From: Candidatus Aenigmatarchaeota archaeon
GTDB lineage: Archaea; Aenigmatarchaeota; Aenigmatarchaeia; QMZP01; QMZT01
DNA: 64,000 bases
Reading direction: 5' to 3'
Assembly: GCA_016932735.1 (NCBI GenBank)
Contig: JAFGCI010000004.1
Coordinates: forward strand, 124,711-188,710
In this document: piece by piece, positions 1-64,000 of the stretch
Layout: the number at the start of each line of letters is the position of its first letter
Numbering within the stretch: the stretch's first letter is position 1
The notes under the pieces: model-generated
Database searches by the model: none
What the model saw: the letters and a program-made list of their open reading frames with translations, nothing else
What the model was told of the DNA's origin: nothing
Made by a program: the position numbers and the translations under genes

Positions 1-304
1 GGACGTTCTGTACTGTTCCCTGCGTACCGTTTCTTTCAAAAGTCCTTATATCGGTTATTTTTGCAATTTTGCAGTTGAGATCGACAGAAAACATACCCGG
101 AACGACGTCCCGTGCCTTGAGGTTTCTGGCCTGTTCTTCGAGCAAAGTCAGGCCCAGTTCCCTTGCGATTATATATGCAGCCCCCTCCTCAGATACGAGA
201 CCGGAAAGCTCGTCCTGTTTTTCTTCAATCATCTTTTTTATTTCGTCTTCACTATATTCGGATTTCTTTGAAATTTCCATTATGAGCTCTTCAAGTGACA
301 GCAT
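1..304 (-). CDS. N-terminal part of an RPA/SSB-like single-stranded-DNA-binding protein; the gene continues beyond the window start
   Basis: Reverse-strand translation from the ATG at 304-302 gives MLSLEELIMEISKKSEYSEDEIKKMIEEKQDELSGLVSEEGAAYIIARELGL..., resembling the N-terminal domain of euryarchaeal RPA/SSB proteins. There is no stop codon before the window edge. The plus-strand ORF 69-308 is low-complexity and is the shadow of this gene. Confidence 0.4.
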   Translation of the reverse strand, partial: MLSLEELIMEISKKSEYSEDEIKKMIEEKQDELSGLVSEEGAAYIIARELGLTLLEEQARNLKARDVVPGMFSVDLNCKIAKITDIRTFERNGTQGTVQNV

Positions 305-363
305 ATAAATTAGTTAATATAAAACCTTTTAAGGCTTTTAATGGTTAATATCGGGGAGGTTTA

Positions 364-1527
364 TCATAATTTTCTGAGAAGAAACATTTCTCTTGTGAGC
401 GTCTTTTTCTCTTCACGGAAAGGCTGTTCCAGACCTTCACGCACCTTTGCTTCTTCGAAGCCATGTCGCGTGAATATCTTCCTGAAATTCATGTGAACGT
501 TCTTTGTCTTTGTCCTGTATGAAGGAACGACAATGCAAACATAACCGTCCCTTTTTATAACTCTGGCGAATTCCTTTATTATACTGTCATAAAGCTGTAT
601 ATTCTTATTCAGCATGTGCTTGGCCGTTTTTGGCGAGGAAATCTTCTTTAGCGCAGGGCCAAAGTAGGGCTCTGTAACAATAGCATCCACTTTTTCTTTA
701 ATTAAACCGGATATTTCCGAGGCATCAGAAACAAAAAGGGAATCTGTGAAATTATATCTTTTTAATCCATACTCTTCAATAACCCAGTTCAGGTTTCTTT
801 TTGTACTTAAAACCATTTTTGAATCGATATCGGAGCCTATTATGCTGGCATCCATCAATACTGCCTCCTGCAATATTATGCCCGTTCCGCAGAAGGGATC
901 CATAATCCTTGTATTTTCTTTGACGCCTGCCAGATTGAGCATTATTTTTGCGAGTCTTATGGGAATACCGATTGTAGAGACAGTTACTGGTTTATTCTCA
1001 TCCCTCTTTTTGAATTCAAGCGGATTATTGAAAGAGCATGTAGATCCAACATATAATAAATCGCCTCTGAAAAAAAGTACAATATCAATTATATCTTTTC
1101 TTGATAAATGAACGGGGCTGACCTCTCCTTTGAAATTAATAAATCGGGATTTTAATCCTTCTTTTTTCAATATATCTTTAATATTCTTCTGAAGAATCTG
1201 AATCTCGTTTTTGTTTTTCATAAGCCATGATTTTGATTTACCGTATACGCTCATACCGAAGACGGCTTTTTCACCACCCCTGCCAACGTCTTTTGAAACA
1301 TCAATCATATAAGGATCGAATTTCTCAAACATTTCAGAGATTTTAATGATTTTTATTGTCCCCCCCAATACATTGGCGTCTGGTATATTATCACTTTTAA
1401 CTAGCGCCGCGTTCTCCGATATCATTGTTAAATCCAGATTCCAGTTCCTGTGCCTGTAATACATTGTTATCTCAGAAACTGAGAGAGGCCTGTTTTTTCC
1501 AAGAAGAAATATGTATTCTTGCATCAT
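364..1527 (-). CDS. THUMP-domain class I SAM-dependent RNA methyltransferase (putative tRNA guanine-N2 methyltransferase, Trm14/TrmN-like)
   Basis: 387 aa. The C-terminal half carries a Rossmann methyltransferase motif (IMDPFCGTGIILQEAVLMDASIIGSDID). The N-terminal half is THUMP-like. This architecture is typical of archaeal tRNA m2G methylases. Confidence 0.6.
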   Translation of the reverse strand: MMQEYIFLLGKNRPLSVSEITMYYRHRNWNLDLTMISENAALVKSDNIPDANVLGGTIKIIKISEMFEKFDPYMIDVSKDVGRGGEKAVFGMSVYGKSKSWLMKNKNEIQILQKNIKDILKKEGLKSRFINFKGEVSPVHLSRKDIIDIVLFFRGDLLYVGSTCSFNNPLEFKKRDENKPVTVSTIGIPIRLAKIMLNLAGVKENTRIMDPFCGTGIILQEAVLMDASIIGSDIDSKMVLSTKRNLNWVIEEYGLKRYNFTDSLFVSDASEISGLIKEKVDAIVTEPYFGPALKKISSPKTAKHMLNKNIQLYDSIIKEFARVIKRDGYVCIVVPSYRTKTKNVHMNFRKIFTRHGFEEAKVREGLEQPFREEKKTLTREMFLLRKL

Positions 1528-1556
1528 ATTTAATATTCTCTACTCATTATAAATGA

Positions 1557-1985
1557 ATGTCATACAAATATCTGGAAGATATAGCCACGGCAGACATAGC
1601 ATTCGAGGCCGTTGGGAGGACAACCGAAGAGGCCTTTGAGAACGCTGCAAAGGCGACGTTTAATATAATCACAGATATAAAAGACGTAAAGAGAGAAACA
1701 GAAAAGAAACTCGTGTTTGATGCAGAGGATTTAAAGGCATTGTTATTTGAATGGATAGACGGGCTTTTATTCTATTGGGATTCAGAAAATCTCATTTTTT
1801 CGGATTTTGTCGTTAAAATAAAAGAAGCATCAGGACGCTACAATATGGAGGCTACGGCCAAAGGCGAACCGTTCGACCCCAAAAGGCATGAAGTCAAACA
1901 GAATGTAAAATCTCCAACATATCATCTTATGGAAATAGAAAACCAAAAAGACAGATGCAAAATCAGGATGGTAATTGACATTTAA
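1557..1985 (+). CDS. Archease (activator of the RtcB RNA ligase)
   Basis: 142 aa, MSYKYLEDIATADIAFEAVGRTTEEAFENAAKATFNIITD...GEPFDPKRHEVKQNVKSPTYHLMEIE, matching the conserved archease fold motifs. An rtcB gene lies 2 kb away. Confidence 0.75.
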   Translation: MSYKYLEDIATADIAFEAVGRTTEEAFENAAKATFNIITDIKDVKRETEKKLVFDAEDLKALLFEWIDGLLFYWDSENLIFSDFVVKIKEASGRYNMEATAKGEPFDPKRHEVKQNVKSPTYHLMEIENQKDRCKIRMVIDI

Positions 1986-3673
1986 TCCATCATCTTGAGA
2001 CCGCTTGCCGATTCCTTCAGTTTATTTTTCTTTTTAATCTTGTTTTCACCCTTTGTCGGCGGTATATCACTGTTGACCCAGTCCATAAGCACCGGGCTGT
2101 CTTTGTAATATAAATTCACATATTTTGAGACTTCCTGGAAATCTATTACATTATGATTTCTCATCCATGTGAGTATTTTTTTCCTCGTTTCCAGCTCACT
2201 TTCCATATGTTGGTAAGACACACCGCTCGCATGACTGATTTTTCTGAGCATATGAGATTCAATCATGTTCTTTTCATAAGCATCAGATGACGGAACCCAC
2301 TCAAAAGTTTTAACTGTTCTGGCATTGCCGCTGACCTTGTCTATTGATTCAACCTCATGTATTTCTTTCACTCTTCGGGCGGAATCTCCCTTTTCCCTGG
2401 CTCTTGCCATTATGATTATTATATCCAAGGTTTCTATGAGGCCGGGGGATAATTCTATCGGGGGCGTCTCAAGCCTTTTGATTACATCCTCAATTGAACC
2501 GGCATGTATGGTTCCCATCGATGCATGTCCCGATGCCATTCCCTGAAACATTACGTAAGCCTCCTTGCCTCTTACTTCACCCACTATGACATAATCGGGA
2601 TTCTGCCTGAAAGATTCTCTGAGCAGGTCAAAAAGGCTGACTTCACCATAAATCTTTCCGCCGATTTCAGGGATTCCGAAACCGATTCTTGAAACAGACG
2701 GAATCCAGTTTTCATGAGGCAGGTTCAGTTCCCTTGTATCTTCTATTGAAACAATCTTATTTTCGGGTGGTATGAACATTGTTATAGCATTGAGCAATGT
2801 AGTCTTACCAGATGAAACGCCACCACAAATCAAAAGAGATGCCCTGTATTCCATCATTATCCATAAATATGCCATCAGTTCAGGTGAAGCCGTGTTCAGG
2901 TTTATGAGCTCTATGGGGGATAATGGCTCTTCTCTGAACTTTCTTATTGAAAATGTTGGTCCGTGTGTAGTAACATCCTTTGCAAGAGTCGCCTGGACCC
3001 TGGAGCCGTCCGGCAGGCTTCCGTCGAGTAAAGGCATTGCATAAGAAATATAACGGCCGCATCTCTCGGCAAGTTTTATTACAAATTTTCCAAGATTCTC
3101 GTTGTTCTCTAATCTGATATTTGTCTTAATGGAACCGAATCTTCTGTGGGTAACGAACATATTTGTGGTCGTTCCGTCGCAGCCGATGTCTTCAATATAC
3201 GGATCATGCATCAACGGCTCAATCTCATTCAGTCCTGCAAAATCCCTGAAAATATAATACATTATCTTTGTGTAGGAGTCGGGGCCTACTACTATATTCT
3301 CATCGTCTATTATCTCAGAGACTTTCGATTTCAGGTAATTGAAAGTTTCATTCTTTTTCTTGACAACCGATAAGCTTACATCAATAACCTCAAGGAGATC
3401 GTTTTTAATTTTTTCCATAACGTCTTTTTCTTTCTTTGTAAGTTCAGGTTCCTGAGCGTAATAGATTATACATTTTTCCTCTTTATCCCATTTTATTTTT
3501 GCTGTGACAAAAGGTTCTATAAGAGGATATGTAACGTCAACTTTACTCTTTTCCTTGAAAATGGGTAAGATAACAATGTGTTTTGCATCCCTTATATGGA
3601 CGTCAGGGTAATCGACTTTCATTTTCCCTCTAAGTTTATCAATTTTCTCCCTGAGCAGCCCACGAAAACTCAT
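1982..3673 (-). CDS. FlaI/PilB/GspE-family secretion ATPase (archaeal type IV pilus or archaellum assembly ATPase)
   Basis: 563 aa. Walker A GGVSSGKTTLLNA, Walker B/Asp box DYVIVGEVRGKEA, His box GHASMGTIHA. The N-terminal domain is typical of archaeal FlaI-like ATPases. Confidence 0.85.
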   Translation of the reverse strand: MSFRGLLREKIDKLRGKMKVDYPDVHIRDAKHIVILPIFKEKSKVDVTYPLIEPFVTAKIKWDKEEKCIIYYAQEPELTKKEKDVMEKIKNDLLEVIDVSLSVVKKKNETFNYLKSKVSEIIDDENIVVGPDSYTKIMYYIFRDFAGLNEIEPLMHDPYIEDIGCDGTTTNMFVTHRRFGSIKTNIRLENNENLGKFVIKLAERCGRYISYAMPLLDGSLPDGSRVQATLAKDVTTHGPTFSIRKFREEPLSPIELINLNTASPELMAYLWIMMEYRASLLICGGVSSGKTTLLNAITMFIPPENKIVSIEDTRELNLPHENWIPSVSRIGFGIPEIGGKIYGEVSLFDLLRESFRQNPDYVIVGEVRGKEAYVMFQGMASGHASMGTIHAGSIEDVIKRLETPPIELSPGLIETLDIIIIMARAREKGDSARRVKEIHEVESIDKVSGNARTVKTFEWVPSSDAYEKNMIESHMLRKISHASGVSYQHMESELETRKKILTWMRNHNVIDFQEVSKYVNLYYKDSPVLMDWVNSDIPPTKGENKIKKKNKLKESASGLKMMD

Positions 3674-3677
3674 TCAT

Positions 3678-3944
3678 TCACCGAGAAGTTCTTCCGGTCT
3701 TCTTTCTTGTAATTTTTCTGTGTCTTGAGCATGCAGGGCACGCATAAACTTTGCTTGACGCAAATGCCATACCCTTGTTTCCAAGCTCTTTTCTTACAAG
3801 AGGATCATTTATCCTGAAACCTCTGAAAACGGGGATACATTTATATTTTGGTACCTGCCTTCCGCAGAATCCGCACGTTACGGTTGTTTCCTTTCCTCTG
3901 CCCTTCGTGTGTTCATATCCTCTTTTATAAGCTTTTCCTGCCAT
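3678..3944 (-). CDS. rps26e: 30S ribosomal protein S26e
   Basis: 88 aa. The TKGRGKETTVTCGFCGRQVPKYKCIPVF...VYACPACSRHRKITRKK pattern aligns by eye with eukaryotic/archaeal S26e ([28 protein letters not shown]...YCVSCAIHSKVVRNRSRE). Confidence 0.65.
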   Translation of the reverse strand: MAGKAYKRGYEHTKGRGKETTVTCGFCGRQVPKYKCIPVFRGFRINDPLVRKELGNKGMAFASSKVYACPACSRHRKITRKKTGRTSR

Positions 3945-4006
3945 TACATCCCTCTTTATTATAATATAAGATTATAGGTTTTGCTGTTATTTATAAGAGA
4001 AAGCAT

Positions 4007-5476
4007 TTATCCTTTTATGACGCCAACGGGCTTCATTTTTGCCACAACTTTCCCTATTCCGGTCGAATTTGAAATGTTGATAACTTCATCAACATCTTTG
4101 TAAGCGCCTGGTGCTTCCTCTGCCACTCCACTCCACGACATTGATTTCAGAGATATTCCCATTTCAGCGAGGTCGCTTTTTACTTTTTCTCCTCTGTAGA
4201 TGTTCTTTGCCTTTACTCTTGACATAAGCCTTCCTGCTCCATGTGCAGTGCTTCCGAAAGATTTATCGAGGGCGCCCTGTGTTCCCACAAGAAGATAAGA
4301 AGCCGTTCCCATGGAACCCGGAATGAGGACCGGCTGGCCAACCTTCTGGTAAACTGAAGGAACGTTCTCATGACCCGCGGGCAGGGAACGGGTTGCACCC
4401 TTTCTATGAATAATGACTTCTCTCACTTTTCCGTCTATCTTGTGCTTTTCTAATTTTCCTATGTTATGGCATATGTCATATACAATATTCATTCCCAAAT
4501 CCTCCGGGGATTTCCCCAAAACCATCGACAGGCTCTCCCTGATCCAGTGAGTTATCATTTGCCTGTTGGCGAAAGCGTAATTGGCTGCAGCCGACATTGA
4601 AGCAAAATATTCCTGACCTATTTTTGACTGGAAGGGAGCGTTTATCAGTTCCCTGTCAGGAAGTTTTGAAACACCTTCAGTCCCGAGTTCTTTTTCCATT
4701 CTCCTCAGGAAATCGGTTGCGACCTGATGGCCAAATCCCCTCGAACCGGTGTGTATCATGACCATTATCTGACCTTCTTCTGAAACACCGAAGGCTTCCG
4801 CTGTTTTTTTATCAAAAATCTTTTCGACTTTCTGTATTTCCATAAAATGGTTTCCCGCGCCAAGCGAGCCTAGTTGAGGAGAGCCTCTTTTATATGTCCT
4901 TTCATTAAGTGCGGCTTCGCTTCTTGCTGTTTTCATTTCTCCGTTTTCTTCAAGCCTTTCGAGATCCTCTTCCCAGCCATAACCATTCTCAATTGCCCAT
5001 CTGGCACCGCTTTCCAGAACGTTTGCAAGGTCTTTTTCCATAAGCTTGTCTATCCTTCCCTTGCTTCCGACACCGGCAGGCACATTCTTGTAAATAGAAT
5101 TAAGGATATCATTCATCTTGGATTTCGTTTCATCATATTCCAGATTCGTTCTGATAAGGCGGACACCACAATTAATATCATAGCCTATCCCCCCCGGCGA
5201 TATTATGCCTTCATTCACATCAAATGCTGCAACGCCTCCTATAGGAAAGCCATAGCCAAAATGCATGTCCGGCATCGCCAAAGAATATTTTTGAATTCCG
5301 GGAAGGCACGCAACATTGACGGCTTGTTGTATTGCTCCGTCCTCTATGAAATCCATAAATTTTTTTGATGTGAAAATCCTTGCGGGAACATTCATTCTTT
5401 TGTCGTGTTTAATACTGAGCTCCCATATATCATTCTCAACTTCAACGAGATTCTTCTTCAGATTATTTTCAGCCAT
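4007..5476 (-). CDS. rtcB: RtcB RNA 3'-phosphate/tRNA-splicing ligase
   Basis: 489 aa with hallmark RtcB motifs: GYGFPIGG, DINCGVRL, HTGSRGFGHQVATD, NISNSTGI, HGAGR. Full length, with no intein. Confidence 0.9.
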   Translation of the reverse strand: MAENNLKKNLVEVENDIWELSIKHDKRMNVPARIFTSKKFMDFIEDGAIQQAVNVACLPGIQKYSLAMPDMHFGYGFPIGGVAAFDVNEGIISPGGIGYDINCGVRLIRTNLEYDETKSKMNDILNSIYKNVPAGVGSKGRIDKLMEKDLANVLESGARWAIENGYGWEEDLERLEENGEMKTARSEAALNERTYKRGSPQLGSLGAGNHFMEIQKVEKIFDKKTAEAFGVSEEGQIMVMIHTGSRGFGHQVATDFLRRMEKELGTEGVSKLPDRELINAPFQSKIGQEYFASMSAAANYAFANRQMITHWIRESLSMVLGKSPEDLGMNIVYDICHNIGKLEKHKIDGKVREVIIHRKGATRSLPAGHENVPSVYQKVGQPVLIPGSMGTASYLLVGTQGALDKSFGSTAHGAGRLMSRVKAKNIYRGEKVKSDLAEMGISLKSMSWSGVAEEAPGAYKDVDEVINISNSTGIGKVVAKMKPVGVIKG

Positions 5477-5539
5477 GAAACCACCTTCACAATAATATTA
5501 AATTTAACGGGATGATATTATAAGGGAAATGTTTAATAA

Positions 5540-6700
5540 GTGAATTACATGAGATTGGTTTATCTTGATAATGCCGCTTCGACGAGAGTCGATGAAAGAG
5601 TAACAGAGGAAATGATACCTTATTTTAATGATAAGTATGCAGTAGCGACATCTGTTTTCAGCTACAGGATGGGACTTGAATCAAAAAAAGCTATTGATTC
5701 AGCCAGGAAAATAATAGCCGAAAAGATTAACGCGTCTTCTGATGAGATAATATTCACTTCCGGAGAAACCGAAAGCAACAATATAGCAATACTCGGCACT
5801 TCCGGAAAAAACAAAGGTAAGAGCCATATAATAACCACGAAAACAGAGCATCTTTCTGTTTTAAAAACCATAGAAAAGCTCAAAGAAGGGGGCTTTTTGG
5901 TAAGTTATGTTCCAGTCGATAAAGAGGGCTTTATAGACTGTAATGCACTTAAAAAATCAATAAAAAAGGAAACTCTTATGGTGGCAATATGTCACGCAAA
6001 CGAGGAAATAGGAACCATACAGAACATAGAAAAGATAGGAAAAATTTGCAGAGAAAAAAAAATACTTTTTCATGTTGACGCCACTCAAACTTTCACGAAG
6101 ATGCCTATTGATGTAGAAAAACTTAATATAACAACACTCACTTTATCCGGCCATACGATACACGGCCCGAAGGGAGCCGGGGCCCTCTTCATAAAAAAGG
6201 GAACTAAAATAGACAAAATAATGCACGGCGGTTTCAATGAATATGATTTAAGGCCGGGTACAGAGAACGTGCCTGCAATAGTCGGCTTCGGTGAAGCAGT
6301 CCGGATTTCCGGAAAGGACTGCAAAAAAGTTTCTGTATTAAGGGACTATCTTATAGAAAGAATAACAAATGAAATCCCCGATATAAAGATAAACGGCCCT
6401 TTGGGTAAAGACAGATTATGCAATAACGTGAACATTTCATTCCATCATGTAGAAGGCGAGTCAATCCTTCTCAGGCTTGATATGAAAGGCATATGCGTCT
6501 CTACGGGTTCGGCATGCTTTTCGAGAAGCCTTGAGATGAGCCCGACAATGAAAGCAATTGGCAATAATCACGAGCTTTCTCACGGCTCCATCAGGTTCAC
6601 ACTGAGTAAATACACAACAAAAGAAGAGATCGATTATACGGTTGAATCGCTTAAGAAGATTATAAAAGAGTTGAGAAAGATAAGCCCATTAGGGAAATAA
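5540..6700 (+). CDS. Cysteine desulfurase (class V aminotransferase, NifS/IscS family)
   Basis: 386 aa. MNYMRLVYLDNAASTRVDERV... N-terminus, PLP-binding lysine context LTLSGHTIHGPKGAGALF, active-site Cys loop STGSAC. An IscU-like gene follows directly. Confidence 0.85.
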   Translation: MNYMRLVYLDNAASTRVDERVTEEMIPYFNDKYAVATSVFSYRMGLESKKAIDSARKIIAEKINASSDEIIFTSGETESNNIAILGTSGKNKGKSHIITTKTEHLSVLKTIEKLKEGGFLVSYVPVDKEGFIDCNALKKSIKKETLMVAICHANEEIGTIQNIEKIGKICREKKILFHVDATQTFTKMPIDVEKLNITTLTLSGHTIHGPKGAGALFIKKGTKIDKIMHGGFNEYDLRPGTENVPAIVGFGEAVRISGKDCKKVSVLRDYLIERITNEIPDIKINGPLGKDRLCNNVNISFHHVEGESILLRLDMKGICVSTGSACFSRSLEMSPTMKAIGNNHELSHGSIRFTLSKYTTKEEIDYTVESLKKIIKELRKISPLGK

Positions 6701-6761
6701 AACTATAAATATAACACTGTTATATATTCTTTTATTAATATTTACCGTTCAATGTGGTCTT

Positions 6762-7403
6762 ATGTCAGTTTCGCCTTATTCGTACAAAGTCATAAAGCAT
6801 TTCCAGAACCCGAAAAACGTTGGAAGGATAAAGAACCCGGATGGGAAGGCAAGCGAAGGAAGTCCCCTCTGTGGTGACATGGTCAGCCTTTATATTAAAG
6901 TTGACCCCGTTTCAAATATAATAACTGATATAAAATTTGAGTCTTACGGATGTGCCTCAAATATAGCTACAGGCTCAATAATAACGGAGCTCGCAAAAGG
7001 AAAGACTTTGAGTGAAGCCAAAAAAATTGACTGGAAGATGGCCTCCGATGAACTGGGCGGTCTCCCTCCGATGAAAGTTCATTGCTCGGTACTTGCGGTC
7101 GAAGCATTAAGGTCGGCAATAAGTAATTATGAAGAGAAGCACGGTCTCGCAAAACCAGAGGACATAGAGCTCAATGAAGATAACGTGAAGAAGAAGCTTA
7201 GTCACGTTATAAACCCAAATATAGGCAAAGACATTATCTTTTCCAAGACTATCAAAAGCTTCAGCATAAAAGAAGGAATAGTTGAAATAGAACTTGACAT
7301 GGATAAGAAAAACCAGTTTTCAAATAACATATCCGATGAAATAAAGGAATCTCTTTCAACGCTGAAAGGACTGAAAAGAACAGAGATAAAATTCTCTGAT
7401 TAG
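6762..7403 (+). CDS. Fe-S cluster scaffold: IscU/NifU-like N-terminal domain fused to a DUF59 (MIP18/SufT-like) C-terminal domain
   Basis: The N-terminal 120 aa carry IscU motifs (GSPLCGDMVSL, YGCASNIATGS, MKVHCSVLAVEALRSA). The C-terminal ~90 aa (IGKDIIFSKTIKSFSIKEGIVEIELDMD) resemble DUF59. Confidence 0.65.
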   Translation: MSVSPYSYKVIKHFQNPKNVGRIKNPDGKASEGSPLCGDMVSLYIKVDPVSNIITDIKFESYGCASNIATGSIITELAKGKTLSEAKKIDWKMASDELGGLPPMKVHCSVLAVEALRSAISNYEEKHGLAKPEDIELNEDNVKKKLSHVINPNIGKDIIFSKTIKSFSIKEGIVEIELDMDKKNQFSNNISDEIKESLSTLKGLKRTEIKFSD

Positions 7404-7897
7404 GCAATGGTTTTCTCTATGATGGACGTTTTTGCGGAAACCGAATCACACGCATTGTTTGTGACTCTTATTTCATTTGCCGTAGCACCCATGTTTCTGT
7501 ATGATGCGCTGCCATCCAGATCGAGTTTGACATAGACGCTTGCCTCTCTTCCGAGTTTTGTCGTTGAAGTTATGTTAGGGCTTAAAGAAATCAGACTATC
7601 GGTCGAGTTGAATTGAAGTATTTCGCTTGTATTATCAATTATAACACCGAATCCATAAATACCCTCAGCGCCCTGGTTTGTTACTTTCATAATAAGATAA
7701 TTATCTCCCGTTTGATTAAAAATAGCCGATTCTATGATGTAATTGGTTCTGATAATACATGCCATGGAGGAGTCGCTTGTCTGATGGCTGACCCACTGTG
7801 TTACCCATGTAGAAAGCATGACCCCCGTCGTGATGGCAACAGCAATCATTATTACGATAGCTATAATAGGAGAAATGCCTTTCATTTTAGAGTGCAT
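7400..7897 (-). CDS. Archaeal type IV pilin / archaellin-like protein with a class III signal peptide
   Basis: The N-terminus MHSKMKGISPIIAIVIMIAVAITTGVML matches the archaeal pilin N-terminal (DUF361-like) signature KG-[IV]-SPIIA. The rest is Ser/Thr/Asn-rich with several N-x-S/T sequons. Confidence 0.6.
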   Translation of the reverse strand: MHSKMKGISPIIAIVIMIAVAITTGVMLSTWVTQWVSHQTSDSSMACIIRTNYIIESAIFNQTGDNYLIMKVTNQGAEGIYGFGVIIDNTSEILQFNSTDSLISLSPNITSTTKLGREASVYVKLDLDGSASYRNMGATANEIRVTNNACDSVSAKTSIIEKTIA

Positions 7898-8018
7898 GAT
7901 AAATTATTGTCGTATCCTTGTAATAAATGTATAACATGGCTGCTATCTAATCTACATATGCAACGTTTAAATATGTCAACTATAAAACTAATCTATTTTA
8001 ATTAGGAATAATTTTAAC

Positions 8019-8023
8019 GGAGG
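8019..8023 (+). promoter_or_regulatory. Shine-Dalgarno-like GGAGG, 7 nt upstream of the ppdK ATG
   Basis: GGAGG is seen directly in the sequence at 8019-8023. The ATG is at 8031. Confidence 0.4.
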
Positions 8024-8030
8024 AGATTAA

Positions 8031-10661
8031 ATGAAAAAATATGTATACCTTTTTGACGAGACAAAGGCAAGTGATGAAACAGTTATACTTCTTGGTAACA
8101 AAGGAGCTCAATTAGCTGAGATGACAAGTATAGGTCTTCCGGTCCCACCGGGTTTCACGATTACAACAGAGGCTTGTAACGAATTTTATAAAAACGATAA
8201 GAATTGGCCAGGTAATCTGAAAGAGCAGGTGCAAGAACAGCTTGCAAAAGTTGAGAAAAAAATGGGAAAGAAATTTGGTGATAGCGAAAATCCATTATTA
8301 TTCTCTGTAAGAAGCGGTTCTTATGTATCGATGCCCGGAATGATGGATACAGTTCTTAATCTGGGTTTAAACGATCAGACGGTAAAAGGACTAGCAAAGC
8401 AATCTGGAAACGAGAGGGGTGCATATGATTCTTACAGAAGATTCCTTCAAATGTTCGGTGATGTAGTTCTTGGTGTAGAACACTCGAAATTTGAAGGCGC
8501 ACTTTCGACACTTAAAGAAACGAGAGGAGTGGAATTTGATACTGATTTATCAGCAGACGATTTGAAAGAACTCATTGAAACTTATAAAGAGATTATAAAA
8601 AAAGAAACTGGAGATTTCCCAAACAGTCCTGAAGAGCAACTTGAATTATCAATAAACGCTGTTTTTGAGTCCTGGAATACCGACAGAGCTGTTTCATACA
8701 GAAGGATAAACAGTCTAAGATCCGATGCAGGAACAGGTGTAAATGTTCAGGTAATGGTCTTTGGGAACTTTGGAAATGATTGTGGAACAGGAGTAGGTTT
8801 CACAAGAAACCCAGCAACAGGAAAGAAAGAGCATTATGGTGAATACCTGATAAACGCCCAGGGTGAAGATGTTGTTGCAGGTCTTCGAACTCCACAACCC
8901 ATTGATACTCTGAAGAAAGTGATGCCAGAAGCATACGAAGAATTAGTTAAAATTTATGACAAGCTCGAGAAGCATTACAAAGATATGCAGGATTTTGAAT
9001 TCACAATAGAAAAAGAAAAACTTTACATGCTCCAAACAAGGAAAGGAAAAAGAACGGCTCCTGCAGCTCTTAAAATTGCTGTTGATATGTTTAATGAAGG
9101 ATTAATTGATAAAAAAACAGCAGTTATGAGAATAGATCCAAACTCGCTCAACCAATTACTTCATAAAAGACTGGATACGATAGCAAAGGAAAAAATGATT
9201 GAGGAGGGAGCTCTTCTTGCAAAAGGTCTTCCGGCTTCGCCCGGAGCTGCTGTGGGAACTGTTGTATTCACGGCAGAAAAAGCGGTAGAACTTGCAGAAA
9301 AGGGAGATAAAGTAGTTCTTGTAAGAATGGAAACCTCTCCTGAAGATATAGAAGGTATGCACGTAGCACAGGGTATTCTTACAGCCAGAGGCGGTATGAC
9401 ATCTCATGCAGCTGTTGTTGCAAGAGGCATGGGCACATGCTGTGTTGCAGGTTGCGCTGATATCTCAGTTAACGAGGAAGAAGGATTCTTCAAAGCAGGC
9501 GGCATAACTATAAAAGAAGGTGAATATATAACACTTGACGGAAGCACAGGAGAAGTCATGAAAGGACAGATACCTACAGTGGAACCTGATATAAGCGGCG
9601 ATTTCGGGAAGCTAATGTCATGGGCAGACGAATTCAGGAAACTGTCCGTAAAAACAAATGCAGATACACCGAAAGATGCACAGAAGGCAAAGGATTTCGG
9701 GGCAGAAGGAATAGGCCTCTGCAGAACTGAGCATATGTTCTTTGAAGGAGACAGGATAAAGGCTGTCAGAGAGATGATTCTGGCAAAGACAGAGGAAGGG
9801 CGTCATAAAGCACTTGCAAAATTAGAGCCTTATCAGCAGGAGGACTTTGAAGGCCTCTTCAGGGTTATGGACGGACTTCCTGTCATCATCAGACTTCTGG
9901 ATCCGCCACTTCACGAATTTCTTCCAAAAGAAGCCGAAGATATTGAAGCCCTTTCAAAAGAAATGGAAATTTCAGTACAGGAAATTAAAGACCTTATAGA
10001 AGACCTCCATGAATTCAACCCGATGCTTGGCTTCAGAGGATGCAGACTTGGTGTCCAGTATCCCGAAATAAATGCAATGCAGACACGTGCTATCCTGAAA
10101 GCGGCAATAAAAGTCAAAGGCGAGGGCAAGAACCCGATGCCATGGATAGAAATTCCTTTAGTCGGCCATGTAAAGGAAGTCGAGCTAATCAAGGGAATAA
10201 TCGAGAAAGAAGCCGAGATGCTTGGCGCAAAAGGAAAGATAAAGTACAAGATAGGAACAATGATTGAAGTCCCCAGAGCCGCAATAACAGCAGATGAAAT
10301 AGCGGATAAGGTGGAATTCATGTCTTTCGGAACCAACGACCTCACGCAAATGGGCTGCGGGTTCTCCAGAGACGATTCCGGTAAATTCCTGAAAAAATAT
10401 GTTGAATACGGTATATATGAGAAAGACCCGTTCCAGTCAATCGACCAGGAAGGAATCGGAAAACTCATGAAAATCTGCATCGAACATTCGAGAAAAAAGA
10501 ACCCGAAAATCCATATTGGAATCTGTGGAGAGCACGGAGGCGAGCCCGAATCGGTGAAATTCTGTCATAAATCAGGGCTTAACGAGGTAAGTTGTTCGCC
10601 ATTCAGGGTTCCGATAGCAAGGCTTGCGGCCGCGCAGGCGGCAATAGAGGATAAAAAATAA
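8031..10661 (+). CDS. ppdK: Pyruvate, phosphate dikinase
   Basis: 876 aa. N-terminal ATP-grasp domain, phospho-histidine swivel domain (GGMTSHAAVVARGMG), C-terminal PEP-utilising TIM barrel (GLCRTEHMF...FSFGTNDLTQ...CGE). The length and order are typical of PPDK rather than PEP synthase. Confidence 0.9.
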   Translation: MKKYVYLFDETKASDETVILLGNKGAQLAEMTSIGLPVPPGFTITTEACNEFYKNDKNWPGNLKEQVQEQLAKVEKKMGKKFGDSENPLLFSVRSGSYVSMPGMMDTVLNLGLNDQTVKGLAKQSGNERGAYDSYRRFLQMFGDVVLGVEHSKFEGALSTLKETRGVEFDTDLSADDLKELIETYKEIIKKETGDFPNSPEEQLELSINAVFESWNTDRAVSYRRINSLRSDAGTGVNVQVMVFGNFGNDCGTGVGFTRNPATGKKEHYGEYLINAQGEDVVAGLRTPQPIDTLKKVMPEAYEELVKIYDKLEKHYKDMQDFEFTIEKEKLYMLQTRKGKRTAPAALKIAVDMFNEGLIDKKTAVMRIDPNSLNQLLHKRLDTIAKEKMIEEGALLAKGLPASPGAAVGTVVFTAEKAVELAEKGDKVVLVRMETSPEDIEGMHVAQGILTARGGMTSHAAVVARGMGTCCVAGCADISVNEEEGFFKAGGITIKEGEYITLDGSTGEVMKGQIPTVEPDISGDFGKLMSWADEFRKLSVKTNADTPKDAQKAKDFGAEGIGLCRTEHMFFEGDRIKAVREMILAKTEEGRHKALAKLEPYQQEDFEGLFRVMDGLPVIIRLLDPPLHEFLPKEAEDIEALSKEMEISVQEIKDLIEDLHEFNPMLGFRGCRLGVQYPEINAMQTRAILKAAIKVKGEGKNPMPWIEIPLVGHVKEVELIKGIIEKEAEMLGAKGKIKYKIGTMIEVPRAAITADEIADKVEFMSFGTNDLTQMGCGFSRDDSGKFLKKYVEYGIYEKDPFQSIDQEGIGKLMKICIEHSRKKNPKIHIGICGEHGGEPESVKFCHKSGLNEVSCSPFRVPIARLAAAQAAIEDKK

Positions 10662-10713
10662 CTCCTTACTTTTTCTTTTAATTAAATTCATTTGTTGGAC
10701 GGAAAAGTATAAA

Positions 10714-11289
10714 ATGCACAGATTCATCTATAAATCAGGTAATAATATGGTTAAGGTAAGAGAGGTCATGAAGAAACACGTCATAACAGCGGACCTCGAT
10801 ACAAACATGTATGTAATATCAAAAACAATGACAAACAACAGGATAGGATCTGTCATTTTTCTGAGAGACGGCAGTCCAGTTGACATTGTAACTACAGACG
10901 ATATAGTAAGCATGGTCGCCTCCGGAAGGGACCCAAAAAAGACAAAAATAAAGGATATAAGAAAAAAGAGAAAGGAATTGATAACAGTCTCTCCGGAAGA
11001 TAATATACTTGCAATTGCCAAGAAAATGATAAAACTTGGTGTGAAAAGATTCCCCGTCGTTGAAAAGAGAAAACTTGTCGGAATTATTTCTGAGAAAGAA
11101 ATTCTAATTGTTTCTCCTGAACTTATAGAAATCCTCTCTGAAAAACTAAAAGAAAAAGTGGAATCCGTTCCGGATTTTGACAGCACGGAAATGTCGGGCT
11201 TATGCGAATTCTGCGAGCAGTATTCTGACGAACTGCAGAACATTAACGGAAGGTGGATTTGTCCTGAATGCAGGAACGGGAATAATTAA
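10714..11289 (+). CDS. CBS-pair domain protein with a C-terminal zinc-ribbon
   Basis: Two CBS-like segments (VREVMKKHVITADLDTNMYVISKTM...; ITVSPEDNILAIAKKMIKLGVKRFPVVEKRKLVGIISEKEI). C-terminal CEFCEQ...WICPECRNG forms a Cys4 ribbon. The true start may be the internal Met at about 10747. Confidence 0.55.
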   Translation: MHRFIYKSGNNMVKVREVMKKHVITADLDTNMYVISKTMTNNRIGSVIFLRDGSPVDIVTTDDIVSMVASGRDPKKTKIKDIRKKRKELITVSPEDNILAIAKKMIKLGVKRFPVVEKRKLVGIISEKEILIVSPELIEILSEKLKEKVESVPDFDSTEMSGLCEFCEQYSDELQNINGRWICPECRNGNN

Positions 11290-11306
11290 TAAAGAAGTCT
11301 AATTAA

Positions 11307-14015
11307 TTGTTAAAAATGTCGAAGCCGTTGATTTTATCTGCATTTATTATATTTTTCCTATTAAACCTTAATCCGGTTTCCTCATCAAATTATACCGTTT
11401 CATGTCCTTCTTATTTCAGTGAAGGGAATCCTCAGATAATATCAGTGAACGTGACTGACATAGAGGCCGATTTCGAAGGCGCCCTGACAGTCTTTCTGGA
11501 AGTTAATGGAACTGATTACGGGCTTATATTCGATGAAAATGAATGGAAGGATTTTTTAAAATATCCAATTCTAATGGAAGGGCAAAGCGATTCAGGAATC
11601 TATTCAGATATTATTTTCAAAGCTAACAGCCTCCCTGAAAATTTCACCGGCGGATTTCTGAAGATAGTTATGAAGAACGAAAATGGCTCCGAGACGGAAA
11701 TATACAATAATAATGTCACAATTTTCAAAGAGATTGATGGCAGTTATCTGGAATTTTTCTACGAAACGGGGAACAGAAGTTTCATAGAAATCAGAGACGT
11801 TTCTGGCATCAGACACAGATATAATCCGGAACAACATGAAAAGAAAAACACAAAAAATGATATTTATTATAAATTTCCTTTATTCGGGGGGAGTGATATC
11901 ATCGTTTTTTATTTCTGTCATGGCATAATTCTGAATAGCAGTTTTAATGTTTCTAATAATGAAACCGTTAGAATAGGCAATATTTTTGACATGAAAATTG
12001 AATCAATCATTGACGAAAAAATATTTCCGAAAATTAAATATGATAATATCTTTAAAATAACCAACAATGACCACAGGACCGGAGAAAGGGAAAATATAGA
12101 AGTTCTTGTTTCGTATTCAGTAAGAGACCTGAACAGCGGCGGAATGCAATATTTTAATTTCACAAAAGATGGTATAAATTCATATTCTTCAACGGGAACC
12201 GGTGAACTGACTCTGGATAAAGGGGAATATGAAATCTGCGGCGATATAGAAAGTATAAAATCAAACGACTTAAAGGCTGTTGACCCATTTCTGGAAAATA
12301 ATATCGCCTGCAGAAACATTACAGTAAAATTTGATAAAATTAACGCTTCCTGCAACCCCTCTATATATTTGAATCTGGAGCCAAAATATAGGGAAAAGAA
12401 GAATGATATTTTAATTACAATAGTCAACTTCTCCGAAGGTGAATATTTAATAAAAATTATTTCGAAAAATATTTTTTCAAATAATTCCGAAGAAAAATAT
12501 TTTCTGGCTTCAGAAAATGAAACCATTTTTGAGATAGATTTTCCCGACTATGCTATTTTTGATGTTTCCGCAGAAATTCTAGAATCAAGTTGTTCAAACA
12601 CAAATTTATCTGATAATTCGATTTCAAAACAAACAGCAGTTATAGAAGATGAAGATTTCGGCATAGAGACATATACCGAAAACATGACATATGAAATCGG
12701 AGACATTTTATATTTTCCTGTTTTCATCTACAACGGACTTAGTGTTGTAAATGAACTGGAAATTGAGACATCCATCAAAAGATATATGGGAGATGAATGG
12801 GAGGAAATCGATATATTAAATTTAACAACAATAACTCTGGAACGGTTTGATTACTCGTGGTCTTTCTATGAATTTCCGGTTGGAAATGAAAGCATCTCAG
12901 GTTATTATAAAATTCAGGCGAGGGCAGAAATAAACGGAACCTTCCGTTACTCCTATTCATATTTCAACATAAACGGAATACCTGATATGGGCGAAGAAAA
13001 TCTTTCAATATTAATCAATCCCGATTCTCTCAGGTTTGGCGATATAGAGTCCGTTCTGATTGATTTCTATTCCGGCAACCGGCACGACATTGAACCTGTT
13101 TTTGTTGTCTACATAAACAAATTCATAGACGAGGACAAAACCAAATACGCCGCTGTCGATTTCGATCTCTCTTCTCTGCAATCCAAAATATACGAATCGA
13201 TGGCATCCGTTAAAATGAAAATAGAGAGAGGAAAACATTATTTTATAGCTCTCCCGCTTTTCGTAAATCCTAATTGTGATGATAATTATAGACAGGGCTA
13301 TTACAGGGGAGTTGTGAGAGCATATCTATCCGAAAACAGGAACAAATACGAATCAATCGATTTTGTAATAGAGCTAAAGGAAGGCAGCGGGAAACTGTGC
13401 CCGAAATCTTCATCAAAATCCTCGGCTCCTGCTTCTGTTATTCTTGAAGTCCCCGAACAGGTTAAAAAAGATATAAAATATCCTGGAATCGTTCATCCGG
13501 GAGAAGAATTCGAGGTAGAGGTTGATTTAAAAAATACGAATTCCTTTAAGCAGACCGTGGAGATTTATTCATATGTTTATGAAGGCAGCAAACTCCTTTC
13601 CTACGGATTATCTGAAGACGGCTGGGGAAAGGCATGGACATCAAATAAGATCACAGCTGAAATCCCTCAGGGGAGCGGGAAAACGGTTAAGCTGAAAAAC
13701 ATGATAAAGGAAGAAACCGCTCCGGGAAAATACAATCTGCGTGTAAGAAAGCTAATAAATGGTAAGAAAGAGGATATTGACGGAGAAATAACCGTAGTCG
13801 AAAAAGAGGAGGAAGAGTTAGAGAATCAGGATTTTGGTAACGAAACCGACAAAAAACCGGACATAAAGGCTTTGGATGAAATTAATAATCAATCCCATTT
13901 AAATTTAAAAGAAGAACCAGAATATAATGGAATACCTACAGGAGCAATTGTAGGAAGGCAATTCGATGTCAAGATAATAAATATAATAATTGTGCTCCTT
14001 AGGTTGTTTATCTGA
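11307..14015 (+). CDS. Large secreted or surface-anchored hypothetical protein (N-terminal signal peptide, C-terminal transmembrane anchor, many N-glycosylation sequons)
   Basis: 902 aa. N-terminus MLKMSKPLILSAFIIFFLLNLNPVSSS is signal-peptide-like. The C-terminus IVGRQFDVKIINIIIVLLRLFI is hydrophobic. N-x-S/T sequons are frequent. No recognisable catalytic motif. Confidence 0.5.
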   Translation: MLKMSKPLILSAFIIFFLLNLNPVSSSNYTVSCPSYFSEGNPQIISVNVTDIEADFEGALTVFLEVNGTDYGLIFDENEWKDFLKYPILMEGQSDSGIYSDIIFKANSLPENFTGGFLKIVMKNENGSETEIYNNNVTIFKEIDGSYLEFFYETGNRSFIEIRDVSGIRHRYNPEQHEKKNTKNDIYYKFPLFGGSDIIVFYFCHGIILNSSFNVSNNETVRIGNIFDMKIESIIDEKIFPKIKYDNIFKITNNDHRTGERENIEVLVSYSVRDLNSGGMQYFNFTKDGINSYSSTGTGELTLDKGEYEICGDIESIKSNDLKAVDPFLENNIACRNITVKFDKINASCNPSIYLNLEPKYREKKNDILITIVNFSEGEYLIKIISKNIFSNNSEEKYFLASENETIFEIDFPDYAIFDVSAEILESSCSNTNLSDNSISKQTAVIEDEDFGIETYTENMTYEIGDILYFPVFIYNGLSVVNELEIETSIKRYMGDEWEEIDILNLTTITLERFDYSWSFYEFPVGNESISGYYKIQARAEINGTFRYSYSYFNINGIPDMGEENLSILINPDSLRFGDIESVLIDFYSGNRHDIEPVFVVYINKFIDEDKTKYAAVDFDLSSLQSKIYESMASVKMKIERGKHYFIALPLFVNPNCDDNYRQGYYRGVVRAYLSENRNKYESIDFVIELKEGSGKLCPKSSSKSSAPASVILEVPEQVKKDIKYPGIVHPGEEFEVEVDLKNTNSFKQTVEIYSYVYEGSKLLSYGLSEDGWGKAWTSNKITAEIPQGSGKTVKLKNMIKEETAPGKYNLRVRKLINGKKEDIDGEITVVEKEEEELENQDFGNETDKKPDIKALDEINNQSHLNLKEEPEYNGIPTGAIVGRQFDVKIINIIIVLLRLFI

Positions 14016-14016
14016 T

Positions 14017-14191
14017 GGGCCCGTAGCTCAGTTTGGAAGTCACACTATGCAGGAAACCGCGATGACCGACATTAGAGCACTTGCCTCCTAAGCAAGGGGT
14101 CGAGGGTTCAAAAATTGGAACCAGTTGCCTCCGGCAACATGAAACACGAATTGAAGTGTGTTGGTTCGGGTTGAAGTTCCCTCCGGGTCCG
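14017..14191 (+). tRNA. tRNA-Arg (anticodon CCU) interrupted by two apparent non-canonical introns, one in the D-loop and one in the T-loop
   Basis: Acceptor 5' strand GGGCCCG (14017-14023) pairs with CGGGTCC (14184-14190), followed by discriminator G14191. D-stem GCTC (14026-14029) / GAGC (14075-14078), with ~36 nt inserted in the D-loop. Anticodon stem CTTGC (14080-14084) / GCAAG (14092-14096) is perfect, with loop CUCCUAA. T-stem GAGGG (14102-14106) / CCCTC (14179-14183) has ~65 nt inserted after the TTCAAA of the T-loop. That insert contains a perfect hairpin GTTGCC-TCC-GGCAAC. Confidence 0.55.
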
Positions 14192-14236
14192 CTATATTTT
14201 CAGGCTCAATAAAGGTTTATATCATTTTAAATACAA

Positions 14237-15004
14237 ATGATACATATGGGAAGGGTAATAGCTGTTGCTTCTGGAAAGGGCGGAGTCGGAAAGACTACTT
14301 TGGTTTCCAATCTTTCAGCATCACTGGCCCGCTATGGCCAGTCTGTAATAGCAGTCGATGCAAATATAACCACTTCAAATCTGGGCATACATCTTGGAGT
14401 CTCACTTTTTCCTGTAACTCTTCATGATATTCTAGACGGAGTAGCTGATGTTAATGATGCGCTATTCCATCATGAACATGGATTTAGAATAGTCCCGGGA
14501 GACATTTCAATAAGGAAACTGAAAAGCTTCAACAAGCGAACAGTAGGCAATACACTCTACAAGCTTTCAGATAAAGCCGATTTCGTTCTCATAGATACAG
14601 CTGCAGGCCTCGGCAAAGAGGCGACGGAGTTTATCAGGGCGGCCGACGAGCTTATAACCGTTACAAATCCAAACCTTCCGGCTGTAACCGATGCATTGAA
14701 GCTGAATGCAATAGCGAAGAGCCATGACACTGTTCCTATTGGGGTCATAATTAACAGGATAATGAACCATCCATCGGAGATGCCTGCGCATGAGATAAGC
14801 GATTTCCTCAGCCTGCCTATCCTTGGGAAGATACCTGAAGATAAGACGGTTCATAAGTCTGTAGCGGCAAAAACGCCAGTAATAGCATACGCACCCAAAT
14901 CACCTGCCGCACAGCACATGAGGTCAATTGCAGCATATCTTATCGGAGAAGAGTTCATACCGCGAAGATCTCTGGGCCATACATTTTTTGGCTGGATGAA
15001 GTAA
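14237..15004 (+). CDS. MinD/ParA-family P-loop ATPase
   Basis: 255 aa with a deviant Walker A motif VIAVASGKGGVGKTT and Walker B VLIDTAAGL. Typical of the MinD/Mrp/ParA family. Confidence 0.8.
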   Translation: MIHMGRVIAVASGKGGVGKTTLVSNLSASLARYGQSVIAVDANITTSNLGIHLGVSLFPVTLHDILDGVADVNDALFHHEHGFRIVPGDISIRKLKSFNKRTVGNTLYKLSDKADFVLIDTAAGLGKEATEFIRAADELITVTNPNLPAVTDALKLNAIAKSHDTVPIGVIINRIMNHPSEMPAHEISDFLSLPILGKIPEDKTVHKSVAAKTPVIAYAPKSPAAQHMRSIAAYLIGEEFIPRRSLGHTFFGWMK

Positions 15005-15066
15005 ATTTCGTTTTTCTACAAAAGAAATTGTATAATACTTAAATATATGTACTTCAACTAACAATC

Positions 15067-15735
15067 ATGAATGAACTTGATATCCTAATTTATCTGGGAA
15101 AGATGGGAGCCTTTTCAAATCCTATACCGGTTACTACATCAAGAATAGGAGCAGATCTGGAAGAATCCCAGCAGAATGTCAGCAGATGGCTAATCAAGAT
15201 GGAAAGGGACGGCCTTATCTATCGCAATGACGGAATAAAGGGATATCTAATACAGATAACACCTGAGGGAGAGAAAACTTTGCAGAGAATTAAGAATGAA
15301 ATAGAAGCCGCCCTTTCAAGAAAGAACAGGATTGTAATGAAAGGAAAACTTGTCACCGGAATCGGCGACGGAAAGTATTATATGTCTCTTCCACAGTATG
15401 CGGGCGGAATCAAAAAAACGTTCGGATTCAATCCATATCCGGGAACAATGAACATGAAGCTTACCGACATGTCCGGCATAAGGCAGAAAGAAAGAATAAC
15501 AGCAAGATGCGGTTTCCGGATTCCCGGATTCGCAGAAGGCAACAGGGTATTCGGAGGCCTGAAATGCTTTCCCTGCAAAATAAACGGAATGGATTGTGTC
15601 CTGACGATACCTGAAAGGAGCCACCACCCATTTGATATAATGGAAATAGTAGCTCCTGTCTCGCTCAGGGAAAAGCTTAAGATAAAAGACGGAGATAACG
15701 TTGAAATAGAGGTAGATCTTAATGAAACTCAATGA
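15067..15735 (+). CDS. ribK: Archaeal CTP-dependent riboflavin kinase with an N-terminal winged-helix (HTH) domain
   Basis: 222 aa. N-terminal HTH (ILIYLGKMGAF...SRIGADLEESQQNVSRWLIKMERDGLI). The C-terminal domain aligns by eye with MJ0056-type riboflavin kinase (GKLVTGIGDGKYYMSLPQY...FNPYPGTMNMKL...MEIVAPVSLREKLKIKDGDNVEIEV). Confidence 0.8.
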   Translation: MNELDILIYLGKMGAFSNPIPVTTSRIGADLEESQQNVSRWLIKMERDGLIYRNDGIKGYLIQITPEGEKTLQRIKNEIEAALSRKNRIVMKGKLVTGIGDGKYYMSLPQYAGGIKKTFGFNPYPGTMNMKLTDMSGIRQKERITARCGFRIPGFAEGNRVFGGLKCFPCKINGMDCVLTIPERSHHPFDIMEIVAPVSLREKLKIKDGDNVEIEVDLNETQ

Positions 15736-16657
15736 TAAACTGACTCCTTTTTTAGGAGCGATTGCTGTCATATTTGCAGCTTCTCTGTGGGGGGTTGACG
15801 GTATAGTACTGACGCCGAATCTTTACCATCTCAATGTCCCCGTTGTTGTCTTCCTTCTCCATTTCGTCGCTTTTCTAATAATGTCAGTTTTCCTGTTCCG
15901 CGAAATACCAAAACTAAAAAATATCAAAAAGAAAGAATGGGTTTCATTCTTCTGGATAGCACTATTTGGCGGAGCTATCGGGACGATGGCAATAACACAG
16001 GCGCTCTTTCTTGTTAATTTCGAGCATTTATCGGCAATCGTGATACTCCAGAAGCTTCAACCTCTTTTTGCAATAACTCTTGCTGCAATACTGCTTAAAG
16101 AGCGCCCGAAAAAAAATTTTTATCTCTGGGCAGCGCTCGCAATTGCCGGGAGCTATTTAATAACATTCGGATTCGCACAGCCGGTATTTGAAGGCAATTT
16201 GCTTTTCACGGCTGCTATTTATTCAGTGCTGGCAGCATTCGCATTCGGCTCATCAACAGTTTTTGGGAAGAAAGTACTCGAGAAAACCGACTTCAAATTA
16301 TCGACCTATGTCAGATTCGGTCTCACATCGCTTATCATGATAATAATCGTCCTCCTCACAGGAAGTCTGGGAGGATTCGCCCAAATTACGATGGATAATA
16401 TGCTGATCATATTTCTGATTGCAATAACGACAGGAGGGACAGCGATATTCATCTATTACTGGGGTCTCAAAAGAATAATGGCATCCAAGGCAACGATATA
16501 CGAACTTGGTTTCCCCGTGACAGCGATAGTGCTCGATTATGCAATCCACGGAAGCTTCATGTCAGCAGGGCAATGGCTCGGAACGATACTTGTAATATTC
16601 TCGATGATAATGATAGTCCGCCTGAGGAAGAATGGCAATAATATTAAGAAAAAATGA
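15722..16657 (+). CDS. EamA/DMT-superfamily permease (about 10 TM helices)
   Basis: 311 aa, hydrophobic throughout, with two repeated five-helix halves. Start overlaps the ribK stop. Confidence 0.55.
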   Translation: MKLNDKLTPFLGAIAVIFAASLWGVDGIVLTPNLYHLNVPVVVFLLHFVAFLIMSVFLFREIPKLKNIKKKEWVSFFWIALFGGAIGTMAITQALFLVNFEHLSAIVILQKLQPLFAITLAAILLKERPKKNFYLWAALAIAGSYLITFGFAQPVFEGNLLFTAAIYSVLAAFAFGSSTVFGKKVLEKTDFKLSTYVRFGLTSLIMIIIVLLTGSLGGFAQITMDNMLIIFLIAITTGGTAIFIYYWGLKRIMASKATIYELGFPVTAIVLDYAIHGSFMSAGQWLGTILVIFSMIMIVRLRKNGNNIKKK

Positions 16658-16669
16658 CAACTATAAAAC

Positions 16670-16978
16670 ATGAAACTCCTTGAGCATATATTCTGCCGGA
16701 AAAACATCGCAAGGAGGAACTTCATAATATTCAGCATACTTCTGAATGGTATTGGACTTGCAGTTGTCCTTTCGTCTCTCGTCTCCCAGAGAAGCACTTA
16801 TTACCTCATCATTTATCTTGTTTCAGGAGCTACCGGATTATTGATAGAAACAGTCGGAACGCATCTTGGCTGTTGGGAATACTACAACAATGACAAGCTG
16901 CCATGGATAAGCTTCTTCGGATGGGGCTCCGCTGTTGCGATAGTTCTTTTGATAATTAATTTTTTCGGGCTGGTTTAG
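16670..16978 (+). CDS. Small hypothetical membrane protein
   Basis: 102 aa with three hydrophobic segments. No recognisable motif. Weak call. Confidence 0.3.
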   Translation: MKLLEHIFCRKNIARRNFIIFSILLNGIGLAVVLSSLVSQRSTYYLIIYLVSGATGLLIETVGTHLGCWEYYNNDKLPWISFFGWGSAVAIVLLIINFFGLV

Positions 16979-16982
16979 GGAA

Positions 16983-18647
16983 TTATTTTTTGAAAACAAA
17001 ATCCAAATCAATCTCGAATCCTATTACAGGATTCTCGATTCCCCAATTGTTCAGAACCTGAGGATTTATCTCTCCGAGAGTTCCGACAGATCTTCCATTG
17101 TTTATGATTTCAGCACAGCGTCCTTTTATGAATATCCCGTTTTCGGTTTTTTTGAACTTGTAACCGATTCCTGTCGTCCTCATGAACGCATCCAGAATTG
17201 ATGCAATTTCTTCGTAGGAAACCTCTCTTGCAGTTATTCCGCAGGCGAGACTGAGGTTGTCCCTGTATTTGGTTTCACTTCTTGAATCCGGAATTATGCA
17301 GTTTCCGATTTCGAATATTTTCTGTGGTATTTCATGATGTTTGTTGTTCGAAAAGAATTCTAAAATCCCCGGAAGAAGAGAGTCCCTGAATACTGACCAG
17401 GTCATGCTCACAGGGTTTTCCAGTTCACATATGGGAGAATCTTTTCTCTCCATTTTTTTAAGTAGATTCTCCTTGTTCGTGAGCGTATATGAAAGTATTT
17501 CCTGAAGGCCGAGTCCAACCATCACTTCTGCGACCTTGTTTGTTATACCCTGCGGTTTCAGAAGAGAGCCTTTCGTCTCCATTGAAACGGGAACCGGCTC
17601 TATTTCATTGTAGCCTTTTGAAATCAGAATGTCTTCAATAACATCCCTTTCATGCATTATGTCCTGGCGGTAGGCCGGATACTCGACTTTTACTTCATTT
17701 TTTGTAATTTCTGTAACGTCATATCTTGCCTGTTCAAGAAGATCTTTTATTTCCTTATCGGAAAGGTCAATGCCTGTTATACTCTTTATGTAATCCTTAT
17801 TGGCCGTTTTTGTCTTCGGTTTTAAGTCAGGAGTTTTGATGGTTTCATTTTTGTAAATCACATCAACCGTCTGTATCCTTCCTCCACGATCTGCAAGCGC
17901 GCAGACAAGAACATTGAGCGCGGGTTTCAGGGCATCGAGATTAAATCCACTGCATTCAATGAAGACATCAGTAGTGTTCTCTGTTACCTTTCCGGTGTAA
18001 TTCGAGTTTATCACGGGAGGCATTGAAAGGACGTTTCCTGCATCATCAATGAATATCGGATACTTCTCTTTTCCTTTCAGAAGATGAGCAAAATCCATCC
18101 CTTTAGGATGCTTTTCCAGAATCTCTGAAAGCGTCAATTCCTCATTAAATTCCAGAGGAATGAATTTCAGTTCGTTGGGTTTGTATGCTTTGTAATTGAC
18201 CTTTCCCTTGATTTTATTGTAATCATAAACACCGATTGCAACGTCCTGCCTGTTTCTTCCGTAAGTTCCGGCAACCTTTTCCTGAAGCTGGATTGTCTGG
18301 ATGAGGAGGTCTTCGGTAATGTTCAGATTTCTTACAACAGCGCAGACTGTGAAAGGCCTCACTTTGCTGACGCTTTCATCAACCTTGACGACAAGGCCGG
18401 ATGGTTCTGTCGTATATTTAGGCAGGCCCTTCTTTCCGTATCTTCCGGCAATCTCTCTCGCAATACCCTCCGTGCTCCAGAGGTCCGGACGATTGGTGTC
18501 CTTCTCATCGATTTTCATTTCATCTTCATTGATCTCATCGATTTCTCCCTTAGCGAACATGACTGCCTTGTTCCTCAGTTCTTCCCTGTCTATCCTTTTC
18601 CCTATGAGGTTGCAAAGGTCCCTGTATGAAACATCAAGTGTAGGCAT
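16983..18647 (-). CDS. pheT: Phenylalanine--tRNA ligase beta subunit (archaeal type)
   Basis: 554 aa. MPTLDVSYRDLCNLIGK... N-terminus typical of archaeal PheT, with B3/4 and B5 domains. Lies directly downstream of pheS in the same orientation. Confidence 0.85.
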   Translation of the reverse strand: MPTLDVSYRDLCNLIGKRIDREELRNKAVMFAKGEIDEINEDEMKIDEKDTNRPDLWSTEGIAREIAGRYGKKGLPKYTTEPSGLVVKVDESVSKVRPFTVCAVVRNLNITEDLLIQTIQLQEKVAGTYGRNRQDVAIGVYDYNKIKGKVNYKAYKPNELKFIPLEFNEELTLSEILEKHPKGMDFAHLLKGKEKYPIFIDDAGNVLSMPPVINSNYTGKVTENTTDVFIECSGFNLDALKPALNVLVCALADRGGRIQTVDVIYKNETIKTPDLKPKTKTANKDYIKSITGIDLSDKEIKDLLEQARYDVTEITKNEVKVEYPAYRQDIMHERDVIEDILISKGYNEIEPVPVSMETKGSLLKPQGITNKVAEVMVGLGLQEILSYTLTNKENLLKKMERKDSPICELENPVSMTWSVFRDSLLPGILEFFSNNKHHEIPQKIFEIGNCIIPDSRSETKYRDNLSLACGITAREVSYEEIASILDAFMRTTGIGYKFKKTENGIFIKGRCAEIINNGRSVGTLGEINPQVLNNWGIENPVIGFEIDLDFVFKK

Positions 18648-18648
18648 A

Positions 18649-19908
18649 TCACATCACCGTCTTCTCCCGGAGCCATTTTATATTGTCGCTGAAAAGATAA
18701 CGAATATCCTTTATTCCGAGCTTGTACATAGCAAGCCTGTCGATCCCGAAGCCCCACGCTATTACAGGCTGCTTCACGCCGAGAGGCTCAGTCAGCTCCG
18801 GGCGGAAGACACCCGCTCCTGCAAGCTCGACCCAGCCAAGCTCCGGATGCTTTGCTGATATCTGGACAGAAGGTTCCGTGAACGGATAATAGTCAGGATA
18901 GAACTTTACGTCTTCAGCTTCCGTCACGTCCATTACAAAGTCCTTTAGGACACCAAGAAGATTCCGGAAGGATAAATTCTCATCAATTATGAAGCCGCCG
19001 CACTGGTTGAACTCGACTCCATGAGTCGCATCAATAACATCAGGCCGATAACATCTGACAAGGCTGAAATACTTACCTGGGACTTTGACATTTCCGGAAT
19101 GGCCAGAAAGATATCTAGGGGATATTGCAGTATCGTGGGCTCTTGGCATTATTTTTGAAGCCTTCTTTTCATCCCATTTATAACCCCATCCGGTGGAGCC
19201 CGTATTTCCACCGTTCTCGTGGGCAGATCTAACATTTTTTATAATAGAATCTTTTGGAAGGGTTCCTTTGCCCTCGCCTTTGATGCTGTAAGTCTCGGTC
19301 CAGCTTCGCGAAGGATGGTTCTGGGCCTGGAACAAAGAATCAAAATTCCAGAATTCGAGTTCAATTGTCGGGCCTGTCATCTCAACAAAGCCGAGCTCAA
19401 GAAGCTTGTTCTTTATCTCGTTTATGAATGCTGCATAAGGCTGCCTTTTCCCCGGATATATAGTCTTTCCGGCAGCTTCGACGTTATAAGGCTTCATATT
19501 CACCTCTTTCCAGAGGCCTGTCTTTATCAGTTCAGGAGTCAAAGCAGTAATCGATTTGCCGATAAGTTCACGAGCAGCAGTCAAAGCAGTGGTTTTATCC
19601 TTTTTGATAATATTTCTGTCAAGCAACAATGAAGCTATTTTATCCGGGGGTGTTTTCCCCTCAGAAACGAGTTTTAGGCCTTTCTCTGCATCAGTATCAG
19701 AGACAACACCTTCCCGGACAATAATACCTTTTTCTATCTTCACCCAACCATTCTTCTTCGCCCACATGAGGCCTATGCTAAAATCATCTATCATTTTCTG
19801 GGCATCTTTTATGGGAATTGCATCCTTCACTAATTCGTAAAGCCTCCTTTCAGGAAGGCCTTTCTTGAGGTATTTTTTGCCCTCATCCGTCAGTTGGTAC
19901 ATAGACAA
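18649..19908 (-). CDS. pheS: Phenylalanine--tRNA ligase alpha subunit (archaeal type)
   Basis: 419 aa with class II aaRS motifs (FRPELTE..., GAGVFRPE, GFGIDRLAM). Separated from pheT by 1 nt. Confidence 0.85.
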   Translation of the reverse strand: MSMYQLTDEGKKYLKKGLPERRLYELVKDAIPIKDAQKMIDDFSIGLMWAKKNGWVKIEKGIIVREGVVSDTDAEKGLKLVSEGKTPPDKIASLLLDRNIIKKDKTTALTAARELIGKSITALTPELIKTGLWKEVNMKPYNVEAAGKTIYPGKRQPYAAFINEIKNKLLELGFVEMTGPTIELEFWNFDSLFQAQNHPSRSWTETYSIKGEGKGTLPKDSIIKNVRSAHENGGNTGSTGWGYKWDEKKASKIMPRAHDTAISPRYLSGHSGNVKVPGKYFSLVRCYRPDVIDATHGVEFNQCGGFIIDENLSFRNLLGVLKDFVMDVTEAEDVKFYPDYYPFTEPSVQISAKHPELGWVELAGAGVFRPELTEPLGVKQPVIAWGFGIDRLAMYKLGIKDIRYLFSDNIKWLREKTVM

Positions 19909-19945
19909 AAGTTATTGTTTTAAACTTAAATGTATTCGATTTCAA

Positions 19946-20656
19946 AGTGGATTTATGGAATTAAAAGGAAAAACAGCCCTTATTACGGGAGCTAGCAAAG
20001 GCCTTGGCAAAGAGATTGCATTAAGGTTTGCATCGGAAGGATGTAATCTCATCCTTAATTCCCGCGGTAAAGATTCACTTGAGAGGGTAGCGGAAGAATG
20101 TAAGAGGATGTGTATTTTTTGTGAAACCTTTGCGGGAGATATTACCGAAAACAGAACAATTGATAGTCTGTCTGAAATATCAAAAAGAAAGGGGCTGGAC
20201 ATACTCTTTAACAATGCCGGAATGATAATAATACAGCCTTCAGAAAAGAACACTGACAAAGAAATGAGGGATATCTTCGCCCTGAACGTTCTTGCTCACA
20301 TAAATCTGACACAAAAACTGATTCCGTTACTAAAGGAAAGAGGAGAAGCACAGATAGTGAACATAATTTCAAACTCCGGCCTTGAAGGAAGGCCTAACAT
20401 GTCTTTATACTGTTCAACCAAATTTGCTTTAAGAGGATACACAGATAGCCTGAGAAAAGAAGTCAACAAACACGGAATAAAAGTCTTGGGGGTCTATCCG
20501 GGAGGTATAAGAACCAATCTTTTCGATGAAATAAAGGATTATAATATGTCAGGATTCATGGACCCAAAAGAAGTTGCTCAGATAATCGTCGATGCATGCA
20601 AATTAAGCAAGGGAGCATCAGTAGATGACATAGTAGTTAATCGCACAAATAAGTGA
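19946..20656 (+). CDS. Short-chain dehydrogenase/reductase (SDR) family oxidoreductase
   Basis: GKTALITGASKGLGKEIA (TGxxxGxG) NAD(P)-binding motif, NNAG, catalytic YCSTKFA (YxxxK). The ORF-track start at 19865 overlaps pheS, so the Met at 19946 is preferred. Confidence 0.75.
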   Translation, partial: SGFMELKGKTALITGASKGLGKEIALRFASEGCNLILNSRGKDSLERVAEECKRMCIFCETFAGDITENRTIDSLSEISKRKGLDILFNNAGMIIIQPSEKNTDKEMRDIFALNVLAHINLTQKLIPLLKERGEAQIVNIISNSGLEGRPNMSLYCSTKFALRGYTDSLRKEVNKHGIKVLGVYPGGIRTNLFDEIKDYNMSGFMDPKEVAQIIVDACKLSKGASVDDIVVNRTNK

Positions 20657-20711
20657 ATTAGAAACTTCAGAAAGGGGTCCTTGGATAATTTGTGGGAACT
20701 AAGATTTTTAT

Positions 20712-22361
20712 ATGTTCCACCAATTATATGGCATGAGACAAATTTGCAAATACATCTTCGTTGTAGGGGGAGTAATGTCCTCTGTCGGCAAGGGCGTTGC
20801 CGCTGCTTCTATAGGAAAGATTCTGCAATCAAAAGGATATCGGGTCGCAAACATAAAGGCGGACATGTACGTGAATATTGATGCAGGAACAATAAGACCT
20901 GCGGAGCATGGTGAAGTCTTTGTCGGCGAAGACGGCATTGAAGCAGACCAGGATCTGGGAAATTATGAAAGGTTCACAGACCAGATATGCATTGCTGACA
21001 ATTACATAACTACGGGCCAGGTCTATCAGGAAATCATAAAAAGGGAGAGAAACCTTGAATTCGACGGCGAGGACGTTGAGGTCGTCCCAGACATCCCGAA
21101 GGAAATTATAAGGAGGATAAAATCATGCCAGAAGAAGAACAATTCAGAAATTACAATTATTGAATTCGGCGGCACTGTCGGCGAATACCAAGTCCTTTTG
21201 TTCCTTGAGGCTGCAAGGATGCTGAAGCTTCAGCAGCCGAACGACGTTTTCTTCATACTGGTCAGCTACCTTCCGACACCGAAGCTTCTTGGCGAGCAGA
21301 AATCGAAGCCGACGCAATATGCAATCAGGACTTTGAACTCTGCTGGGATAAATCCCGATTTCATCCTTTGCCGTGCAGACAAACCGGTGGCGGCCGATAT
21401 AAAAAGGACGATAAGCATAGTCTGCAGCCTGCCACAGGAAAGGATAATATCCGCTCCTGATGTGTATTCTATTTATGATATACCCGTGAATTTTGAGAAG
21501 GAGAATCTAGGGGAAATAATGCTGAAAGCCATGAACATGGAGCCGAGAACCAAAGATATGAAGGATTGGACAGCATTCTCGGAGAAAATCAAGAAACTTA
21601 AGAAGGAAGTGAGAATAGGCATAGTGGGCAAATATTTCAATTTCAAGTCTTGCAAGGACACATATATTTCCGTCATAGAATCAATAAACCACGCTTCATG
21701 GAATTTTGATGTGAGACCCAGCATATTGTGGCTTGATTCCGAGAAGTACGAGGAAGATAAGAACACTCTCAATGAACTTGACGGCGTTGACGGCATAATA
21801 ATCCCCGGAGGATTCGGAAGGCGTGGCACGGAAGGAATGATACTCGCGGCGGAATATGCAAGAAAAAATAAAATACCCTATCTGGGTCTATGCCTCGGGA
21901 TGCAGATTATGTCGATAGAATTTGCGAGAAATGCATGCGGTTTGAAAGGAGCCAATTCAGAAGAACTCGATCCTGAAACGCCATATCCGGTCATACACAT
22001 TATGGAAGAGCAAAGGAAGCACATGAAAGAATCCAATTATGGGGCGACGATGAGGCTCGGGGCATACGATTGCAATATAAAGGAAGGCACACAATCTTCA
22101 GCGGCCTATGGAAAAAACAAAATCTCCGAGAGGCACAGGCATAGATACGAATTCAATAACAAGTACAGGAAGGAGATGGAATCCAAAGGATTCGTGCTTG
22201 CGGGCATAAACCCCCAGAAGAATCTTGTTGAAATAGCGGAAATAAAAGACCATCCATTCATGATAGGGGTCCAGTTCCACCCTGAGTTCAAGTCGAGACC
22301 GCTCAAGCCCCATCCACTTTTCAGAGGATTTATTGAGGCGGCGGCGAAAAACAAACAGTAA
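20712..22361 (+). CDS. pyrG: CTP synthase
   Basis: 549 aa. N-terminal synthetase domain (KYIFVVGGVMSSVGKGVAAASIG) and C-terminal class I glutamine amidotransferase (GIIIPGGFGRRG, catalytic LGLCLGMQ, HRHRYE). The real start is probably the MRQ Met at about 20733. Confidence 0.9.
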   Translation: MFHQLYGMRQICKYIFVVGGVMSSVGKGVAAASIGKILQSKGYRVANIKADMYVNIDAGTIRPAEHGEVFVGEDGIEADQDLGNYERFTDQICIADNYITTGQVYQEIIKRERNLEFDGEDVEVVPDIPKEIIRRIKSCQKKNNSEITIIEFGGTVGEYQVLLFLEAARMLKLQQPNDVFFILVSYLPTPKLLGEQKSKPTQYAIRTLNSAGINPDFILCRADKPVAADIKRTISIVCSLPQERIISAPDVYSIYDIPVNFEKENLGEIMLKAMNMEPRTKDMKDWTAFSEKIKKLKKEVRIGIVGKYFNFKSCKDTYISVIESINHASWNFDVRPSILWLDSEKYEEDKNTLNELDGVDGIIIPGGFGRRGTEGMILAAEYARKNKIPYLGLCLGMQIMSIEFARNACGLKGANSEELDPETPYPVIHIMEEQRKHMKESNYGATMRLGAYDCNIKEGTQSSAAYGKNKISERHRHRYEFNNKYRKEMESKGFVLAGINPQKNLVEIAEIKDHPFMIGVQFHPEFKSRPLKPHPLFRGFIEAAAKNKQ

Positions 22362-22392
22362 AACCTTTTATTCCCAATTACAATTCTTCTTC

Positions 22393-22920
22393 ATGGCAGA
22401 TAATATTGTCCTTATAATGGGGGGTTTAATAGCCATTCTCGTTATTTTCGTTATTATTTCAAATTTAATTGAAGGCGTTTCCGGGAACACGATGGTGGAA
22501 ATCAAAACACTGGAATATATGAAGACCTTAGACCCTATTCTGTGGGCCTCCGAGGAAGAGTGGGAAATATTTTATTGCAATCTGTGCGAATACGGGAAAG
22601 CGGGCAACATTAACGTGGGAAACGTAACCTGTCCCGATTATCCTAACAGTAAATGCGGATGTGAAATAAGCATGAAACTGAAATTCGAAGCCGTTATAAA
22701 AAACATGCCTCAAAATGCCAACTGCAGCGTTAAAGTCAACGGCATTGATGTGCAGACAATAAGCGGTATCAATGAAGGAAAAAACGAATTCGACATCCTT
22801 CTGGGGCTTTCCAGCGGAGCCCGGATAGACGCTGTAAATGAAATAGAGGTCTGCTGCAACTCCGTCTGTGCTTCTAAAACTCTTGGGATGATATGCAATT
22901 TCAATAATAATCTATATTGA
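22393..22920 (+). CDS. Hypothetical Cys-rich protein with an N-terminal transmembrane anchor
   Basis: MADNIVLIMGGLIAILVIFVIISNLIEG hydrophobic N-terminus, then a domain with at least 10 Cys residues (CNLCEYGK...CPDYPNSKCGCE...CCNSVCASK). The 3' end overlaps the XPF 3' end by ~20 nt (convergent). Confidence 0.35.
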   Translation: MADNIVLIMGGLIAILVIFVIISNLIEGVSGNTMVEIKTLEYMKTLDPILWASEEEWEIFYCNLCEYGKAGNINVGNVTCPDYPNSKCGCEISMKLKFEAVIKNMPQNANCSVKVNGIDVQTISGINEGKNEFDILLGLSSGARIDAVNEIEVCCNSVCASKTLGMICNFNNNLY

Positions 22921-23590
22921 GGACTTCGTAAATCTTTTTGGCCCTTTCCTTGCCGATGCCTTCAACCTTCATGATTTCCGAAAGGTCCGCATTGAGAAGC
23001 TTTAGCGGAGAGCCGAATTTTTCCAGCAGATTCCTGCTCAGGACCGAATTGATGTCAGGGAGACCGGAAACGAAATATTCCTGCAATTCTTTTGTTGAAC
23101 GGACCTTTTTTGATATTCTTATCGAAGGGGTTCTGTTTTCCTGAATCTGTTCCCGCTTTGCGATTGAAAACAGCTGGGCAGCCGTTTCCTCCAGACCATG
23201 CGTCCAAAGTATGGGTATTTTATAATCAATTATAACTGAAGAAAGGGCACCTCTTACAGCATTTGGATGGACATTTCTCTCTGAAAACAAGCATTCGGGA
23301 TTTCCTTCAATAAGCAATACAGGCATTTCAAAAGAATCTTTGAGCCTTTTGAGCTGTTCGAAAAGGCGGCCGTCCGTTATAGATGAAAGAAAATCCACAA
23401 CGGTCTTTCTTTCAGCGCATACACGGTCCGAACATATATAATCGCCGGAATCGAGTTGCTTAAATTCTGTTTCCACACCCAGCGATTTGAGAACTGACAG
23501 GATGCCCGAAGGCATTTCCCTGTTATCTGCTATTATTCTCACTTTTTGTTCCTGCATATCTATTAATTTCATTTTTGCTTTAATAGTCAT
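22901..23590 (-). CDS. XPF/ERCC4-family structure-specific endonuclease (short archaeal form: nuclease domain plus tandem HhH)
   Basis: ERCC4 nuclease motif (LDSGDYICSDRVCAERKTVVDF...LIEG) and C-terminal HhH2 (LPDINSVLSRNLLEKFGSPLKLLNADLSEIMKVEGIGKERAKKI). No helicase domain. Start assigned to MTIKAK; later Met codons are also possible. Confidence 0.75.
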   Translation of the reverse strand: MTIKAKMKLIDMQEQKVRIIADNREMPSGILSVLKSLGVETEFKQLDSGDYICSDRVCAERKTVVDFLSSITDGRLFEQLKRLKDSFEMPVLLIEGNPECLFSERNVHPNAVRGALSSVIIDYKIPILWTHGLEETAAQLFSIAKREQIQENRTPSIRISKKVRSTKELQEYFVSGLPDINSVLSRNLLEKFGSPLKLLNADLSEIMKVEGIGKERAKKIYEVLNIDYY

Positions 23591-24160
23591 ATGGATATAT
23601 CTTGGCAGGAGCTTGAAAGAGAAATGAGAAGATGCAGGAAATGTGATTTGCGGAAAAGCAGGACAAATTATGTTATCGGCGACGGTGACACTCACGCTAA
23701 AATATTGTTTGTCGGAGAAGCCCCCGGAAAAAACGAGGATATACAGGGTAAGCCTTTTGTGGGAAGAAGCGGAAAGTTCCTTGACGAGCTTCTGCTATCG
23801 GTAGGGCTGTCAAGAAAAGATGTATACATAACAAACATTATTAAATGTCGTCCTCCGAGTAACAGGGACCCGAAACCCGAAGAAAAGCAGAAATGCTCTG
23901 CTTTTCTTCTGAAACAGCTGGAAATCATAAAACCGAAGCTAATAGTTTCTCTGGGAAGGCATTCAATGGAATATTTTTTCGGACTTTTTGGCATGAGAAG
24001 CCAAAAGATAGGCGATTGCCACGGTAAAATATTTAAAATAGATTGTCCCGTATTCACAGGAAATTTCATGGTGCTCTATCATCCAGCCGTCGCTATTTAT
24101 AACAGTAACAGGAAGGCAGAGCTCCTGAAGGATTTTTCCAGGCTGAAAGAGTTCAAATAG
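23591..24160 (+). CDS. Uracil-DNA glycosylase, family 4 (4Fe-4S type)
   Basis: CRKCDL...GEAPGKNEDIQGKPFVGRSGKFLDELL...ITNIIKCRPP...HPAV, matching the family-4 UDG signature with Cys ligands. Confidence 0.75.
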   Translation: MDISWQELEREMRRCRKCDLRKSRTNYVIGDGDTHAKILFVGEAPGKNEDIQGKPFVGRSGKFLDELLLSVGLSRKDVYITNIIKCRPPSNRDPKPEEKQKCSAFLLKQLEIIKPKLIVSLGRHSMEYFFGLFGMRSQKIGDCHGKIFKIDCPVFTGNFMVLYHPAVAIYNSNRKAELLKDFSRLKEFK

Positions 24161-24181
24161 TTGAAAATATAATTTATTATA

Positions 24182-24433
24182 ATGTTCGATGTTTTTTGGT
24201 TTGCGGGAATAATAGGCCTTGTTCTGATAATATCAGGCCTTTTTGCAAAAACAAGGAAGCAGCAGTCCTTAATTTATGTTTTCGGGGGAATTTTTCTGGA
24301 AATATACAGCATTTATATAGGAGACTCGATATTCATAGCGCTTCAGGGAGTATTTACTATAGTAGCCTTATATGAATTCTACCAATATTCCAGAAAGAAG
24401 GAAAGCTGGTTTAGGAAATTTCATCTCAGTTGA
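24182..24433 (+). CDS. Small hypothetical membrane protein (2-3 TM)
   Basis: 83 aa, hydrophobic. Precedes the pilin-like operon. Weak call. Confidence 0.3.
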   Translation: MFDVFWFAGIIGLVLIISGLFAKTRKQQSLIYVFGGIFLEIYSIYIGDSIFIALQGVFTIVALYEFYQYSRKKESWFRKFHLS

Positions 24434-24470
24434 TATCAGATTTTTATACTGAACCGGATAATTATATACT

Positions 24471-25070
24471 ATGAAAAGAAAAGACAGGAAGGGAGCTTTC
24501 CAGTTAAGTCTTGGTTTTATAATCGGGCTGATTTTTGCGGTGATACTGCTTACCTTGTCAATATCATGGATACAAGGCACATTTGTCAGTATGGAAGGGC
24601 TTACAACAGATCTGACGGGAAACGCGAAGGATACTCTTTCAAAGACTTTTGAACAGACGAAAACCAATTTTGACGTGTCCCCAAGCTATTTTGAACTTGC
24701 TCCAGGAGACGGTCTTAAATTCTCTGCAGGAGTAAAAAACGATCATAAAGACGGCAACACACATACCTTTGTCATAAGAGCCTTCCCCGGAACTGCCGAA
24801 TCGATAATAGTTGATGGGTGGAGCTGTGATGACTTTGAAACATGCACAGACCTTCAGGAAGAGATGGCATCATGGATTACATACATAAAAGCAGCTGATA
24901 ATGTCCCCGGCAACGAGAAAATGATGAGGGATATCACAATAAAATTCCCAAACAACGTCAGGAAAGGCGATTACATGTTCAGGGTAATAGCATGCATTGA
25001 CAAGTCGCATACTGAATGTGAAGCCGGTAACTGGGGCTCGGCCAAGACAATAACATTAAGAGTTAAGTAA
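24471..25070 (+). CDS. Pilin-like protein with a class III (prepilin-type) signal peptide
   Basis: N-terminus MKRKDRKG-AFQLSLGFIIGLIFAVILL: a basic n-region ending in Gly, then a hydrophobic helix, as in FlaK/PibD substrates. Beta-rich C-terminal domain with 4 Cys. Confidence 0.5.
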   Translation: MKRKDRKGAFQLSLGFIIGLIFAVILLTLSISWIQGTFVSMEGLTTDLTGNAKDTLSKTFEQTKTNFDVSPSYFELAPGDGLKFSAGVKNDHKDGNTHTFVIRAFPGTAESIIVDGWSCDDFETCTDLQEEMASWITYIKAADNVPGNEKMMRDITIKFPNNVRKGDYMFRVIACIDKSHTECEAGNWGSAKTITLRVK

Positions 25071-25123
25071 CTCTTACTTTTTTTATTCTTTTTATTTGAC
25101 TGACCACCTAATTAATAATAGGT

Positions 25124-25591
25124 GTGATTATGAATGTAAATTTGATTTTCGCCATTATTTTCGCCATAATAGTGATGATTGTTGTAATCTTTTTCGCTGC
25201 CGGCCAATTCAGCGATTTGTTTGAAATCCAGAATCAGGCTACATTCTATAATCAGGTCACAGAATTCGACAAGACCGTTAACAGAGTAGCTGATATGTCT
25301 ATGGGAAGCACACAGCAATTTGAGTTCAATATGCCCTCTCAGATAAGTAAGGTGTGTTTTATTGACAGGAACAACCCGGAATCCAACCCGCCGGGGAACT
25401 GGGAAACCACTAATATAATAGAGGCGATGATAACAGATAACGATTATAACCTTTTCATCTATGATGAAAAGAAGGGTATACCTGAAGGAAAGAAAATAAA
25501 TTATCTTATACCAAGAGAGAATTTCTGCATAAGCAGTTCGAAGACCCTTTGGATTGAAAATAAAGGCAGGTATGTAACGATAACAGAATAG
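25124..25591 (+). CDS. Pilin-like / membrane-anchored hypothetical protein
   Basis: N-terminal single hydrophobic helix NLIFAIIFAIIVMIVVIFFAAGQF, then a soluble domain. Same orientation and tight spacing with neighbours. Confidence 0.4.
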   Translation: MIMNVNLIFAIIFAIIVMIVVIFFAAGQFSDLFEIQNQATFYNQVTEFDKTVNRVADMSMGSTQQFEFNMPSQISKVCFIDRNNPESNPPGNWETTNIIEAMITDNDYNLFIYDEKKGIPEGKKINYLIPRENFCISSSKTLWIENKGRYVTITE

Positions 25592-25604
25592 AAACGGTGT
25601 TAAT

Positions 25605-26657
25605 ATGGATGCCTTTGGAGTATTCAAAATCGTTCTAGGATTGGTAATTTCAGCTTTTATCCTTATAGCGGTCCTGAATTTTGCAGGGTCTTATATGGAT
25701 ATAAACGCCTCAAAAAAACAGGTTTCAGATTTAAAGGCTTTTGAAAGGAGCGTTGGAGATGCATATGTTAATGGCATTCCTTCAAACTACTCCTTCGACA
25801 ATGAAGCCTTTTCGGCCATGAAAATTTATAATCCCCCGCTTCTTGTAACAGAATTCACAAACATAGACTTTGGTTTTGTACCCTTTTTCTTCAAAAGCGG
25901 GAGGGCAGTTTCAATCAGCAGAATGACCGAAGACACCGGTTGGTGGAGATTCGATTATATAGTATCGTTGCCCAAAACCAGGATTGTCTTTATACCGGTC
26001 AAAGACTCCTCAGATGTAGAAGAGACAGTTAAATTGATCTCTTCAGCATTACCGGATACAGAGAACGTGGAACCTAACATACTGTTCGGTTTCGGATGTG
26101 AAGACGTTTCTTATTTTATTCTGGAAAAATGGACGAGGGACAAGTTCATCAAGGATATAATACCTTATATGAAGACAATGGTAGATTTTGAAGACAACTG
26201 TATAGGGAGCACGGGGGCAGATGAAACAATAATATACATTTCTGATGAAATGACAGAATTCGAAAAAGGAATTCTAGTAGTCACTTCAGGTCCTTATTGG
26301 GGCCATATATACACGAATACATCAGGAGTTCTCAGAAATTATACATACAAAGACGGGATGGATATAATGGCCTTTTCGCTGGGCGGACCGGATTTCTACA
26401 TTTATAAGAATGATATATACCTGAAACAGCTCAGGGCGGCGGCAAAACTCAAAATGGATGAAACCGGATTGCTGGGAGCCAGAGCAACAAAACACGATTG
26501 CACTGCTCTATATTCAGTATTTTCAGGAATTCTGCAGCAGATATACGATTCTTCAGGTTCCGAATATAACGATGATATTAACGCTATAATGCTGGCCGAA
26601 AATCTCAGGCGGTCTATAGATTTCTATAAGATTCTGGAGGAATCGGGATGCGCATAG
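25605..26657 (+). CDS. Pilin-like / membrane-anchored hypothetical protein (350 aa)
   Basis: N-terminus MDAFGVFKIVLGLVISAFILIAVLNFAGS (single TM), then a large extracytoplasmic domain. Stop overlaps the next gene's start. Confidence 0.4.
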   Translation: MDAFGVFKIVLGLVISAFILIAVLNFAGSYMDINASKKQVSDLKAFERSVGDAYVNGIPSNYSFDNEAFSAMKIYNPPLLVTEFTNIDFGFVPFFFKSGRAVSISRMTEDTGWWRFDYIVSLPKTRIVFIPVKDSSDVEETVKLISSALPDTENVEPNILFGFGCEDVSYFILEKWTRDKFIKDIIPYMKTMVDFEDNCIGSTGADETIIYISDEMTEFEKGILVVTSGPYWGHIYTNTSGVLRNYTYKDGMDIMAFSLGGPDFYIYKNDIYLKQLRAAAKLKMDETGLLGARATKHDCTALYSVFSGILQQIYDSSGSEYNDDINAIMLAENLRRSIDFYKILEESGCA

Positions 26658-27139
26658 GACAGGCCCATATGATGGAGTATATACTTCTGACCGTGTTCAT
26701 AATAATACTAATGGTAGCTTTCATGATAATGATGACGGTTTTTCAGATAGGAGGAGTCCGCTCAGAGGGAGCTGAACATGTATACAGGCAATCGATAACC
26801 ACAACGAGGTTCATTGTCAACAGCCCATATTTCAATAATCCGAGATTCTCCGACGGGTCGGTTTTTGACGATTCCAAACTATCGGTTGCTGATTGTGAAG
26901 AACTGAGAGAAGTGATAGGTGAAGGCTGGTTTGCTTTTGTCGTTATACCGGGAGCCCTTCAAGAGACACTCTGTGATGAATTCAATTACCCAGAGTGCAA
27001 CAAGTGGATAATATGCGATAAGGCAGATGTTAGGAAAGAAACATGCGTTCATGAAGTTCCTGTGAATATTTACAGGAAGATGGACGATACGATTGATATC
27101 GGAATATTAACGGTGGGTTTGTATGGCAAATGCACATAA
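26648..27139 (+). CDS. Pilin-like / membrane-anchored hypothetical protein
   Basis: N-terminus MRIGQAHMMEYILLTVFIIILMVAFMIMMTVFQ. A Gly-Gln-Ala cut site is possible. Cys-rich C-terminal part. Overlapping start and stop with both neighbours. Confidence 0.4.
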   Translation: MRIGQAHMMEYILLTVFIIILMVAFMIMMTVFQIGGVRSEGAEHVYRQSITTTRFIVNSPYFNNPRFSDGSVFDDSKLSVADCEELREVIGEGWFAFVVIPGALQETLCDEFNYPECNKWIICDKADVRKETCVHEVPVNIYRKMDDTIDIGILTVGLYGKCT

Positions 27140-27659
27140 TCAAAATCTAAACATGTCCCATTCAAGAAGCATGGGATCTTCCAGAACCAAAGGGCAGATG
27201 AGCATGATGGTGTTTGCTTTAGGTGTAGTTTTCTTTATAATGTTAGGCATATTTCTTTTTACTTCAAACATAAAATCAAAAGACACCGATTATGTCAATA
27301 TGTACGTTCATAACCTGCTCTTGTCCACGATGAGAACGAGTACAGGTTATGGGCATCCATGCATCTCAGTCTCTGACACCATTTCATGTGCGTATCTGAC
27401 ACCGAACAGGTTGTGCGGAACAGAGAAATGCTCTGATATAGTACAAAGAGTAACAGAAAGCATCATAGAAAGGGCAATTAAACCGAATTATGGTTATTTT
27501 ATTATAGTGGAGCCGGAAAACTGGGATATTGTCGGTGGGGAGAGAATAACCATGGGAGACCCTGACACTGAAAGCAAGAGACCACATTATGTCGCGAATG
27601 AAAAGATACTTGCCTACGGGAGCAACCTGAGAATAGAACTGATAATTACGACCGGCTAA
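27123..27659 (+). CDS. Pilin-like protein with a class III signal peptide
   Basis: N-terminus ...SRTKGQ-MSMMVFALGVVFFIMLGIFLFTS: a basic n-region ending in KGQ followed by a hydrophobic helix. Confidence 0.5.
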   Translation: MANAHNQNLNMSHSRSMGSSRTKGQMSMMVFALGVVFFIMLGIFLFTSNIKSKDTDYVNMYVHNLLLSTMRTSTGYGHPCISVSDTISCAYLTPNRLCGTEKCSDIVQRVTESIIERAIKPNYGYFIIVEPENWDIVGGERITMGDPDTESKRPHYVANEKILAYGSNLRIELIITTG

Positions 27660-27691
27660 TCATTTTTATTCCTTTTGCACATCCTTTATGA

Positions 27692-28972
27692 ATGGGAAAA
27701 AAGGTTTCTATACTCAATTACGGATGCACTGCTAACCATAGCCATGGAGAAATAATAGCCGGCACCCTGAAAGAACACGGTTTTATTGTTGTAGGAGAAC
27801 CAAAAGAGTCAGAAGTAATTATAATTAACAGCTGTATAGTCAAGTCTGTGACAGAGAATAGAATTAAGTCCAAAATAATAGAACTAACAAGAAAACATCC
27901 ACAGAAGCTCATTATACTCACGGGATGCGGAGCCGACGCTGAATACGGGACTTTCCGTAAAATAAATAAAAACATGATATTTGTTTCTTCGCACCACGTT
28001 AATGATATCATTGAAGCAATTGAAGAAAAGAAAGATTTTCTGGGTATCAGAAAAGAAGACAAACTACTGAAACCGAAAAAAAGGAAAAATGAGATAGTGA
28101 ATATAGTGGAAATATCACAGGGATGCCTCGGCAATTGCACGTTCTGTATAACAAAGAATGCCCGCGGAAAGCTGGAATCATATGATTCTGATAAAATCGT
28201 CAGAGAAATAGAAAAATCACTGAATGAAGGCTGCAAAGAGATATGGCTGACGTCACAGGACTGCGGTTGCTATGGTCTTGATACCAAAGAAAACCTATGC
28301 ACACTTCTGGAAAAAATAGGTAAAATAGAAGGAAATTTCAGGGTCAGAATCGGAATGTCAAATCCACAGTTCATCAGAAAGTTCCCTGAAGAATTATCAC
28401 GAATTTTAAAAGATGATAAATTCTTCAAATTTCTTCATATACCGGTTCAGTCCGGTTCTGATAAAATATTAAGGCTAATGAAAAGAGGCCACACCGTAGG
28501 CGATTTCAAAAAAATAATAAATGCCATGAGAATAAACATTCCAGATATTACAATATCTACTGATATCATTGTGGGATTTCCTGAAGAGACAGAAGCCGAT
28601 TTCAAAGAATCAGTGAAGCTTCTTCGGGACGCAAATCCGGATATAATCAACATATCTAAATTCGGAGCAAGGCCGGGAACAGAGGCAAAAACAATGAAAC
28701 AAATCGATTCAAAAAAGATAAAGGAAAGGACAGTTCTGTTGGGAGAAGTTGCTGAAAAAATAAAGAAAGAAAAAAACAAATACCATATAGGCAAGGCATA
28801 TACAATACTTATTGATGAACACGGCAAAAGAAAGAACCAGATGATAGGCCGTAGCGAGAATTATAAGCCTGTTATCATTGAAACCGAAGATGAACTGATG
28901 GGTAGATTTGTTAATGTAAAAATAAAGGAAGCAAAAGAGACTCACCTTCTCGGGGAGATTATATCGGAATGA
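27692..28972 (+). CDS. Radical-SAM methylthiotransferase, MiaB/RimO family (archaeal e-MtaB-like, t6A37 methylthiotransferase)
   Basis: 426 aa. N-terminal MTTase domain with a Cys triad (NYGCTANH...NSCIV...TGCGA), radical SAM CxxxCxxC (CLGNCTFC), C-terminal TRAM domain. Confidence 0.8.
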   Translation: MGKKVSILNYGCTANHSHGEIIAGTLKEHGFIVVGEPKESEVIIINSCIVKSVTENRIKSKIIELTRKHPQKLIILTGCGADAEYGTFRKINKNMIFVSSHHVNDIIEAIEEKKDFLGIRKEDKLLKPKKRKNEIVNIVEISQGCLGNCTFCITKNARGKLESYDSDKIVREIEKSLNEGCKEIWLTSQDCGCYGLDTKENLCTLLEKIGKIEGNFRVRIGMSNPQFIRKFPEELSRILKDDKFFKFLHIPVQSGSDKILRLMKRGHTVGDFKKIINAMRINIPDITISTDIIVGFPEETEADFKESVKLLRDANPDIINISKFGARPGTEAKTMKQIDSKKIKERTVLLGEVAEKIKKEKNKYHIGKAYTILIDEHGKRKNQMIGRSENYKPVIIETEDELMGRFVNVKIKEAKETHLLGEIISE

Positions 28973-29372
28973 AACCCGCGAGCAATTCTATTATAGTCGG
29001 TATAACAAGAAGGCTCAGTACAAATCCGATAACACCTATTATGATCGCGTGCATCATGTGGACATCCTTGAAGAATAGTTTTATACCCAGAATCCATACA
29101 ATGAGCGGAAAAATTATACCGATTAGCGGTATGAAAGCAATATATCCATATATCAGGCCGGAGAATATCGGCATGTTAATGATATTGATTAGCAGCGCCA
29201 GCATAAACGCATGAGTCGGAGCTATGTCCTCATCGGGCCCTCTTGCAATTATTTTTGTCAGCACTATTATTACAATGCCCATAACTATTGTGGATAAAAT
29301 AATATTTACAGCCATTCCTATGGGGTCACCGAAGTTGAGGCCACCGGTAACTGCATCAAGAATATCTGTCAT
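28959..29372 (-). CDS. Small hypothetical membrane protein (about 4 TM)
   Basis: 137 aa and very hydrophobic. Its 3' end overlaps the 3' end of the MTTase gene (convergent). Confidence 0.35.
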   Translation of the reverse strand: MTDILDAVTGGLNFGDPIGMAVNIILSTIVMGIVIIVLTKIIARGPDEDIAPTHAFMLALLINIINMPIFSGLIYGYIAFIPLIGIIFPLIVWILGIKLFFKDVHMMHAIIIGVIGFVLSLLVIPTIIELLAGFIPI

Positions 29373-29411
29373 ATTATTTAGTTGGTTTTCTTGTTTAAAA
29401 GTGTTAGGCGG

Positions 29412-30845
29412 TTAAAGTGGAAGCATCTCACTGTATTTTTCCATATATGTAGTCATTTCAATTATCCTGTTCTCAAGAAGCTCTTTTGTTTTGGCCTCAA
29501 TATTAAGCCTCAGGACAGGGTCATTTGCAGAAGGCCTTAGGTTGAATCTCCAGTCATGATAATCCACTGATAATGTATCAAGACGGTTTATTTCATATTT
29601 TCCGTATTTTTCCTGCGTGAAATGTTCTTCAACTTTATTCACTACAAAGCTGAATTTTTCATCGTGCGTATCTCCCACAGCTTTCGTGACGTCGAAATTC
29701 ATTTCGAGGCTGTCGTGATACGAATGCGTTTCTTCAAATATCTCAGAAAATTTCTTATTATATTTAGACATCATTTCCATTATCTGCAGGATTGGTATAA
29801 GGGCGTTATCCACCATGAAATTATCAAAATTATAGAATATGTGACCCGATTTTTCCCCACCAAAAAGCGCTTTCCTTTTATTCATCTCGTTCTTGAAATA
29901 TGCATGACCACATCTGACCCTTACGGGATTTCCGCCGTATTTTTCAGCCATATTCCGGATAAACCATTCCGCGCGGGACTCATGAATTATATCTCCTTTA
30001 CCTTTTTTCTTTAACATCTCTGCCGCAAGAACACCAACTATAAACTCACCGTTTATGTAGTTCCCATTCTCATCTATGAAAATTGTCCTGTCGGCATCTC
30101 CATCAAAAGCGACTCCGAAGTCAGCATTTCCGGTCTTTATCGTTTCAACGATCTGCTTCCTGTTTGATGCCAGGAATGGATTCGGGTCGTGCACGGGGAA
30201 ATGACCGTCGGGATCGAAATTAAGTGGCATAATGTCACAGTTTACATTTTTGAATATTTTGTTAATTAAAAGGCCGCCAACACCGTTGCCGGCATCAAAA
30301 ACAACTTTGAATGGCTTTATTTTCTTCAGATCTATGAAAGAAAGGCAGGAATTAATGAAATCGTTTGTTATATCTTTCTGAGTTACTTTACCCTTCTTTT
30401 CAGAAACTTTTCTGAACTTTCCATTATCATAAATTTTCTTGACTTTCTCAAGTCCAAAATTCATGGCAATTGGATGCGCGTTCTTTCCTACTATCTTCAT
30501 TCCGTTAAAGTCCTTGGGCATATGCGATGCCGTTATCTGGACACCTGCATCATAACCGTAGTATCCGACCGAAAAATAAAGGAAATCGGTCCCATTCATA
30601 CCTAGATCGATTACATTAACACCGAGCTCGGTGAAGCCTCTTATAAGACCATCTGCTATTTCCTTTCCACTGCGCCTGGAATCCCTTGATATTGCTACAT
30701 TTCTACATTTCAGGTAGGTAGTAAGAGCCTTGGCAACCCTGCAAGCGACTTCACTATTAATATCTTCCGGGTAGAATCCGCGCATATCGTATTCCCTGAA
30801 AAGTCTCATATGCCTTTCTTTCATAAGCTCTTCCATGTAACCCAC
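29412..30845 (-). CDS. Alpha-D-phosphohexomutase (phosphoglucosamine/phosphomannomutase/phosphoglucomutase family)
   Basis: 477 aa. Active-site Ser loop ITASHMP (cf. TASHNP), Mg-binding FDGDADR, sugar-binding GGEKSGH. By context it could act as the GlmM-equivalent. Confidence 0.8.
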   Translation of the reverse strand: MGYMEELMKERHMRLFREYDMRGFYPEDINSEVACRVAKALTTYLKCRNVAISRDSRRSGKEIADGLIRGFTELGVNVIDLGMNGTDFLYFSVGYYGYDAGVQITASHMPKDFNGMKIVGKNAHPIAMNFGLEKVKKIYDNGKFRKVSEKKGKVTQKDITNDFINSCLSFIDLKKIKPFKVVFDAGNGVGGLLINKIFKNVNCDIMPLNFDPDGHFPVHDPNPFLASNRKQIVETIKTGNADFGVAFDGDADRTIFIDENGNYINGEFIVGVLAAEMLKKKGKGDIIHESRAEWFIRNMAEKYGGNPVRVRCGHAYFKNEMNKRKALFGGEKSGHIFYNFDNFMVDNALIPILQIMEMMSKYNKKFSEIFEETHSYHDSLEMNFDVTKAVGDTHDEKFSFVVNKVEEHFTQEKYGKYEINRLDTLSVDYHDWRFNLRPSANDPVLRLNIEAKTKELLENRIIEMTTYMEKYSEMLPL

Positions 30846-30854
30846 ATCATCACC

Positions 30855-31556
30855 TCAGTCAAGATAATTTCCTTCCAGTATGAATTTTTCAGTTTTTTCC
30901 AGATCTTCAAGTGTGCTCATTTCCTTCCAGTATCCCCCGACTTCCAGAACTTTAACTTTCTTCTCTTCAGCGAGAAGAGATATCGCATCTGTAAGCTCAA
31001 TTTCACCCCTAGTTGATTTTCCGACCTTCAGAAGTTTATCAAATACTTCGGGAGTGAATTTGTATAATCCTGTATTGACAAGGTCTGAGACGAAATCCTT
31101 CGGTTTCTCAACTATCTTTACAAGAAAACCACTTTTCTTTATTATTACACCATACCTTTCAGGATGCTCATCCCTTATACCGAACATATAATTGTATTTA
31201 TCCCGCATGTCGAGCTTGCTTATATCTTTGTTTGAATAGAGATTGTCACCATAAATAACAACGAAATTATCCTTCCCTACCCAGTTCTTTGCGAGCATAA
31301 CTGCATGGCCTGTTCCCAGTTGCTCTTCCTGAAAAATAAGTTTGTATTTTATTTTCTCCTTTTTTAAGAAATCCTCAATTTTCTCTTTCTTATAGCCTAC
31401 TATGAATCCGAAATCATCAAAACCGGCTTTCATAAGGTTCTCGATTACATAGTGAAGGAAAGGCTTGCCTGCGACATCTATAAGAACCTTCGGTTTATCC
31501 AGTGTAAGAGGCCTCATCCGGATTCCCTTTCCGGCAGCCAGAATCAATGCTTTCAT
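30855..31556 (-). CDS. Sugar-1-phosphate nucleotidyltransferase (GlmU N-terminal / RmlA-like)
   Basis: MKALILAAGKGIRMRPLTLDKPKVLIDVAGKPFLHYVIENL matches the G-x-G-T-R-x(n)-PK signature of NTP-transferase. 233 aa, so no LbH acetyltransferase domain is present. Confidence 0.8.
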   Translation of the reverse strand: MKALILAAGKGIRMRPLTLDKPKVLIDVAGKPFLHYVIENLMKAGFDDFGFIVGYKKEKIEDFLKKEKIKYKLIFQEEQLGTGHAVMLAKNWVGKDNFVVIYGDNLYSNKDISKLDMRDKYNYMFGIRDEHPERYGVIIKKSGFLVKIVEKPKDFVSDLVNTGLYKFTPEVFDKLLKVGKSTRGEIELTDAISLLAEEKKVKVLEVGGYWKEMSTLEDLEKTEKFILEGNYLD

Positions 31557-31560
31557 ATAA

Positions 31561-33231
31561 TTACCTGTTTACACCGTTAATTAAATTTATCAGCACTCCG
31601 GCTATTTTTTCAGGATCGTGTCTCATTATATCAGGATCATGTTTTCCCCTGTCGGGTCTTTCCTTCATTTCCCATAAAATATCTTCCTTTATCTTTTTAA
31701 AATACGATTCTTCAATATCATCAGTAACAATTTCCAGCCCCTCCATCTTATATTTTTCAATAGATTTCTTATCCGGAGATTTTTTGTTAACTATTATATA
31801 ATCAAGAGTTTTACCCATATATTTTTCAAGGTCTTTTATGTGGTCCGAGAGCAGGTAGCCTTCTGTCTGTCCTTTCTGGGTTACAAGATTTGAAATATAA
31901 ATTATTTTCGCCCGTGTTTTCTCCAGAGATTCTTTCATGCCTTTCATAAGAAGATTTGTTATTATACTCGTGTAGAGGCTACCCGGCCCTATTACAACCA
32001 GATCGGCCGATTCGATTTCCTTCAGGCATTCAGGCAAAGCAGATGCTTCAGGCTCAAGGAAGGCTATTTTTATTCTTGCCTTGTCCTCCCTTTTGTAAAT
32101 CTCATAATCTTTCTTGAAGACAGTTCCGTCTTCCAGTTCAGCGCATATATGGCAGTCTTCCAAAGTAACTGGAAGAACCCTTCCTTTTATATGAAGAATC
32201 TCTCCAGCCTCTTTAACAGCCTCTTCAAAACTTCCTGTAATCTTGGTCAGCGCCGCTATGAAAAGATTACCAAAACTCATGTCACCAAGTCTTCCTTTGC
32301 CCTCGAATCTGTATCTGAGCAGGTTCTGGACGTGCTCCGATCTTTCTGAAAGGGCTATCAGGCAATTCTTGATATCTGCCGGCGGGAGAATTTTCAATTC
32401 CTCTCGTATTATCCCGGAACTTCTGCCTGCATCTGTTACAGTCACGATAGCTGTTATATCGTTAGTGTATTTTTTCAGACCTTTCAGGATTCTGGATAGG
32501 CCCGTGCCTCCGCCTATACAGACTATCTTGGGTTCTCTTTCAGATTCGAGAATTTTAATTACTAAAGGCAGTTCTGTTATCCTTTTTATTTTATAGTCAG
32601 GCTCTTCGAACTTGTCTTTTGGCTTTACATCACTATATTTTCCAAATAGCATCTGGACGGTTTTCATTCTCAATTTGTTGCCTATTAATATTTCAGAATT
32701 TATCCTGTCCCCGACAACAACAAACTCAGAAGCACAGAATCCAGATTTTTTCAGAACTCTCTCAAAGTCGTTTACTTTATCTGGATCCTTTTCTATATCG
32801 TTTATTACTATTTCATCAAACTTGTCTTTCAATCCAAGAGCTTCTATCTTCTTCATTTGTCTTATATGGAGACCCGCCGTAATGAGTATCAGCCTGTATT
32901 TTTTTCTTAATTTTATGAGGGTCTCACTGGCGCCTGGAAATGATTCTATTTTACCAACGTCATCGTTATTATAAGCTTTTAATGCATTCTCAACAAAATT
33001 CTTTTCCTTTACTCCGAATTCCTCGGCCATCTTATTGAACACATCGCATCTTGGACCGAATTTTTCCAGATATTCTATCTGTTTTTTATAAGCCCGATTC
33101 TCTGACAGAGGAAGACCGTCAGCTATCATGGATTTTGCGGCTCTCTTCATTGCCTGTTTTCTCAATACTCCGCAATCATATAACGTGTCGTCGAGATCAA
33201 ATATTATGGCCTTTATTGACATAAGTTTCAC
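31561..33231 (-). CDS. Fusion protein: HAD-superfamily hydrolase (N-terminal) plus YvcK/CofD-like (UPF0052, gluconeogenesis-factor family) domain
   Basis: N-terminal HAD motif I IIFDLDDTLYD with later motifs (VVGDRINSEI). C-terminal IVCIGGGTGLSRILKGLKKYTNDITAIVTVTDAGRSSG, typical of the CofD/YvcK family. Confidence 0.6.
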   Translation of the reverse strand: MKLMSIKAIIFDLDDTLYDCGVLRKQAMKRAAKSMIADGLPLSENRAYKKQIEYLEKFGPRCDVFNKMAEEFGVKEKNFVENALKAYNNDDVGKIESFPGASETLIKLRKKYRLILITAGLHIRQMKKIEALGLKDKFDEIVINDIEKDPDKVNDFERVLKKSGFCASEFVVVGDRINSEILIGNKLRMKTVQMLFGKYSDVKPKDKFEEPDYKIKRITELPLVIKILESEREPKIVCIGGGTGLSRILKGLKKYTNDITAIVTVTDAGRSSGIIREELKILPPADIKNCLIALSERSEHVQNLLRYRFEGKGRLGDMSFGNLFIAALTKITGSFEEAVKEAGEILHIKGRVLPVTLEDCHICAELEDGTVFKKDYEIYKREDKARIKIAFLEPEASALPECLKEIESADLVVIGPGSLYTSIITNLLMKGMKESLEKTRAKIIYISNLVTQKGQTEGYLLSDHIKDLEKYMGKTLDYIIVNKKSPDKKSIEKYKMEGLEIVTDDIEESYFKKIKEDILWEMKERPDRGKHDPDIMRHDPEKIAGVLINLINGVNR

Positions 33232-33708
33232 CTAGTCAAAGAATATACTCATTAACCACTCGCCTTTTCCTTTATAGTAATGGTCTTTCAATGTAACTTC
33301 ATATGAGAAACCTAATACCTTGTAGAATTCCTGAGCTCTCATGTTATCTTCATGTGTGAGGAGATATAGCTTCCTCAGAGTGTATCCTTTCTCTTTATAG
33401 TATTTCTTTATATCCTCAAACAGGAATTCAAAAAGAAATTTTGAAACGCCTTTACCTCTGAATTCGGGTAGCAAGCCAATCCTATCTAGTTCTGCAAGCC
33501 CGTGTTTTGGGAGTCCATGTATAATCCATGAAGCAATTCCAATAATACCAGTTTCAGAAAATGAAACAACGAAATTGTGACCTTTCTCTAATTCACTCAA
33601 GAACGTTTCTTTTCCTTCATCAACATCTTTAATATTGTAGCATTCTTTTAACACGAAACCTATTTCTTCAGCGTCACTTTCTTTGGCTCTTCTGTATTTT
33701 ATATTCAT
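33232..33708 (-). CDS. GNAT-family N-acetyltransferase
   Basis: 158 aa. Acetyl-CoA binding motif A region LLPEFRGKGVSKFLFEFL (Q/R-x-x-G-x-G/A). Confidence 0.7.
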   Translation of the reverse strand: MNIKYRRAKESDAEEIGFVLKECYNIKDVDEGKETFLSELEKGHNFVVSFSETGIIGIASWIIHGLPKHGLAELDRIGLLPEFRGKGVSKFLFEFLFEDIKKYYKEKGYTLRKLYLLTHEDNMRAQEFYKVLGFSYEVTLKDHYYKGKGEWLMSIFFD

Positions 33709-35504
33709 TCGACAGTCACCGATTTTGCGAGATTTTTTGGCTTGTCGGGATCCAATCCCTTAAGGTCTGCAATATGATAAGCCAATAACTGCAGTGGGAT
33801 TGTATTTATTATTGGCATCAGCTCTTCCCTACATTTTGGCACATAAATAACATGGTCGGAAATCTTCTTAATTTCCTCGTCACCTTCGGTTGCTATTGTT
33901 ATTATTACACCATTCCTGGCTTTTATCTCCTGCATGTTGCTCATTATTTTTTTGTAAGACTCCCCATTCTTGTTGGCTATAAAGACGACGGGCATCTTTT
34001 CATCTACCAGCGCGATTGGGCCATGTTTCATCTCGGCGGCGGGATAGCCTTCAGCGTGTATATATGAGATTTCCTTAAGTTTTAATGCACCTTCAAGCGC
34101 TACAGGAAAGTTTATTCCCCTACCAAGATAAAGTGCATTCGGATGATTATAGAAGTATTCAGCTACATTTCTGATACCAGCACTCGTTTCCAGAACACTG
34201 CTTATTTTTTCCGGAATACTTTTTAGACTTTTTAACAGTTCTTCATCAACATTTTTCCCGAGTTCCTGGTTTATTGATAATGCCAGAAGAATAAGAGATA
34301 TTATCTGGCTTGTGAAAGCTTTTGTAGATGCAACACCTATCTCAGGACCCGCATGTATATAGATGCCGTTTTCGGATTCTCTGGCTATTGTGGAGCCTAC
34401 GACATTGACTATTCCAAGCGTTTTTACTCCCTTTTTTTTTGCTTCATGGAGGGCTGCCAAGGTATCAGCAGTCTCCCCCGACTGGCTTATAACTATTACT
34501 AAATCGTCTTTGCCTATTAACGGGTCTCTGTACCTGAACTCTGATGCGTAATCGACTTCAACAGGGATATTGCACATCTTTTCGATAAGATATTTTCCAA
34601 CAATGGCAGCATGCCAACTCGTGCCGCATGCGGTTATAACAACCCTTCTCATATTCTGCAGGAAATCTTTACTGAGACCAGTGCTTAATTTTATTGAATC
34701 GTTTTTTATCCTTCCTAACATAGTGTTCTGCAGAGATTCTGGCTGTTCCATTATCTCCTTTAACATAAAATGTTTGAAACCTTTCTTTTCAATTTCCTTT
34801 ATATCCCATTCTATCTTTTCTATTTCATTTTCAATTTTTCTGAAAGTTCTGCCCATGATTCTGACGTTATCTTTTGTAACAGAGGCCATCTGGCCGTCCT
34901 TAAGATAAATTATATCCTTTGTCTTCTGAACTATCGCGGAAACATCTGATGCGATTATATTACCACTTTCAGATACACCTATTACTACCGGACTACCATT
35001 CCTTGCTGCCACTATCTTTTCTTCAGACATCTGTATTGCAAGAATACCGTATGTTCCTTCTAACAAGCCTACGGCTTTATAAACAGCCTTTTCAAGATCG
35101 CCTTTGTAGTACGTTTCTATAAGATGGGCTATGACCTCAGAATCCGTATCGGACCGAAATTTGTGGCCGTGTTTCTCCAGCATTTTCTTCAGCCAAGAAA
35201 AATTCTCTATTATCCCGTTATGGACTATTGCAATATCCTTTTTATTATCAAAATGCGGATGCGCATTTTTCTCGGTGACATTACCATGCGTTGCCCATCT
35301 AGTGTGACCTATTCCCATTTTACCCGGAATGGATTTTGAACCATCCTCGCTTATTTTACCAACATGTTTTCTCAGCTCTATTTTATGATTTTCGCAGACA
35401 GCTATGCCATATGAGTCGTAGCCTCTGTATTCCATTTTTCTGAGGCCGTCCATGATGATAGGATAGCATTCTTCAATTCCTATATAACCAATAATACCGC
35501 ACAT
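33705..35504 (-). CDS. glmS: Glutamine--fructose-6-phosphate aminotransferase (isomerising)
   Basis: 599 aa. N-terminal MCGIIGYIG (Ntn glutaminase Cys1), two SIS domains, C-terminal ...LAKSVTVE. Confidence 0.9.
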   Translation of the reverse strand: MCGIIGYIGIEECYPIIMDGLRKMEYRGYDSYGIAVCENHKIELRKHVGKISEDGSKSIPGKMGIGHTRWATHGNVTEKNAHPHFDNKKDIAIVHNGIIENFSWLKKMLEKHGHKFRSDTDSEVIAHLIETYYKGDLEKAVYKAVGLLEGTYGILAIQMSEEKIVAARNGSPVVIGVSESGNIIASDVSAIVQKTKDIIYLKDGQMASVTKDNVRIMGRTFRKIENEIEKIEWDIKEIEKKGFKHFMLKEIMEQPESLQNTMLGRIKNDSIKLSTGLSKDFLQNMRRVVITACGTSWHAAIVGKYLIEKMCNIPVEVDYASEFRYRDPLIGKDDLVIVISQSGETADTLAALHEAKKKGVKTLGIVNVVGSTIARESENGIYIHAGPEIGVASTKAFTSQIISLILLALSINQELGKNVDEELLKSLKSIPEKISSVLETSAGIRNVAEYFYNHPNALYLGRGINFPVALEGALKLKEISYIHAEGYPAAEMKHGPIALVDEKMPVVFIANKNGESYKKIMSNMQEIKARNGVIITIATEGDEEIKKISDHVIYVPKCREELMPIINTIPLQLLAYHIADLKGLDPDKPKNLAKSVTVE

Positions 35505-35664
35505 ATTGACACCGCAATTTAGAGATTATAAGAGATTATATGCCTTCTTTAAAAGGCTTTCTCGAGGAAAAAATCATAATTGAACGTCTTTTTGGCCTTT
35601 CCCGAAGAAAGCTATTTAAATATTATTATAAATTATTTTTTAATATTATGAATAAGGTTATAAT

Positions 35665-36591
35665 ATGTCTGGGTATTTTATAATTGAGTCAGGAAGGAAG
35701 AACAGAACATGCGAAATCATGATTGTTGATAAGCCTGAAAAACTGGAAGCAATGTCCAATATCATAGCATGGAAGCTTCTCGAATTAATGAAGACTCCTC
35801 AGTGTCCTATTGACCTTGCAAGAGCGCTGAAAATTCACGAGCAGAAAGTCTATTATCACATAAGAAAGCTGAGAGATGCAGGGATCATTGAGGAGGTCAG
35901 GACAGAAAGTCGGCATGGAACCGTGGCAAGGTTCTATGAAATAAAATCCAGTGCTATTGGCACGTTTTTGCCAGGAGCAAAAATGGAAAAGATAACCTTT
36001 GCTGCTCCCCGATACAACAGGAACATGGAACCTTTCATTGTTGAAGGGAGATCGAACTTTACGATAGTGGTCGGCTCACCGGAGCCACACGGACCATTCC
36101 GAGCCCGCGCCTCGGATGCGATGTGTGCAATCGATTTAGGTTTGTTCTTGGGTTCCTTCACAACGGGAATTGAGGAAGCCAACTACAAACTGGACGTCGA
36201 AATCAGAGAAAGGGATTTGAAACAGAATTTGATAATAATAGGCGGTCCTGTTGCCAACATGATTACGAAAAAAATAAACGAGAAGATGCCCATAAAAATA
36301 ATGCTTAAAATGGACAGGAGTATATTCTCAGCACTTTCAAAAAAATACTACGATAACGATGCAAGCGGTTATATCATTGTAACTGATAATCCATGGGCAA
36401 AGGGAAAAAGGATAATGGTTCTTGCCGGAAAAAGATTTATCGGTACGCGGGCAGCAGTGCTTTTTCTGATAAAAAAATTCGACAAAATATTCGAGGGCAA
36501 CAGATGGGACAGCAATATACTGGCACGCGTTGTCAGAGGATACGATATGGACGGTGACGGGATAATAGACACCGCGGAGCTCATTGAATAA
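35665..36591 (+). CDS. Winged-helix (ArsR/TrmB-like) transcriptional regulator with an uncharacterised C-terminal domain
   Basis: N-terminal HTH (SNIIAWKLLELMKTPQCPIDLARALKIHEQKVYYHIRKLRDAGIIEE). C-terminal ~200 aa without recognisable motifs. Divergent from glmS and immediately upstream of the giant surface-protein gene. Confidence 0.5.
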   Translation: MSGYFIIESGRKNRTCEIMIVDKPEKLEAMSNIIAWKLLELMKTPQCPIDLARALKIHEQKVYYHIRKLRDAGIIEEVRTESRHGTVARFYEIKSSAIGTFLPGAKMEKITFAAPRYNRNMEPFIVEGRSNFTIVVGSPEPHGPFRARASDAMCAIDLGLFLGSFTTGIEEANYKLDVEIRERDLKQNLIIIGGPVANMITKKINEKMPIKIMLKMDRSIFSALSKKYYDNDASGYIIVTDNPWAKGKRIMVLAGKRFIGTRAAVLFLIKKFDKIFEGNRWDSNILARVVRGYDMDGDGIIDTAELIE

Positions 36592-36693
36592 AGACCCAAT
36601 AAATATAAATCCTATACCGATATATTAACTAACCGTTGGCCAAGTTCATTAATTCAAAAAAGGGTTGTCGGGATAAGGTGTGAGGGGGATTCA

Positions 36694-39600
36694 GTGAGCA
36701 GCACTTATAAGTCACAAGGTACAGCTTCAAGTCTATTTATAGTCTTCTCGGTAATATTGTTCTCGCTCACAACACTATTCGTATTAACAGTCTTTGCTTC
36801 TTCTGAGTTCATTGTTTATACGAATAAGGGTACTTATAATCCTGAAGAGCCTATAGTCATAGTCGTAGAAGGTCCCCCCTTCACCGAATTCTATCTGACA
36901 GTTCTCAATAAGAACATGAAGCAGGTATTTCCAATCGGAGACCCTTTATGGAAACTGAACAGCCATGGAATGCACAATTTTTATCTGGAGGGATTTTCAG
37001 AAAGCGGAATGTACACTGCTAAAGTACTTTCCGGAGAAAAGAATACCCAGTCAACTTTTTATGTGGCCTCTTCCCAGACCGAATTAACAGAAGAACCGGC
37101 TGAACAGGAAACACCTGCTTCTGAAAGCAACATCCAGATACAATCAAAAACTGAAGAAAAAAAGGTTATTGTCGCATCTAGGGAAGAGGTAAAAGAGATT
37201 GAAATCTCTGAAAAGCCAAAATATGGACTTGGATGGGAGGAAGTCTGTAAGGAAGGAAAATGCACAAAGACCATAAGCTCATATTTAAGCTCGATGCAGG
37301 ACAGTGAAGGAGAGTACAGGCCGTTCAACGAACTTGTAAAGCTTAATAAGAAGAGTTCAGGCTCTTACCAGTATCTTGAGATAGACTGGAATTCAAATAA
37401 AGTCGGAATGGACCCTTATGCTGTAATAAACCGCCAGAAGGTGGATGACCTTCCCCCATCAATGAGCTTTAACACGATAACAAAAGAAATCGCGGGCCAG
37501 TATAAATGGTCCTACGAATTCAGGAATATACATAACCTTGAAGCAATTGGAATAAAAATAAATTCGAACGGAGGTATTCTAGAAGTCGTGGATGATGACA
37601 CTATAATCATTGACGGAATTGAGTTAGACTTCTCCGACCTTTACAATTCATGCGACGAATATGGCATCTGCACAGACTCGGGAATTATGGTATCGATAGA
37701 CCAGATAGATTTGAACACAGCCGACGTAAGAATAACCAATTTTGAAGGAACTATAGTGCTCCTGGATCCGACAATAAAGTTGCAGACGGCTGACACCCAG
37801 AATCTCGATGACTCCCATGTCAGAAGCAACTCGGCTACCTCGACTTATGGAACAGACACCGCCTTAAGGCTGAGGTCGAGGTCCAACTTCAAATACAGGT
37901 CATATGTGAAATTCAATATCTCTTCAATACCCTCCGCAGCCACGATACAGGATTCTAAGCTTTGCCTTTATTTGTACAGCGACGACTCGACGCCTTCTGC
38001 AGGGGCGTACCACGTTTACGATTACACATGGACAGAGGAAGCGCTCACATGGAACAACCAGCCATGCGGAACCAACTTTGATAGCACCACAAACTGCAAC
38101 ATTACAGCCGAGAACACCCAGACTACAAGCGGAACCGGCTGGATTTGCTGGAATATCACAAAGATGGTTGCAACCGAGAAATATCAGGGAGATGAGAACG
38201 TTTCTGTGGCTATTAAAACAACAGAAACCGACGGCAATGTAGGAGAGGATGCTTTTTATTCGAAGGAGTACACAACTGATACGAGCCTTCGACCTTACCT
38301 TAACATAACCTATGAAATGCCTCCTGCAATTACTTCAGTCGCAAACTCGTCAACAACTGATATATCAACACTGATAACATGGACAACCGATAAGAACGCC
38401 AACTCGTCGGTAGTTTACGGGAACACTACATCACTGCTCGACGGCTCAAATTCATCTGCAACATTTACAACTGCTCATTCAATTCAGCTTACAAACCTGA
38501 ATCCTCAGACGCTTTATTATTACAACGTGACCAGCTGTGGTTTGGGAACCAAGTGCAATACAACAGGCCCTTACAATTTCACAACTTCGGAGTCTCCTGA
38601 TGCAACCAATCCGATAGCTTCGCTGGGAACGAATCCGGTCGCCAATTACAACGATACTGACGGTTCGGTCACATTCGACCTGAAATGCTCCGACAATAGG
38701 GGTGTTGGTACACTCCAGCTCTGGAGCGACTGGACAGGCTCATGGTCAGCCAATCAGACCAACTCATCCCCGGTAAACAACTCGGTCTGGTCGGTCCTTG
38801 TCGAAGGAATCCCCGAAGGCATATGGTCATGGGGAGCCCACTGCAACGACACTTCAGGAAACGAAGGTTGGACAGACTTAAATAGGACAATAACCATTGA
38901 TACGAAGCCGCCACAGATAACATCAGTTACCAATTCATCAACAACATTTGACCATACCGATATAGTATGGACGACCAACGAGCCTGCAAACTCTTCAATA
39001 ATATACGGAAAGATCGAATTTATGGAAGATGGTTATGAGTCATCCACTTCTCTGATTTATTCACATTCACTATACATTGAGAACCTTGACTCCGAAACGC
39101 TGTATTATTACAATGTGACTTCATGCGATTTTATAGGAAACTGCAATACTACGGGACCATATACATTCAAAACGGCTAGAATGCCTGAAGCGGGGATACC
39201 TTTGGTCTATCTTGGAGGCGAACCCCAAAATTACTTCAATTCATCCTCAGGAAATGTAGAATTTGAAATCAAATGCATTGATGACGGCGAGATAGATTCG
39301 CTCCAGCTGTGGAGCGACTGGAGCGGTTCATGGTCTGGAAATGAAACCAACTCAACATCAATAAATGACACATGGTGGAGCTTTTCTGTCAGCGGAATTC
39401 CTGAAGGTACATGGATTTGGGGGGCATCGTGCAGCGACAAAGAAGAGAATACGGGATGGTCGGCACTTAACAGGACGCTTACAATTGATCTGGCACATCC
39501 CGAGATTTCTTTGCAAGACCCTGAGCCATTTTATAACACAACTTCACAGGACGTGAATTTTATTTTCAGGGCGACAGATAATATGGCAACTGTCCTGTCA

Positions 39601-42600
39601 TGCTCTCTTTACATAAACGGATCTTTTTCCGCGGTTAACTCGTCTGTAATAAACGGCTCATTGACAACATTTGAGAAAACGGGTCTTTCCGAAGGACTCT
39701 CTCAGGACTGGGCAATAAACTGCACGGATTATGCAGGAAATTCATACCAGGCTCCGGAAAGGCACTTTTCAATTGATGCAACGCCCCCCATCACTTCTTT
39801 TGAGAATATGCCTATCGATAATTACAATTATTCTTCCCGTTCTCTCTTATTCGAGCTTTACTGCATAGACAATACAGCTCCTCACACCCTTCAGCTATGG
39901 AGCGACTGGTCAGGCTCATGGTCAGCCAATCAGACCAACTCATCCCCGGTAAACAACTCGGTCTGGTCGGTCCTTGTTGAAGGAATCCCTGAAGGCATAT
40001 GGTCATGGGGAGCCTACTGCAAAGACACTCTCGGTAATAGCGATTGGACTGATGTCAACAGAACCCTTACAATTGATATTACAAAGCCTCAAATTACAGA
40101 TGTAACAAATGAATCGATCACTCATACATCGACAATAATATCATGGAATACTGACGAGCCTGCAAATTCCAGTATTTCATACGGAAGAACGGAAGACCTT
40201 AATGAAGGAATTTCATATTCATCAAATTTTGTGTTTTTTCATCAGGCAAGCCTTTCAAGTCTTTTATGCGATACGCTCTATTACTATAATATAACGTCCT
40301 GCGACTTTGCAGGAAACTGCGACACGACAGGGCCGTACAGCTTTAGGACAAAGCAATATCAGCCTCTTCTAGTGAATACGGTTACGGCATGCGCAGCACA
40401 TGATTCCAAGGCGAGAGGAACATTTGACATAGCATGCGACGCTCCCGACGGCTCTTACCTTGAATCAAATGACGGGAACTACGAAGACCACACGTATACA
40501 AAATCGCTTTATGCCGGAGTGAGGATAGAATCAGTAGATGCAGAAGAGACCAAGTGCTATGGAATTGAGTCTGTTTATATATGTTACGAATGGTGGGGCA
40601 CCAATACTCCTCAGGACTGCGATATATCTGTTGATGCTGATGGTGGCGCAAGCTATACAGTCGCGTCATCAACATGCCCGGGAACGATAGCAGATCCTGG
40701 ACCCCAATGCCTTGATGTGACATCACTTGAAACATGGACATGCCAGAATTTTTTTGGCCCGACCGGAACAAGGGCAGTTGCCAAGTCTGAATTCAGAAGG
40801 ACGAGTGCGGGCGGAGGCAGCACTGAAATTGCATATTGGGACATATTATATTTTAACGTGAGCTATCTTGCAGATATAAAGCCTCCCGAAGTTGTTCTCA
40901 ATAATCCTGCTGACAATTTTAATTCAAGCTCCGGAGATATATACTTTAATTGCACAGGTTTTGATGAAGTTAATCTTACCAGCATAAACCTTTATGGAAG
41001 CTGGGGTCCGGGATGGCATCTCAATGCAACAAATGACAGCGTAATTAACAACACATTAACAACATTCAATGTGAAAGGAATAAAAGAAGGGACATATGAA
41101 TGGAACTGCTATGCATGTGGTAACTTTACAAATTGCCAATTTTACTCGGTTAATTATACAATCACAGTCGATACGACAGCTCCAACAGTCTCACTCTCCT
41201 CACCAATTCCGGACTTCAACACGACCTCAGAATCAATAGACTTCATATTCACGGCCACCGACAACCTCGCATCAGCCCTTTCCTGCGACCTTATAATCAA
41301 CGGCTCAGTTGCCGGAACGAACTCATCAACACTAAACGGCACCCTGACAACATTCATCCAATCATCTTTATCAGAAGGCTTAGACCAGACATGGGCAGTC
41401 AACTGTTCCGACTCCGCGCAAAACAGCAATCAGCCATCAGCAAGGACATTCAGCATCGACCGCACAGGACCATCCATCGCCTTCCCATACTACGCCAACG
41501 CGACAAAGAAAACATCATCCCAGACACTGACCATAAACCTCTCCGTGACAGACACAGGACTAGGACCTGACATATGCCTTGTCCATATTGAAGGGCAGTC
41601 AGCAAACCAGACCATCCCATATGTCAGCGGATGGTGCAACGGGACGATCTCACTGACCAATGCGAATGAAGGCAACTCAACAATCTATGCATACGCAAAC
41701 GACACATTGAACAACTTCGGCCTCAACAGTTCCTATGTAATATACATAGACGACTCTCCGCCAATAATCTCATCAGTAACAAACGCATCCACGACCAACG
41801 AAACAACATTAATCACATGGTCGACCAACGAGCCAGCCAACTCTTCTGTAATCTACGGGACCGACAACACGACCCTGTCAGACGGCTCTAACTCATCCGA
41901 AACCTTAACAAGCTCACACTCATTAGCCCTTAAAGACCTGACACAGGACACCATGTATTACTACAATGTGACATCCTGCGACTCACTAAACAACTGCATA
42001 ACAGAAGGTCCATACAGTTTCAAAACGGCTTTATCAGAGGACGATTTTGATTCTCCGGTAATAAGCCTTATTCTTCCGTTAAACAATTCCGGGGACAATG
42101 ACGGAAACGTCTCTTTTTCATACAACGTCACAGACGACTCTAGCATCTTGAATTGTTCGTTGATTTTGAACGGGCAGATAAACCAGACGAATTCGACTGT
42201 CCAGAAAACAATTACCCAGTATTTCAATGTTACCAGCCTTCCGGCCGGTCATTACAACTGGAGCATAAGATGCACTGACGATTCGCCTAATGAAAACACA
42301 CAGACCACAGCATCAAGAAATATTGACATGATAATTTATTCGGCCCCGGTGGAAAACTTTACAATGACAGACTTGTCACAGGTTGATACTTCAAACATCA
42401 CGGATTTCTATATAGAGATAGAAAATAAGACGAGACTTATATTCAACGAGACTCTGGATTTATCAGGCGGATTAGATTTGTCATCAATAATAACAATCCA
42501 GAGCAATTTCATAGATGTCGATACAGCCTCTGAGCCAAGGCTCAATAAATCTGCAGAAATAACTTTCCATAATCTTTCCTATATCTTTAATCCGGTCATA

Positions 42601-45600
42601 CTAAGGAACGGGAAAGAATGCCCGTCTTCTATATGCATGGACAATTATTACAATTTGGGAGAAGGTGTTCTCAGGTTTAATGTAACCCAGTTTACAAACT
42701 ATTCAAGTTCCGAAAACAGCCGGCTTGAAATCTGGGACAGCGGTGATGAAGAGGGCGGGCTTAATATACACAATCCCGGTGATATTGTGGCATTCTATGC
42801 CAATTATACCAATTTGACAAGTTCCGAATCAATAAACGGAACTGGAATAAACTGTACAATAAATTTCGAGGATGGCAGCATCAACATGACCTTTAATGAA
42901 AGCTCTGCTATATACTGGTATAACAGGACTTTCACGACAGCCGGGCTGAAAGAATGGAACGTTTCCTGCAACGGTTCAGTTCAGGACTATGAGCCCCTTA
43001 TCGTCACGGAAACAATTACCATATACGAGCCATGGTGGAACGACAGCTGGAAGTACAGGATTCCAGTGACTATAGAGAATTATTCATATGTGCTTGAAGA
43101 CTTCCAGGTTCTGATAACAATTGACAGTTCAAGCGCTCCTGAAAACTGGAACTGGTCCCAGCAGAACGGAGTCCGCTTCGTTTGGGTGAACGATTCAGGC
43201 GACATTGAAATTCCTCATTATACACCTTACTGGAGTGCCGTTTCTGAGGAAGCGCAGATATGGATAAAGATGCCTGAGATTTCGAATGTTACCAATGAAA
43301 CTGTTCACCTGTATTATGAAAATCCGTCAGCTTCAGATACAAGCAACGCCACAAAAGTCTATGATGTCTATAATGACTTTGAATCCGGAATGGATTATTT
43401 TACACAAAGGAACACAGACGGCGGAGCATGTTCATTAAGCGGGGGAAGGCTTGTCTGCGATCCGAACACACAATGGTCAGGCGCTTATGCCTACACAGAT
43501 TACAACTTCACAACAAAGTATGGATACTACATAGAATTCCGGATGTGGAAAAACCAGTCGACATCAGGATCACCTCCCTTCGGATTCAGTACAGTTTATA
43601 TGAGGAAACCTTATCCGGATCTGGGCTATGAGACTACCTATTATTATACAGCCCAGTCGTCGTCGCTGATAATAGAGGATCGTGTCGATACAGGAAGCTA
43701 CAATGAACAGCAGACTTATGCCAAATGGAACAACGGCACATTCACAGGCAAAGATGACAAATCATGGGCTCAGTACGATAACCAGCCTTATGATTATATT
43801 GTGGTATGGGATACGGACAGCAACATTCTTTCCCAGAACGTAACCCATAACGGTACTTTGCATTCTTCCCAAAGTTATATTCCTGAAAGCGTAATAACCG
43901 ACATTGGAAGCTGGTGGAAGCTGGAAGTCGGAACCTTTGGCTACTATGACACTAATGCAGAATATGATTCCATATCTATGAGAAAATACATAGCAGATGA
44001 AATTGCTCTGTATTACGGCGAAGAGGAGACATCCGGACTCGTTCTAAGCGTAACCAGCCCGTCAAACACATCCTATTCGAATGCGACAATGACTTACAGC
44101 GGATATACAAACAACAACGCTACAATAAGAATGAGCATCAACGGAAACGATAATTATACTTTCTGCTCAAGCTGCACGTCTTTTGGCCTGTCGACATCTG
44201 AAAATGTTACGGAAGGCTCCAATAACGTGACCTTCTGGGCAATCAGCACTGCAAATACATCAGTGGTTGTCAATGAAACAGTATGGTTTTACTTAGATAC
44301 GATTGTGCCTGAAGTTGAATGGAATCCGGAAGCGACCGAGTCAGGGACGCAGTCAAACGTTGAAATTTTGATTAACTGCTCTTTTGATGAAACAAACCCC
44401 CATACAAAAGGATACCAGTTCAATGGAACAAATTCGACCTCATGGGACGGCAACGACGGAATGAATTACTGGGTTGTAAAGAACAGTCTGGAATTCGGAA
44501 ACTACAACGATATATATTGCTGGATAAATGACACCCTCGGACATTATAACGAGACTTCAAAAAGAGAAATAAGCATTCTATGGCTGGATTGGTGGGACGC
44601 GGACTGGACACTAAGAACACCCATAAGTCTTGAAGAAAAAGCGGATAAATATGACTTAATTAATATGACCTTTATGCTGTCGATTAATACATCAAAACTT
44701 TATAATGAAGGCAAAATAAGAGACGACTGCGGGGATATAAGGTTTGTCTATAATGAATCGCATAAGGAGATTCCATATAACTTCACGGAATGTGAAATCA
44801 CGGGCGGAAATACGACATTCTGGATAATGTTTGATCTCGATCGTGCTGATACAATGCTACTGTACATGTACTACAACAATTCAGAGGCGTCAGCAACAAG
44901 ACAGACTCTGAAGCCATACGATACTGAGGATTGTACATTCTTTGACAGTCTTGACGGCTCGACAGCAGGTTCTATAACAGGCTCTGAATTCACGGACTAT
45001 GAATGGGTTACTGATGGCAGGGGAGCAGGCATGCTTTATGAACTTACATCGTCATTTGAGAATTCATGGGCTTACAATCCGGGTTCCGAGGGAACTATTG
45101 AATTCTGGCTAAAGCTTGACGAGGAAATAAATACATCAAGCACGGTGTCTGCCAAGACAATAATTTCATCGGGAAGGAACGGCATATCATTTGATCAGGC
45201 AAGCGGCGCAAATAATGTTCCGGGCCACATTATATTTGGCATCTCACCATCTGCGGGATTCTATTCGGAGATTTACACAAATCAGGACAAATGGTATGAA
45301 GATAACTTCTATCATATAGCCGTTACGTGGGACGGTTCCACTCAGAGCATATATGTAAACGGAACCCTTGACAAGAGCCAGACGCAGACGAGAGCAGGTG
45401 GATGGGGTTCATCTGTTCTGACAAACAGGAATTCCAACTGGGGGAGCAATGCTTATAAGATAAGTAACGTAAGATTATGCCCGGCAGCAAAAACATCCTT
45501 CCAGTATGTCGTTTATCCGGAGCCGAATTCAACTATTCAGCCGGAGGAAACAGTGCCTTTCCTTGATATCGGTTCACCAGTCAATACAACCTATTATTCG

Positions 45601-47625
45601 TATCTTGTTGAAATATTCGGTGAGACAGCTGAACTATCCAATGTTTCGTGGTCGATGAACGGTAACACAAACCAGACTAGCTGCTACAACTGCACGACTT
45701 TCAGCAATATAACATCCGATTTTGTCGTTCAGGGACTCAATAACATAACCATTTATGCCAACTCGACAGAGACTTCGACAAAAGAATCAGAAACGATATG
45801 GTTCACCGTCGATATACTCAACATAAATATGGAGTCTCCGATGAATCACTCAGGGGATTCTGATGGTGACATAATTTTTGAATACAACCTGACAGGGAAT
45901 AGGGGGATAAACAACTGTTCCCTGATTCTCAACGGCCAGCTGAACCAGACAAATACAAGCAGCCTGTCCAAGGATACGAAACTCAACTTCACACTAAACG
46001 ATTTGCCTGTTGCAGGATACAACTGGACCGTTAACTGCACGGCATCTGACGGTCAGATTGTCGGCGGAAACATAAGCTATGCTGAAGTTATTTACACTTC
46101 CGACTTTGGAGGCTCCACGACAGACTTGTCGACGGTTGATATCAGGAATATAGCATCATTTACAATTGAAAACCCGGATTATGGAAAGATAGTTTACACG
46201 CCGAACATAGACCTTTCAGGCGGTGTCAATCTTAACTCTGTAATAGACATTTTATATAACGGCACATATGTCAACTCCTCAGCAGACTCGCGTCTCAATG
46301 TCTCAGCAACAGTATCAATTTATAATCTGACTTATAAAGAGACTCCGGTAATACTCAGGGACGGTACCATATGCTCCGGTTCAATGTGCTCATTTATATC
46401 ATACAACCCGTCAACCGGATTATTCATATTTACTGTGAGTTATTTCAGCAATTATTCATCAACCGAAAATGCAGGTCTTGCTATATGGGACTCGACAGAT
46501 CCCGAGGGCGGTTCAAATATAATCTTTGTAGGACAGCCTTTGATGATATACACCAATTACACAGACGTGACTGATAGCCAGCCGATAACAGGTAGCGGCG
46601 TTTATTGCAACCTGACAGCAAGCGGCTCCGAATATCAGATGGATTATAACGCCACAACAAAACTCTATGAATACAGTCATACATTTTATGACAGCGGCAA
46701 TCAGACATATTATGTATTCTGTAATGGCTCGTCAATGGGGTACGAGCCAATAAACCTTACAGACAACGCAACAATTGAAGGGACGTCACTTGAAGTTGAG
46801 CTTATAACGCCGCCAACGATACCCGGCGATGGCGATGCTAACATGAGCGTCGGCTATATAGTCGGAGCCAACAGGACATTCGTGATAAATGCAACAGTCA
46901 TATGCCGGCAAGGCTATTGCGCATATGTAAATGCTACTGTCCGTTATAATAAGTCCTCAACAGACCCTGATACAAATGTTCCGGTGGCATACACGCCCGG
47001 CGAGGCATTCTTCATGCAGGACGGCATGAACACGAAGAACTGTTCAGAGAACCCTCTGGATGAGGACGAATGGTGCAATATTACATGGACAATAAATGCC
47101 TCAGCCGACCTAAACACTATCTGGAAAATAGATGTGATGTTCAACTCATCAGTTAACAGGACGAACACCACAGATATGACTCAGATACAGATCGGTAAAA
47201 TATTATTGATGGACCTTTCATATGAAGTGATAGATTTCGGTATATTGAATCCGGACGGGGAAGAAACACTTTATCCTGCAATAAATTCAAGCAATATGAC
47301 GTATAATGTGACTGTGGACCAGAACTCCAATGACATAGAGGAGCTGTGGGTAATGGGAACACATCTCACAAACGGAACAATAGATTATAACAGATTTATC
47401 AATGTAAGCAGGGTGAAATGGGCCCGTTCATATCTGGGCGACAATCCAGTCGGGGACCCCAATCTATACAATCTCACACTGTCATTTGACAAGGTAAATA
47501 AAGACACAATTCCGATATATTCCGGAACAAACGAAACGATGTACTTCTGGATAGATTCTCCGGGAGGCGTGCTGCCATTGACATACACGGGAACCCTGAC
47601 TATAATGGGCAACGCCACATTCTGA
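36694..47625 (+). CDS. Giant secreted surface protein (3643 aa), adhesin/S-layer-like, built from FN3-like, Ig-like, DUF2341-like and LamG-like modules and heavily sequon-decorated
   Basis: Single uninterrupted ORF with a GTG start. N-terminal signal-like MSSTYKSQGTASSLFIVFSVILFSLTTLFVLTVFASS. Four FN3-like repeats (PP-x-ITSVxNxSTT...YGxT...LYYYNVTSCDxxGNCxTTGPYxFxT). Several Ig-like repeats (DNxAxxLSCxLxINGS...). Two W-W-N/D-x-S/D-W-x-Y/L-R DUF2341-like modules (about 43033 and 44590). One LamG-like jelly-roll (GTIEFWLKLDEE...YHIAVTWDGSTQSIYVNGT...). N-x-S/T sequons every ~10-15 residues. Confidence 0.8.
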   Translation: MSSTYKSQGTASSLFIVFSVILFSLTTLFVLTVFASSEFIVYTNKGTYNPEEPIVIVVEGPPFTEFYLTVLNKNMKQVFPIGDPLWKLNSHGMHNFYLEGFSESGMYTAKVLSGEKNTQSTFYVASSQTELTEEPAEQETPASESNIQIQSKTEEKKVIVASREEVKEIEISEKPKYGLGWEEVCKEGKCTKTISSYLSSMQDSEGEYRPFNELVKLNKKSSGSYQYLEIDWNSNKVGMDPYAVINRQKVDDLPPSMSFNTITKEIAGQYKWSYEFRNIHNLEAIGIKINSNGGILEVVDDDTIIIDGIELDFSDLYNSCDEYGICTDSGIMVSIDQIDLNTADVRITNFEGTIVLLDPTIKLQTADTQNLDDSHVRSNSATSTYGTDTALRLRSRSNFKYRSYVKFNISSIPSAATIQDSKLCLYLYSDDSTPSAGAYHVYDYTWTEEALTWNNQPCGTNFDSTTNCNITAENTQTTSGTGWICWNITKMVATEKYQGDENVSVAIKTTETDGNVGEDAFYSKEYTTDTSLRPYLNITYEMPPAITSVANSSTTDISTLITWTTDKNANSSVVYGNTTSLLDGSNSSATFTTAHSIQLTNLNPQTLYYYNVTSCGLGTKCNTTGPYNFTTSESPDATNPIASLGTNPVANYNDTDGSVTFDLKCSDNRGVGTLQLWSDWTGSWSANQTNSSPVNNSVWSVLVEGIPEGIWSWGAHCNDTSGNEGWTDLNRTITIDTKPPQITSVTNSSTTFDHTDIVWTTNEPANSSIIYGKIEFMEDGYESSTSLIYSHSLYIENLDSETLYYYNVTSCDFIGNCNTTGPYTFKTARMPEAGIPLVYLGGEPQNYFNSSSGNVEFEIKCIDDGEIDSLQLWSDWSGSWSGNETNSTSINDTWWSFSVSGIPEGTWIWGASCSDKEENTGWSALNRTLTIDLAHPEISLQDPEPFYNTTSQDVNFIFRATDNMATVLSCSLYINGSFSAVNSSVINGSLTTFEKTGLSEGLSQDWAINCTDYAGNSYQAPERHFSIDATPPITSFENMPIDNYNYSSRSLLFELYCIDNTAPHTLQLWSDWSGSWSANQTNSSPVNNSVWSVLVEGIPEGIWSWGAYCKDTLGNSDWTDVNRTLTIDITKPQITDVTNESITHTSTIISWNTDEPANSSISYGRTEDLNEGISYSSNFVFFHQASLSSLLCDTLYYYNITSCDFAGNCDTTGPYSFRTKQYQPLLVNTVTACAAHDSKARGTFDIACDAPDGSYLESNDGNYEDHTYTKSLYAGVRIESVDAEETKCYGIESVYICYEWWGTNTPQDCDISVDADGGASYTVASSTCPGTIADPGPQCLDVTSLETWTCQNFFGPTGTRAVAKSEFRRTSAGGGSTEIAYWDILYFNVSYLADIKPPEVVLNNPADNFNSSSGDIYFNCTGFDEVNLTSINLYGSWGPGWHLNATNDSVINNTLTTFNVKGIKEGTYEWNCYACGNFTNCQFYSVNYTITVDTTAPTVSLSSPIPDFNTTSESIDFIFTATDNLASALSCDLIINGSVAGTNSSTLNGTLTTFIQSSLSEGLDQTWAVNCSDSAQNSNQPSARTFSIDRTGPSIAFPYYANATKKTSSQTLTINLSVTDTGLGPDICLVHIEGQSANQTIPYVSGWCNGTISLTNANEGNSTIYAYANDTLNNFGLNSSYVIYIDDSPPIISSVTNASTTNETTLITWSTNEPANSSVIYGTDNTTLSDGSNSSETLTSSHSLALKDLTQDTMYYYNVTSCDSLNNCITEGPYSFKTALSEDDFDSPVISLILPLNNSGDNDGNVSFSYNVTDDSSILNCSLILNGQINQTNSTVQKTITQYFNVTSLPAGHYNWSIRCTDDSPNENTQTTASRNIDMIIYSAPVENFTMTDLSQVDTSNITDFYIEIENKTRLIFNETLDLSGGLDLSSIITIQSNFIDVDTASEPRLNKSAEITFHNLSYIFNPVILRNGKECPSSICMDNYYNLGEGVLRFNVTQFTNYSSSENSRLEIWDSGDEEGGLNIHNPGDIVAFYANYTNLTSSESINGTGINCTINFEDGSINMTFNESSAIYWYNRTFTTAGLKEWNVSCNGSVQDYEPLIVTETITIYEPWWNDSWKYRIPVTIENYSYVLEDFQVLITIDSSSAPENWNWSQQNGVRFVWVNDSGDIEIPHYTPYWSAVSEEAQIWIKMPEISNVTNETVHLYYENPSASDTSNATKVYDVYNDFESGMDYFTQRNTDGGACSLSGGRLVCDPNTQWSGAYAYTDYNFTTKYGYYIEFRMWKNQSTSGSPPFGFSTVYMRKPYPDLGYETTYYYTAQSSSLIIEDRVDTGSYNEQQTYAKWNNGTFTGKDDKSWAQYDNQPYDYIVVWDTDSNILSQNVTHNGTLHSSQSYIPESVITDIGSWWKLEVGTFGYYDTNAEYDSISMRKYIADEIALYYGEEETSGLVLSVTSPSNTSYSNATMTYSGYTNNNATIRMSINGNDNYTFCSSCTSFGLSTSENVTEGSNNVTFWAISTANTSVVVNETVWFYLDTIVPEVEWNPEATESGTQSNVEILINCSFDETNPHTKGYQFNGTNSTSWDGNDGMNYWVVKNSLEFGNYNDIYCWINDTLGHYNETSKREISILWLDWWDADWTLRTPISLEEKADKYDLINMTFMLSINTSKLYNEGKIRDDCGDIRFVYNESHKEIPYNFTECEITGGNTTFWIMFDLDRADTMLLYMYYNNSEASATRQTLKPYDTEDCTFFDSLDGSTAGSITGSEFTDYEWVTDGRGAGMLYELTSSFENSWAYNPGSEGTIEFWLKLDEEINTSSTVSAKTIISSGRNGISFDQASGANNVPGHIIFGISPSAGFYSEIYTNQDKWYEDNFYHIAVTWDGSTQSIYVNGTLDKSQTQTRAGGWGSSVLTNRNSNWGSNAYKISNVRLCPAAKTSFQYVVYPEPNSTIQPEETVPFLDIGSPVNTTYYSYLVEIFGETAELSNVSWSMNGNTNQTSCYNCTTFSNITSDFVVQGLNNITIYANSTETSTKESETIWFTVDILNINMESPMNHSGDSDGDIIFEYNLTGNRGINNCSLILNGQLNQTNTSSLSKDTKLNFTLNDLPVAGYNWTVNCTASDGQIVGGNISYAEVIYTSDFGGSTTDLSTVDIRNIASFTIENPDYGKIVYTPNIDLSGGVNLNSVIDILYNGTYVNSSADSRLNVSATVSIYNLTYKETPVILRDGTICSGSMCSFISYNPSTGLFIFTVSYFSNYSSTENAGLAIWDSTDPEGGSNIIFVGQPLMIYTNYTDVTDSQPITGSGVYCNLTASGSEYQMDYNATTKLYEYSHTFYDSGNQTYYVFCNGSSMGYEPINLTDNATIEGTSLEVELITPPTIPGDGDANMSVGYIVGANRTFVINATVICRQGYCAYVNATVRYNKSSTDPDTNVPVAYTPGEAFFMQDGMNTKNCSENPLDEDEWCNITWTINASADLNTIWKIDVMFNSSVNRTNTTDMTQIQIGKILLMDLSYEVIDFGILNPDGEETLYPAINSSNMTYNVTVDQNSNDIEELWVMGTHLTNGTIDYNRFINVSRVKWARSYLGDNPVGDPNLYNLTLSFDKVNKDTIPIYSGTNETMYFWIDSPGGVLPLTYTGTLTIMGNATF
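38712..38855 (+). repeat. Intragenic near-identical DNA repeat, copy 1 (encodes LQLWSDWTGSWSANQTNSSPVNNSVWSVLVEGIPEGIWSWGA)
   Basis: About 140 nt, nearly identical to 39892-40035 by eye. A more diverged copy lies at about 39300-39440. The minus-strand shadow ORFs 38669-38923 and 39812-40006 share the same peptide. Confidence 0.7.
39892..40035 (+). repeat. Intragenic near-identical DNA repeat, copy 2
   Basis: See copy 1. Only a handful of substitutions across ~140 nt. Confidence 0.7.
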
Positions 47626-47870
47626 TTCATTCCAGAGCCAATAATTATATAAATTATATAATTAATTAACCAACATACGAGTGGGCAAGAATCAGTGCTT
47701 GTCAGAGCAATAGTTAAAACACGAGTGCGAGGTGTTTTGTGAGGGGAGAAGCGAGGGGAGTCGTTAGATGTTTGGTTATATCTAATAAGAACTCCTCATT
47801 TTTTTTACCGGTAAGAGAACAGCCGATTTACTCTTATCTCTCCCCCAAATAACCGGTCAGGGAGAGTCAG

Positions 47871-48395
47871 ATGGAAGTAGAAAGGTTTGAATGGAAAGAA
47901 GAGGCAAAAAGGCGAATTCCGGATTTAAAAAGGTACATATTGATACTGACAGTTGTACTTATAACAGTCGCAATTATTACGGCGCTAATATTATTTCCCC
48001 CCGATTTATCTATTTTCAGTTTTAATCAGCCGTCAATTGAAGATATTAGTTCAGAATTGACAATATCTCCCGCGAGAAACGTTGCGGAAGAAAAGTATAT
48101 AATGACGATAGGGGAGGAGTCTACCATAAATTTTTCATTCCTTCCTGACAAGACAGGTGAGGTTAAATCCTCTATAGAACTCCCTCCAGGAGTGCAGTTG
48201 ATATCCGGTGAAATGCAGCTGAATGACAGTATTCAGTCTAATCAGACAAACTCTCTTAATGCTTACATAAGGGCTGTCCGTGTCGGCAAATGGACTATAA
48301 AAGGTTTAGTCATAACGGACAACGGGACATTCGAGAAATCCTTTGATTTATGCATAGATGTCCTGGAAGAAAATGCAAGGGATAGGTGTAAATGA
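47871..48395 (+). CDS. Small membrane-anchored hypothetical protein, translationally coupled to the second giant gene
   Basis: 174 aa with one TM helix (ILILTVVLITVAIITALILF), then a beta-rich domain. Its TGA stop overlaps the ATG of the next gene (ATGA at 48392-48395). Confidence 0.45.
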   Translation: MEVERFEWKEEAKRRIPDLKRYILILTVVLITVAIITALILFPPDLSIFSFNQPSIEDISSELTISPARNVAEEKYIMTIGEESTINFSFLPDKTGEVKSSIELPPGVQLISGEMQLNDSIQSNQTNSLNAYIRAVRVGKWTIKGLVITDNGTFEKSFDLCIDVLEENARDRCK

Positions 48396-51300
48396 AAAAA
48401 TCCCAAGTAAAATTTGGGTCTGGGCAGTTATCAATCCTTTTCGTATTCATAGCTGTGCTTATTTTTACGGTCTCATTTACAGGCATAGGGCAATCTGCAT
48501 CTCCTATAGTAGTAACATGTAACAAGGATAACTATGACACTAATGAGGTAATGGCATTTCAGGTTCAGGGAGATGCCGGCAAAGAATTCGGATTCTACAT
48601 ATACGGACCGGACGGGGAAAAAGTCTTTCCTTTAGGAGATCCTGTCTGGACTCTGAACAGTTACGGAATGCACAATTTCTATCTTGAAGGATTTGGAGAA
48701 AATGGTTTATACAAGGCCGTTGCTGTATTCGGTGAAGAAAGTTTTGAGAAAGTCTTTACTGTCGTAAGCGCTGCTGAATCAGAAAGCAATATTGAAGATA
48801 AGCAGGAATTATTGCCGGTTGAAAAGAATGTCGAAGAGGAAACAATGAACGGGGAAAAAACCGAGACCGAAATACAGGCATCAAAAAGGCCGCCCGGAAA
48901 ATATATGCATTACAAAAAGATATTGTCGTACCAGCCTGATGCAATAAAAGAAATACCTGAAGGAGCGATAAACGTCAATGTCTATACAGTCGGTAAGCCA
49001 GGAAAAGGAACTCTTGCGGATAAAACAGGACCATCTGAAACCGTCATAGAATATTACGCGCCTTCAGGGCCAGTAAGAGGTTCGGATTCGTTCGGGAATC
49101 CTATACAGGAAAGCGCAGAAAATGAAAGATACAAGCTGGCAAGTTATGGTACCGTTATAAATCTCGTTGAAGCGAAGGAGACACCTGGAAAAGTAAGACT
49201 CACTTATGAAATCATGAATGAAGGCGGAAAGGATTTCAGTTACATAGCATTAACCTCTTCCCAGAAGCCTATAGTAAACGCTTTCCGATTTGCTGAAAGG
49301 TCCAGAACAGTGTACCATTCCAACGAAACTATTTATGAAGGTGACGTCAGGGAAAGCCACCCCTACGCGACACGAAAGGATTACATACCCTACGATGAAA
49401 ACCTTCAGGAATCAAACTATACTGTAATATGCTATGCATACGAGGATTCCGTCCCTTACACCGAAAGGGAATATATAGAAATAAAATCGATTGCAATATT
49501 AACAGACTTCATTAACGAATGGAATGCGGAATCCAACATCATATTCGATCCGATAAAGGAGGAGCTGGAAGCGGCCGGAGCCAATTATGACATAAATATG
49601 CTTGAACCTGATATACTGCCCACATTTGATGAGACCGTCTACATATACCGCCTTGAACATAATCCTTCAGAGAGCACATACATAGAATATGAAACTCCTA
49701 ATGAGAAGACGAAGTTTCTTCTTCTTGATCCTGCCGGAGGCTCCTGGTGGAATTCCTCCTGGCTTTATACAATGAACCTGACCGTGGATTCATCCCTGGT
49801 TGATGCGGAATTGACAGACTTTCCGGTAATGGTCAACCTCACTTCCGGAAGGTTTAATTTCTCCAGAGCGCAGAGCAATGGAGAAGACATAAGATTCGTG
49901 GATAACTATTATAACGACTTGCCACATGAAATCGAGTACTGGAATGCGACATCACAGCAGGCGATAATCTGGACCCGACTTTCAAATGTATCAAATACCA
50001 CCGACACAACGTTCTGGATGTATTACGGTAATGATGCTGTATCCGACGGTCAGAACATGACAGGTGTATGGGATTCCGAATTCCTTCTTGTCCAGCATCT
50101 GGATGAAACCAGCGGGACATACCATTACGATTCGTCTCAATATGGAAACGACGGAACGGTAAGCAGCGTCACAATGGACTCCGCCGGAAAGATAGACGGC
50201 GGAGACCAGATTCTTGGCGGAAGCGGCAGATATGTACGCCACGACTTCAACACTTCAAATGTTGTGACAGTGTCTGCATGGGCGCAGCTTCCGGATAACA
50301 CCGACGACGACATGATATGGGTGATAGACAGGGTCGGCGTAAACGACCTTGACCTTTGGTTTACTGATGGATACACATCACCGAGGCTTTTCCTGAATAC
50401 ATGGGACAGCGACGGCAACCCTATATGCAGCCAGCCATCAGGTGTCGGCAACTGGCATCTCTATACAATGGTTATTGATAACGGAAACACAAACCTATAC
50501 ATCGACGGACAGCTTGCAGGCTCTCCTGGCTACAGAGACCCTACAGGAGTCGGATTTTACATATCATGGACAACGACTTACGGATGGAATGGCTACGTCG
50601 ATGAAGTCCGTGTATCCAATACTTCAAGAAGCCTTGCTTGGATTAATGCATCTTTCTACGCTCAGAATGATTCTCTGATTATATACGGCAAAGAAGAGGC
50701 AAGTTCTGATGTCTGGTGGAACATTTCATGGGATTTCAGAATTCTTGTAATTGTCAACAGCACCAATTTCACAAGAGACGACGACCCCATTGAAAAGTTT
50801 ATCAATTTCACGCAGGAATTGGAAAGTCTGGGCGCGGCGGGAAAGACCTTTGACAATAACTCAATACGAGTTTTTGAATATGATACAGCGACAAACCGTT
50901 ATCTTCATGAAGTCCCGTCCCAGTTTGACAATTCTTCCAGTTATAATGCAACGACTAACGCCTACGGCGAAGTCATATGGATAATGAACGGGACGACGCA
51001 GAACAATACTATAAGGAAATATTACATTTATTTTGATACGACAGATAGCCCTAAGTCAGAGCCTTCATATTACACCGACTTGTCATACACGTTTAATTCC
51101 GGAAATGCTGTAATACAGAATGAGCATTTCGAGGCGACTCTTGACGATTCTGGGGTCATTTCAGACATTGAAAATTACAATGGAAGCGGAACAGATGTCA
51201 TTGAAAACGACTGGTACTGGAACGCTTTCAGGACAGTTGACGATTGGGCAATACAGTCTTTCACGGCAGATTGGGTAAGAAGATATTGCGGGCCCGTAAG

Positions 51301-54300
51301 ATGTACCATTTCCTCGGAAAACATAACGGTCACGGATACTTCCTATGCAAACACAACATATTATGTTTATTCAAAAGTCCCCGAAATCAGAAGCCTCAAG
51401 TCGTGGACAATGTCCGCAAATGAAGGAATGCAGATAGTCGATGATCTTAATGTAGGTGGAGGGAACACATTCAACTGTACTGCAGGAGCAAATCCGTCAG
51501 TCACGGGAACAACTATGATGGATTCTTCAGGCGACAATGAGAGAACAGGCATTGACAGAAGTGCCGCCGGTCTCTATACCAGCGGCTGGTGGTCTTACAG
51601 AGTTATCGGAGCTTCAATAGACGCTTTTGCCGTTGTCAGAAAATACGCACACAACAGCACAGGAGGCGACTTCCAGATGCATACAAACTGGTACGACGGC
51701 GGCGAGCATTCCGCAGGCTGGGAATCCGGATATAATGGGGGAGCAGATTTCCAGAATGGGCAGACATACACAATCGCAAACTGTTATTACCTGGCAAATT
51801 CGACCGATTCCGACTACCAGTATGCTTTCGGTTATTATAATAAGACAATGTCTCCGGTAAATATAAATCTCAACAAGACAGAAGGTCTCGCAAATCCGAT
51901 GATTTCAAGCTCAAATATACAGGCAAACGACACCAATCCACAGGCCGGAGACGCGGTATTGATAAACGCCACAATAATAAATGACGGCTACAACAATGCA
52001 AGCAACATTAAAGTGAGGTTCTTTGACGGCGATGAAAACGGAATACAGATAGGTTCAGATAATTTGATAGAGTTTCTCGGACCCGGAGAAAACGGAACAG
52101 TAGAGGTTGTATGGGACACGACACTCAAAGGCGGAAGCCATACAATTACCGTTGTAATAGACCCCGAAGATTTTATCTTATCAAATCCTTCCGATAACAT
52201 AGCAAACATAACAATAAATGTAGAATCGTCTCTCGATCTAACAGTTCTTAACAGCGAGATATTTTTTGACAACGATGTCCCCTCTGCGGGAGAGGCTGTT
52301 AATATTACAGCCACAATACGCAATACAGGAACATCTACGACAGCATCTCCGGACGTGCGTGTGAAATTCTTCGACGGAGATCCCGGAGACAATCCCAGCT
52401 CGCCTTTATCGAACCAGATAGGAACAGATAAACTCATCTCCTCACTCCCTCCGGGAAATTCCTCAAACGTATCCGTTCTCTGGGACACCACAGGAGAGGA
52501 TGGCTATTACGACATTTATGTATGGATAGATCCATTTGACGTTTTCTTGGAAGACAATGAAACAAATAATAAAGCATACAGAGAAATCGCGGTCAACCCC
52601 CCGGAGCTTTATCTGAGTTCTAACGATATTATTTTTAATGTGACAAGTCCGATAGAAGGAGAGGATCTTCTAATTAATGCAACCATTCACAACAGCGGAG
52701 GAAATCCCGTTTACAACGTTCTCGTTTCATTCTATCAGGCGGCTGACGGACAGAACTACACACTGATAGATACAACGACATTGTCAGAGATAGGCAATGC
52801 TTCTTCAGAGAACGCCAGCGTTTACTGGGATACAACAGGGAATTCAGGAAGTTACACCATATTGGTATCAGCAGATTCTAATGACAACATTCCTGAGCAA
52901 AATGAAGACAATAATAATGCAACGAAACCTCTTTTCATAACACCCAATGTATGGGTATGGTGGAACAGTTCGTGGCATTACAGGATTCCGGTCACAATAA
53001 ATACAGGAAGCTATTCAAGAACAGACGAGCCGATAGAGAAATTTATCAACTTTACATACGAGCTTTATTCCCTGAATGTGACCGATGCATTAGACAACAA
53101 TTCCATAAGGGTCATAGAATACAACACAACCACAGGAAAGGCGATACACGAGATGCCGTCGCAGTTCGACAATGTATCGTCTTATAACAGCTCGATAAAT
53201 GCGTACGGTGAAGTAATATGGATTCTTAACGGAACTACTCCAAGCAACACCGACAGGTATTTCTTCATTTACTTTGACATTATAAACAACTCAAAAACAG
53301 CTCCTTCATATATCACAGATTTATCCGGCTCATTCAATGCCGGAAATACCCTTATACATAGCGACCATCTCAATGTGACCATAGACAACTCGGGCGTCAT
53401 AGACGACATAAGAAGCCTTGACGGAAACAGCTCTGATGTCGTCGAGAACTGGTACTGGAACTATTTCAGGGTCGAGAATCCATGGACGAACCAGGATTAT
53501 GCCACCGGCAACTGGGCATACCGCTACTGCGGTCCTGTCAGGTGCAAGGTAATAGTGGACGGCATAACGCTGAACGCCGACTTCTCCAATCTCAACACGG
53601 CATATCATGTCTATTCACAGTCAAGGGAAGTCAGGAGCTTCAAGAACTGGACAATGGTCAATTCACAGGGCCTTCAGATAGGCGACGACCTTAATGTCGG
53701 CGGATTGACCAATTTCACATGCACAGGTTCGAACCCGAGCTGGATAGAGACAGATTACATGGATACAGTAAGCGATGGTGAAAGGACCGATAGGAGCGGA
53801 TCTTATGCATACGAAAGCGGCTGGTGGGCATACACAATTACGAGCAGCAGCTACTGGGACGCGTATGCAGTTGTCAGGAAGTATGTAAGGGATGATCTGG
53901 GAAACAACATCACGATGCACACGAATTGGTGGGATGACGGCGAGCATGCCGCCGGATGGGAGCAGGGAGCAGAATATGGGGGAACAGATTTCACAGCAGG
54001 AAGGTCTTACTCGGCGGCAAACTGGTATTACGTGACGACGAACACGAACACGACGAGCTACCAGTACGCGGTCGATTATTATGACAGGACTCTTAATCTT
54101 TCACAAATAAATGTTTCGGGGGCTGAAGAGGTTCCCGAATTCAATGCCACGATAACATCTTCTGTAGGCGACCAGATAAGGGGAACTCTTATCAATCTGG
54201 AAGCTTCTGCCACAAACGAAGGAACTGTGGACGCTCTTGATGTATGGCTTAACTGGACACTGCCATCCGGATGGTCTGTTGATACAGGAACAGCAGAAAA

Positions 54301-57300
54301 ACCTCTCGGAAAATTGTCAGCTGGAGATACCGAATGGAACAATATAAGCGCCAATAATTATGGCGCCGCCCTTGGAGAACAAATATTATACTTCAACGCA
54401 AGTTCAGCCGACGGAATTGCTGGCGGAGATTACATAACTTTCAACCTTTCAGCAAATACATATCTTTTTGATTTCCAGAGCGATAAAGAGGAGCCAAAGG
54501 TGGGAGAGACCATCGTGTTTCAGGTCAAACTCGCATACGATAACGGAACTCAGATACCTGGCCAGAACGTCACGTTTTATGACAAGACCGACGGCGTCCT
54601 GATGGGTTCCAACATTACAGGCTCGCCTGCCTATCTTGAATATCTCATACCTTTAAGCGCCAGCGTCGGTACTCACGAAATAAACGCATCGTTCACAGGA
54701 AACGATTCGGTTTTCATTGAATCTTCTTACATAATTTATGAAATAGACGTGAAAGATGCTCCGCATATCAACAGCGTCTCAGCTTCTCCCCAGACAATCG
54801 GATACGGTTATACCGTTACTATTACTGCAAATGTAACGGACCAGACAGGAGTTGATACTGTAAGGATAAATATAACTTATCCTGCAGGGTCTTATTACGA
54901 GTATGATATGATTAACACCAGCCAGGACATTTATGAGTACAACTTCACAGACAGCTATACATGGGGTTCTTTCAGTTATACGATATGGTCTAACAACACA
55001 GACGGTGAGAATATCACAAGCTCTGTCAATTATTTCTATGTAAAGCCCAATCAGACAATGTCCATCCAGACGGATAAAACAGGCTACGGCCCCAATGAAA
55101 TGGTTGACCTGAAGCCGGCAGGTGATTGGTGGCGTGCATCATGGACATACAGGATTCCTATAAACATAACCGAGAATTCCGGGAGCAGCCTTACTGATTA
55201 CCAGATATATTACACCTTTGACAGCTCTGCTCTCATAGAATCCGGAAAGATGAACTCTTCATGCAAGGACATACGCTTTGCAGATACTTCCGGAACGGAG
55301 CTACCTTACTATCTTGAGGAATCGAACTGCAACACCAATGAGACGAATGTCTGGATAAAGGTTCCACAGATAACCGCGTCAGGAAACACAACCATCTACC
55401 TTTATTTCAACAATATGGAGGCGGAGAGCGAAAGCAACGTTACAGCCGTCTTCACTTATGACGAGCTTCAGGAACTTTATTACGAGATAAACAGCAGGCC
55501 GTCAAACGACAATCTAAATATATCGGCTTATGTGAATGGAACCAATGTTACCATCTCGACGCAATCAGCTCTTATAGACATTCAGGAAGTCGTGACTTTC
55601 AGTTCAATATCCCAGGGAGCCATCATAAATTCGACAGGTCCGATATCTGGAAAGATTCTCGACGACCAGACCGATACTTTCGCGCCCATGGCTTTTGCCG
55701 GGTCAAAATTTGGATTCCCGAGGACAAGAAATGGGACGGCTTATCTGGATGTATGGTTCATAAGGACGCCTTTCGGCGATGCGAACATCACGATATACAA
55801 CTATTCTGAAACAGGAATCCTCCAGAACAGCGACTCATTCTTCGTCGCCGAAGGGTTAACAACGACCCTGACATTCAATATAGATGATGAGGGAACAGGC
55901 CTTCTGGAATCCAACGTCTCAATACTTGCCGGATACAGACAGGGAGGAAACGATGCCGTGATTCTTTATCCGGCAACGACGGAATTATATGGCGTGTCAG
56001 CTCCAGGTTATGTGACCGTTCTTGAAGATGACACTGATTTGTATATATACCGTAGCGGAAGCAGTACATCTGTATCAACGAACCTGCAGAGGGGACAACA
56101 GTATTCTCTCGGTTCAAGCGGAACCCAGGGAACGGGAAACGCCTTCCATCTGTTATCTGACAAGCCCATCGTTGCGGCAAGCTTTGGAGACGGTGACGGG
56201 GGGGAGGCAATAGTCTTCTGGCATCCAAAGGAATTGAACACGGAGTACATAATTCCGACAGATACACAGTACATATCAATCTCATGCCCGCGAACAACAG
56301 AAATATCGCTTTATTACCCGAACGGGACACTGAACTCAACTGAGATTTGCACTTCTACAGATTCCGGTCCCGAATACCCGAGAAAGGCGTATTTTGGTTG
56401 CGGAACAACGAGCTGTGGTGCTGTATATCCTGCCGGCATGAGGGCTTTATCAAACGATACATTCTATGTATTTTATGAATACACTGACCAGGATGAAACC
56501 AATGTGTTAGGCCACATCCAGGCACGTAAGACGTCGTATCCGGAGCCAAACCTGTCTTCCGGAAACGAAGAGCTGATCGGCTCCATTTTCGACAACTTCG
56601 GCAGCGTTAACAGCACCGGATATTTCCTGATGAAGGTCCAGAAATATTCCGGCGGTTCCTGGGCTACTGCGTCTTCAGGAATAATACTCGAAGACAGGAA
56701 TCCTCCCCCAACCCAGAGGAACTTTACAGCATTCACATCGCTCGACCTTTCAACATTGTGGGGTGGTTGGAATACAAGCATCTGCGATCCCGGAACTTAC
56801 AGGGCTTATGTCGAGGTTGTCGATTCTGCTAATAACATACTTAAAGATGCATGGGGAAACGATCTTGTTTCAACTTACAACTTCACGCTCCTGTCCCCGA
56901 ATCCGGAAATAACAAACCTGACTCATGAGAACGGTTACGAGTACGGCATAGACGAATATGAAGTCGGAGATACGATAGAATGGATAAACATAACCATAAC
57001 CAACTACAATGCGACAGCCCTGAAGGCCAACATGACGCTCAATGTCATAGATTCCAGCGACGAGCAGGCTTCATGGGGACCCAGCTCAAGCCAGTATTGC
57101 GGTGATATACTCCCTGAAAACTCCTGCATGAAGAGATGGGACAATTCAAGCAACGGTTATCAGATACCTTTAGATGCGACCCCGGGAACTTATACGTTTA
57201 CATGGAACGTCTCTCTTGAATGGGAAAACGGAGACGGTTTTGTAAGCCTCAACTCATACACGTTCAAAGTTCACAATCTTTCAAACTATCTTGAAAGTGA

Positions 57301-60300
57301 GCTTTCCCCTTCCAGAATAAACCTGGGCGAAAATTCCACATACAACCTCACGATATTCAATCCATGGTCTAAGAATGCAACCGATATCAACATAACAATC
57401 AACTGCCCGGAAAATATAAATCTGACATGCCGGTGCGACATGTCGGGGCAGAGCGGCGAAAACTGTACTATAAGCAACATAGAAAGGACGCTTCTGGACA
57501 CCTGGCTGGAAACTTCATGGCCTTACAGAAGGCCCATCAACATAACAGAAAACACCGGCGAGGAACTTAGTGATTACCAAATTTATTATGTTTTCGATAC
57601 TACCCCCTACATAGCCTCCGGAGTCATGAATTCATCATGCAAGGACATAATGTTCTCTGATTATACAGGGGCAAATCTTCCTTATTTCCTTGAGCCGGGA
57701 ACATGCAATACGACAAACACGAGCATCTGGATAAAGGTTTCCAATATTGCCGCATCGGAAAACACAACAATATACCTTTATTATGGCAACATGAACACGG
57801 AAAGCGCAAGCAATGAAATCAGCACTTTCAGTTACGACACATTGCAGGCTTTGTACTATGAGCTTAGCGACGAAGCCTCGGGAAGCAATGTCTATATATC
57901 AGCTTATCAGGACGGAACATCAGTAAGCGTTGAAGGGACGACAGAGACGGTTGACAGGCAGGAATCTGTTTTGTTCGGATCTGTCTCACAAGGAACTTCA
58001 ATAAGCTCTACCGGACCTGTTTCAGGAAAGATGGCGATAACAGAGACCGGTACAATAGCACCTATAGCATTTGCCGGAAAGCAGTTTGCATTCCCATATG
58101 TAAGGACGGGAAACAACAATGATGTCTGGCAGGTCAGGACGCTTTTCGGCGATGCGAACATCACGCTTTACAACTACACAGCAGCGGGAGCTTTTGTAAA
58201 CTCTACATCTTTCATAATTCCAGATTCAACGACAACAACTATAACATTCAACATAAATGATACAGGAATGGGAATTCTGGAATCGAACGTTTCAATAATT
58301 GTTGAATACAGGGCCGGAGGAGGGAGTGACTCCGAAGTCCTTTATCCTGCAACAACCGAACTTTATGGAGTGTCAAGCAGCGGCTACGTCGGTGCTCTGG
58401 AAGACGGGACGACTGTATATGCGTACAGCAGCACCGGGAACAGTCCCGCCACAATAAATTTGGACAGAGGCGAAAGCTCTGCCTTGGGTTCTACAGGAGG
58501 TCAGGGAGCAGGCAGTTCTTTTCATCTCGTTTCCAATAAACCCATTGTCGGAATAAGCCAGGCAGACGGTGACGGGAATGAGGCAACAGTCTTCTGGCAT
58601 CCGAGAGAATTCAACAGTGAATATATCATCCCCTCACCCTCGGAATATATTGCAGTTGCATGTCCTCGGACAACAAATATCACGCTTTATTATTCCAACG
58701 GAACCTATTATTCGAGCCAGCTCTGCCAGTCCACAAACTCAAGTTCTGAATATGCAAGGAAAGCTCTTTTCACATGCAGTGGAAGTGCATGCTACACTGC
58801 AGGTATGATGGTTTCATCAAACGACACATTCTTTGCATACCACGAATACACCGACCAGGATGAAACCAACATGCTTAGCTTTAAGCAGGCAAGGAAGTCG
58901 GTATCTTCCGAACCGACATTATCGACATTAGGAAACGAGGAAACAAACATGTATAATGAATCGGTAAGCTTCCTTCTGATTACAAATTCTTCCACAGAAT
59001 TCGGCGACTATGACGTGAATGTAACGGTCACATACAAAAATCTCGGCAATGAAACAAAAACATACGAATACAGGAACAACCAAATACTGGAAATAAGGGT
59101 TGAAGGAGTCCAGCTCACTGATTTCAATTACCCTGTTAATGTCACAAGAAACAACACGATAAACCTGACCACTTATGTCAACAATACACGCGATTCCGGA
59201 GACGCGACCAACGTGTGGGTAAATTACACGACTTTGCCTGCGAACTGGTCGATAACAGCAGGCTACCAGAACCTTATGGTAGGTGACCTCTCTCCGGGGG
59301 AAATCAACTGGAGCAATATAACAGTTGATATAAACATAAACGCCACGCAGGGCCCCCAGCAGCTTGCAATAGAATCTAGCTCCGATGAAGGCTACTTCGA
59401 CAGGATAAGACCGGAGATAACAGTCTTTGCTGGGACCGATGTGAATCTTTATTCAAACGTTACTGATATAGTCATAGGAAATCAGGTAAAGCTTCTCGCC
59501 CACCTGACACTGGATACAGGAGCGGATTCAGTTTCAAAAAATATATCATTCTATGACAATTCCACTTATCTCGGCTCTGCAATAACCAACTCCACTGGCT
59601 GGAGCCAGCTTATTTACACCATACCGGTAGGCTCTGAAGTCAGGAACCACACATTCAATGCTACATATAGTATCAATTCCACTTCATACACATGGCAGTC
59701 TTATGATGAAAAGAATATCTCGGTTCACGACAAACCTTTAATAACAAATATAAGCGCATTGCCCAATGTACAGGGATTCGGGCAGAATGTAACCATAACA
59801 GCAAACGTTACGGATGAGGAAACCGTCGACTTTGTTAGAAGTTACATAACATATCCCAACACATCCTCGTTGTTGCTGACGCTTTCCAACGCGACTATGG
59901 ACATCTACAACAATACTTTCTCCAATACATGGCAGGCCGGCATTCATAGTTATTATATATGGGCAAACGACTCTCTTGGATACTATAATACATCAGACAC
60001 ATTTAATTTCCGCGTAAGCTCAAACGGAAGCCTTATAATAAGAGGCGACAAGAGTTCCTACGGTCCCAATGAAAATATAGCCGTCAACGGGACGCCTCTT
60101 GACTGGTGGAACGATTCATGGATTTACAGGAAGGCCGTCATCATTCAGGAGACAGGCGGCAGCAACCTTTATGAATACCAGATAAAACTGAACCTGACTT
60201 CCGGTAATTTCAATTTCTCAAAGACTAACCAGACAGGAGATGATATCAGGTTCATCTGGTATAATTCGACAAGTTCCCAGTATGAACTGGTCCCATACTG

Positions 60301-63300
60301 GATAGAGAAATGGAATTATAGTATGCCTTCGGCTTTAATATGGATTCAGGTACCGAAAATCACCGCTTCCCAAAACACGACCATATATATGTATACCACA
60401 CCATCACTTGAGGTTTCAGCTGCGAGCAACAAGACTTCTGTATTTTCTTTCGATGCGGGGAGGGGAATCTATTATATAGTTAATTACAGGGATTCAGGTG
60501 TTCAGGTAAACCTGACAGCCTACGAAAACTCGACAAATATAACCATAGGAGCTTACACCACACTGATTAACGAATACGATACGGAAACCATAAACCCTTC
60601 ATACGTATCTCAGGGAGCGGAGATAAATGTAACGGGACCCCTGTCCGGAAGGGCTTTGGGAACATCCAACGATGCAATACACCCGATATCATGGGCTGGA
60701 AAAAACTTCACCATGGCCTGTACCAGAAGCACCGATGAATGGAGCTTCTACTCGCCTTTCGGAAATGCAAACGTAAAGATATATGAAGGTGTATCTGGAA
60801 CCGCGAAAACCTCTTTCACTGTTACAAAAGGAACTGCATATACATCATCAACCGATATTTCAGATGGCAACGGTGTTGTCATCGAATCGGATTATCCGAT
60901 CCTTGTGACACACGGAAGCTCGCAGGCTCAGGATGTTGCCCCCTTATATCCGGCAAGCAACGACCTTTGGGGCGTCTCTTCAGGAAACTCGTATTTCTCA
61001 GTTCTTGAAGACGGGACAAGCGTGACCGTGTATTTCAGCGACGGTACATACGACAGCTATTCTAATCTTATGAGGGGGACATACTCTACAATAGGGAATG
61101 GCGGAGGAGACGGAACAGGCGACGGTGTCCACATTGTCTCCAGTAAAAGAATATCCGCCATATCTCAGGGAGACGGCGACGGAGGAGAGATAACATCGTT
61201 CCTTCCTGAAGACGAGCTTGACACAGAATACGTGCTCCCGACAGGAGCTGAATATGTGGCTGTAGTGTGCGTAAGAGATAACACAAACGTGACAGTATAC
61301 AATTCCGATGGCTCGTTCAATTCGAGTATGATGTGCAACACGACTTCATACCCATATCCGAATAAACTGGTGTTTGGAAACATATCGGGAGATACACCGG
61401 CTCCTGTCTGTTATTCGCAGGGTGTCAGGTTCGTTGCAAACGACAGCATATATATATACTATGAATTCGCTGATGGCACGAACGACGGGGAAGAAACAAA
61501 CATACTTAATGAAAAGCAGGGCCGCCAATATTTCTATCCGGAACCCGTTCAAAGGATATCATATGAAGAAGAAAATATGGATTATGCACATCTTCAGGAC
61601 GTCGGCTCGACCAACATGAGTGGTTACCTTCTTGTAAAAATACAGCAAAACTCCGGCGGCGGATGGGTTGATTTTGCAACAATTATTAATGATATTTCTG
61701 ATTCGACAACAAGAACGATTAATACATCCATACCGCTGAACATAACAAAACTATGGAATGATATAGGCGGATGGAACACCGACAGATATCAGAACGGAAG
61801 CTACAGGATATATGCATCATTTCTGGATCCTTCGGGCAATGTCCTTTACAGCGACGACAGAGGCTATATGACATATATACACAATTTCACCATAACACCT
61901 CCGCCGGCTATAATATATATTACTAATATAACAGTCTACGACGTGACCGACAAAGAGAACCCACAGACCAATACATCAGAATTGACAGGCTATGGGACAA
62001 ACACAACATTCAACATGTATACAGGAAGCCAATACCGTGTTGAATTCCTTCTTGAAAGCAGCGCTTCAAGCACTGGCTCTTGGAATATAGCCGGTTCCAA
62101 TGCAACCCATTCCGGCCTCCATTCCAACTGGACAGTCAATGCCAGCAAGGGTTATGGGAACTGGTGGAACTCTTCATGGACTTATAGGTTCCCCGTAACA
62201 ATAAACGCGACGTCGCAAAACAGGACAGACCTTCCGATAGAATATGTGGTGAACTTCACCCAGAAGCTGGCCGATTTCGGTATTACAGAAAAAACATTCG
62301 ACAACAATTCCATAAGGGTTATAGAGTATAATACAACAACTGACGCAGTCCTCCATGAAATACATTCCCAGTTTGATAATTCAAGCACATACAATGCAAC
62401 TATAAATGCCATAGGAGAGCTTATCTGGATAATGAACGGAACCACTCTTAGCGGGGACGCAAGGAAATACTACATTTATTTTGATACGACAGATAACCCT
62501 AAGTCAGAACCGTCATATACAACGGAACTGTCTTATACATTCAATGCCGGAAATACCCTTATACATAGCGACCATCTCAATGTGACCATAGACAACTCAG
62601 GCGTCATAGATGACATAAGAAGCCTCGATGGAAACAGCTCGGACGTCGTCGAGGACTGGTACTGGAACTATTTCAGGGTCGAGAATCCATGGACTCTCCA
62701 GAGCAACGTCAACGGAAACTGGGCATACCGCTACTGCGGTCCTGTCAGGTGTAAGATAGTAGTCGATGGAATAACCCTGACAGGTGACTTCTCTGACCTG
62801 AACACAACATATCATGTCTATTCACAATCAAGGGAAGTCAGGAGCTTCAAGAACTGGACAATGGTCAACTCCCAGGGCCTTCAGATAGGCGACGACCTGA
62901 ATGTAGGAACGCTGTCCAACTTTACATGCACCGGTTCAAACCCGAGCTGGATAGAAGTTGATTATATGGATGCGTCGGGTTCTTCAGAGAGAACTGACAG
63001 GAACGGTGCGTATGCATATGACAGCGGCTGGTGGGCTTACACAATTACGAGCAGCAGCTACTGGGACGCGTATGCAGTTGTCAGGAAGTATGTGACAGAC
63101 GACCTTGGGAATAATTTCACAATGCATACCAATTGGTACGATTCTAGTGAACATTCAGCAGGATGGGAGCAGGGAACAAGTAACGGAGGAACAGACTTTA
63201 CCGCGGGAAGGAGTTATTCAGCAGCAAACTGGTATCATGTGACTACAAACACGAATAAGACGAGCTACCAGTACGCGGTCGATTATTATAATAATGTCCT

Positions 63301-64000
63301 GAACGAGGTCTCAATAACCAACGGAAGCGTGAGCCAGGTTCCGTCACCTTCAGATGTATGGTATTCGAACATAACATCAACTTATGTGGGCGGCAATTTT
63401 ACATCAGGCATTGTCAGCTGGAACACAAGTCTGGGAGGGACTGTCGGAATAGGAGGGCAATCTAAATTCTATTACATACTGAACATAACAAATAACACGC
63501 AGGGCGTATATCCGGTGACTCTTCTGGTTGATGACAGTAATTTCATAAAGAACGATTATTCCACATTCAATATTATATTCTCCGAGACAAATCCACCGGT
63601 GTTGTATAATAATATCTATGGAAGGACTTTGTCCAAGATAAACAGAGGCCAGTCAACCACATTTTATGCAAGGTGGAACGAGACAATAAAATCAGCATTC
63701 ATTGAATACAACTCCACCACACCTGCCCTCAATAATTATTCCATAACATTGCCAAGCCCGAATTTGCAGAATTGGACAAACTATACGATATCGACGACAA
63801 ATATATGGATTCTTGGACAGCATTCAGGGAAGATATATGCGACAGACCTCAACGATAACCAGAACAATACACTGAGTTACCTTACGTTTGAAGTGTGGGG
63901 AGTCGCAAAACTGTCTTCGTCGGCACTTTCACCCTCTGCCATAAACGTTACAGAGAATTCGACAATGAGCTGCAGGGTAATAGATACAACAGACAATAAT
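48392..64000 (+). CDS. Second giant surface protein (more than 5200 aa, 3' end beyond the window); paralog of the first giant with DUF2341-like, LamG-like, CARDB-like and Ig-like modules
   Basis: A continuous open frame from the ATG at 48392 to the window end by manual translation. The ORF track lists no long plus-strand ORF here because no stop lies inside the window. N-terminus MKKSQVKFGSGQLSILFVFIAVLIFTVSF, then a domain about 50% identical to the first giant's N-terminal domain (FPLGDPVWTLNSYGMHNFYLEGFGENGLY vs FPIGDPLWKLNSHGMHNFYLEGFSESGMY). At least 7 WWNxSWxYR (DUF2341-like) modules, one LamG-like domain (about 50230-50650), three CARDB-like domains. Sequon-dense throughout. Confidence 0.75.
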   Translation, partial: MKKSQVKFGSGQLSILFVFIAVLIFTVSFTGIGQSASPIVVTCNKDNYDTNEVMAFQVQGDAGKEFGFYIYGPDGEKVFPLGDPVWTLNSYGMHNFYLEGFGENGLYKAVAVFGEESFEKVFTVVSAAESESNIEDKQELLPVEKNVEEETMNGEKTETEIQASKRPPGKYMHYKKILSYQPDAIKEIPEGAINVNVYTVGKPGKGTLADKTGPSETVIEYYAPSGPVRGSDSFGNPIQESAENERYKLASYGTVINLVEAKETPGKVRLTYEIMNEGGKDFSYIALTSSQKPIVNAFRFAERSRTVYHSNETIYEGDVRESHPYATRKDYIPYDENLQESNYTVICYAYEDSVPYTEREYIEIKSIAILTDFINEWNAESNIIFDPIKEELEAAGANYDINMLEPDILPTFDETVYIYRLEHNPSESTYIEYETPNEKTKFLLLDPAGGSWWNSSWLYTMNLTVDSSLVDAELTDFPVMVNLTSGRFNFSRAQSNGEDIRFVDNYYNDLPHEIEYWNATSQQAIIWTRLSNVSNTTDTTFWMYYGNDAVSDGQNMTGVWDSEFLLVQHLDETSGTYHYDSSQYGNDGTVSSVTMDSAGKIDGGDQILGGSGRYVRHDFNTSNVVTVSAWAQLPDNTDDDMIWVIDRVGVNDLDLWFTDGYTSPRLFLNTWDSDGNPICSQPSGVGNWHLYTMVIDNGNTNLYIDGQLAGSPGYRDPTGVGFYISWTTTYGWNGYVDEVRVSNTSRSLAWINASFYAQNDSLIIYGKEEASSDVWWNISWDFRILVIVNSTNFTRDDDPIEKFINFTQELESLGAAGKTFDNNSIRVFEYDTATNRYLHEVPSQFDNSSSYNATTNAYGEVIWIMNGTTQNNTIRKYYIYFDTTDSPKSEPSYYTDLSYTFNSGNAVIQNEHFEATLDDSGVISDIENYNGSGTDVIENDWYWNAFRTVDDWAIQSFTADWVRRYCGPVRCTISSENITVTDTSYANTTYYVYSKVPEIRSLKSWTMSANEGMQIVDDLNVGGGNTFNCTAGANPSVTGTTMMDSSGDNERTGIDRSAAGLYTSGWWSYRVIGASIDAFAVVRKYAHNSTGGDFQMHTNWYDGGEHSAGWESGYNGGADFQNGQTYTIANCYYLANSTDSDYQYAFGYYNKTMSPVNINLNKTEGLANPMISSSNIQANDTNPQAGDAVLINATIINDGYNNASNIKVRFFDGDENGIQIGSDNLIEFLGPGENGTVEVVWDTTLKGGSHTITVVIDPEDFILSNPSDNIANITINVESSLDLTVLNSEIFFDNDVPSAGEAVNITATIRNTGTSTTASPDVRVKFFDGDPGDNPSSPLSNQIGTDKLISSLPPGNSSNVSVLWDTTGEDGYYDIYVWIDPFDVFLEDNETNNKAYREIAVNPPELYLSSNDIIFNVTSPIEGEDLLINATIHNSGGNPVYNVLVSFYQAADGQNYTLIDTTTLSEIGNASSENASVYWDTTGNSGSYTILVSADSNDNIPEQNEDNNNATKPLFITPNVWVWWNSSWHYRIPVTINTGSYSRTDEPIEKFINFTYELYSLNVTDALDNNSIRVIEYNTTTGKAIHEMPSQFDNVSSYNSSINAYGEVIWILNGTTPSNTDRYFFIYFDIINNSKTAPSYITDLSGSFNAGNTLIHSDHLNVTIDNSGVIDDIRSLDGNSSDVVENWYWNYFRVENPWTNQDYATGNWAYRYCGPVRCKVIVDGITLNADFSNLNTAYHVYSQSREVRSFKNWTMVNSQGLQIGDDLNVGGLTNFTCTGSNPSWIETDYMDTVSDGERTDRSGSYAYESGWWAYTITSSSYWDAYAVVRKYVRDDLGNNITMHTNWWDDGEHAAGWEQGAEYGGTDFTAGRSYSAANWYYVTTNTNTTSYQYAVDYYDRTLNLSQINVSGAEEVPEFNATITSSVGDQIRGTLINLEASATNEGTVDALDVWLNWTLPSGWSVDTGTAEKPLGKLSAGDTEWNNISANNYGAALGEQILYFNASSADGIAGGDYITFNLSANTYLFDFQSDKEEPKVGETIVFQVKLAYDNGTQIPGQNVTFYDKTDGVLMGSNITGSPAYLEYLIPLSASVGTHEINASFTGNDSVFIESSYIIYEIDVKDAPHINSVSASPQTIGYGYTVTITANVTDQTGVDTVRINITYPAGSYYEYDMINTSQDIYEYNFTDSYTWGSFSYTIWSNNTDGENITSSVNYFYVKPNQTMSIQTDKTGYGPNEMVDLKPAGDWWRASWTYRIPINITENSGSSLTDYQIYYTFDSSALIESGKMNSSCKDIRFADTSGTELPYYLEESNCNTNETNVWIKVPQITASGNTTIYLYFNNMEAESESNVTAVFTYDELQELYYEINSRPSNDNLNISAYVNGTNVTISTQSALIDIQEVVTFSSISQGAIINSTGPISGKILDDQTDTFAPMAFAGSKFGFPRTRNGTAYLDVWFIRTPFGDANITIYNYSETGILQNSDSFFVAEGLTTTLTFNIDDEGTGLLESNVSILAGYRQGGNDAVILYPATTELYGVSAPGYVTVLEDDTDLYIYRSGSSTSVSTNLQRGQQYSLGSSGTQGTGNAFHLLSDKPIVAASFGDGDGGEAIVFWHPKELNTEYIIPTDTQYISISCPRTTEISLYYPNGTLNSTEICTSTDSGPEYPRKAYFGCGTTSCGAVYPAGMRALSNDTFYVFYEYTDQDETNVLGHIQARKTSYPEPNLSSGNEELIGSIFDNFGSVNSTGYFLMKVQKYSGGSWATASSGIILEDRNPPPTQRNFTAFTSLDLSTLWGGWNTSICDPGTYRAYVEVVDSANNILKDAWGNDLVSTYNFTLLSPNPEITNLTHENGYEYGIDEYEVGDTIEWINITITNYNATALKANMTLNVIDSSDEQASWGPSSSQYCGDILPENSCMKRWDNSSNGYQIPLDATPGTYTFTWNVSLEWENGDGFVSLNSYTFKVHNLSNYLESELSPSRINLGENSTYNLTIFNPWSKNATDINITINCPENINLTCRCDMSGQSGENCTISNIERTLLDTWLETSWPYRRPINITENTGEELSDYQIYYVFDTTPYIASGVMNSSCKDIMFSDYTGANLPYFLEPGTCNTTNTSIWIKVSNIAASENTTIYLYYGNMNTESASNEISTFSYDTLQALYYELSDEASGSNVYISAYQDGTSVSVEGTTETVDRQESVLFGSVSQGTSISSTGPVSGKMAITETGTIAPIAFAGKQFAFPYVRTGNNNDVWQVRTLFGDANITLYNYTAAGAFVNSTSFIIPDSTTTTITFNINDTGMGILESNVSIIVEYRAGGGSDSEVLYPATTELYGVSSSGYVGALEDGTTVYAYSSTGNSPATINLDRGESSALGSTGGQGAGSSFHLVSNKPIVGISQADGDGNEATVFWHPREFNSEYIIPSPSEYIAVACPRTTNITLYYSNGTYYSSQLCQSTNSSSEYARKALFTCSGSACYTAGMMVSSNDTFFAYHEYTDQDETNMLSFKQARKSVSSEPTLSTLGNEETNMYNESVSFLLITNSSTEFGDYDVNVTVTYKNLGNETKTYEYRNNQILEIRVEGVQLTDFNYPVNVTRNNTINLTTYVNNTRDSGDATNVWVNYTTLPANWSITAGYQNLMVGDLSPGEINWSNITVDININATQGPQQLAIESSSDEGYFDRIRPEITVFAGTDVNLYSNVTDIVIGNQVKLLAHLTLDTGADSVSKNISFYDNSTYLGSAITNSTGWSQLIYTIPVGSEVRNHTFNATYSINSTSYTWQSYDEKNISVHDKPLITNISALPNVQGFGQNVTITANVTDEETVDFVRSYITYPNTSSLLLTLSNATMDIYNNTFSNTWQAGIHSYYIWANDSLGYYNTSDTFNFRVSSNGSLIIRGDKSSYGPNENIAVNGTPLDWWNDSWIYRKAVIIQETGGSNLYEYQIKLNLTSGNFNFSKTNQTGDDIRFIWYNSTSSQYELVPYWIEKWNYSMPSALIWIQVPKITASQNTTIYMYTTPSLEVSAASNKTSVFSFDAGRGIYYIVNYRDSGVQVNLTAYENSTNITIGAYTTLINEYDTETINPSYVSQGAEINVTGPLSGRALGTSNDAIHPISWAGKNFTMACTRSTDEWSFYSPFGNANVKIYEGVSGTAKTSFTVTKGTAYTSSTDISDGNGVVIESDYPILVTHGSSQAQDVAPLYPASNDLWGVSSGNSYFSVLEDGTSVTVYFSDGTYDSYSNLMRGTYSTIGNGGGDGTGDGVHIVSSKRISAISQGDGDGGEITSFLPEDELDTEYVLPTGAEYVAVVCVRDNTNVTVYNSDGSFNSSMMCNTTSYPYPNKLVFGNISGDTPAPVCYSQGVRFVANDSIYIYYEFADGTNDGEETNILNEKQGRQYFYPEPVQRISYEEENMDYAHLQDVGSTNMSGYLLVKIQQNSGGGWVDFATIINDISDSTTRTINTSIPLNITKLWNDIGGWNTDRYQNGSYRIYASFLDPSGNVLYSDDRGYMTYIHNFTITPPPAIIYITNITVYDVTDKENPQTNTSELTGYGTNTTFNMYTGSQYRVEFLLESSASSTGSWNIAGSNATHSGLHSNWTVNASKGYGNWWNSSWTYRFPVTINATSQNRTDLPIEYVVNFTQKLADFGITEKTFDNNSIRVIEYNTTTDAVLHEIHSQFDNSSTYNATINAIGELIWIMNGTTLSGDARKYYIYFDTTDNPKSEPSYTTELSYTFNAGNTLIHSDHLNVTIDNSGVIDDIRSLDGNSSDVVEDWYWNYFRVENPWTLQSNVNGNWAYRYCGPVRCKIVVDGITLTGDFSDLNTTYHVYSQSREVRSFKNWTMVNSQGLQIGDDLNVGTLSNFTCTGSNPSWIEVDYMDASGSSERTDRNGAYAYDSGWWAYTITSSSYWDAYAVVRKYVTDDLGNNFTMHTNWYDSSEHSAGWEQGTSNGGTDFTAGRSYSAANWYHVTTNTNKTSYQYAVDYYNNVLNEVSITNGSVSQVPSPSDVWYSNITSTYVGGNFTSGIVSWNTSLGGTVGIGGQSKFYYILNITNNTQGVYPVTLLVDDSNFIKNDYSTFNIIFSETNPPVLYNNIYGRTLSKINRGQSTTFYARWNETIKSAFIEYNSTTPALNNYSITLPSPNLQNWTNYTISTTNIWILGQHSGKIYATDLNDNQNNTLSYLTFEVWGVAKLSSSALSPSAINVTENSTMSCRVIDTTDNN
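51890..52930 (+). other. Three tandem CARDB-like (cell-adhesion-related, bacterial) domains inside the second giant protein
   Basis: Each unit ends with the CARDB-type E-x-N-E-x-N-N / D-N-I-x-N signature: DPEDFILSNPSDNIANITINV, DPFDVFLEDNETNNKAYREIAV, and SNDNIPEQNEDNNNATKPLFI. Confidence 0.55.
52957..54110 (+). repeat. About 1.15-kb intragenic repeat unit, copy B (DUF2341-like module plus a ~270-aa W/Y-rich domain)
   Basis: Long runs are nearly nucleotide-identical to 62160-63320, e.g. ccggaaatacccttatacatagcgaccatctcaatgtgaccatagacaactc... at 53340 and again at 62547. The minus-strand shadow ORFs 53330-53608 and 62597-62815 encode near-identical peptides. Confidence 0.75.
62160..63320 (+). 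repeat. About 1.15-kb intragenic repeat unit, copy C
   Basis: See copy B. A more diverged copy A lies at about 50711-51870. Confidence 0.75.

Follow-up and report, generated by a model that had tools for sequence, protein, structure and literature searches.

DPANN archaea are known to carry giant surface proteins, for which a role in attachment to the host is assumed (PMC10266531). Among them is the nanohaloarchaeal 'SPEARE' protein, SVXNc_0300, a giant membrane-anchored surface protein of 9,409 aa (PMC10266531). Clustered giant extracellular protein genes also occur in Apilactobacillus kunkeei, where dS varies strongly along giant1-5, a variation that was explained by short intragenic recombination tracts (PMC12863079). 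The recombination inferred in A. kunkeei is recombination between strains; among paralogues, the authors report finding no recent gene conversion (PMC12863079).

We analyzed a window of 64,000 nt that carries two giant genes in tandem. The window is archaeal in content, encoding PheRS alpha and beta of archaeal type, an archaeal MinD, RtcB, a FlaI-like ATPase and a HAD-CofD fusion, with a GC content of 41.7% and no tRNA genes. The second giant gene (gene 2) lies on the plus strand and, from an ATG at 48392, stays open for 5203 codons to the window end at 64000. By exhaustive HMMER search we identified the source protein as NCBI MBN2101901.1 (P0003, 5382 aa), which NCBI labels as a "DUF2341 domain-containing protein" of Candidatus Aenigmarchaeota, and its residues 1-5203 match the window translation at 100%. 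Because NCBI flags this protein as partial, the source contig must end within gene 2, and indeed the 189,247-bp public contig stops about 540 nt past the window end. The last 397 aa of the record showed no visible repeat elsewhere in the known part of gene 2.

Pfam places CARDB, DUF2341, Laminin_G_3, Big_3_5 and NPCBM_assoc domains in the protein, which also has one N-terminal hydrophobic anchor segment and 233 N-x-S/T sequons. From these sequence features we predict the product of gene 2 to be a giant extracellular protein, N-terminally anchored and heavily N-glycosylated, of adhesin-like function, which may serve in glycan binding or host attachment. Such a product would resemble SPEARE as a DPANN protein of more than 5,000 aa with an N-terminal signal/anchor and presumed host or surface attachment, and in a long ectodomain that combines Ig-like and LamG-like with other beta-sandwich domains and contains internal duplications. 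The SPEARE type has a VirB4/TraG-like ATPase domain in or next to the giant protein (PMC10266531); in the truncated gene 2, Pfam gave no such hit in the 5,203 aa within the window, and none is seen in the 5,382 aa of the record. In gene 2 the domain set is mostly DUF2341, and here two giant genes stand in tandem. Consecutive giant extracellular-protein genes and patchy dS are shared with A. kunkeei giant1-5, but in contrast to that bacterial case the signal in the archaeal gene 2 lies between paralogous modules of one gene in one genome.

Three homologous copies of a module of about 1.14 kb lie in the single reading frame of gene 2, almost exactly where the original prediction had placed them. 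All are on the plus strand: copy A at 50714-51847 (aa 775-1152; N-domain 50714-51088, C-part 51089-51847; module profile positions 1-379 by hmmsearch), copy B at 52958-54091 (aa 1523-1900; N-domain 52958-53329, C-part from 53330) and copy C at 62162-63298 (aa 4591-4969; N-domain 62162-62536, C-part from 62537). Their flanks differ to the point of not being alignable, and copy A is homologous yet diverged, with about 60% DNA identity to B and to C, both as had been proposed. The copies are dispersed at spacings of 2.2 and 9.2 kb. As direct repeats whose starts are spaced by 9,207 nt, which equals 3,069 codons, B and C are in frame with each other. No tandem or inverted repeats were found in the copy region.

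B and C had also been described as near-identical DNA, a description that does not survive measurement: over the intervals of the original prediction, DNA identity was 75.2% for B-C, 60.5% for A-B and 61.5% for A-C. Whole-module protein identity was 77% for B-C and 54% for A-B, with A at 54-55% to B and C. By BLASTN, no DNA self-match in the 28 kb holding both giant genes is stronger than B-C (79.0% over 999 nt, 53088-54082 vs 62295-63289, E=0). Set against the 80% identity that had been drawn as the lower limit for this pair, B-C falls below it over the whole copy (75%) but above it in the best 750-nt tract (83%). The long identical stretches attributed to the pair exist as exact runs, the longest of 61 nt. 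Exact runs of at least 25 nt measure 61, 56, 41, 40, 35, 31 and 26 nt, all within 53331-54082, and are confined to the 3′ two-thirds of the copy; on the plus strand in B coordinates they include 53331-53391, 53448-53487, 53510-53544, 53621-53661, 53831-53886 and 54052-54082.

Domain-sized DNA repeats in a surface-protein gene, between which in-frame recombination is conceivable, are shared with adhesins of the Alp/Rib, Bap and Esp types. In those adhesins the repeats are tandem and nearly identical, whereas the copies in gene 2 are dispersed, 60-83% identical in DNA and form no tandem array. Because they are far from near-identical, the A, B and C repeats are an ordinary feature of giant adhesin-like genes.

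The module consists of about 380 residues, an N-domain of about 124 aa followed by a C-part of about 255 aa. The N-domain starts with WWNxSWxYR and ends with YFD. A search of A, B and C against Pfam (hmmscan, E up to 10) returned no DUF2341 hit and nothing useful, while canonical DUF2341 copies elsewhere in gene 2 do reach the Pfam model. Aligned with the canonical DUF2341 copies of both giant proteins, the N-domain gave an hhalign probability of 96.7% (E=4.6e-10, 95 columns), and a WW[ND]xxW start is common to both. Judged by profile-level homology, the N-domain is a divergent DUF2341-type (PF10102) beta-sandwich that lies below the Pfam model. The start motif, the beta-sandwich fold and the profile-profile match are thus features it would share with DUF2341 proteins at large; it departs from the usual ones in that the A, B and C N-domains miss the Pfam model and in that a predicted supersandwich follows, not a LamG-type domain.

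The C-part (about 255 residues) is without a Pfam match. An AlphaFold2 model of copy B is all-beta, with a pTM of 0.82 and a pLDDT of 75, and has low-confidence residues at 150-180 and 240-310. Foldseek against the PDB matched the model to PL26 rhamnogalacturonan lyase, GH38 alpha-mannosidases, LacZ domain 5, YidC P1 and aldose 1-epimerases. The C-part is predicted to form a galactose-mutarotase-like beta-supersandwich, an assignment that is probable but not proven because the TM-scores are a modest 0.4-0.56, with E from 1e-7 to 1e-4. The beta-supersandwich fold is typical of carbohydrate-binding accessory domains.

At E<=1e-3 the module profile matched 822 representatives, most of the top-scoring ones over N-domain positions only, and Aenigmarchaeota and other DPANN archaea predominate among the taxon-named matches. 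The full module is far rarer: in a search of 1.8 billion protein representatives plus the genome collection, it turned up in only four sequences. Beside gene 2 these are a protein of 6,406 aa (P0004), a protein on a JGI contig (P0005; contig L004, same as L024) and a sequence from a MAG labelled Methanosarcinales (L006, CAZSAS010000006.1), each with a single full module. A metagenome scan for the module returned the already known JGI contig only, and word-indexed homologue searches returned N-domain relatives only, without recovering P0003. The genome-collection scan contained no record identical to the window, and exact look-ups of P0003 and of the gene 1 product matched no contig. We also observed that the nearest full-module relatives come from MAGs labelled 'Methanosarcinales' (L006) or 'uncultured archaeon' (L003, GCA_964537195.1), and the window protein is labelled Aenigmarchaeota; either the module crosses phyla or one bin is mislabelled.

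Gene 2 contains a second, larger repeat family of about 480 aa, which begins with a canonical DUF2341 domain. By blastp of protein chunks, one copy lies at 55127..56572, a further copy with 56% aa identity lies at 57503-58942 and another with 38% at 60104-61579, all on the plus strand and supported by Pfam DUF2341 matches. At the DNA level BLASTN aligned this family at 64% over 1386 nt. Since the ~480-aa module is also triplicated, the bulk of gene 2 consists of two triplicated super-modules.

Similarity between B and C is concentrated in one tract, module nt 375-1125, with 83% nucleotide identity inside and 60% outside. In B the tract spans 53330..54082 and its partner in C spans 62537..63289, both on the plus strand. 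A breakpoint scan (two-breakpoint max-chi-square, 200 codon-column permutations) gave a max-chi2 of 73 against a permutation maximum of 26 (n=200), with a breakpoint at module codon 125, which is the domain boundary. In the N-domain the three copies are about equidistant (aa identity 60% for B-C, 66% for A-C and 60% for A-B). In the C-part, B and C are 85% identical and A is 52-53% identical to either, no closer to them than to the modules of other organisms (59%). Neighbor-joining bootstrap support for B+C accordingly rose from 9% in the N-domain to 100% in the C-part.

Synonymous sites show the same split. The B-C pS was 0.50 (CI 0.41-0.60) in the tract and 0.80 (CI 0.68-0.93) in the N-domain, bootstrap intervals that do not overlap, and B-C dS was about 0.84 in the tract, with N-domain synonymous sites saturated. 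Unequal protein constraint therefore cannot explain the mosaic. Nor do these values fit the recent duplication of B and C that had been suggested: pS is 0.50 and dS about 0.84 even in the best tract, and saturation is reached in the 5′ third.

It could be argued that B and C arose by a single duplication of the whole module, after which the N-domain evolved fast under diversifying selection and the C-part was conserved, without recombination. Surface-exposed recognition domains are often quick to evolve, and the B-C dN of 0.34 in the N-domain against 0.087 in the C-part tract is what such a history would leave. However, pS differs as well (0.80 vs 0.50, with non-overlapping intervals), the N-domain does not group B with C as sisters (9% bootstrap, and A-C at 66% exceeds B-C at 60%), and N-domain dN is alike in all three pairs, so that there is no B-C-specific acceleration. 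We therefore consider a single whole-module duplication improbable.

Within the tract, the identity of B and C at synonymous sites is patchy. Among codons for identical amino acids, 31% carried a synonymous difference in the tract, compared with 47-62% in every other comparison, and the synonymous differences were clustered (runs test P=0.0008). The exact runs of 61, 56, 41, 40 and 35 nt went beyond codon-shuffle expectation (P=0.0025 for the 61-mer), and runs of at least 31 nt in the tract numbered five against 0.6 expected from the codon shuffle. Part of this patchiness could stem from local codon or nucleotide constraint.

The 125 mismatches in the tract comprise 74 transitions and 51 transversions, fall at codon position 3 in 79 cases and show no adenine bias. 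Diversity-generating retroelements (DGRs) aimed at surface proteins occur in DPANN archaea, which lends some background to the notion that B and C are the template and variable repeats of such an element. Against it stand the mismatches themselves, mostly third-position transitions and free of adenine bias, the lack of a reverse-transcriptase domain among the ORFs scanned and a repeat of about 750 nt where about 100-150 nt would be expected. We give this notion next to no credence. The ordinary mismatch spectrum excludes a DGR, and gene 2 was ruled out as a DGR target on that ground.

Taken together, we favor, at a probability of about 0.7, an account in which an anchored giant protein carries an old module triplication whose B and C C-domains were later homogenized. 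The first step would be an old triplication of the ~380-residue module within a gene built of shuffled, duplicated modules, and its age follows from the saturation of synonymous sites. In a second step the C-terminal domain of B and C would have been homogenized from the domain boundary onward, through intragenic gene conversion or through replacement of one copy's domain by a duplicate of the other's. Gene conversion had been offered originally beside recent duplication, and it is conversion, or partial replacement, that the sharp domain-boundary breakpoint, the incongruent trees and the clustered synonymous differences argue for. The data, three paralogues at one locus, are compatible with gene conversion as well as with a domain-replacing partial duplication. 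Because tract dS is around 0.84 the homogenization was not recent, and because gene 2 is truncated at the contig end, copies beyond it may be the real donors. Some exchange of shorter patches probably followed and would account for the identical islands of 35-61 nt. Of the marks of concerted evolution, B and C display topological incongruence with a breakpoint and a reduced, patchy synonymous divergence, and they lack near-identity.

We also considered whether gene 2 is an active contingency locus, in which B, C and perhaps copies outside the known sequence recombine appreciably so that protein length or antigenicity varies. B and C are direct in-frame repeats 9,207 nt apart, which makes a deletion or duplication of 3,069 codons or a cassette exchange possible; an unequal B/C exchange would delete 57% of the gene 2 protein in frame. 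The minimal pairing length for homologous recombination is commonly cited as shorter than 35-61 nt, so the exact runs exceed it, and the patchy synonymous identity suggests repeated exchange in a gene inside which the source contig stops. On the other hand, identity peaks at 83%, in the best tract, and drops to 60% elsewhere, whereas the repeats of known repeat-variable adhesins are in tandem and over 95% identical. Gene 2 has neither the tandem nor the near-identical repeats that mark repeat variation: no tandem array occurs, and identity does not rise above 83%. Moreover, the one independent assembly was identical over 13.4 kb, and genome and metagenome scans together with Logan contigs yielded no second strain or variant of gene 2. 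An active contingency locus is in our estimation unlikely, and with no variant or second strain found, recombinational length or antigenic variation stays at the level of a possibility.

A related view would have the B/C C-domain as one of several cassettes that undergo ongoing, domain-bounded, short-patch conversion, with more copies possibly past the contig end. We hold this view to be doubtful. If it were true, a DPANN episymbiont would vary the glycan- or host-recognition surface of a giant attachment protein.

The repeats had been flagged as an assembly hazard, and an independent assembly bore this out. Through the 174-aa ORF upstream of gene 2 we found a Logan contig (L005, SRR13394437) that equals window positions 39948-53360 (13.4 kb) at 100%, without a mismatch. 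On the left, L005 begins 30 nt before the 67-nt exact repeat of gene 1 (39911-39977) runs out, and on the right it stops 30 nt into the 61-nt repeat shared by B and C (53331-53391), so both ends sit in the window's two longest exact repeats. As 30 nt is exactly k-1 for k=31, the ends fit graph branching at k=31. Given these low-k breaks and the end of the MAG contig within gene 2, the module number and the gene length are not final.

The same observations could be taken to mean that the copies or their arrangement arose by mis-joining or repeat collapse in the metagenome assembly, as k=31 contigs break at the repeats and the MAG contig terminates in gene 2. However, 17-40% of positions differ between the copies, each copy has flanks of its own, the longest exact B/C repeat (61 nt) is shorter than a normal Illumina read, and the frame stays open over 5,382 codons. 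For these reasons the window arrangement is unlikely to be an artefact. In addition, L005 reproduces 39948-53360 without a mismatch, and the observed similarity pattern is not what a swap at the 61-nt repeat would produce. We judge an assembly artefact very improbable.

The main worth of these results is a caution and a small annotation gain: the repeats are real but diverged to a moderate degree. Low-k assemblies break at them, and the public gene 2 is incomplete, with a length and module count that are not final. Two details are modestly new, namely the rare module that joins a DUF2341-like domain to a predicted supersandwich, and the homogenization of paralogous modules bounded by a domain junction. 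Should population data reveal active exchange, the locus would offer a tractable case for studying how an archaeal episymbiont varies its surface.

Gene 2 is preceded by a 174-aa ORF at 47871..48395 on the plus strand, which has one hydrophobic segment and no Pfam hit and is also called as a gene on L005. Its stop overlaps the gene 2 start (ATGA), an overlap that suggests translational coupling of the two. Giant gene 1 (36694..47625, plus strand, 3643 aa) lies in tandem with gene 2 and has internal repeats of its own. One gene 1 DNA repeat pairs 38644-39161 with 39820-40337 (71.5% over 530 nt), and an exact 67-mer at 38735-38801 and 39911-39977 is the longest exact repeat of the window, inside which L005 starts. 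The N-terminal ~170 aa of the two giant proteins, including the signal/anchor, are homologous (33% aa; 36694-37200 vs 48392-48900), and genes 1 and 2 are therefore paralogues at their 5′ ends; a 79-nt DNA match (78%) joins 36925-37003 and 48623-48701.

Elsewhere in the window, ORFs at 11307-14015 (902 aa) and 25605-26657 (350 aa) had no NCBIfam match and no Pfam match, respectively. Directly upstream of gene 1, 35665-36591 encodes a 308-aa protein with ArsR/HTH_20 and an S-layer-like outer domain (PF05124), and the giant gene of the 'uncultured archaeon' MAG (L003) also has HTH-family genes nearby. Within gene 1, aa 3145-3255 (46126-46458) match the Nup98-96 autopeptidase S59 family (PF04096, E=2.2e-10, Pfam). 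An internal paralogue of this region lies at about 42355-42708 (aa 1888-2005), with aa 1790-2110 and 3044-3361 about 40% identical. Both S59-like copies end in F(S/T)NYSS, resembling the Nup98 HF|S autocleavage site, and this archaeal giant surface protein may thus contain a self-cleaving domain.
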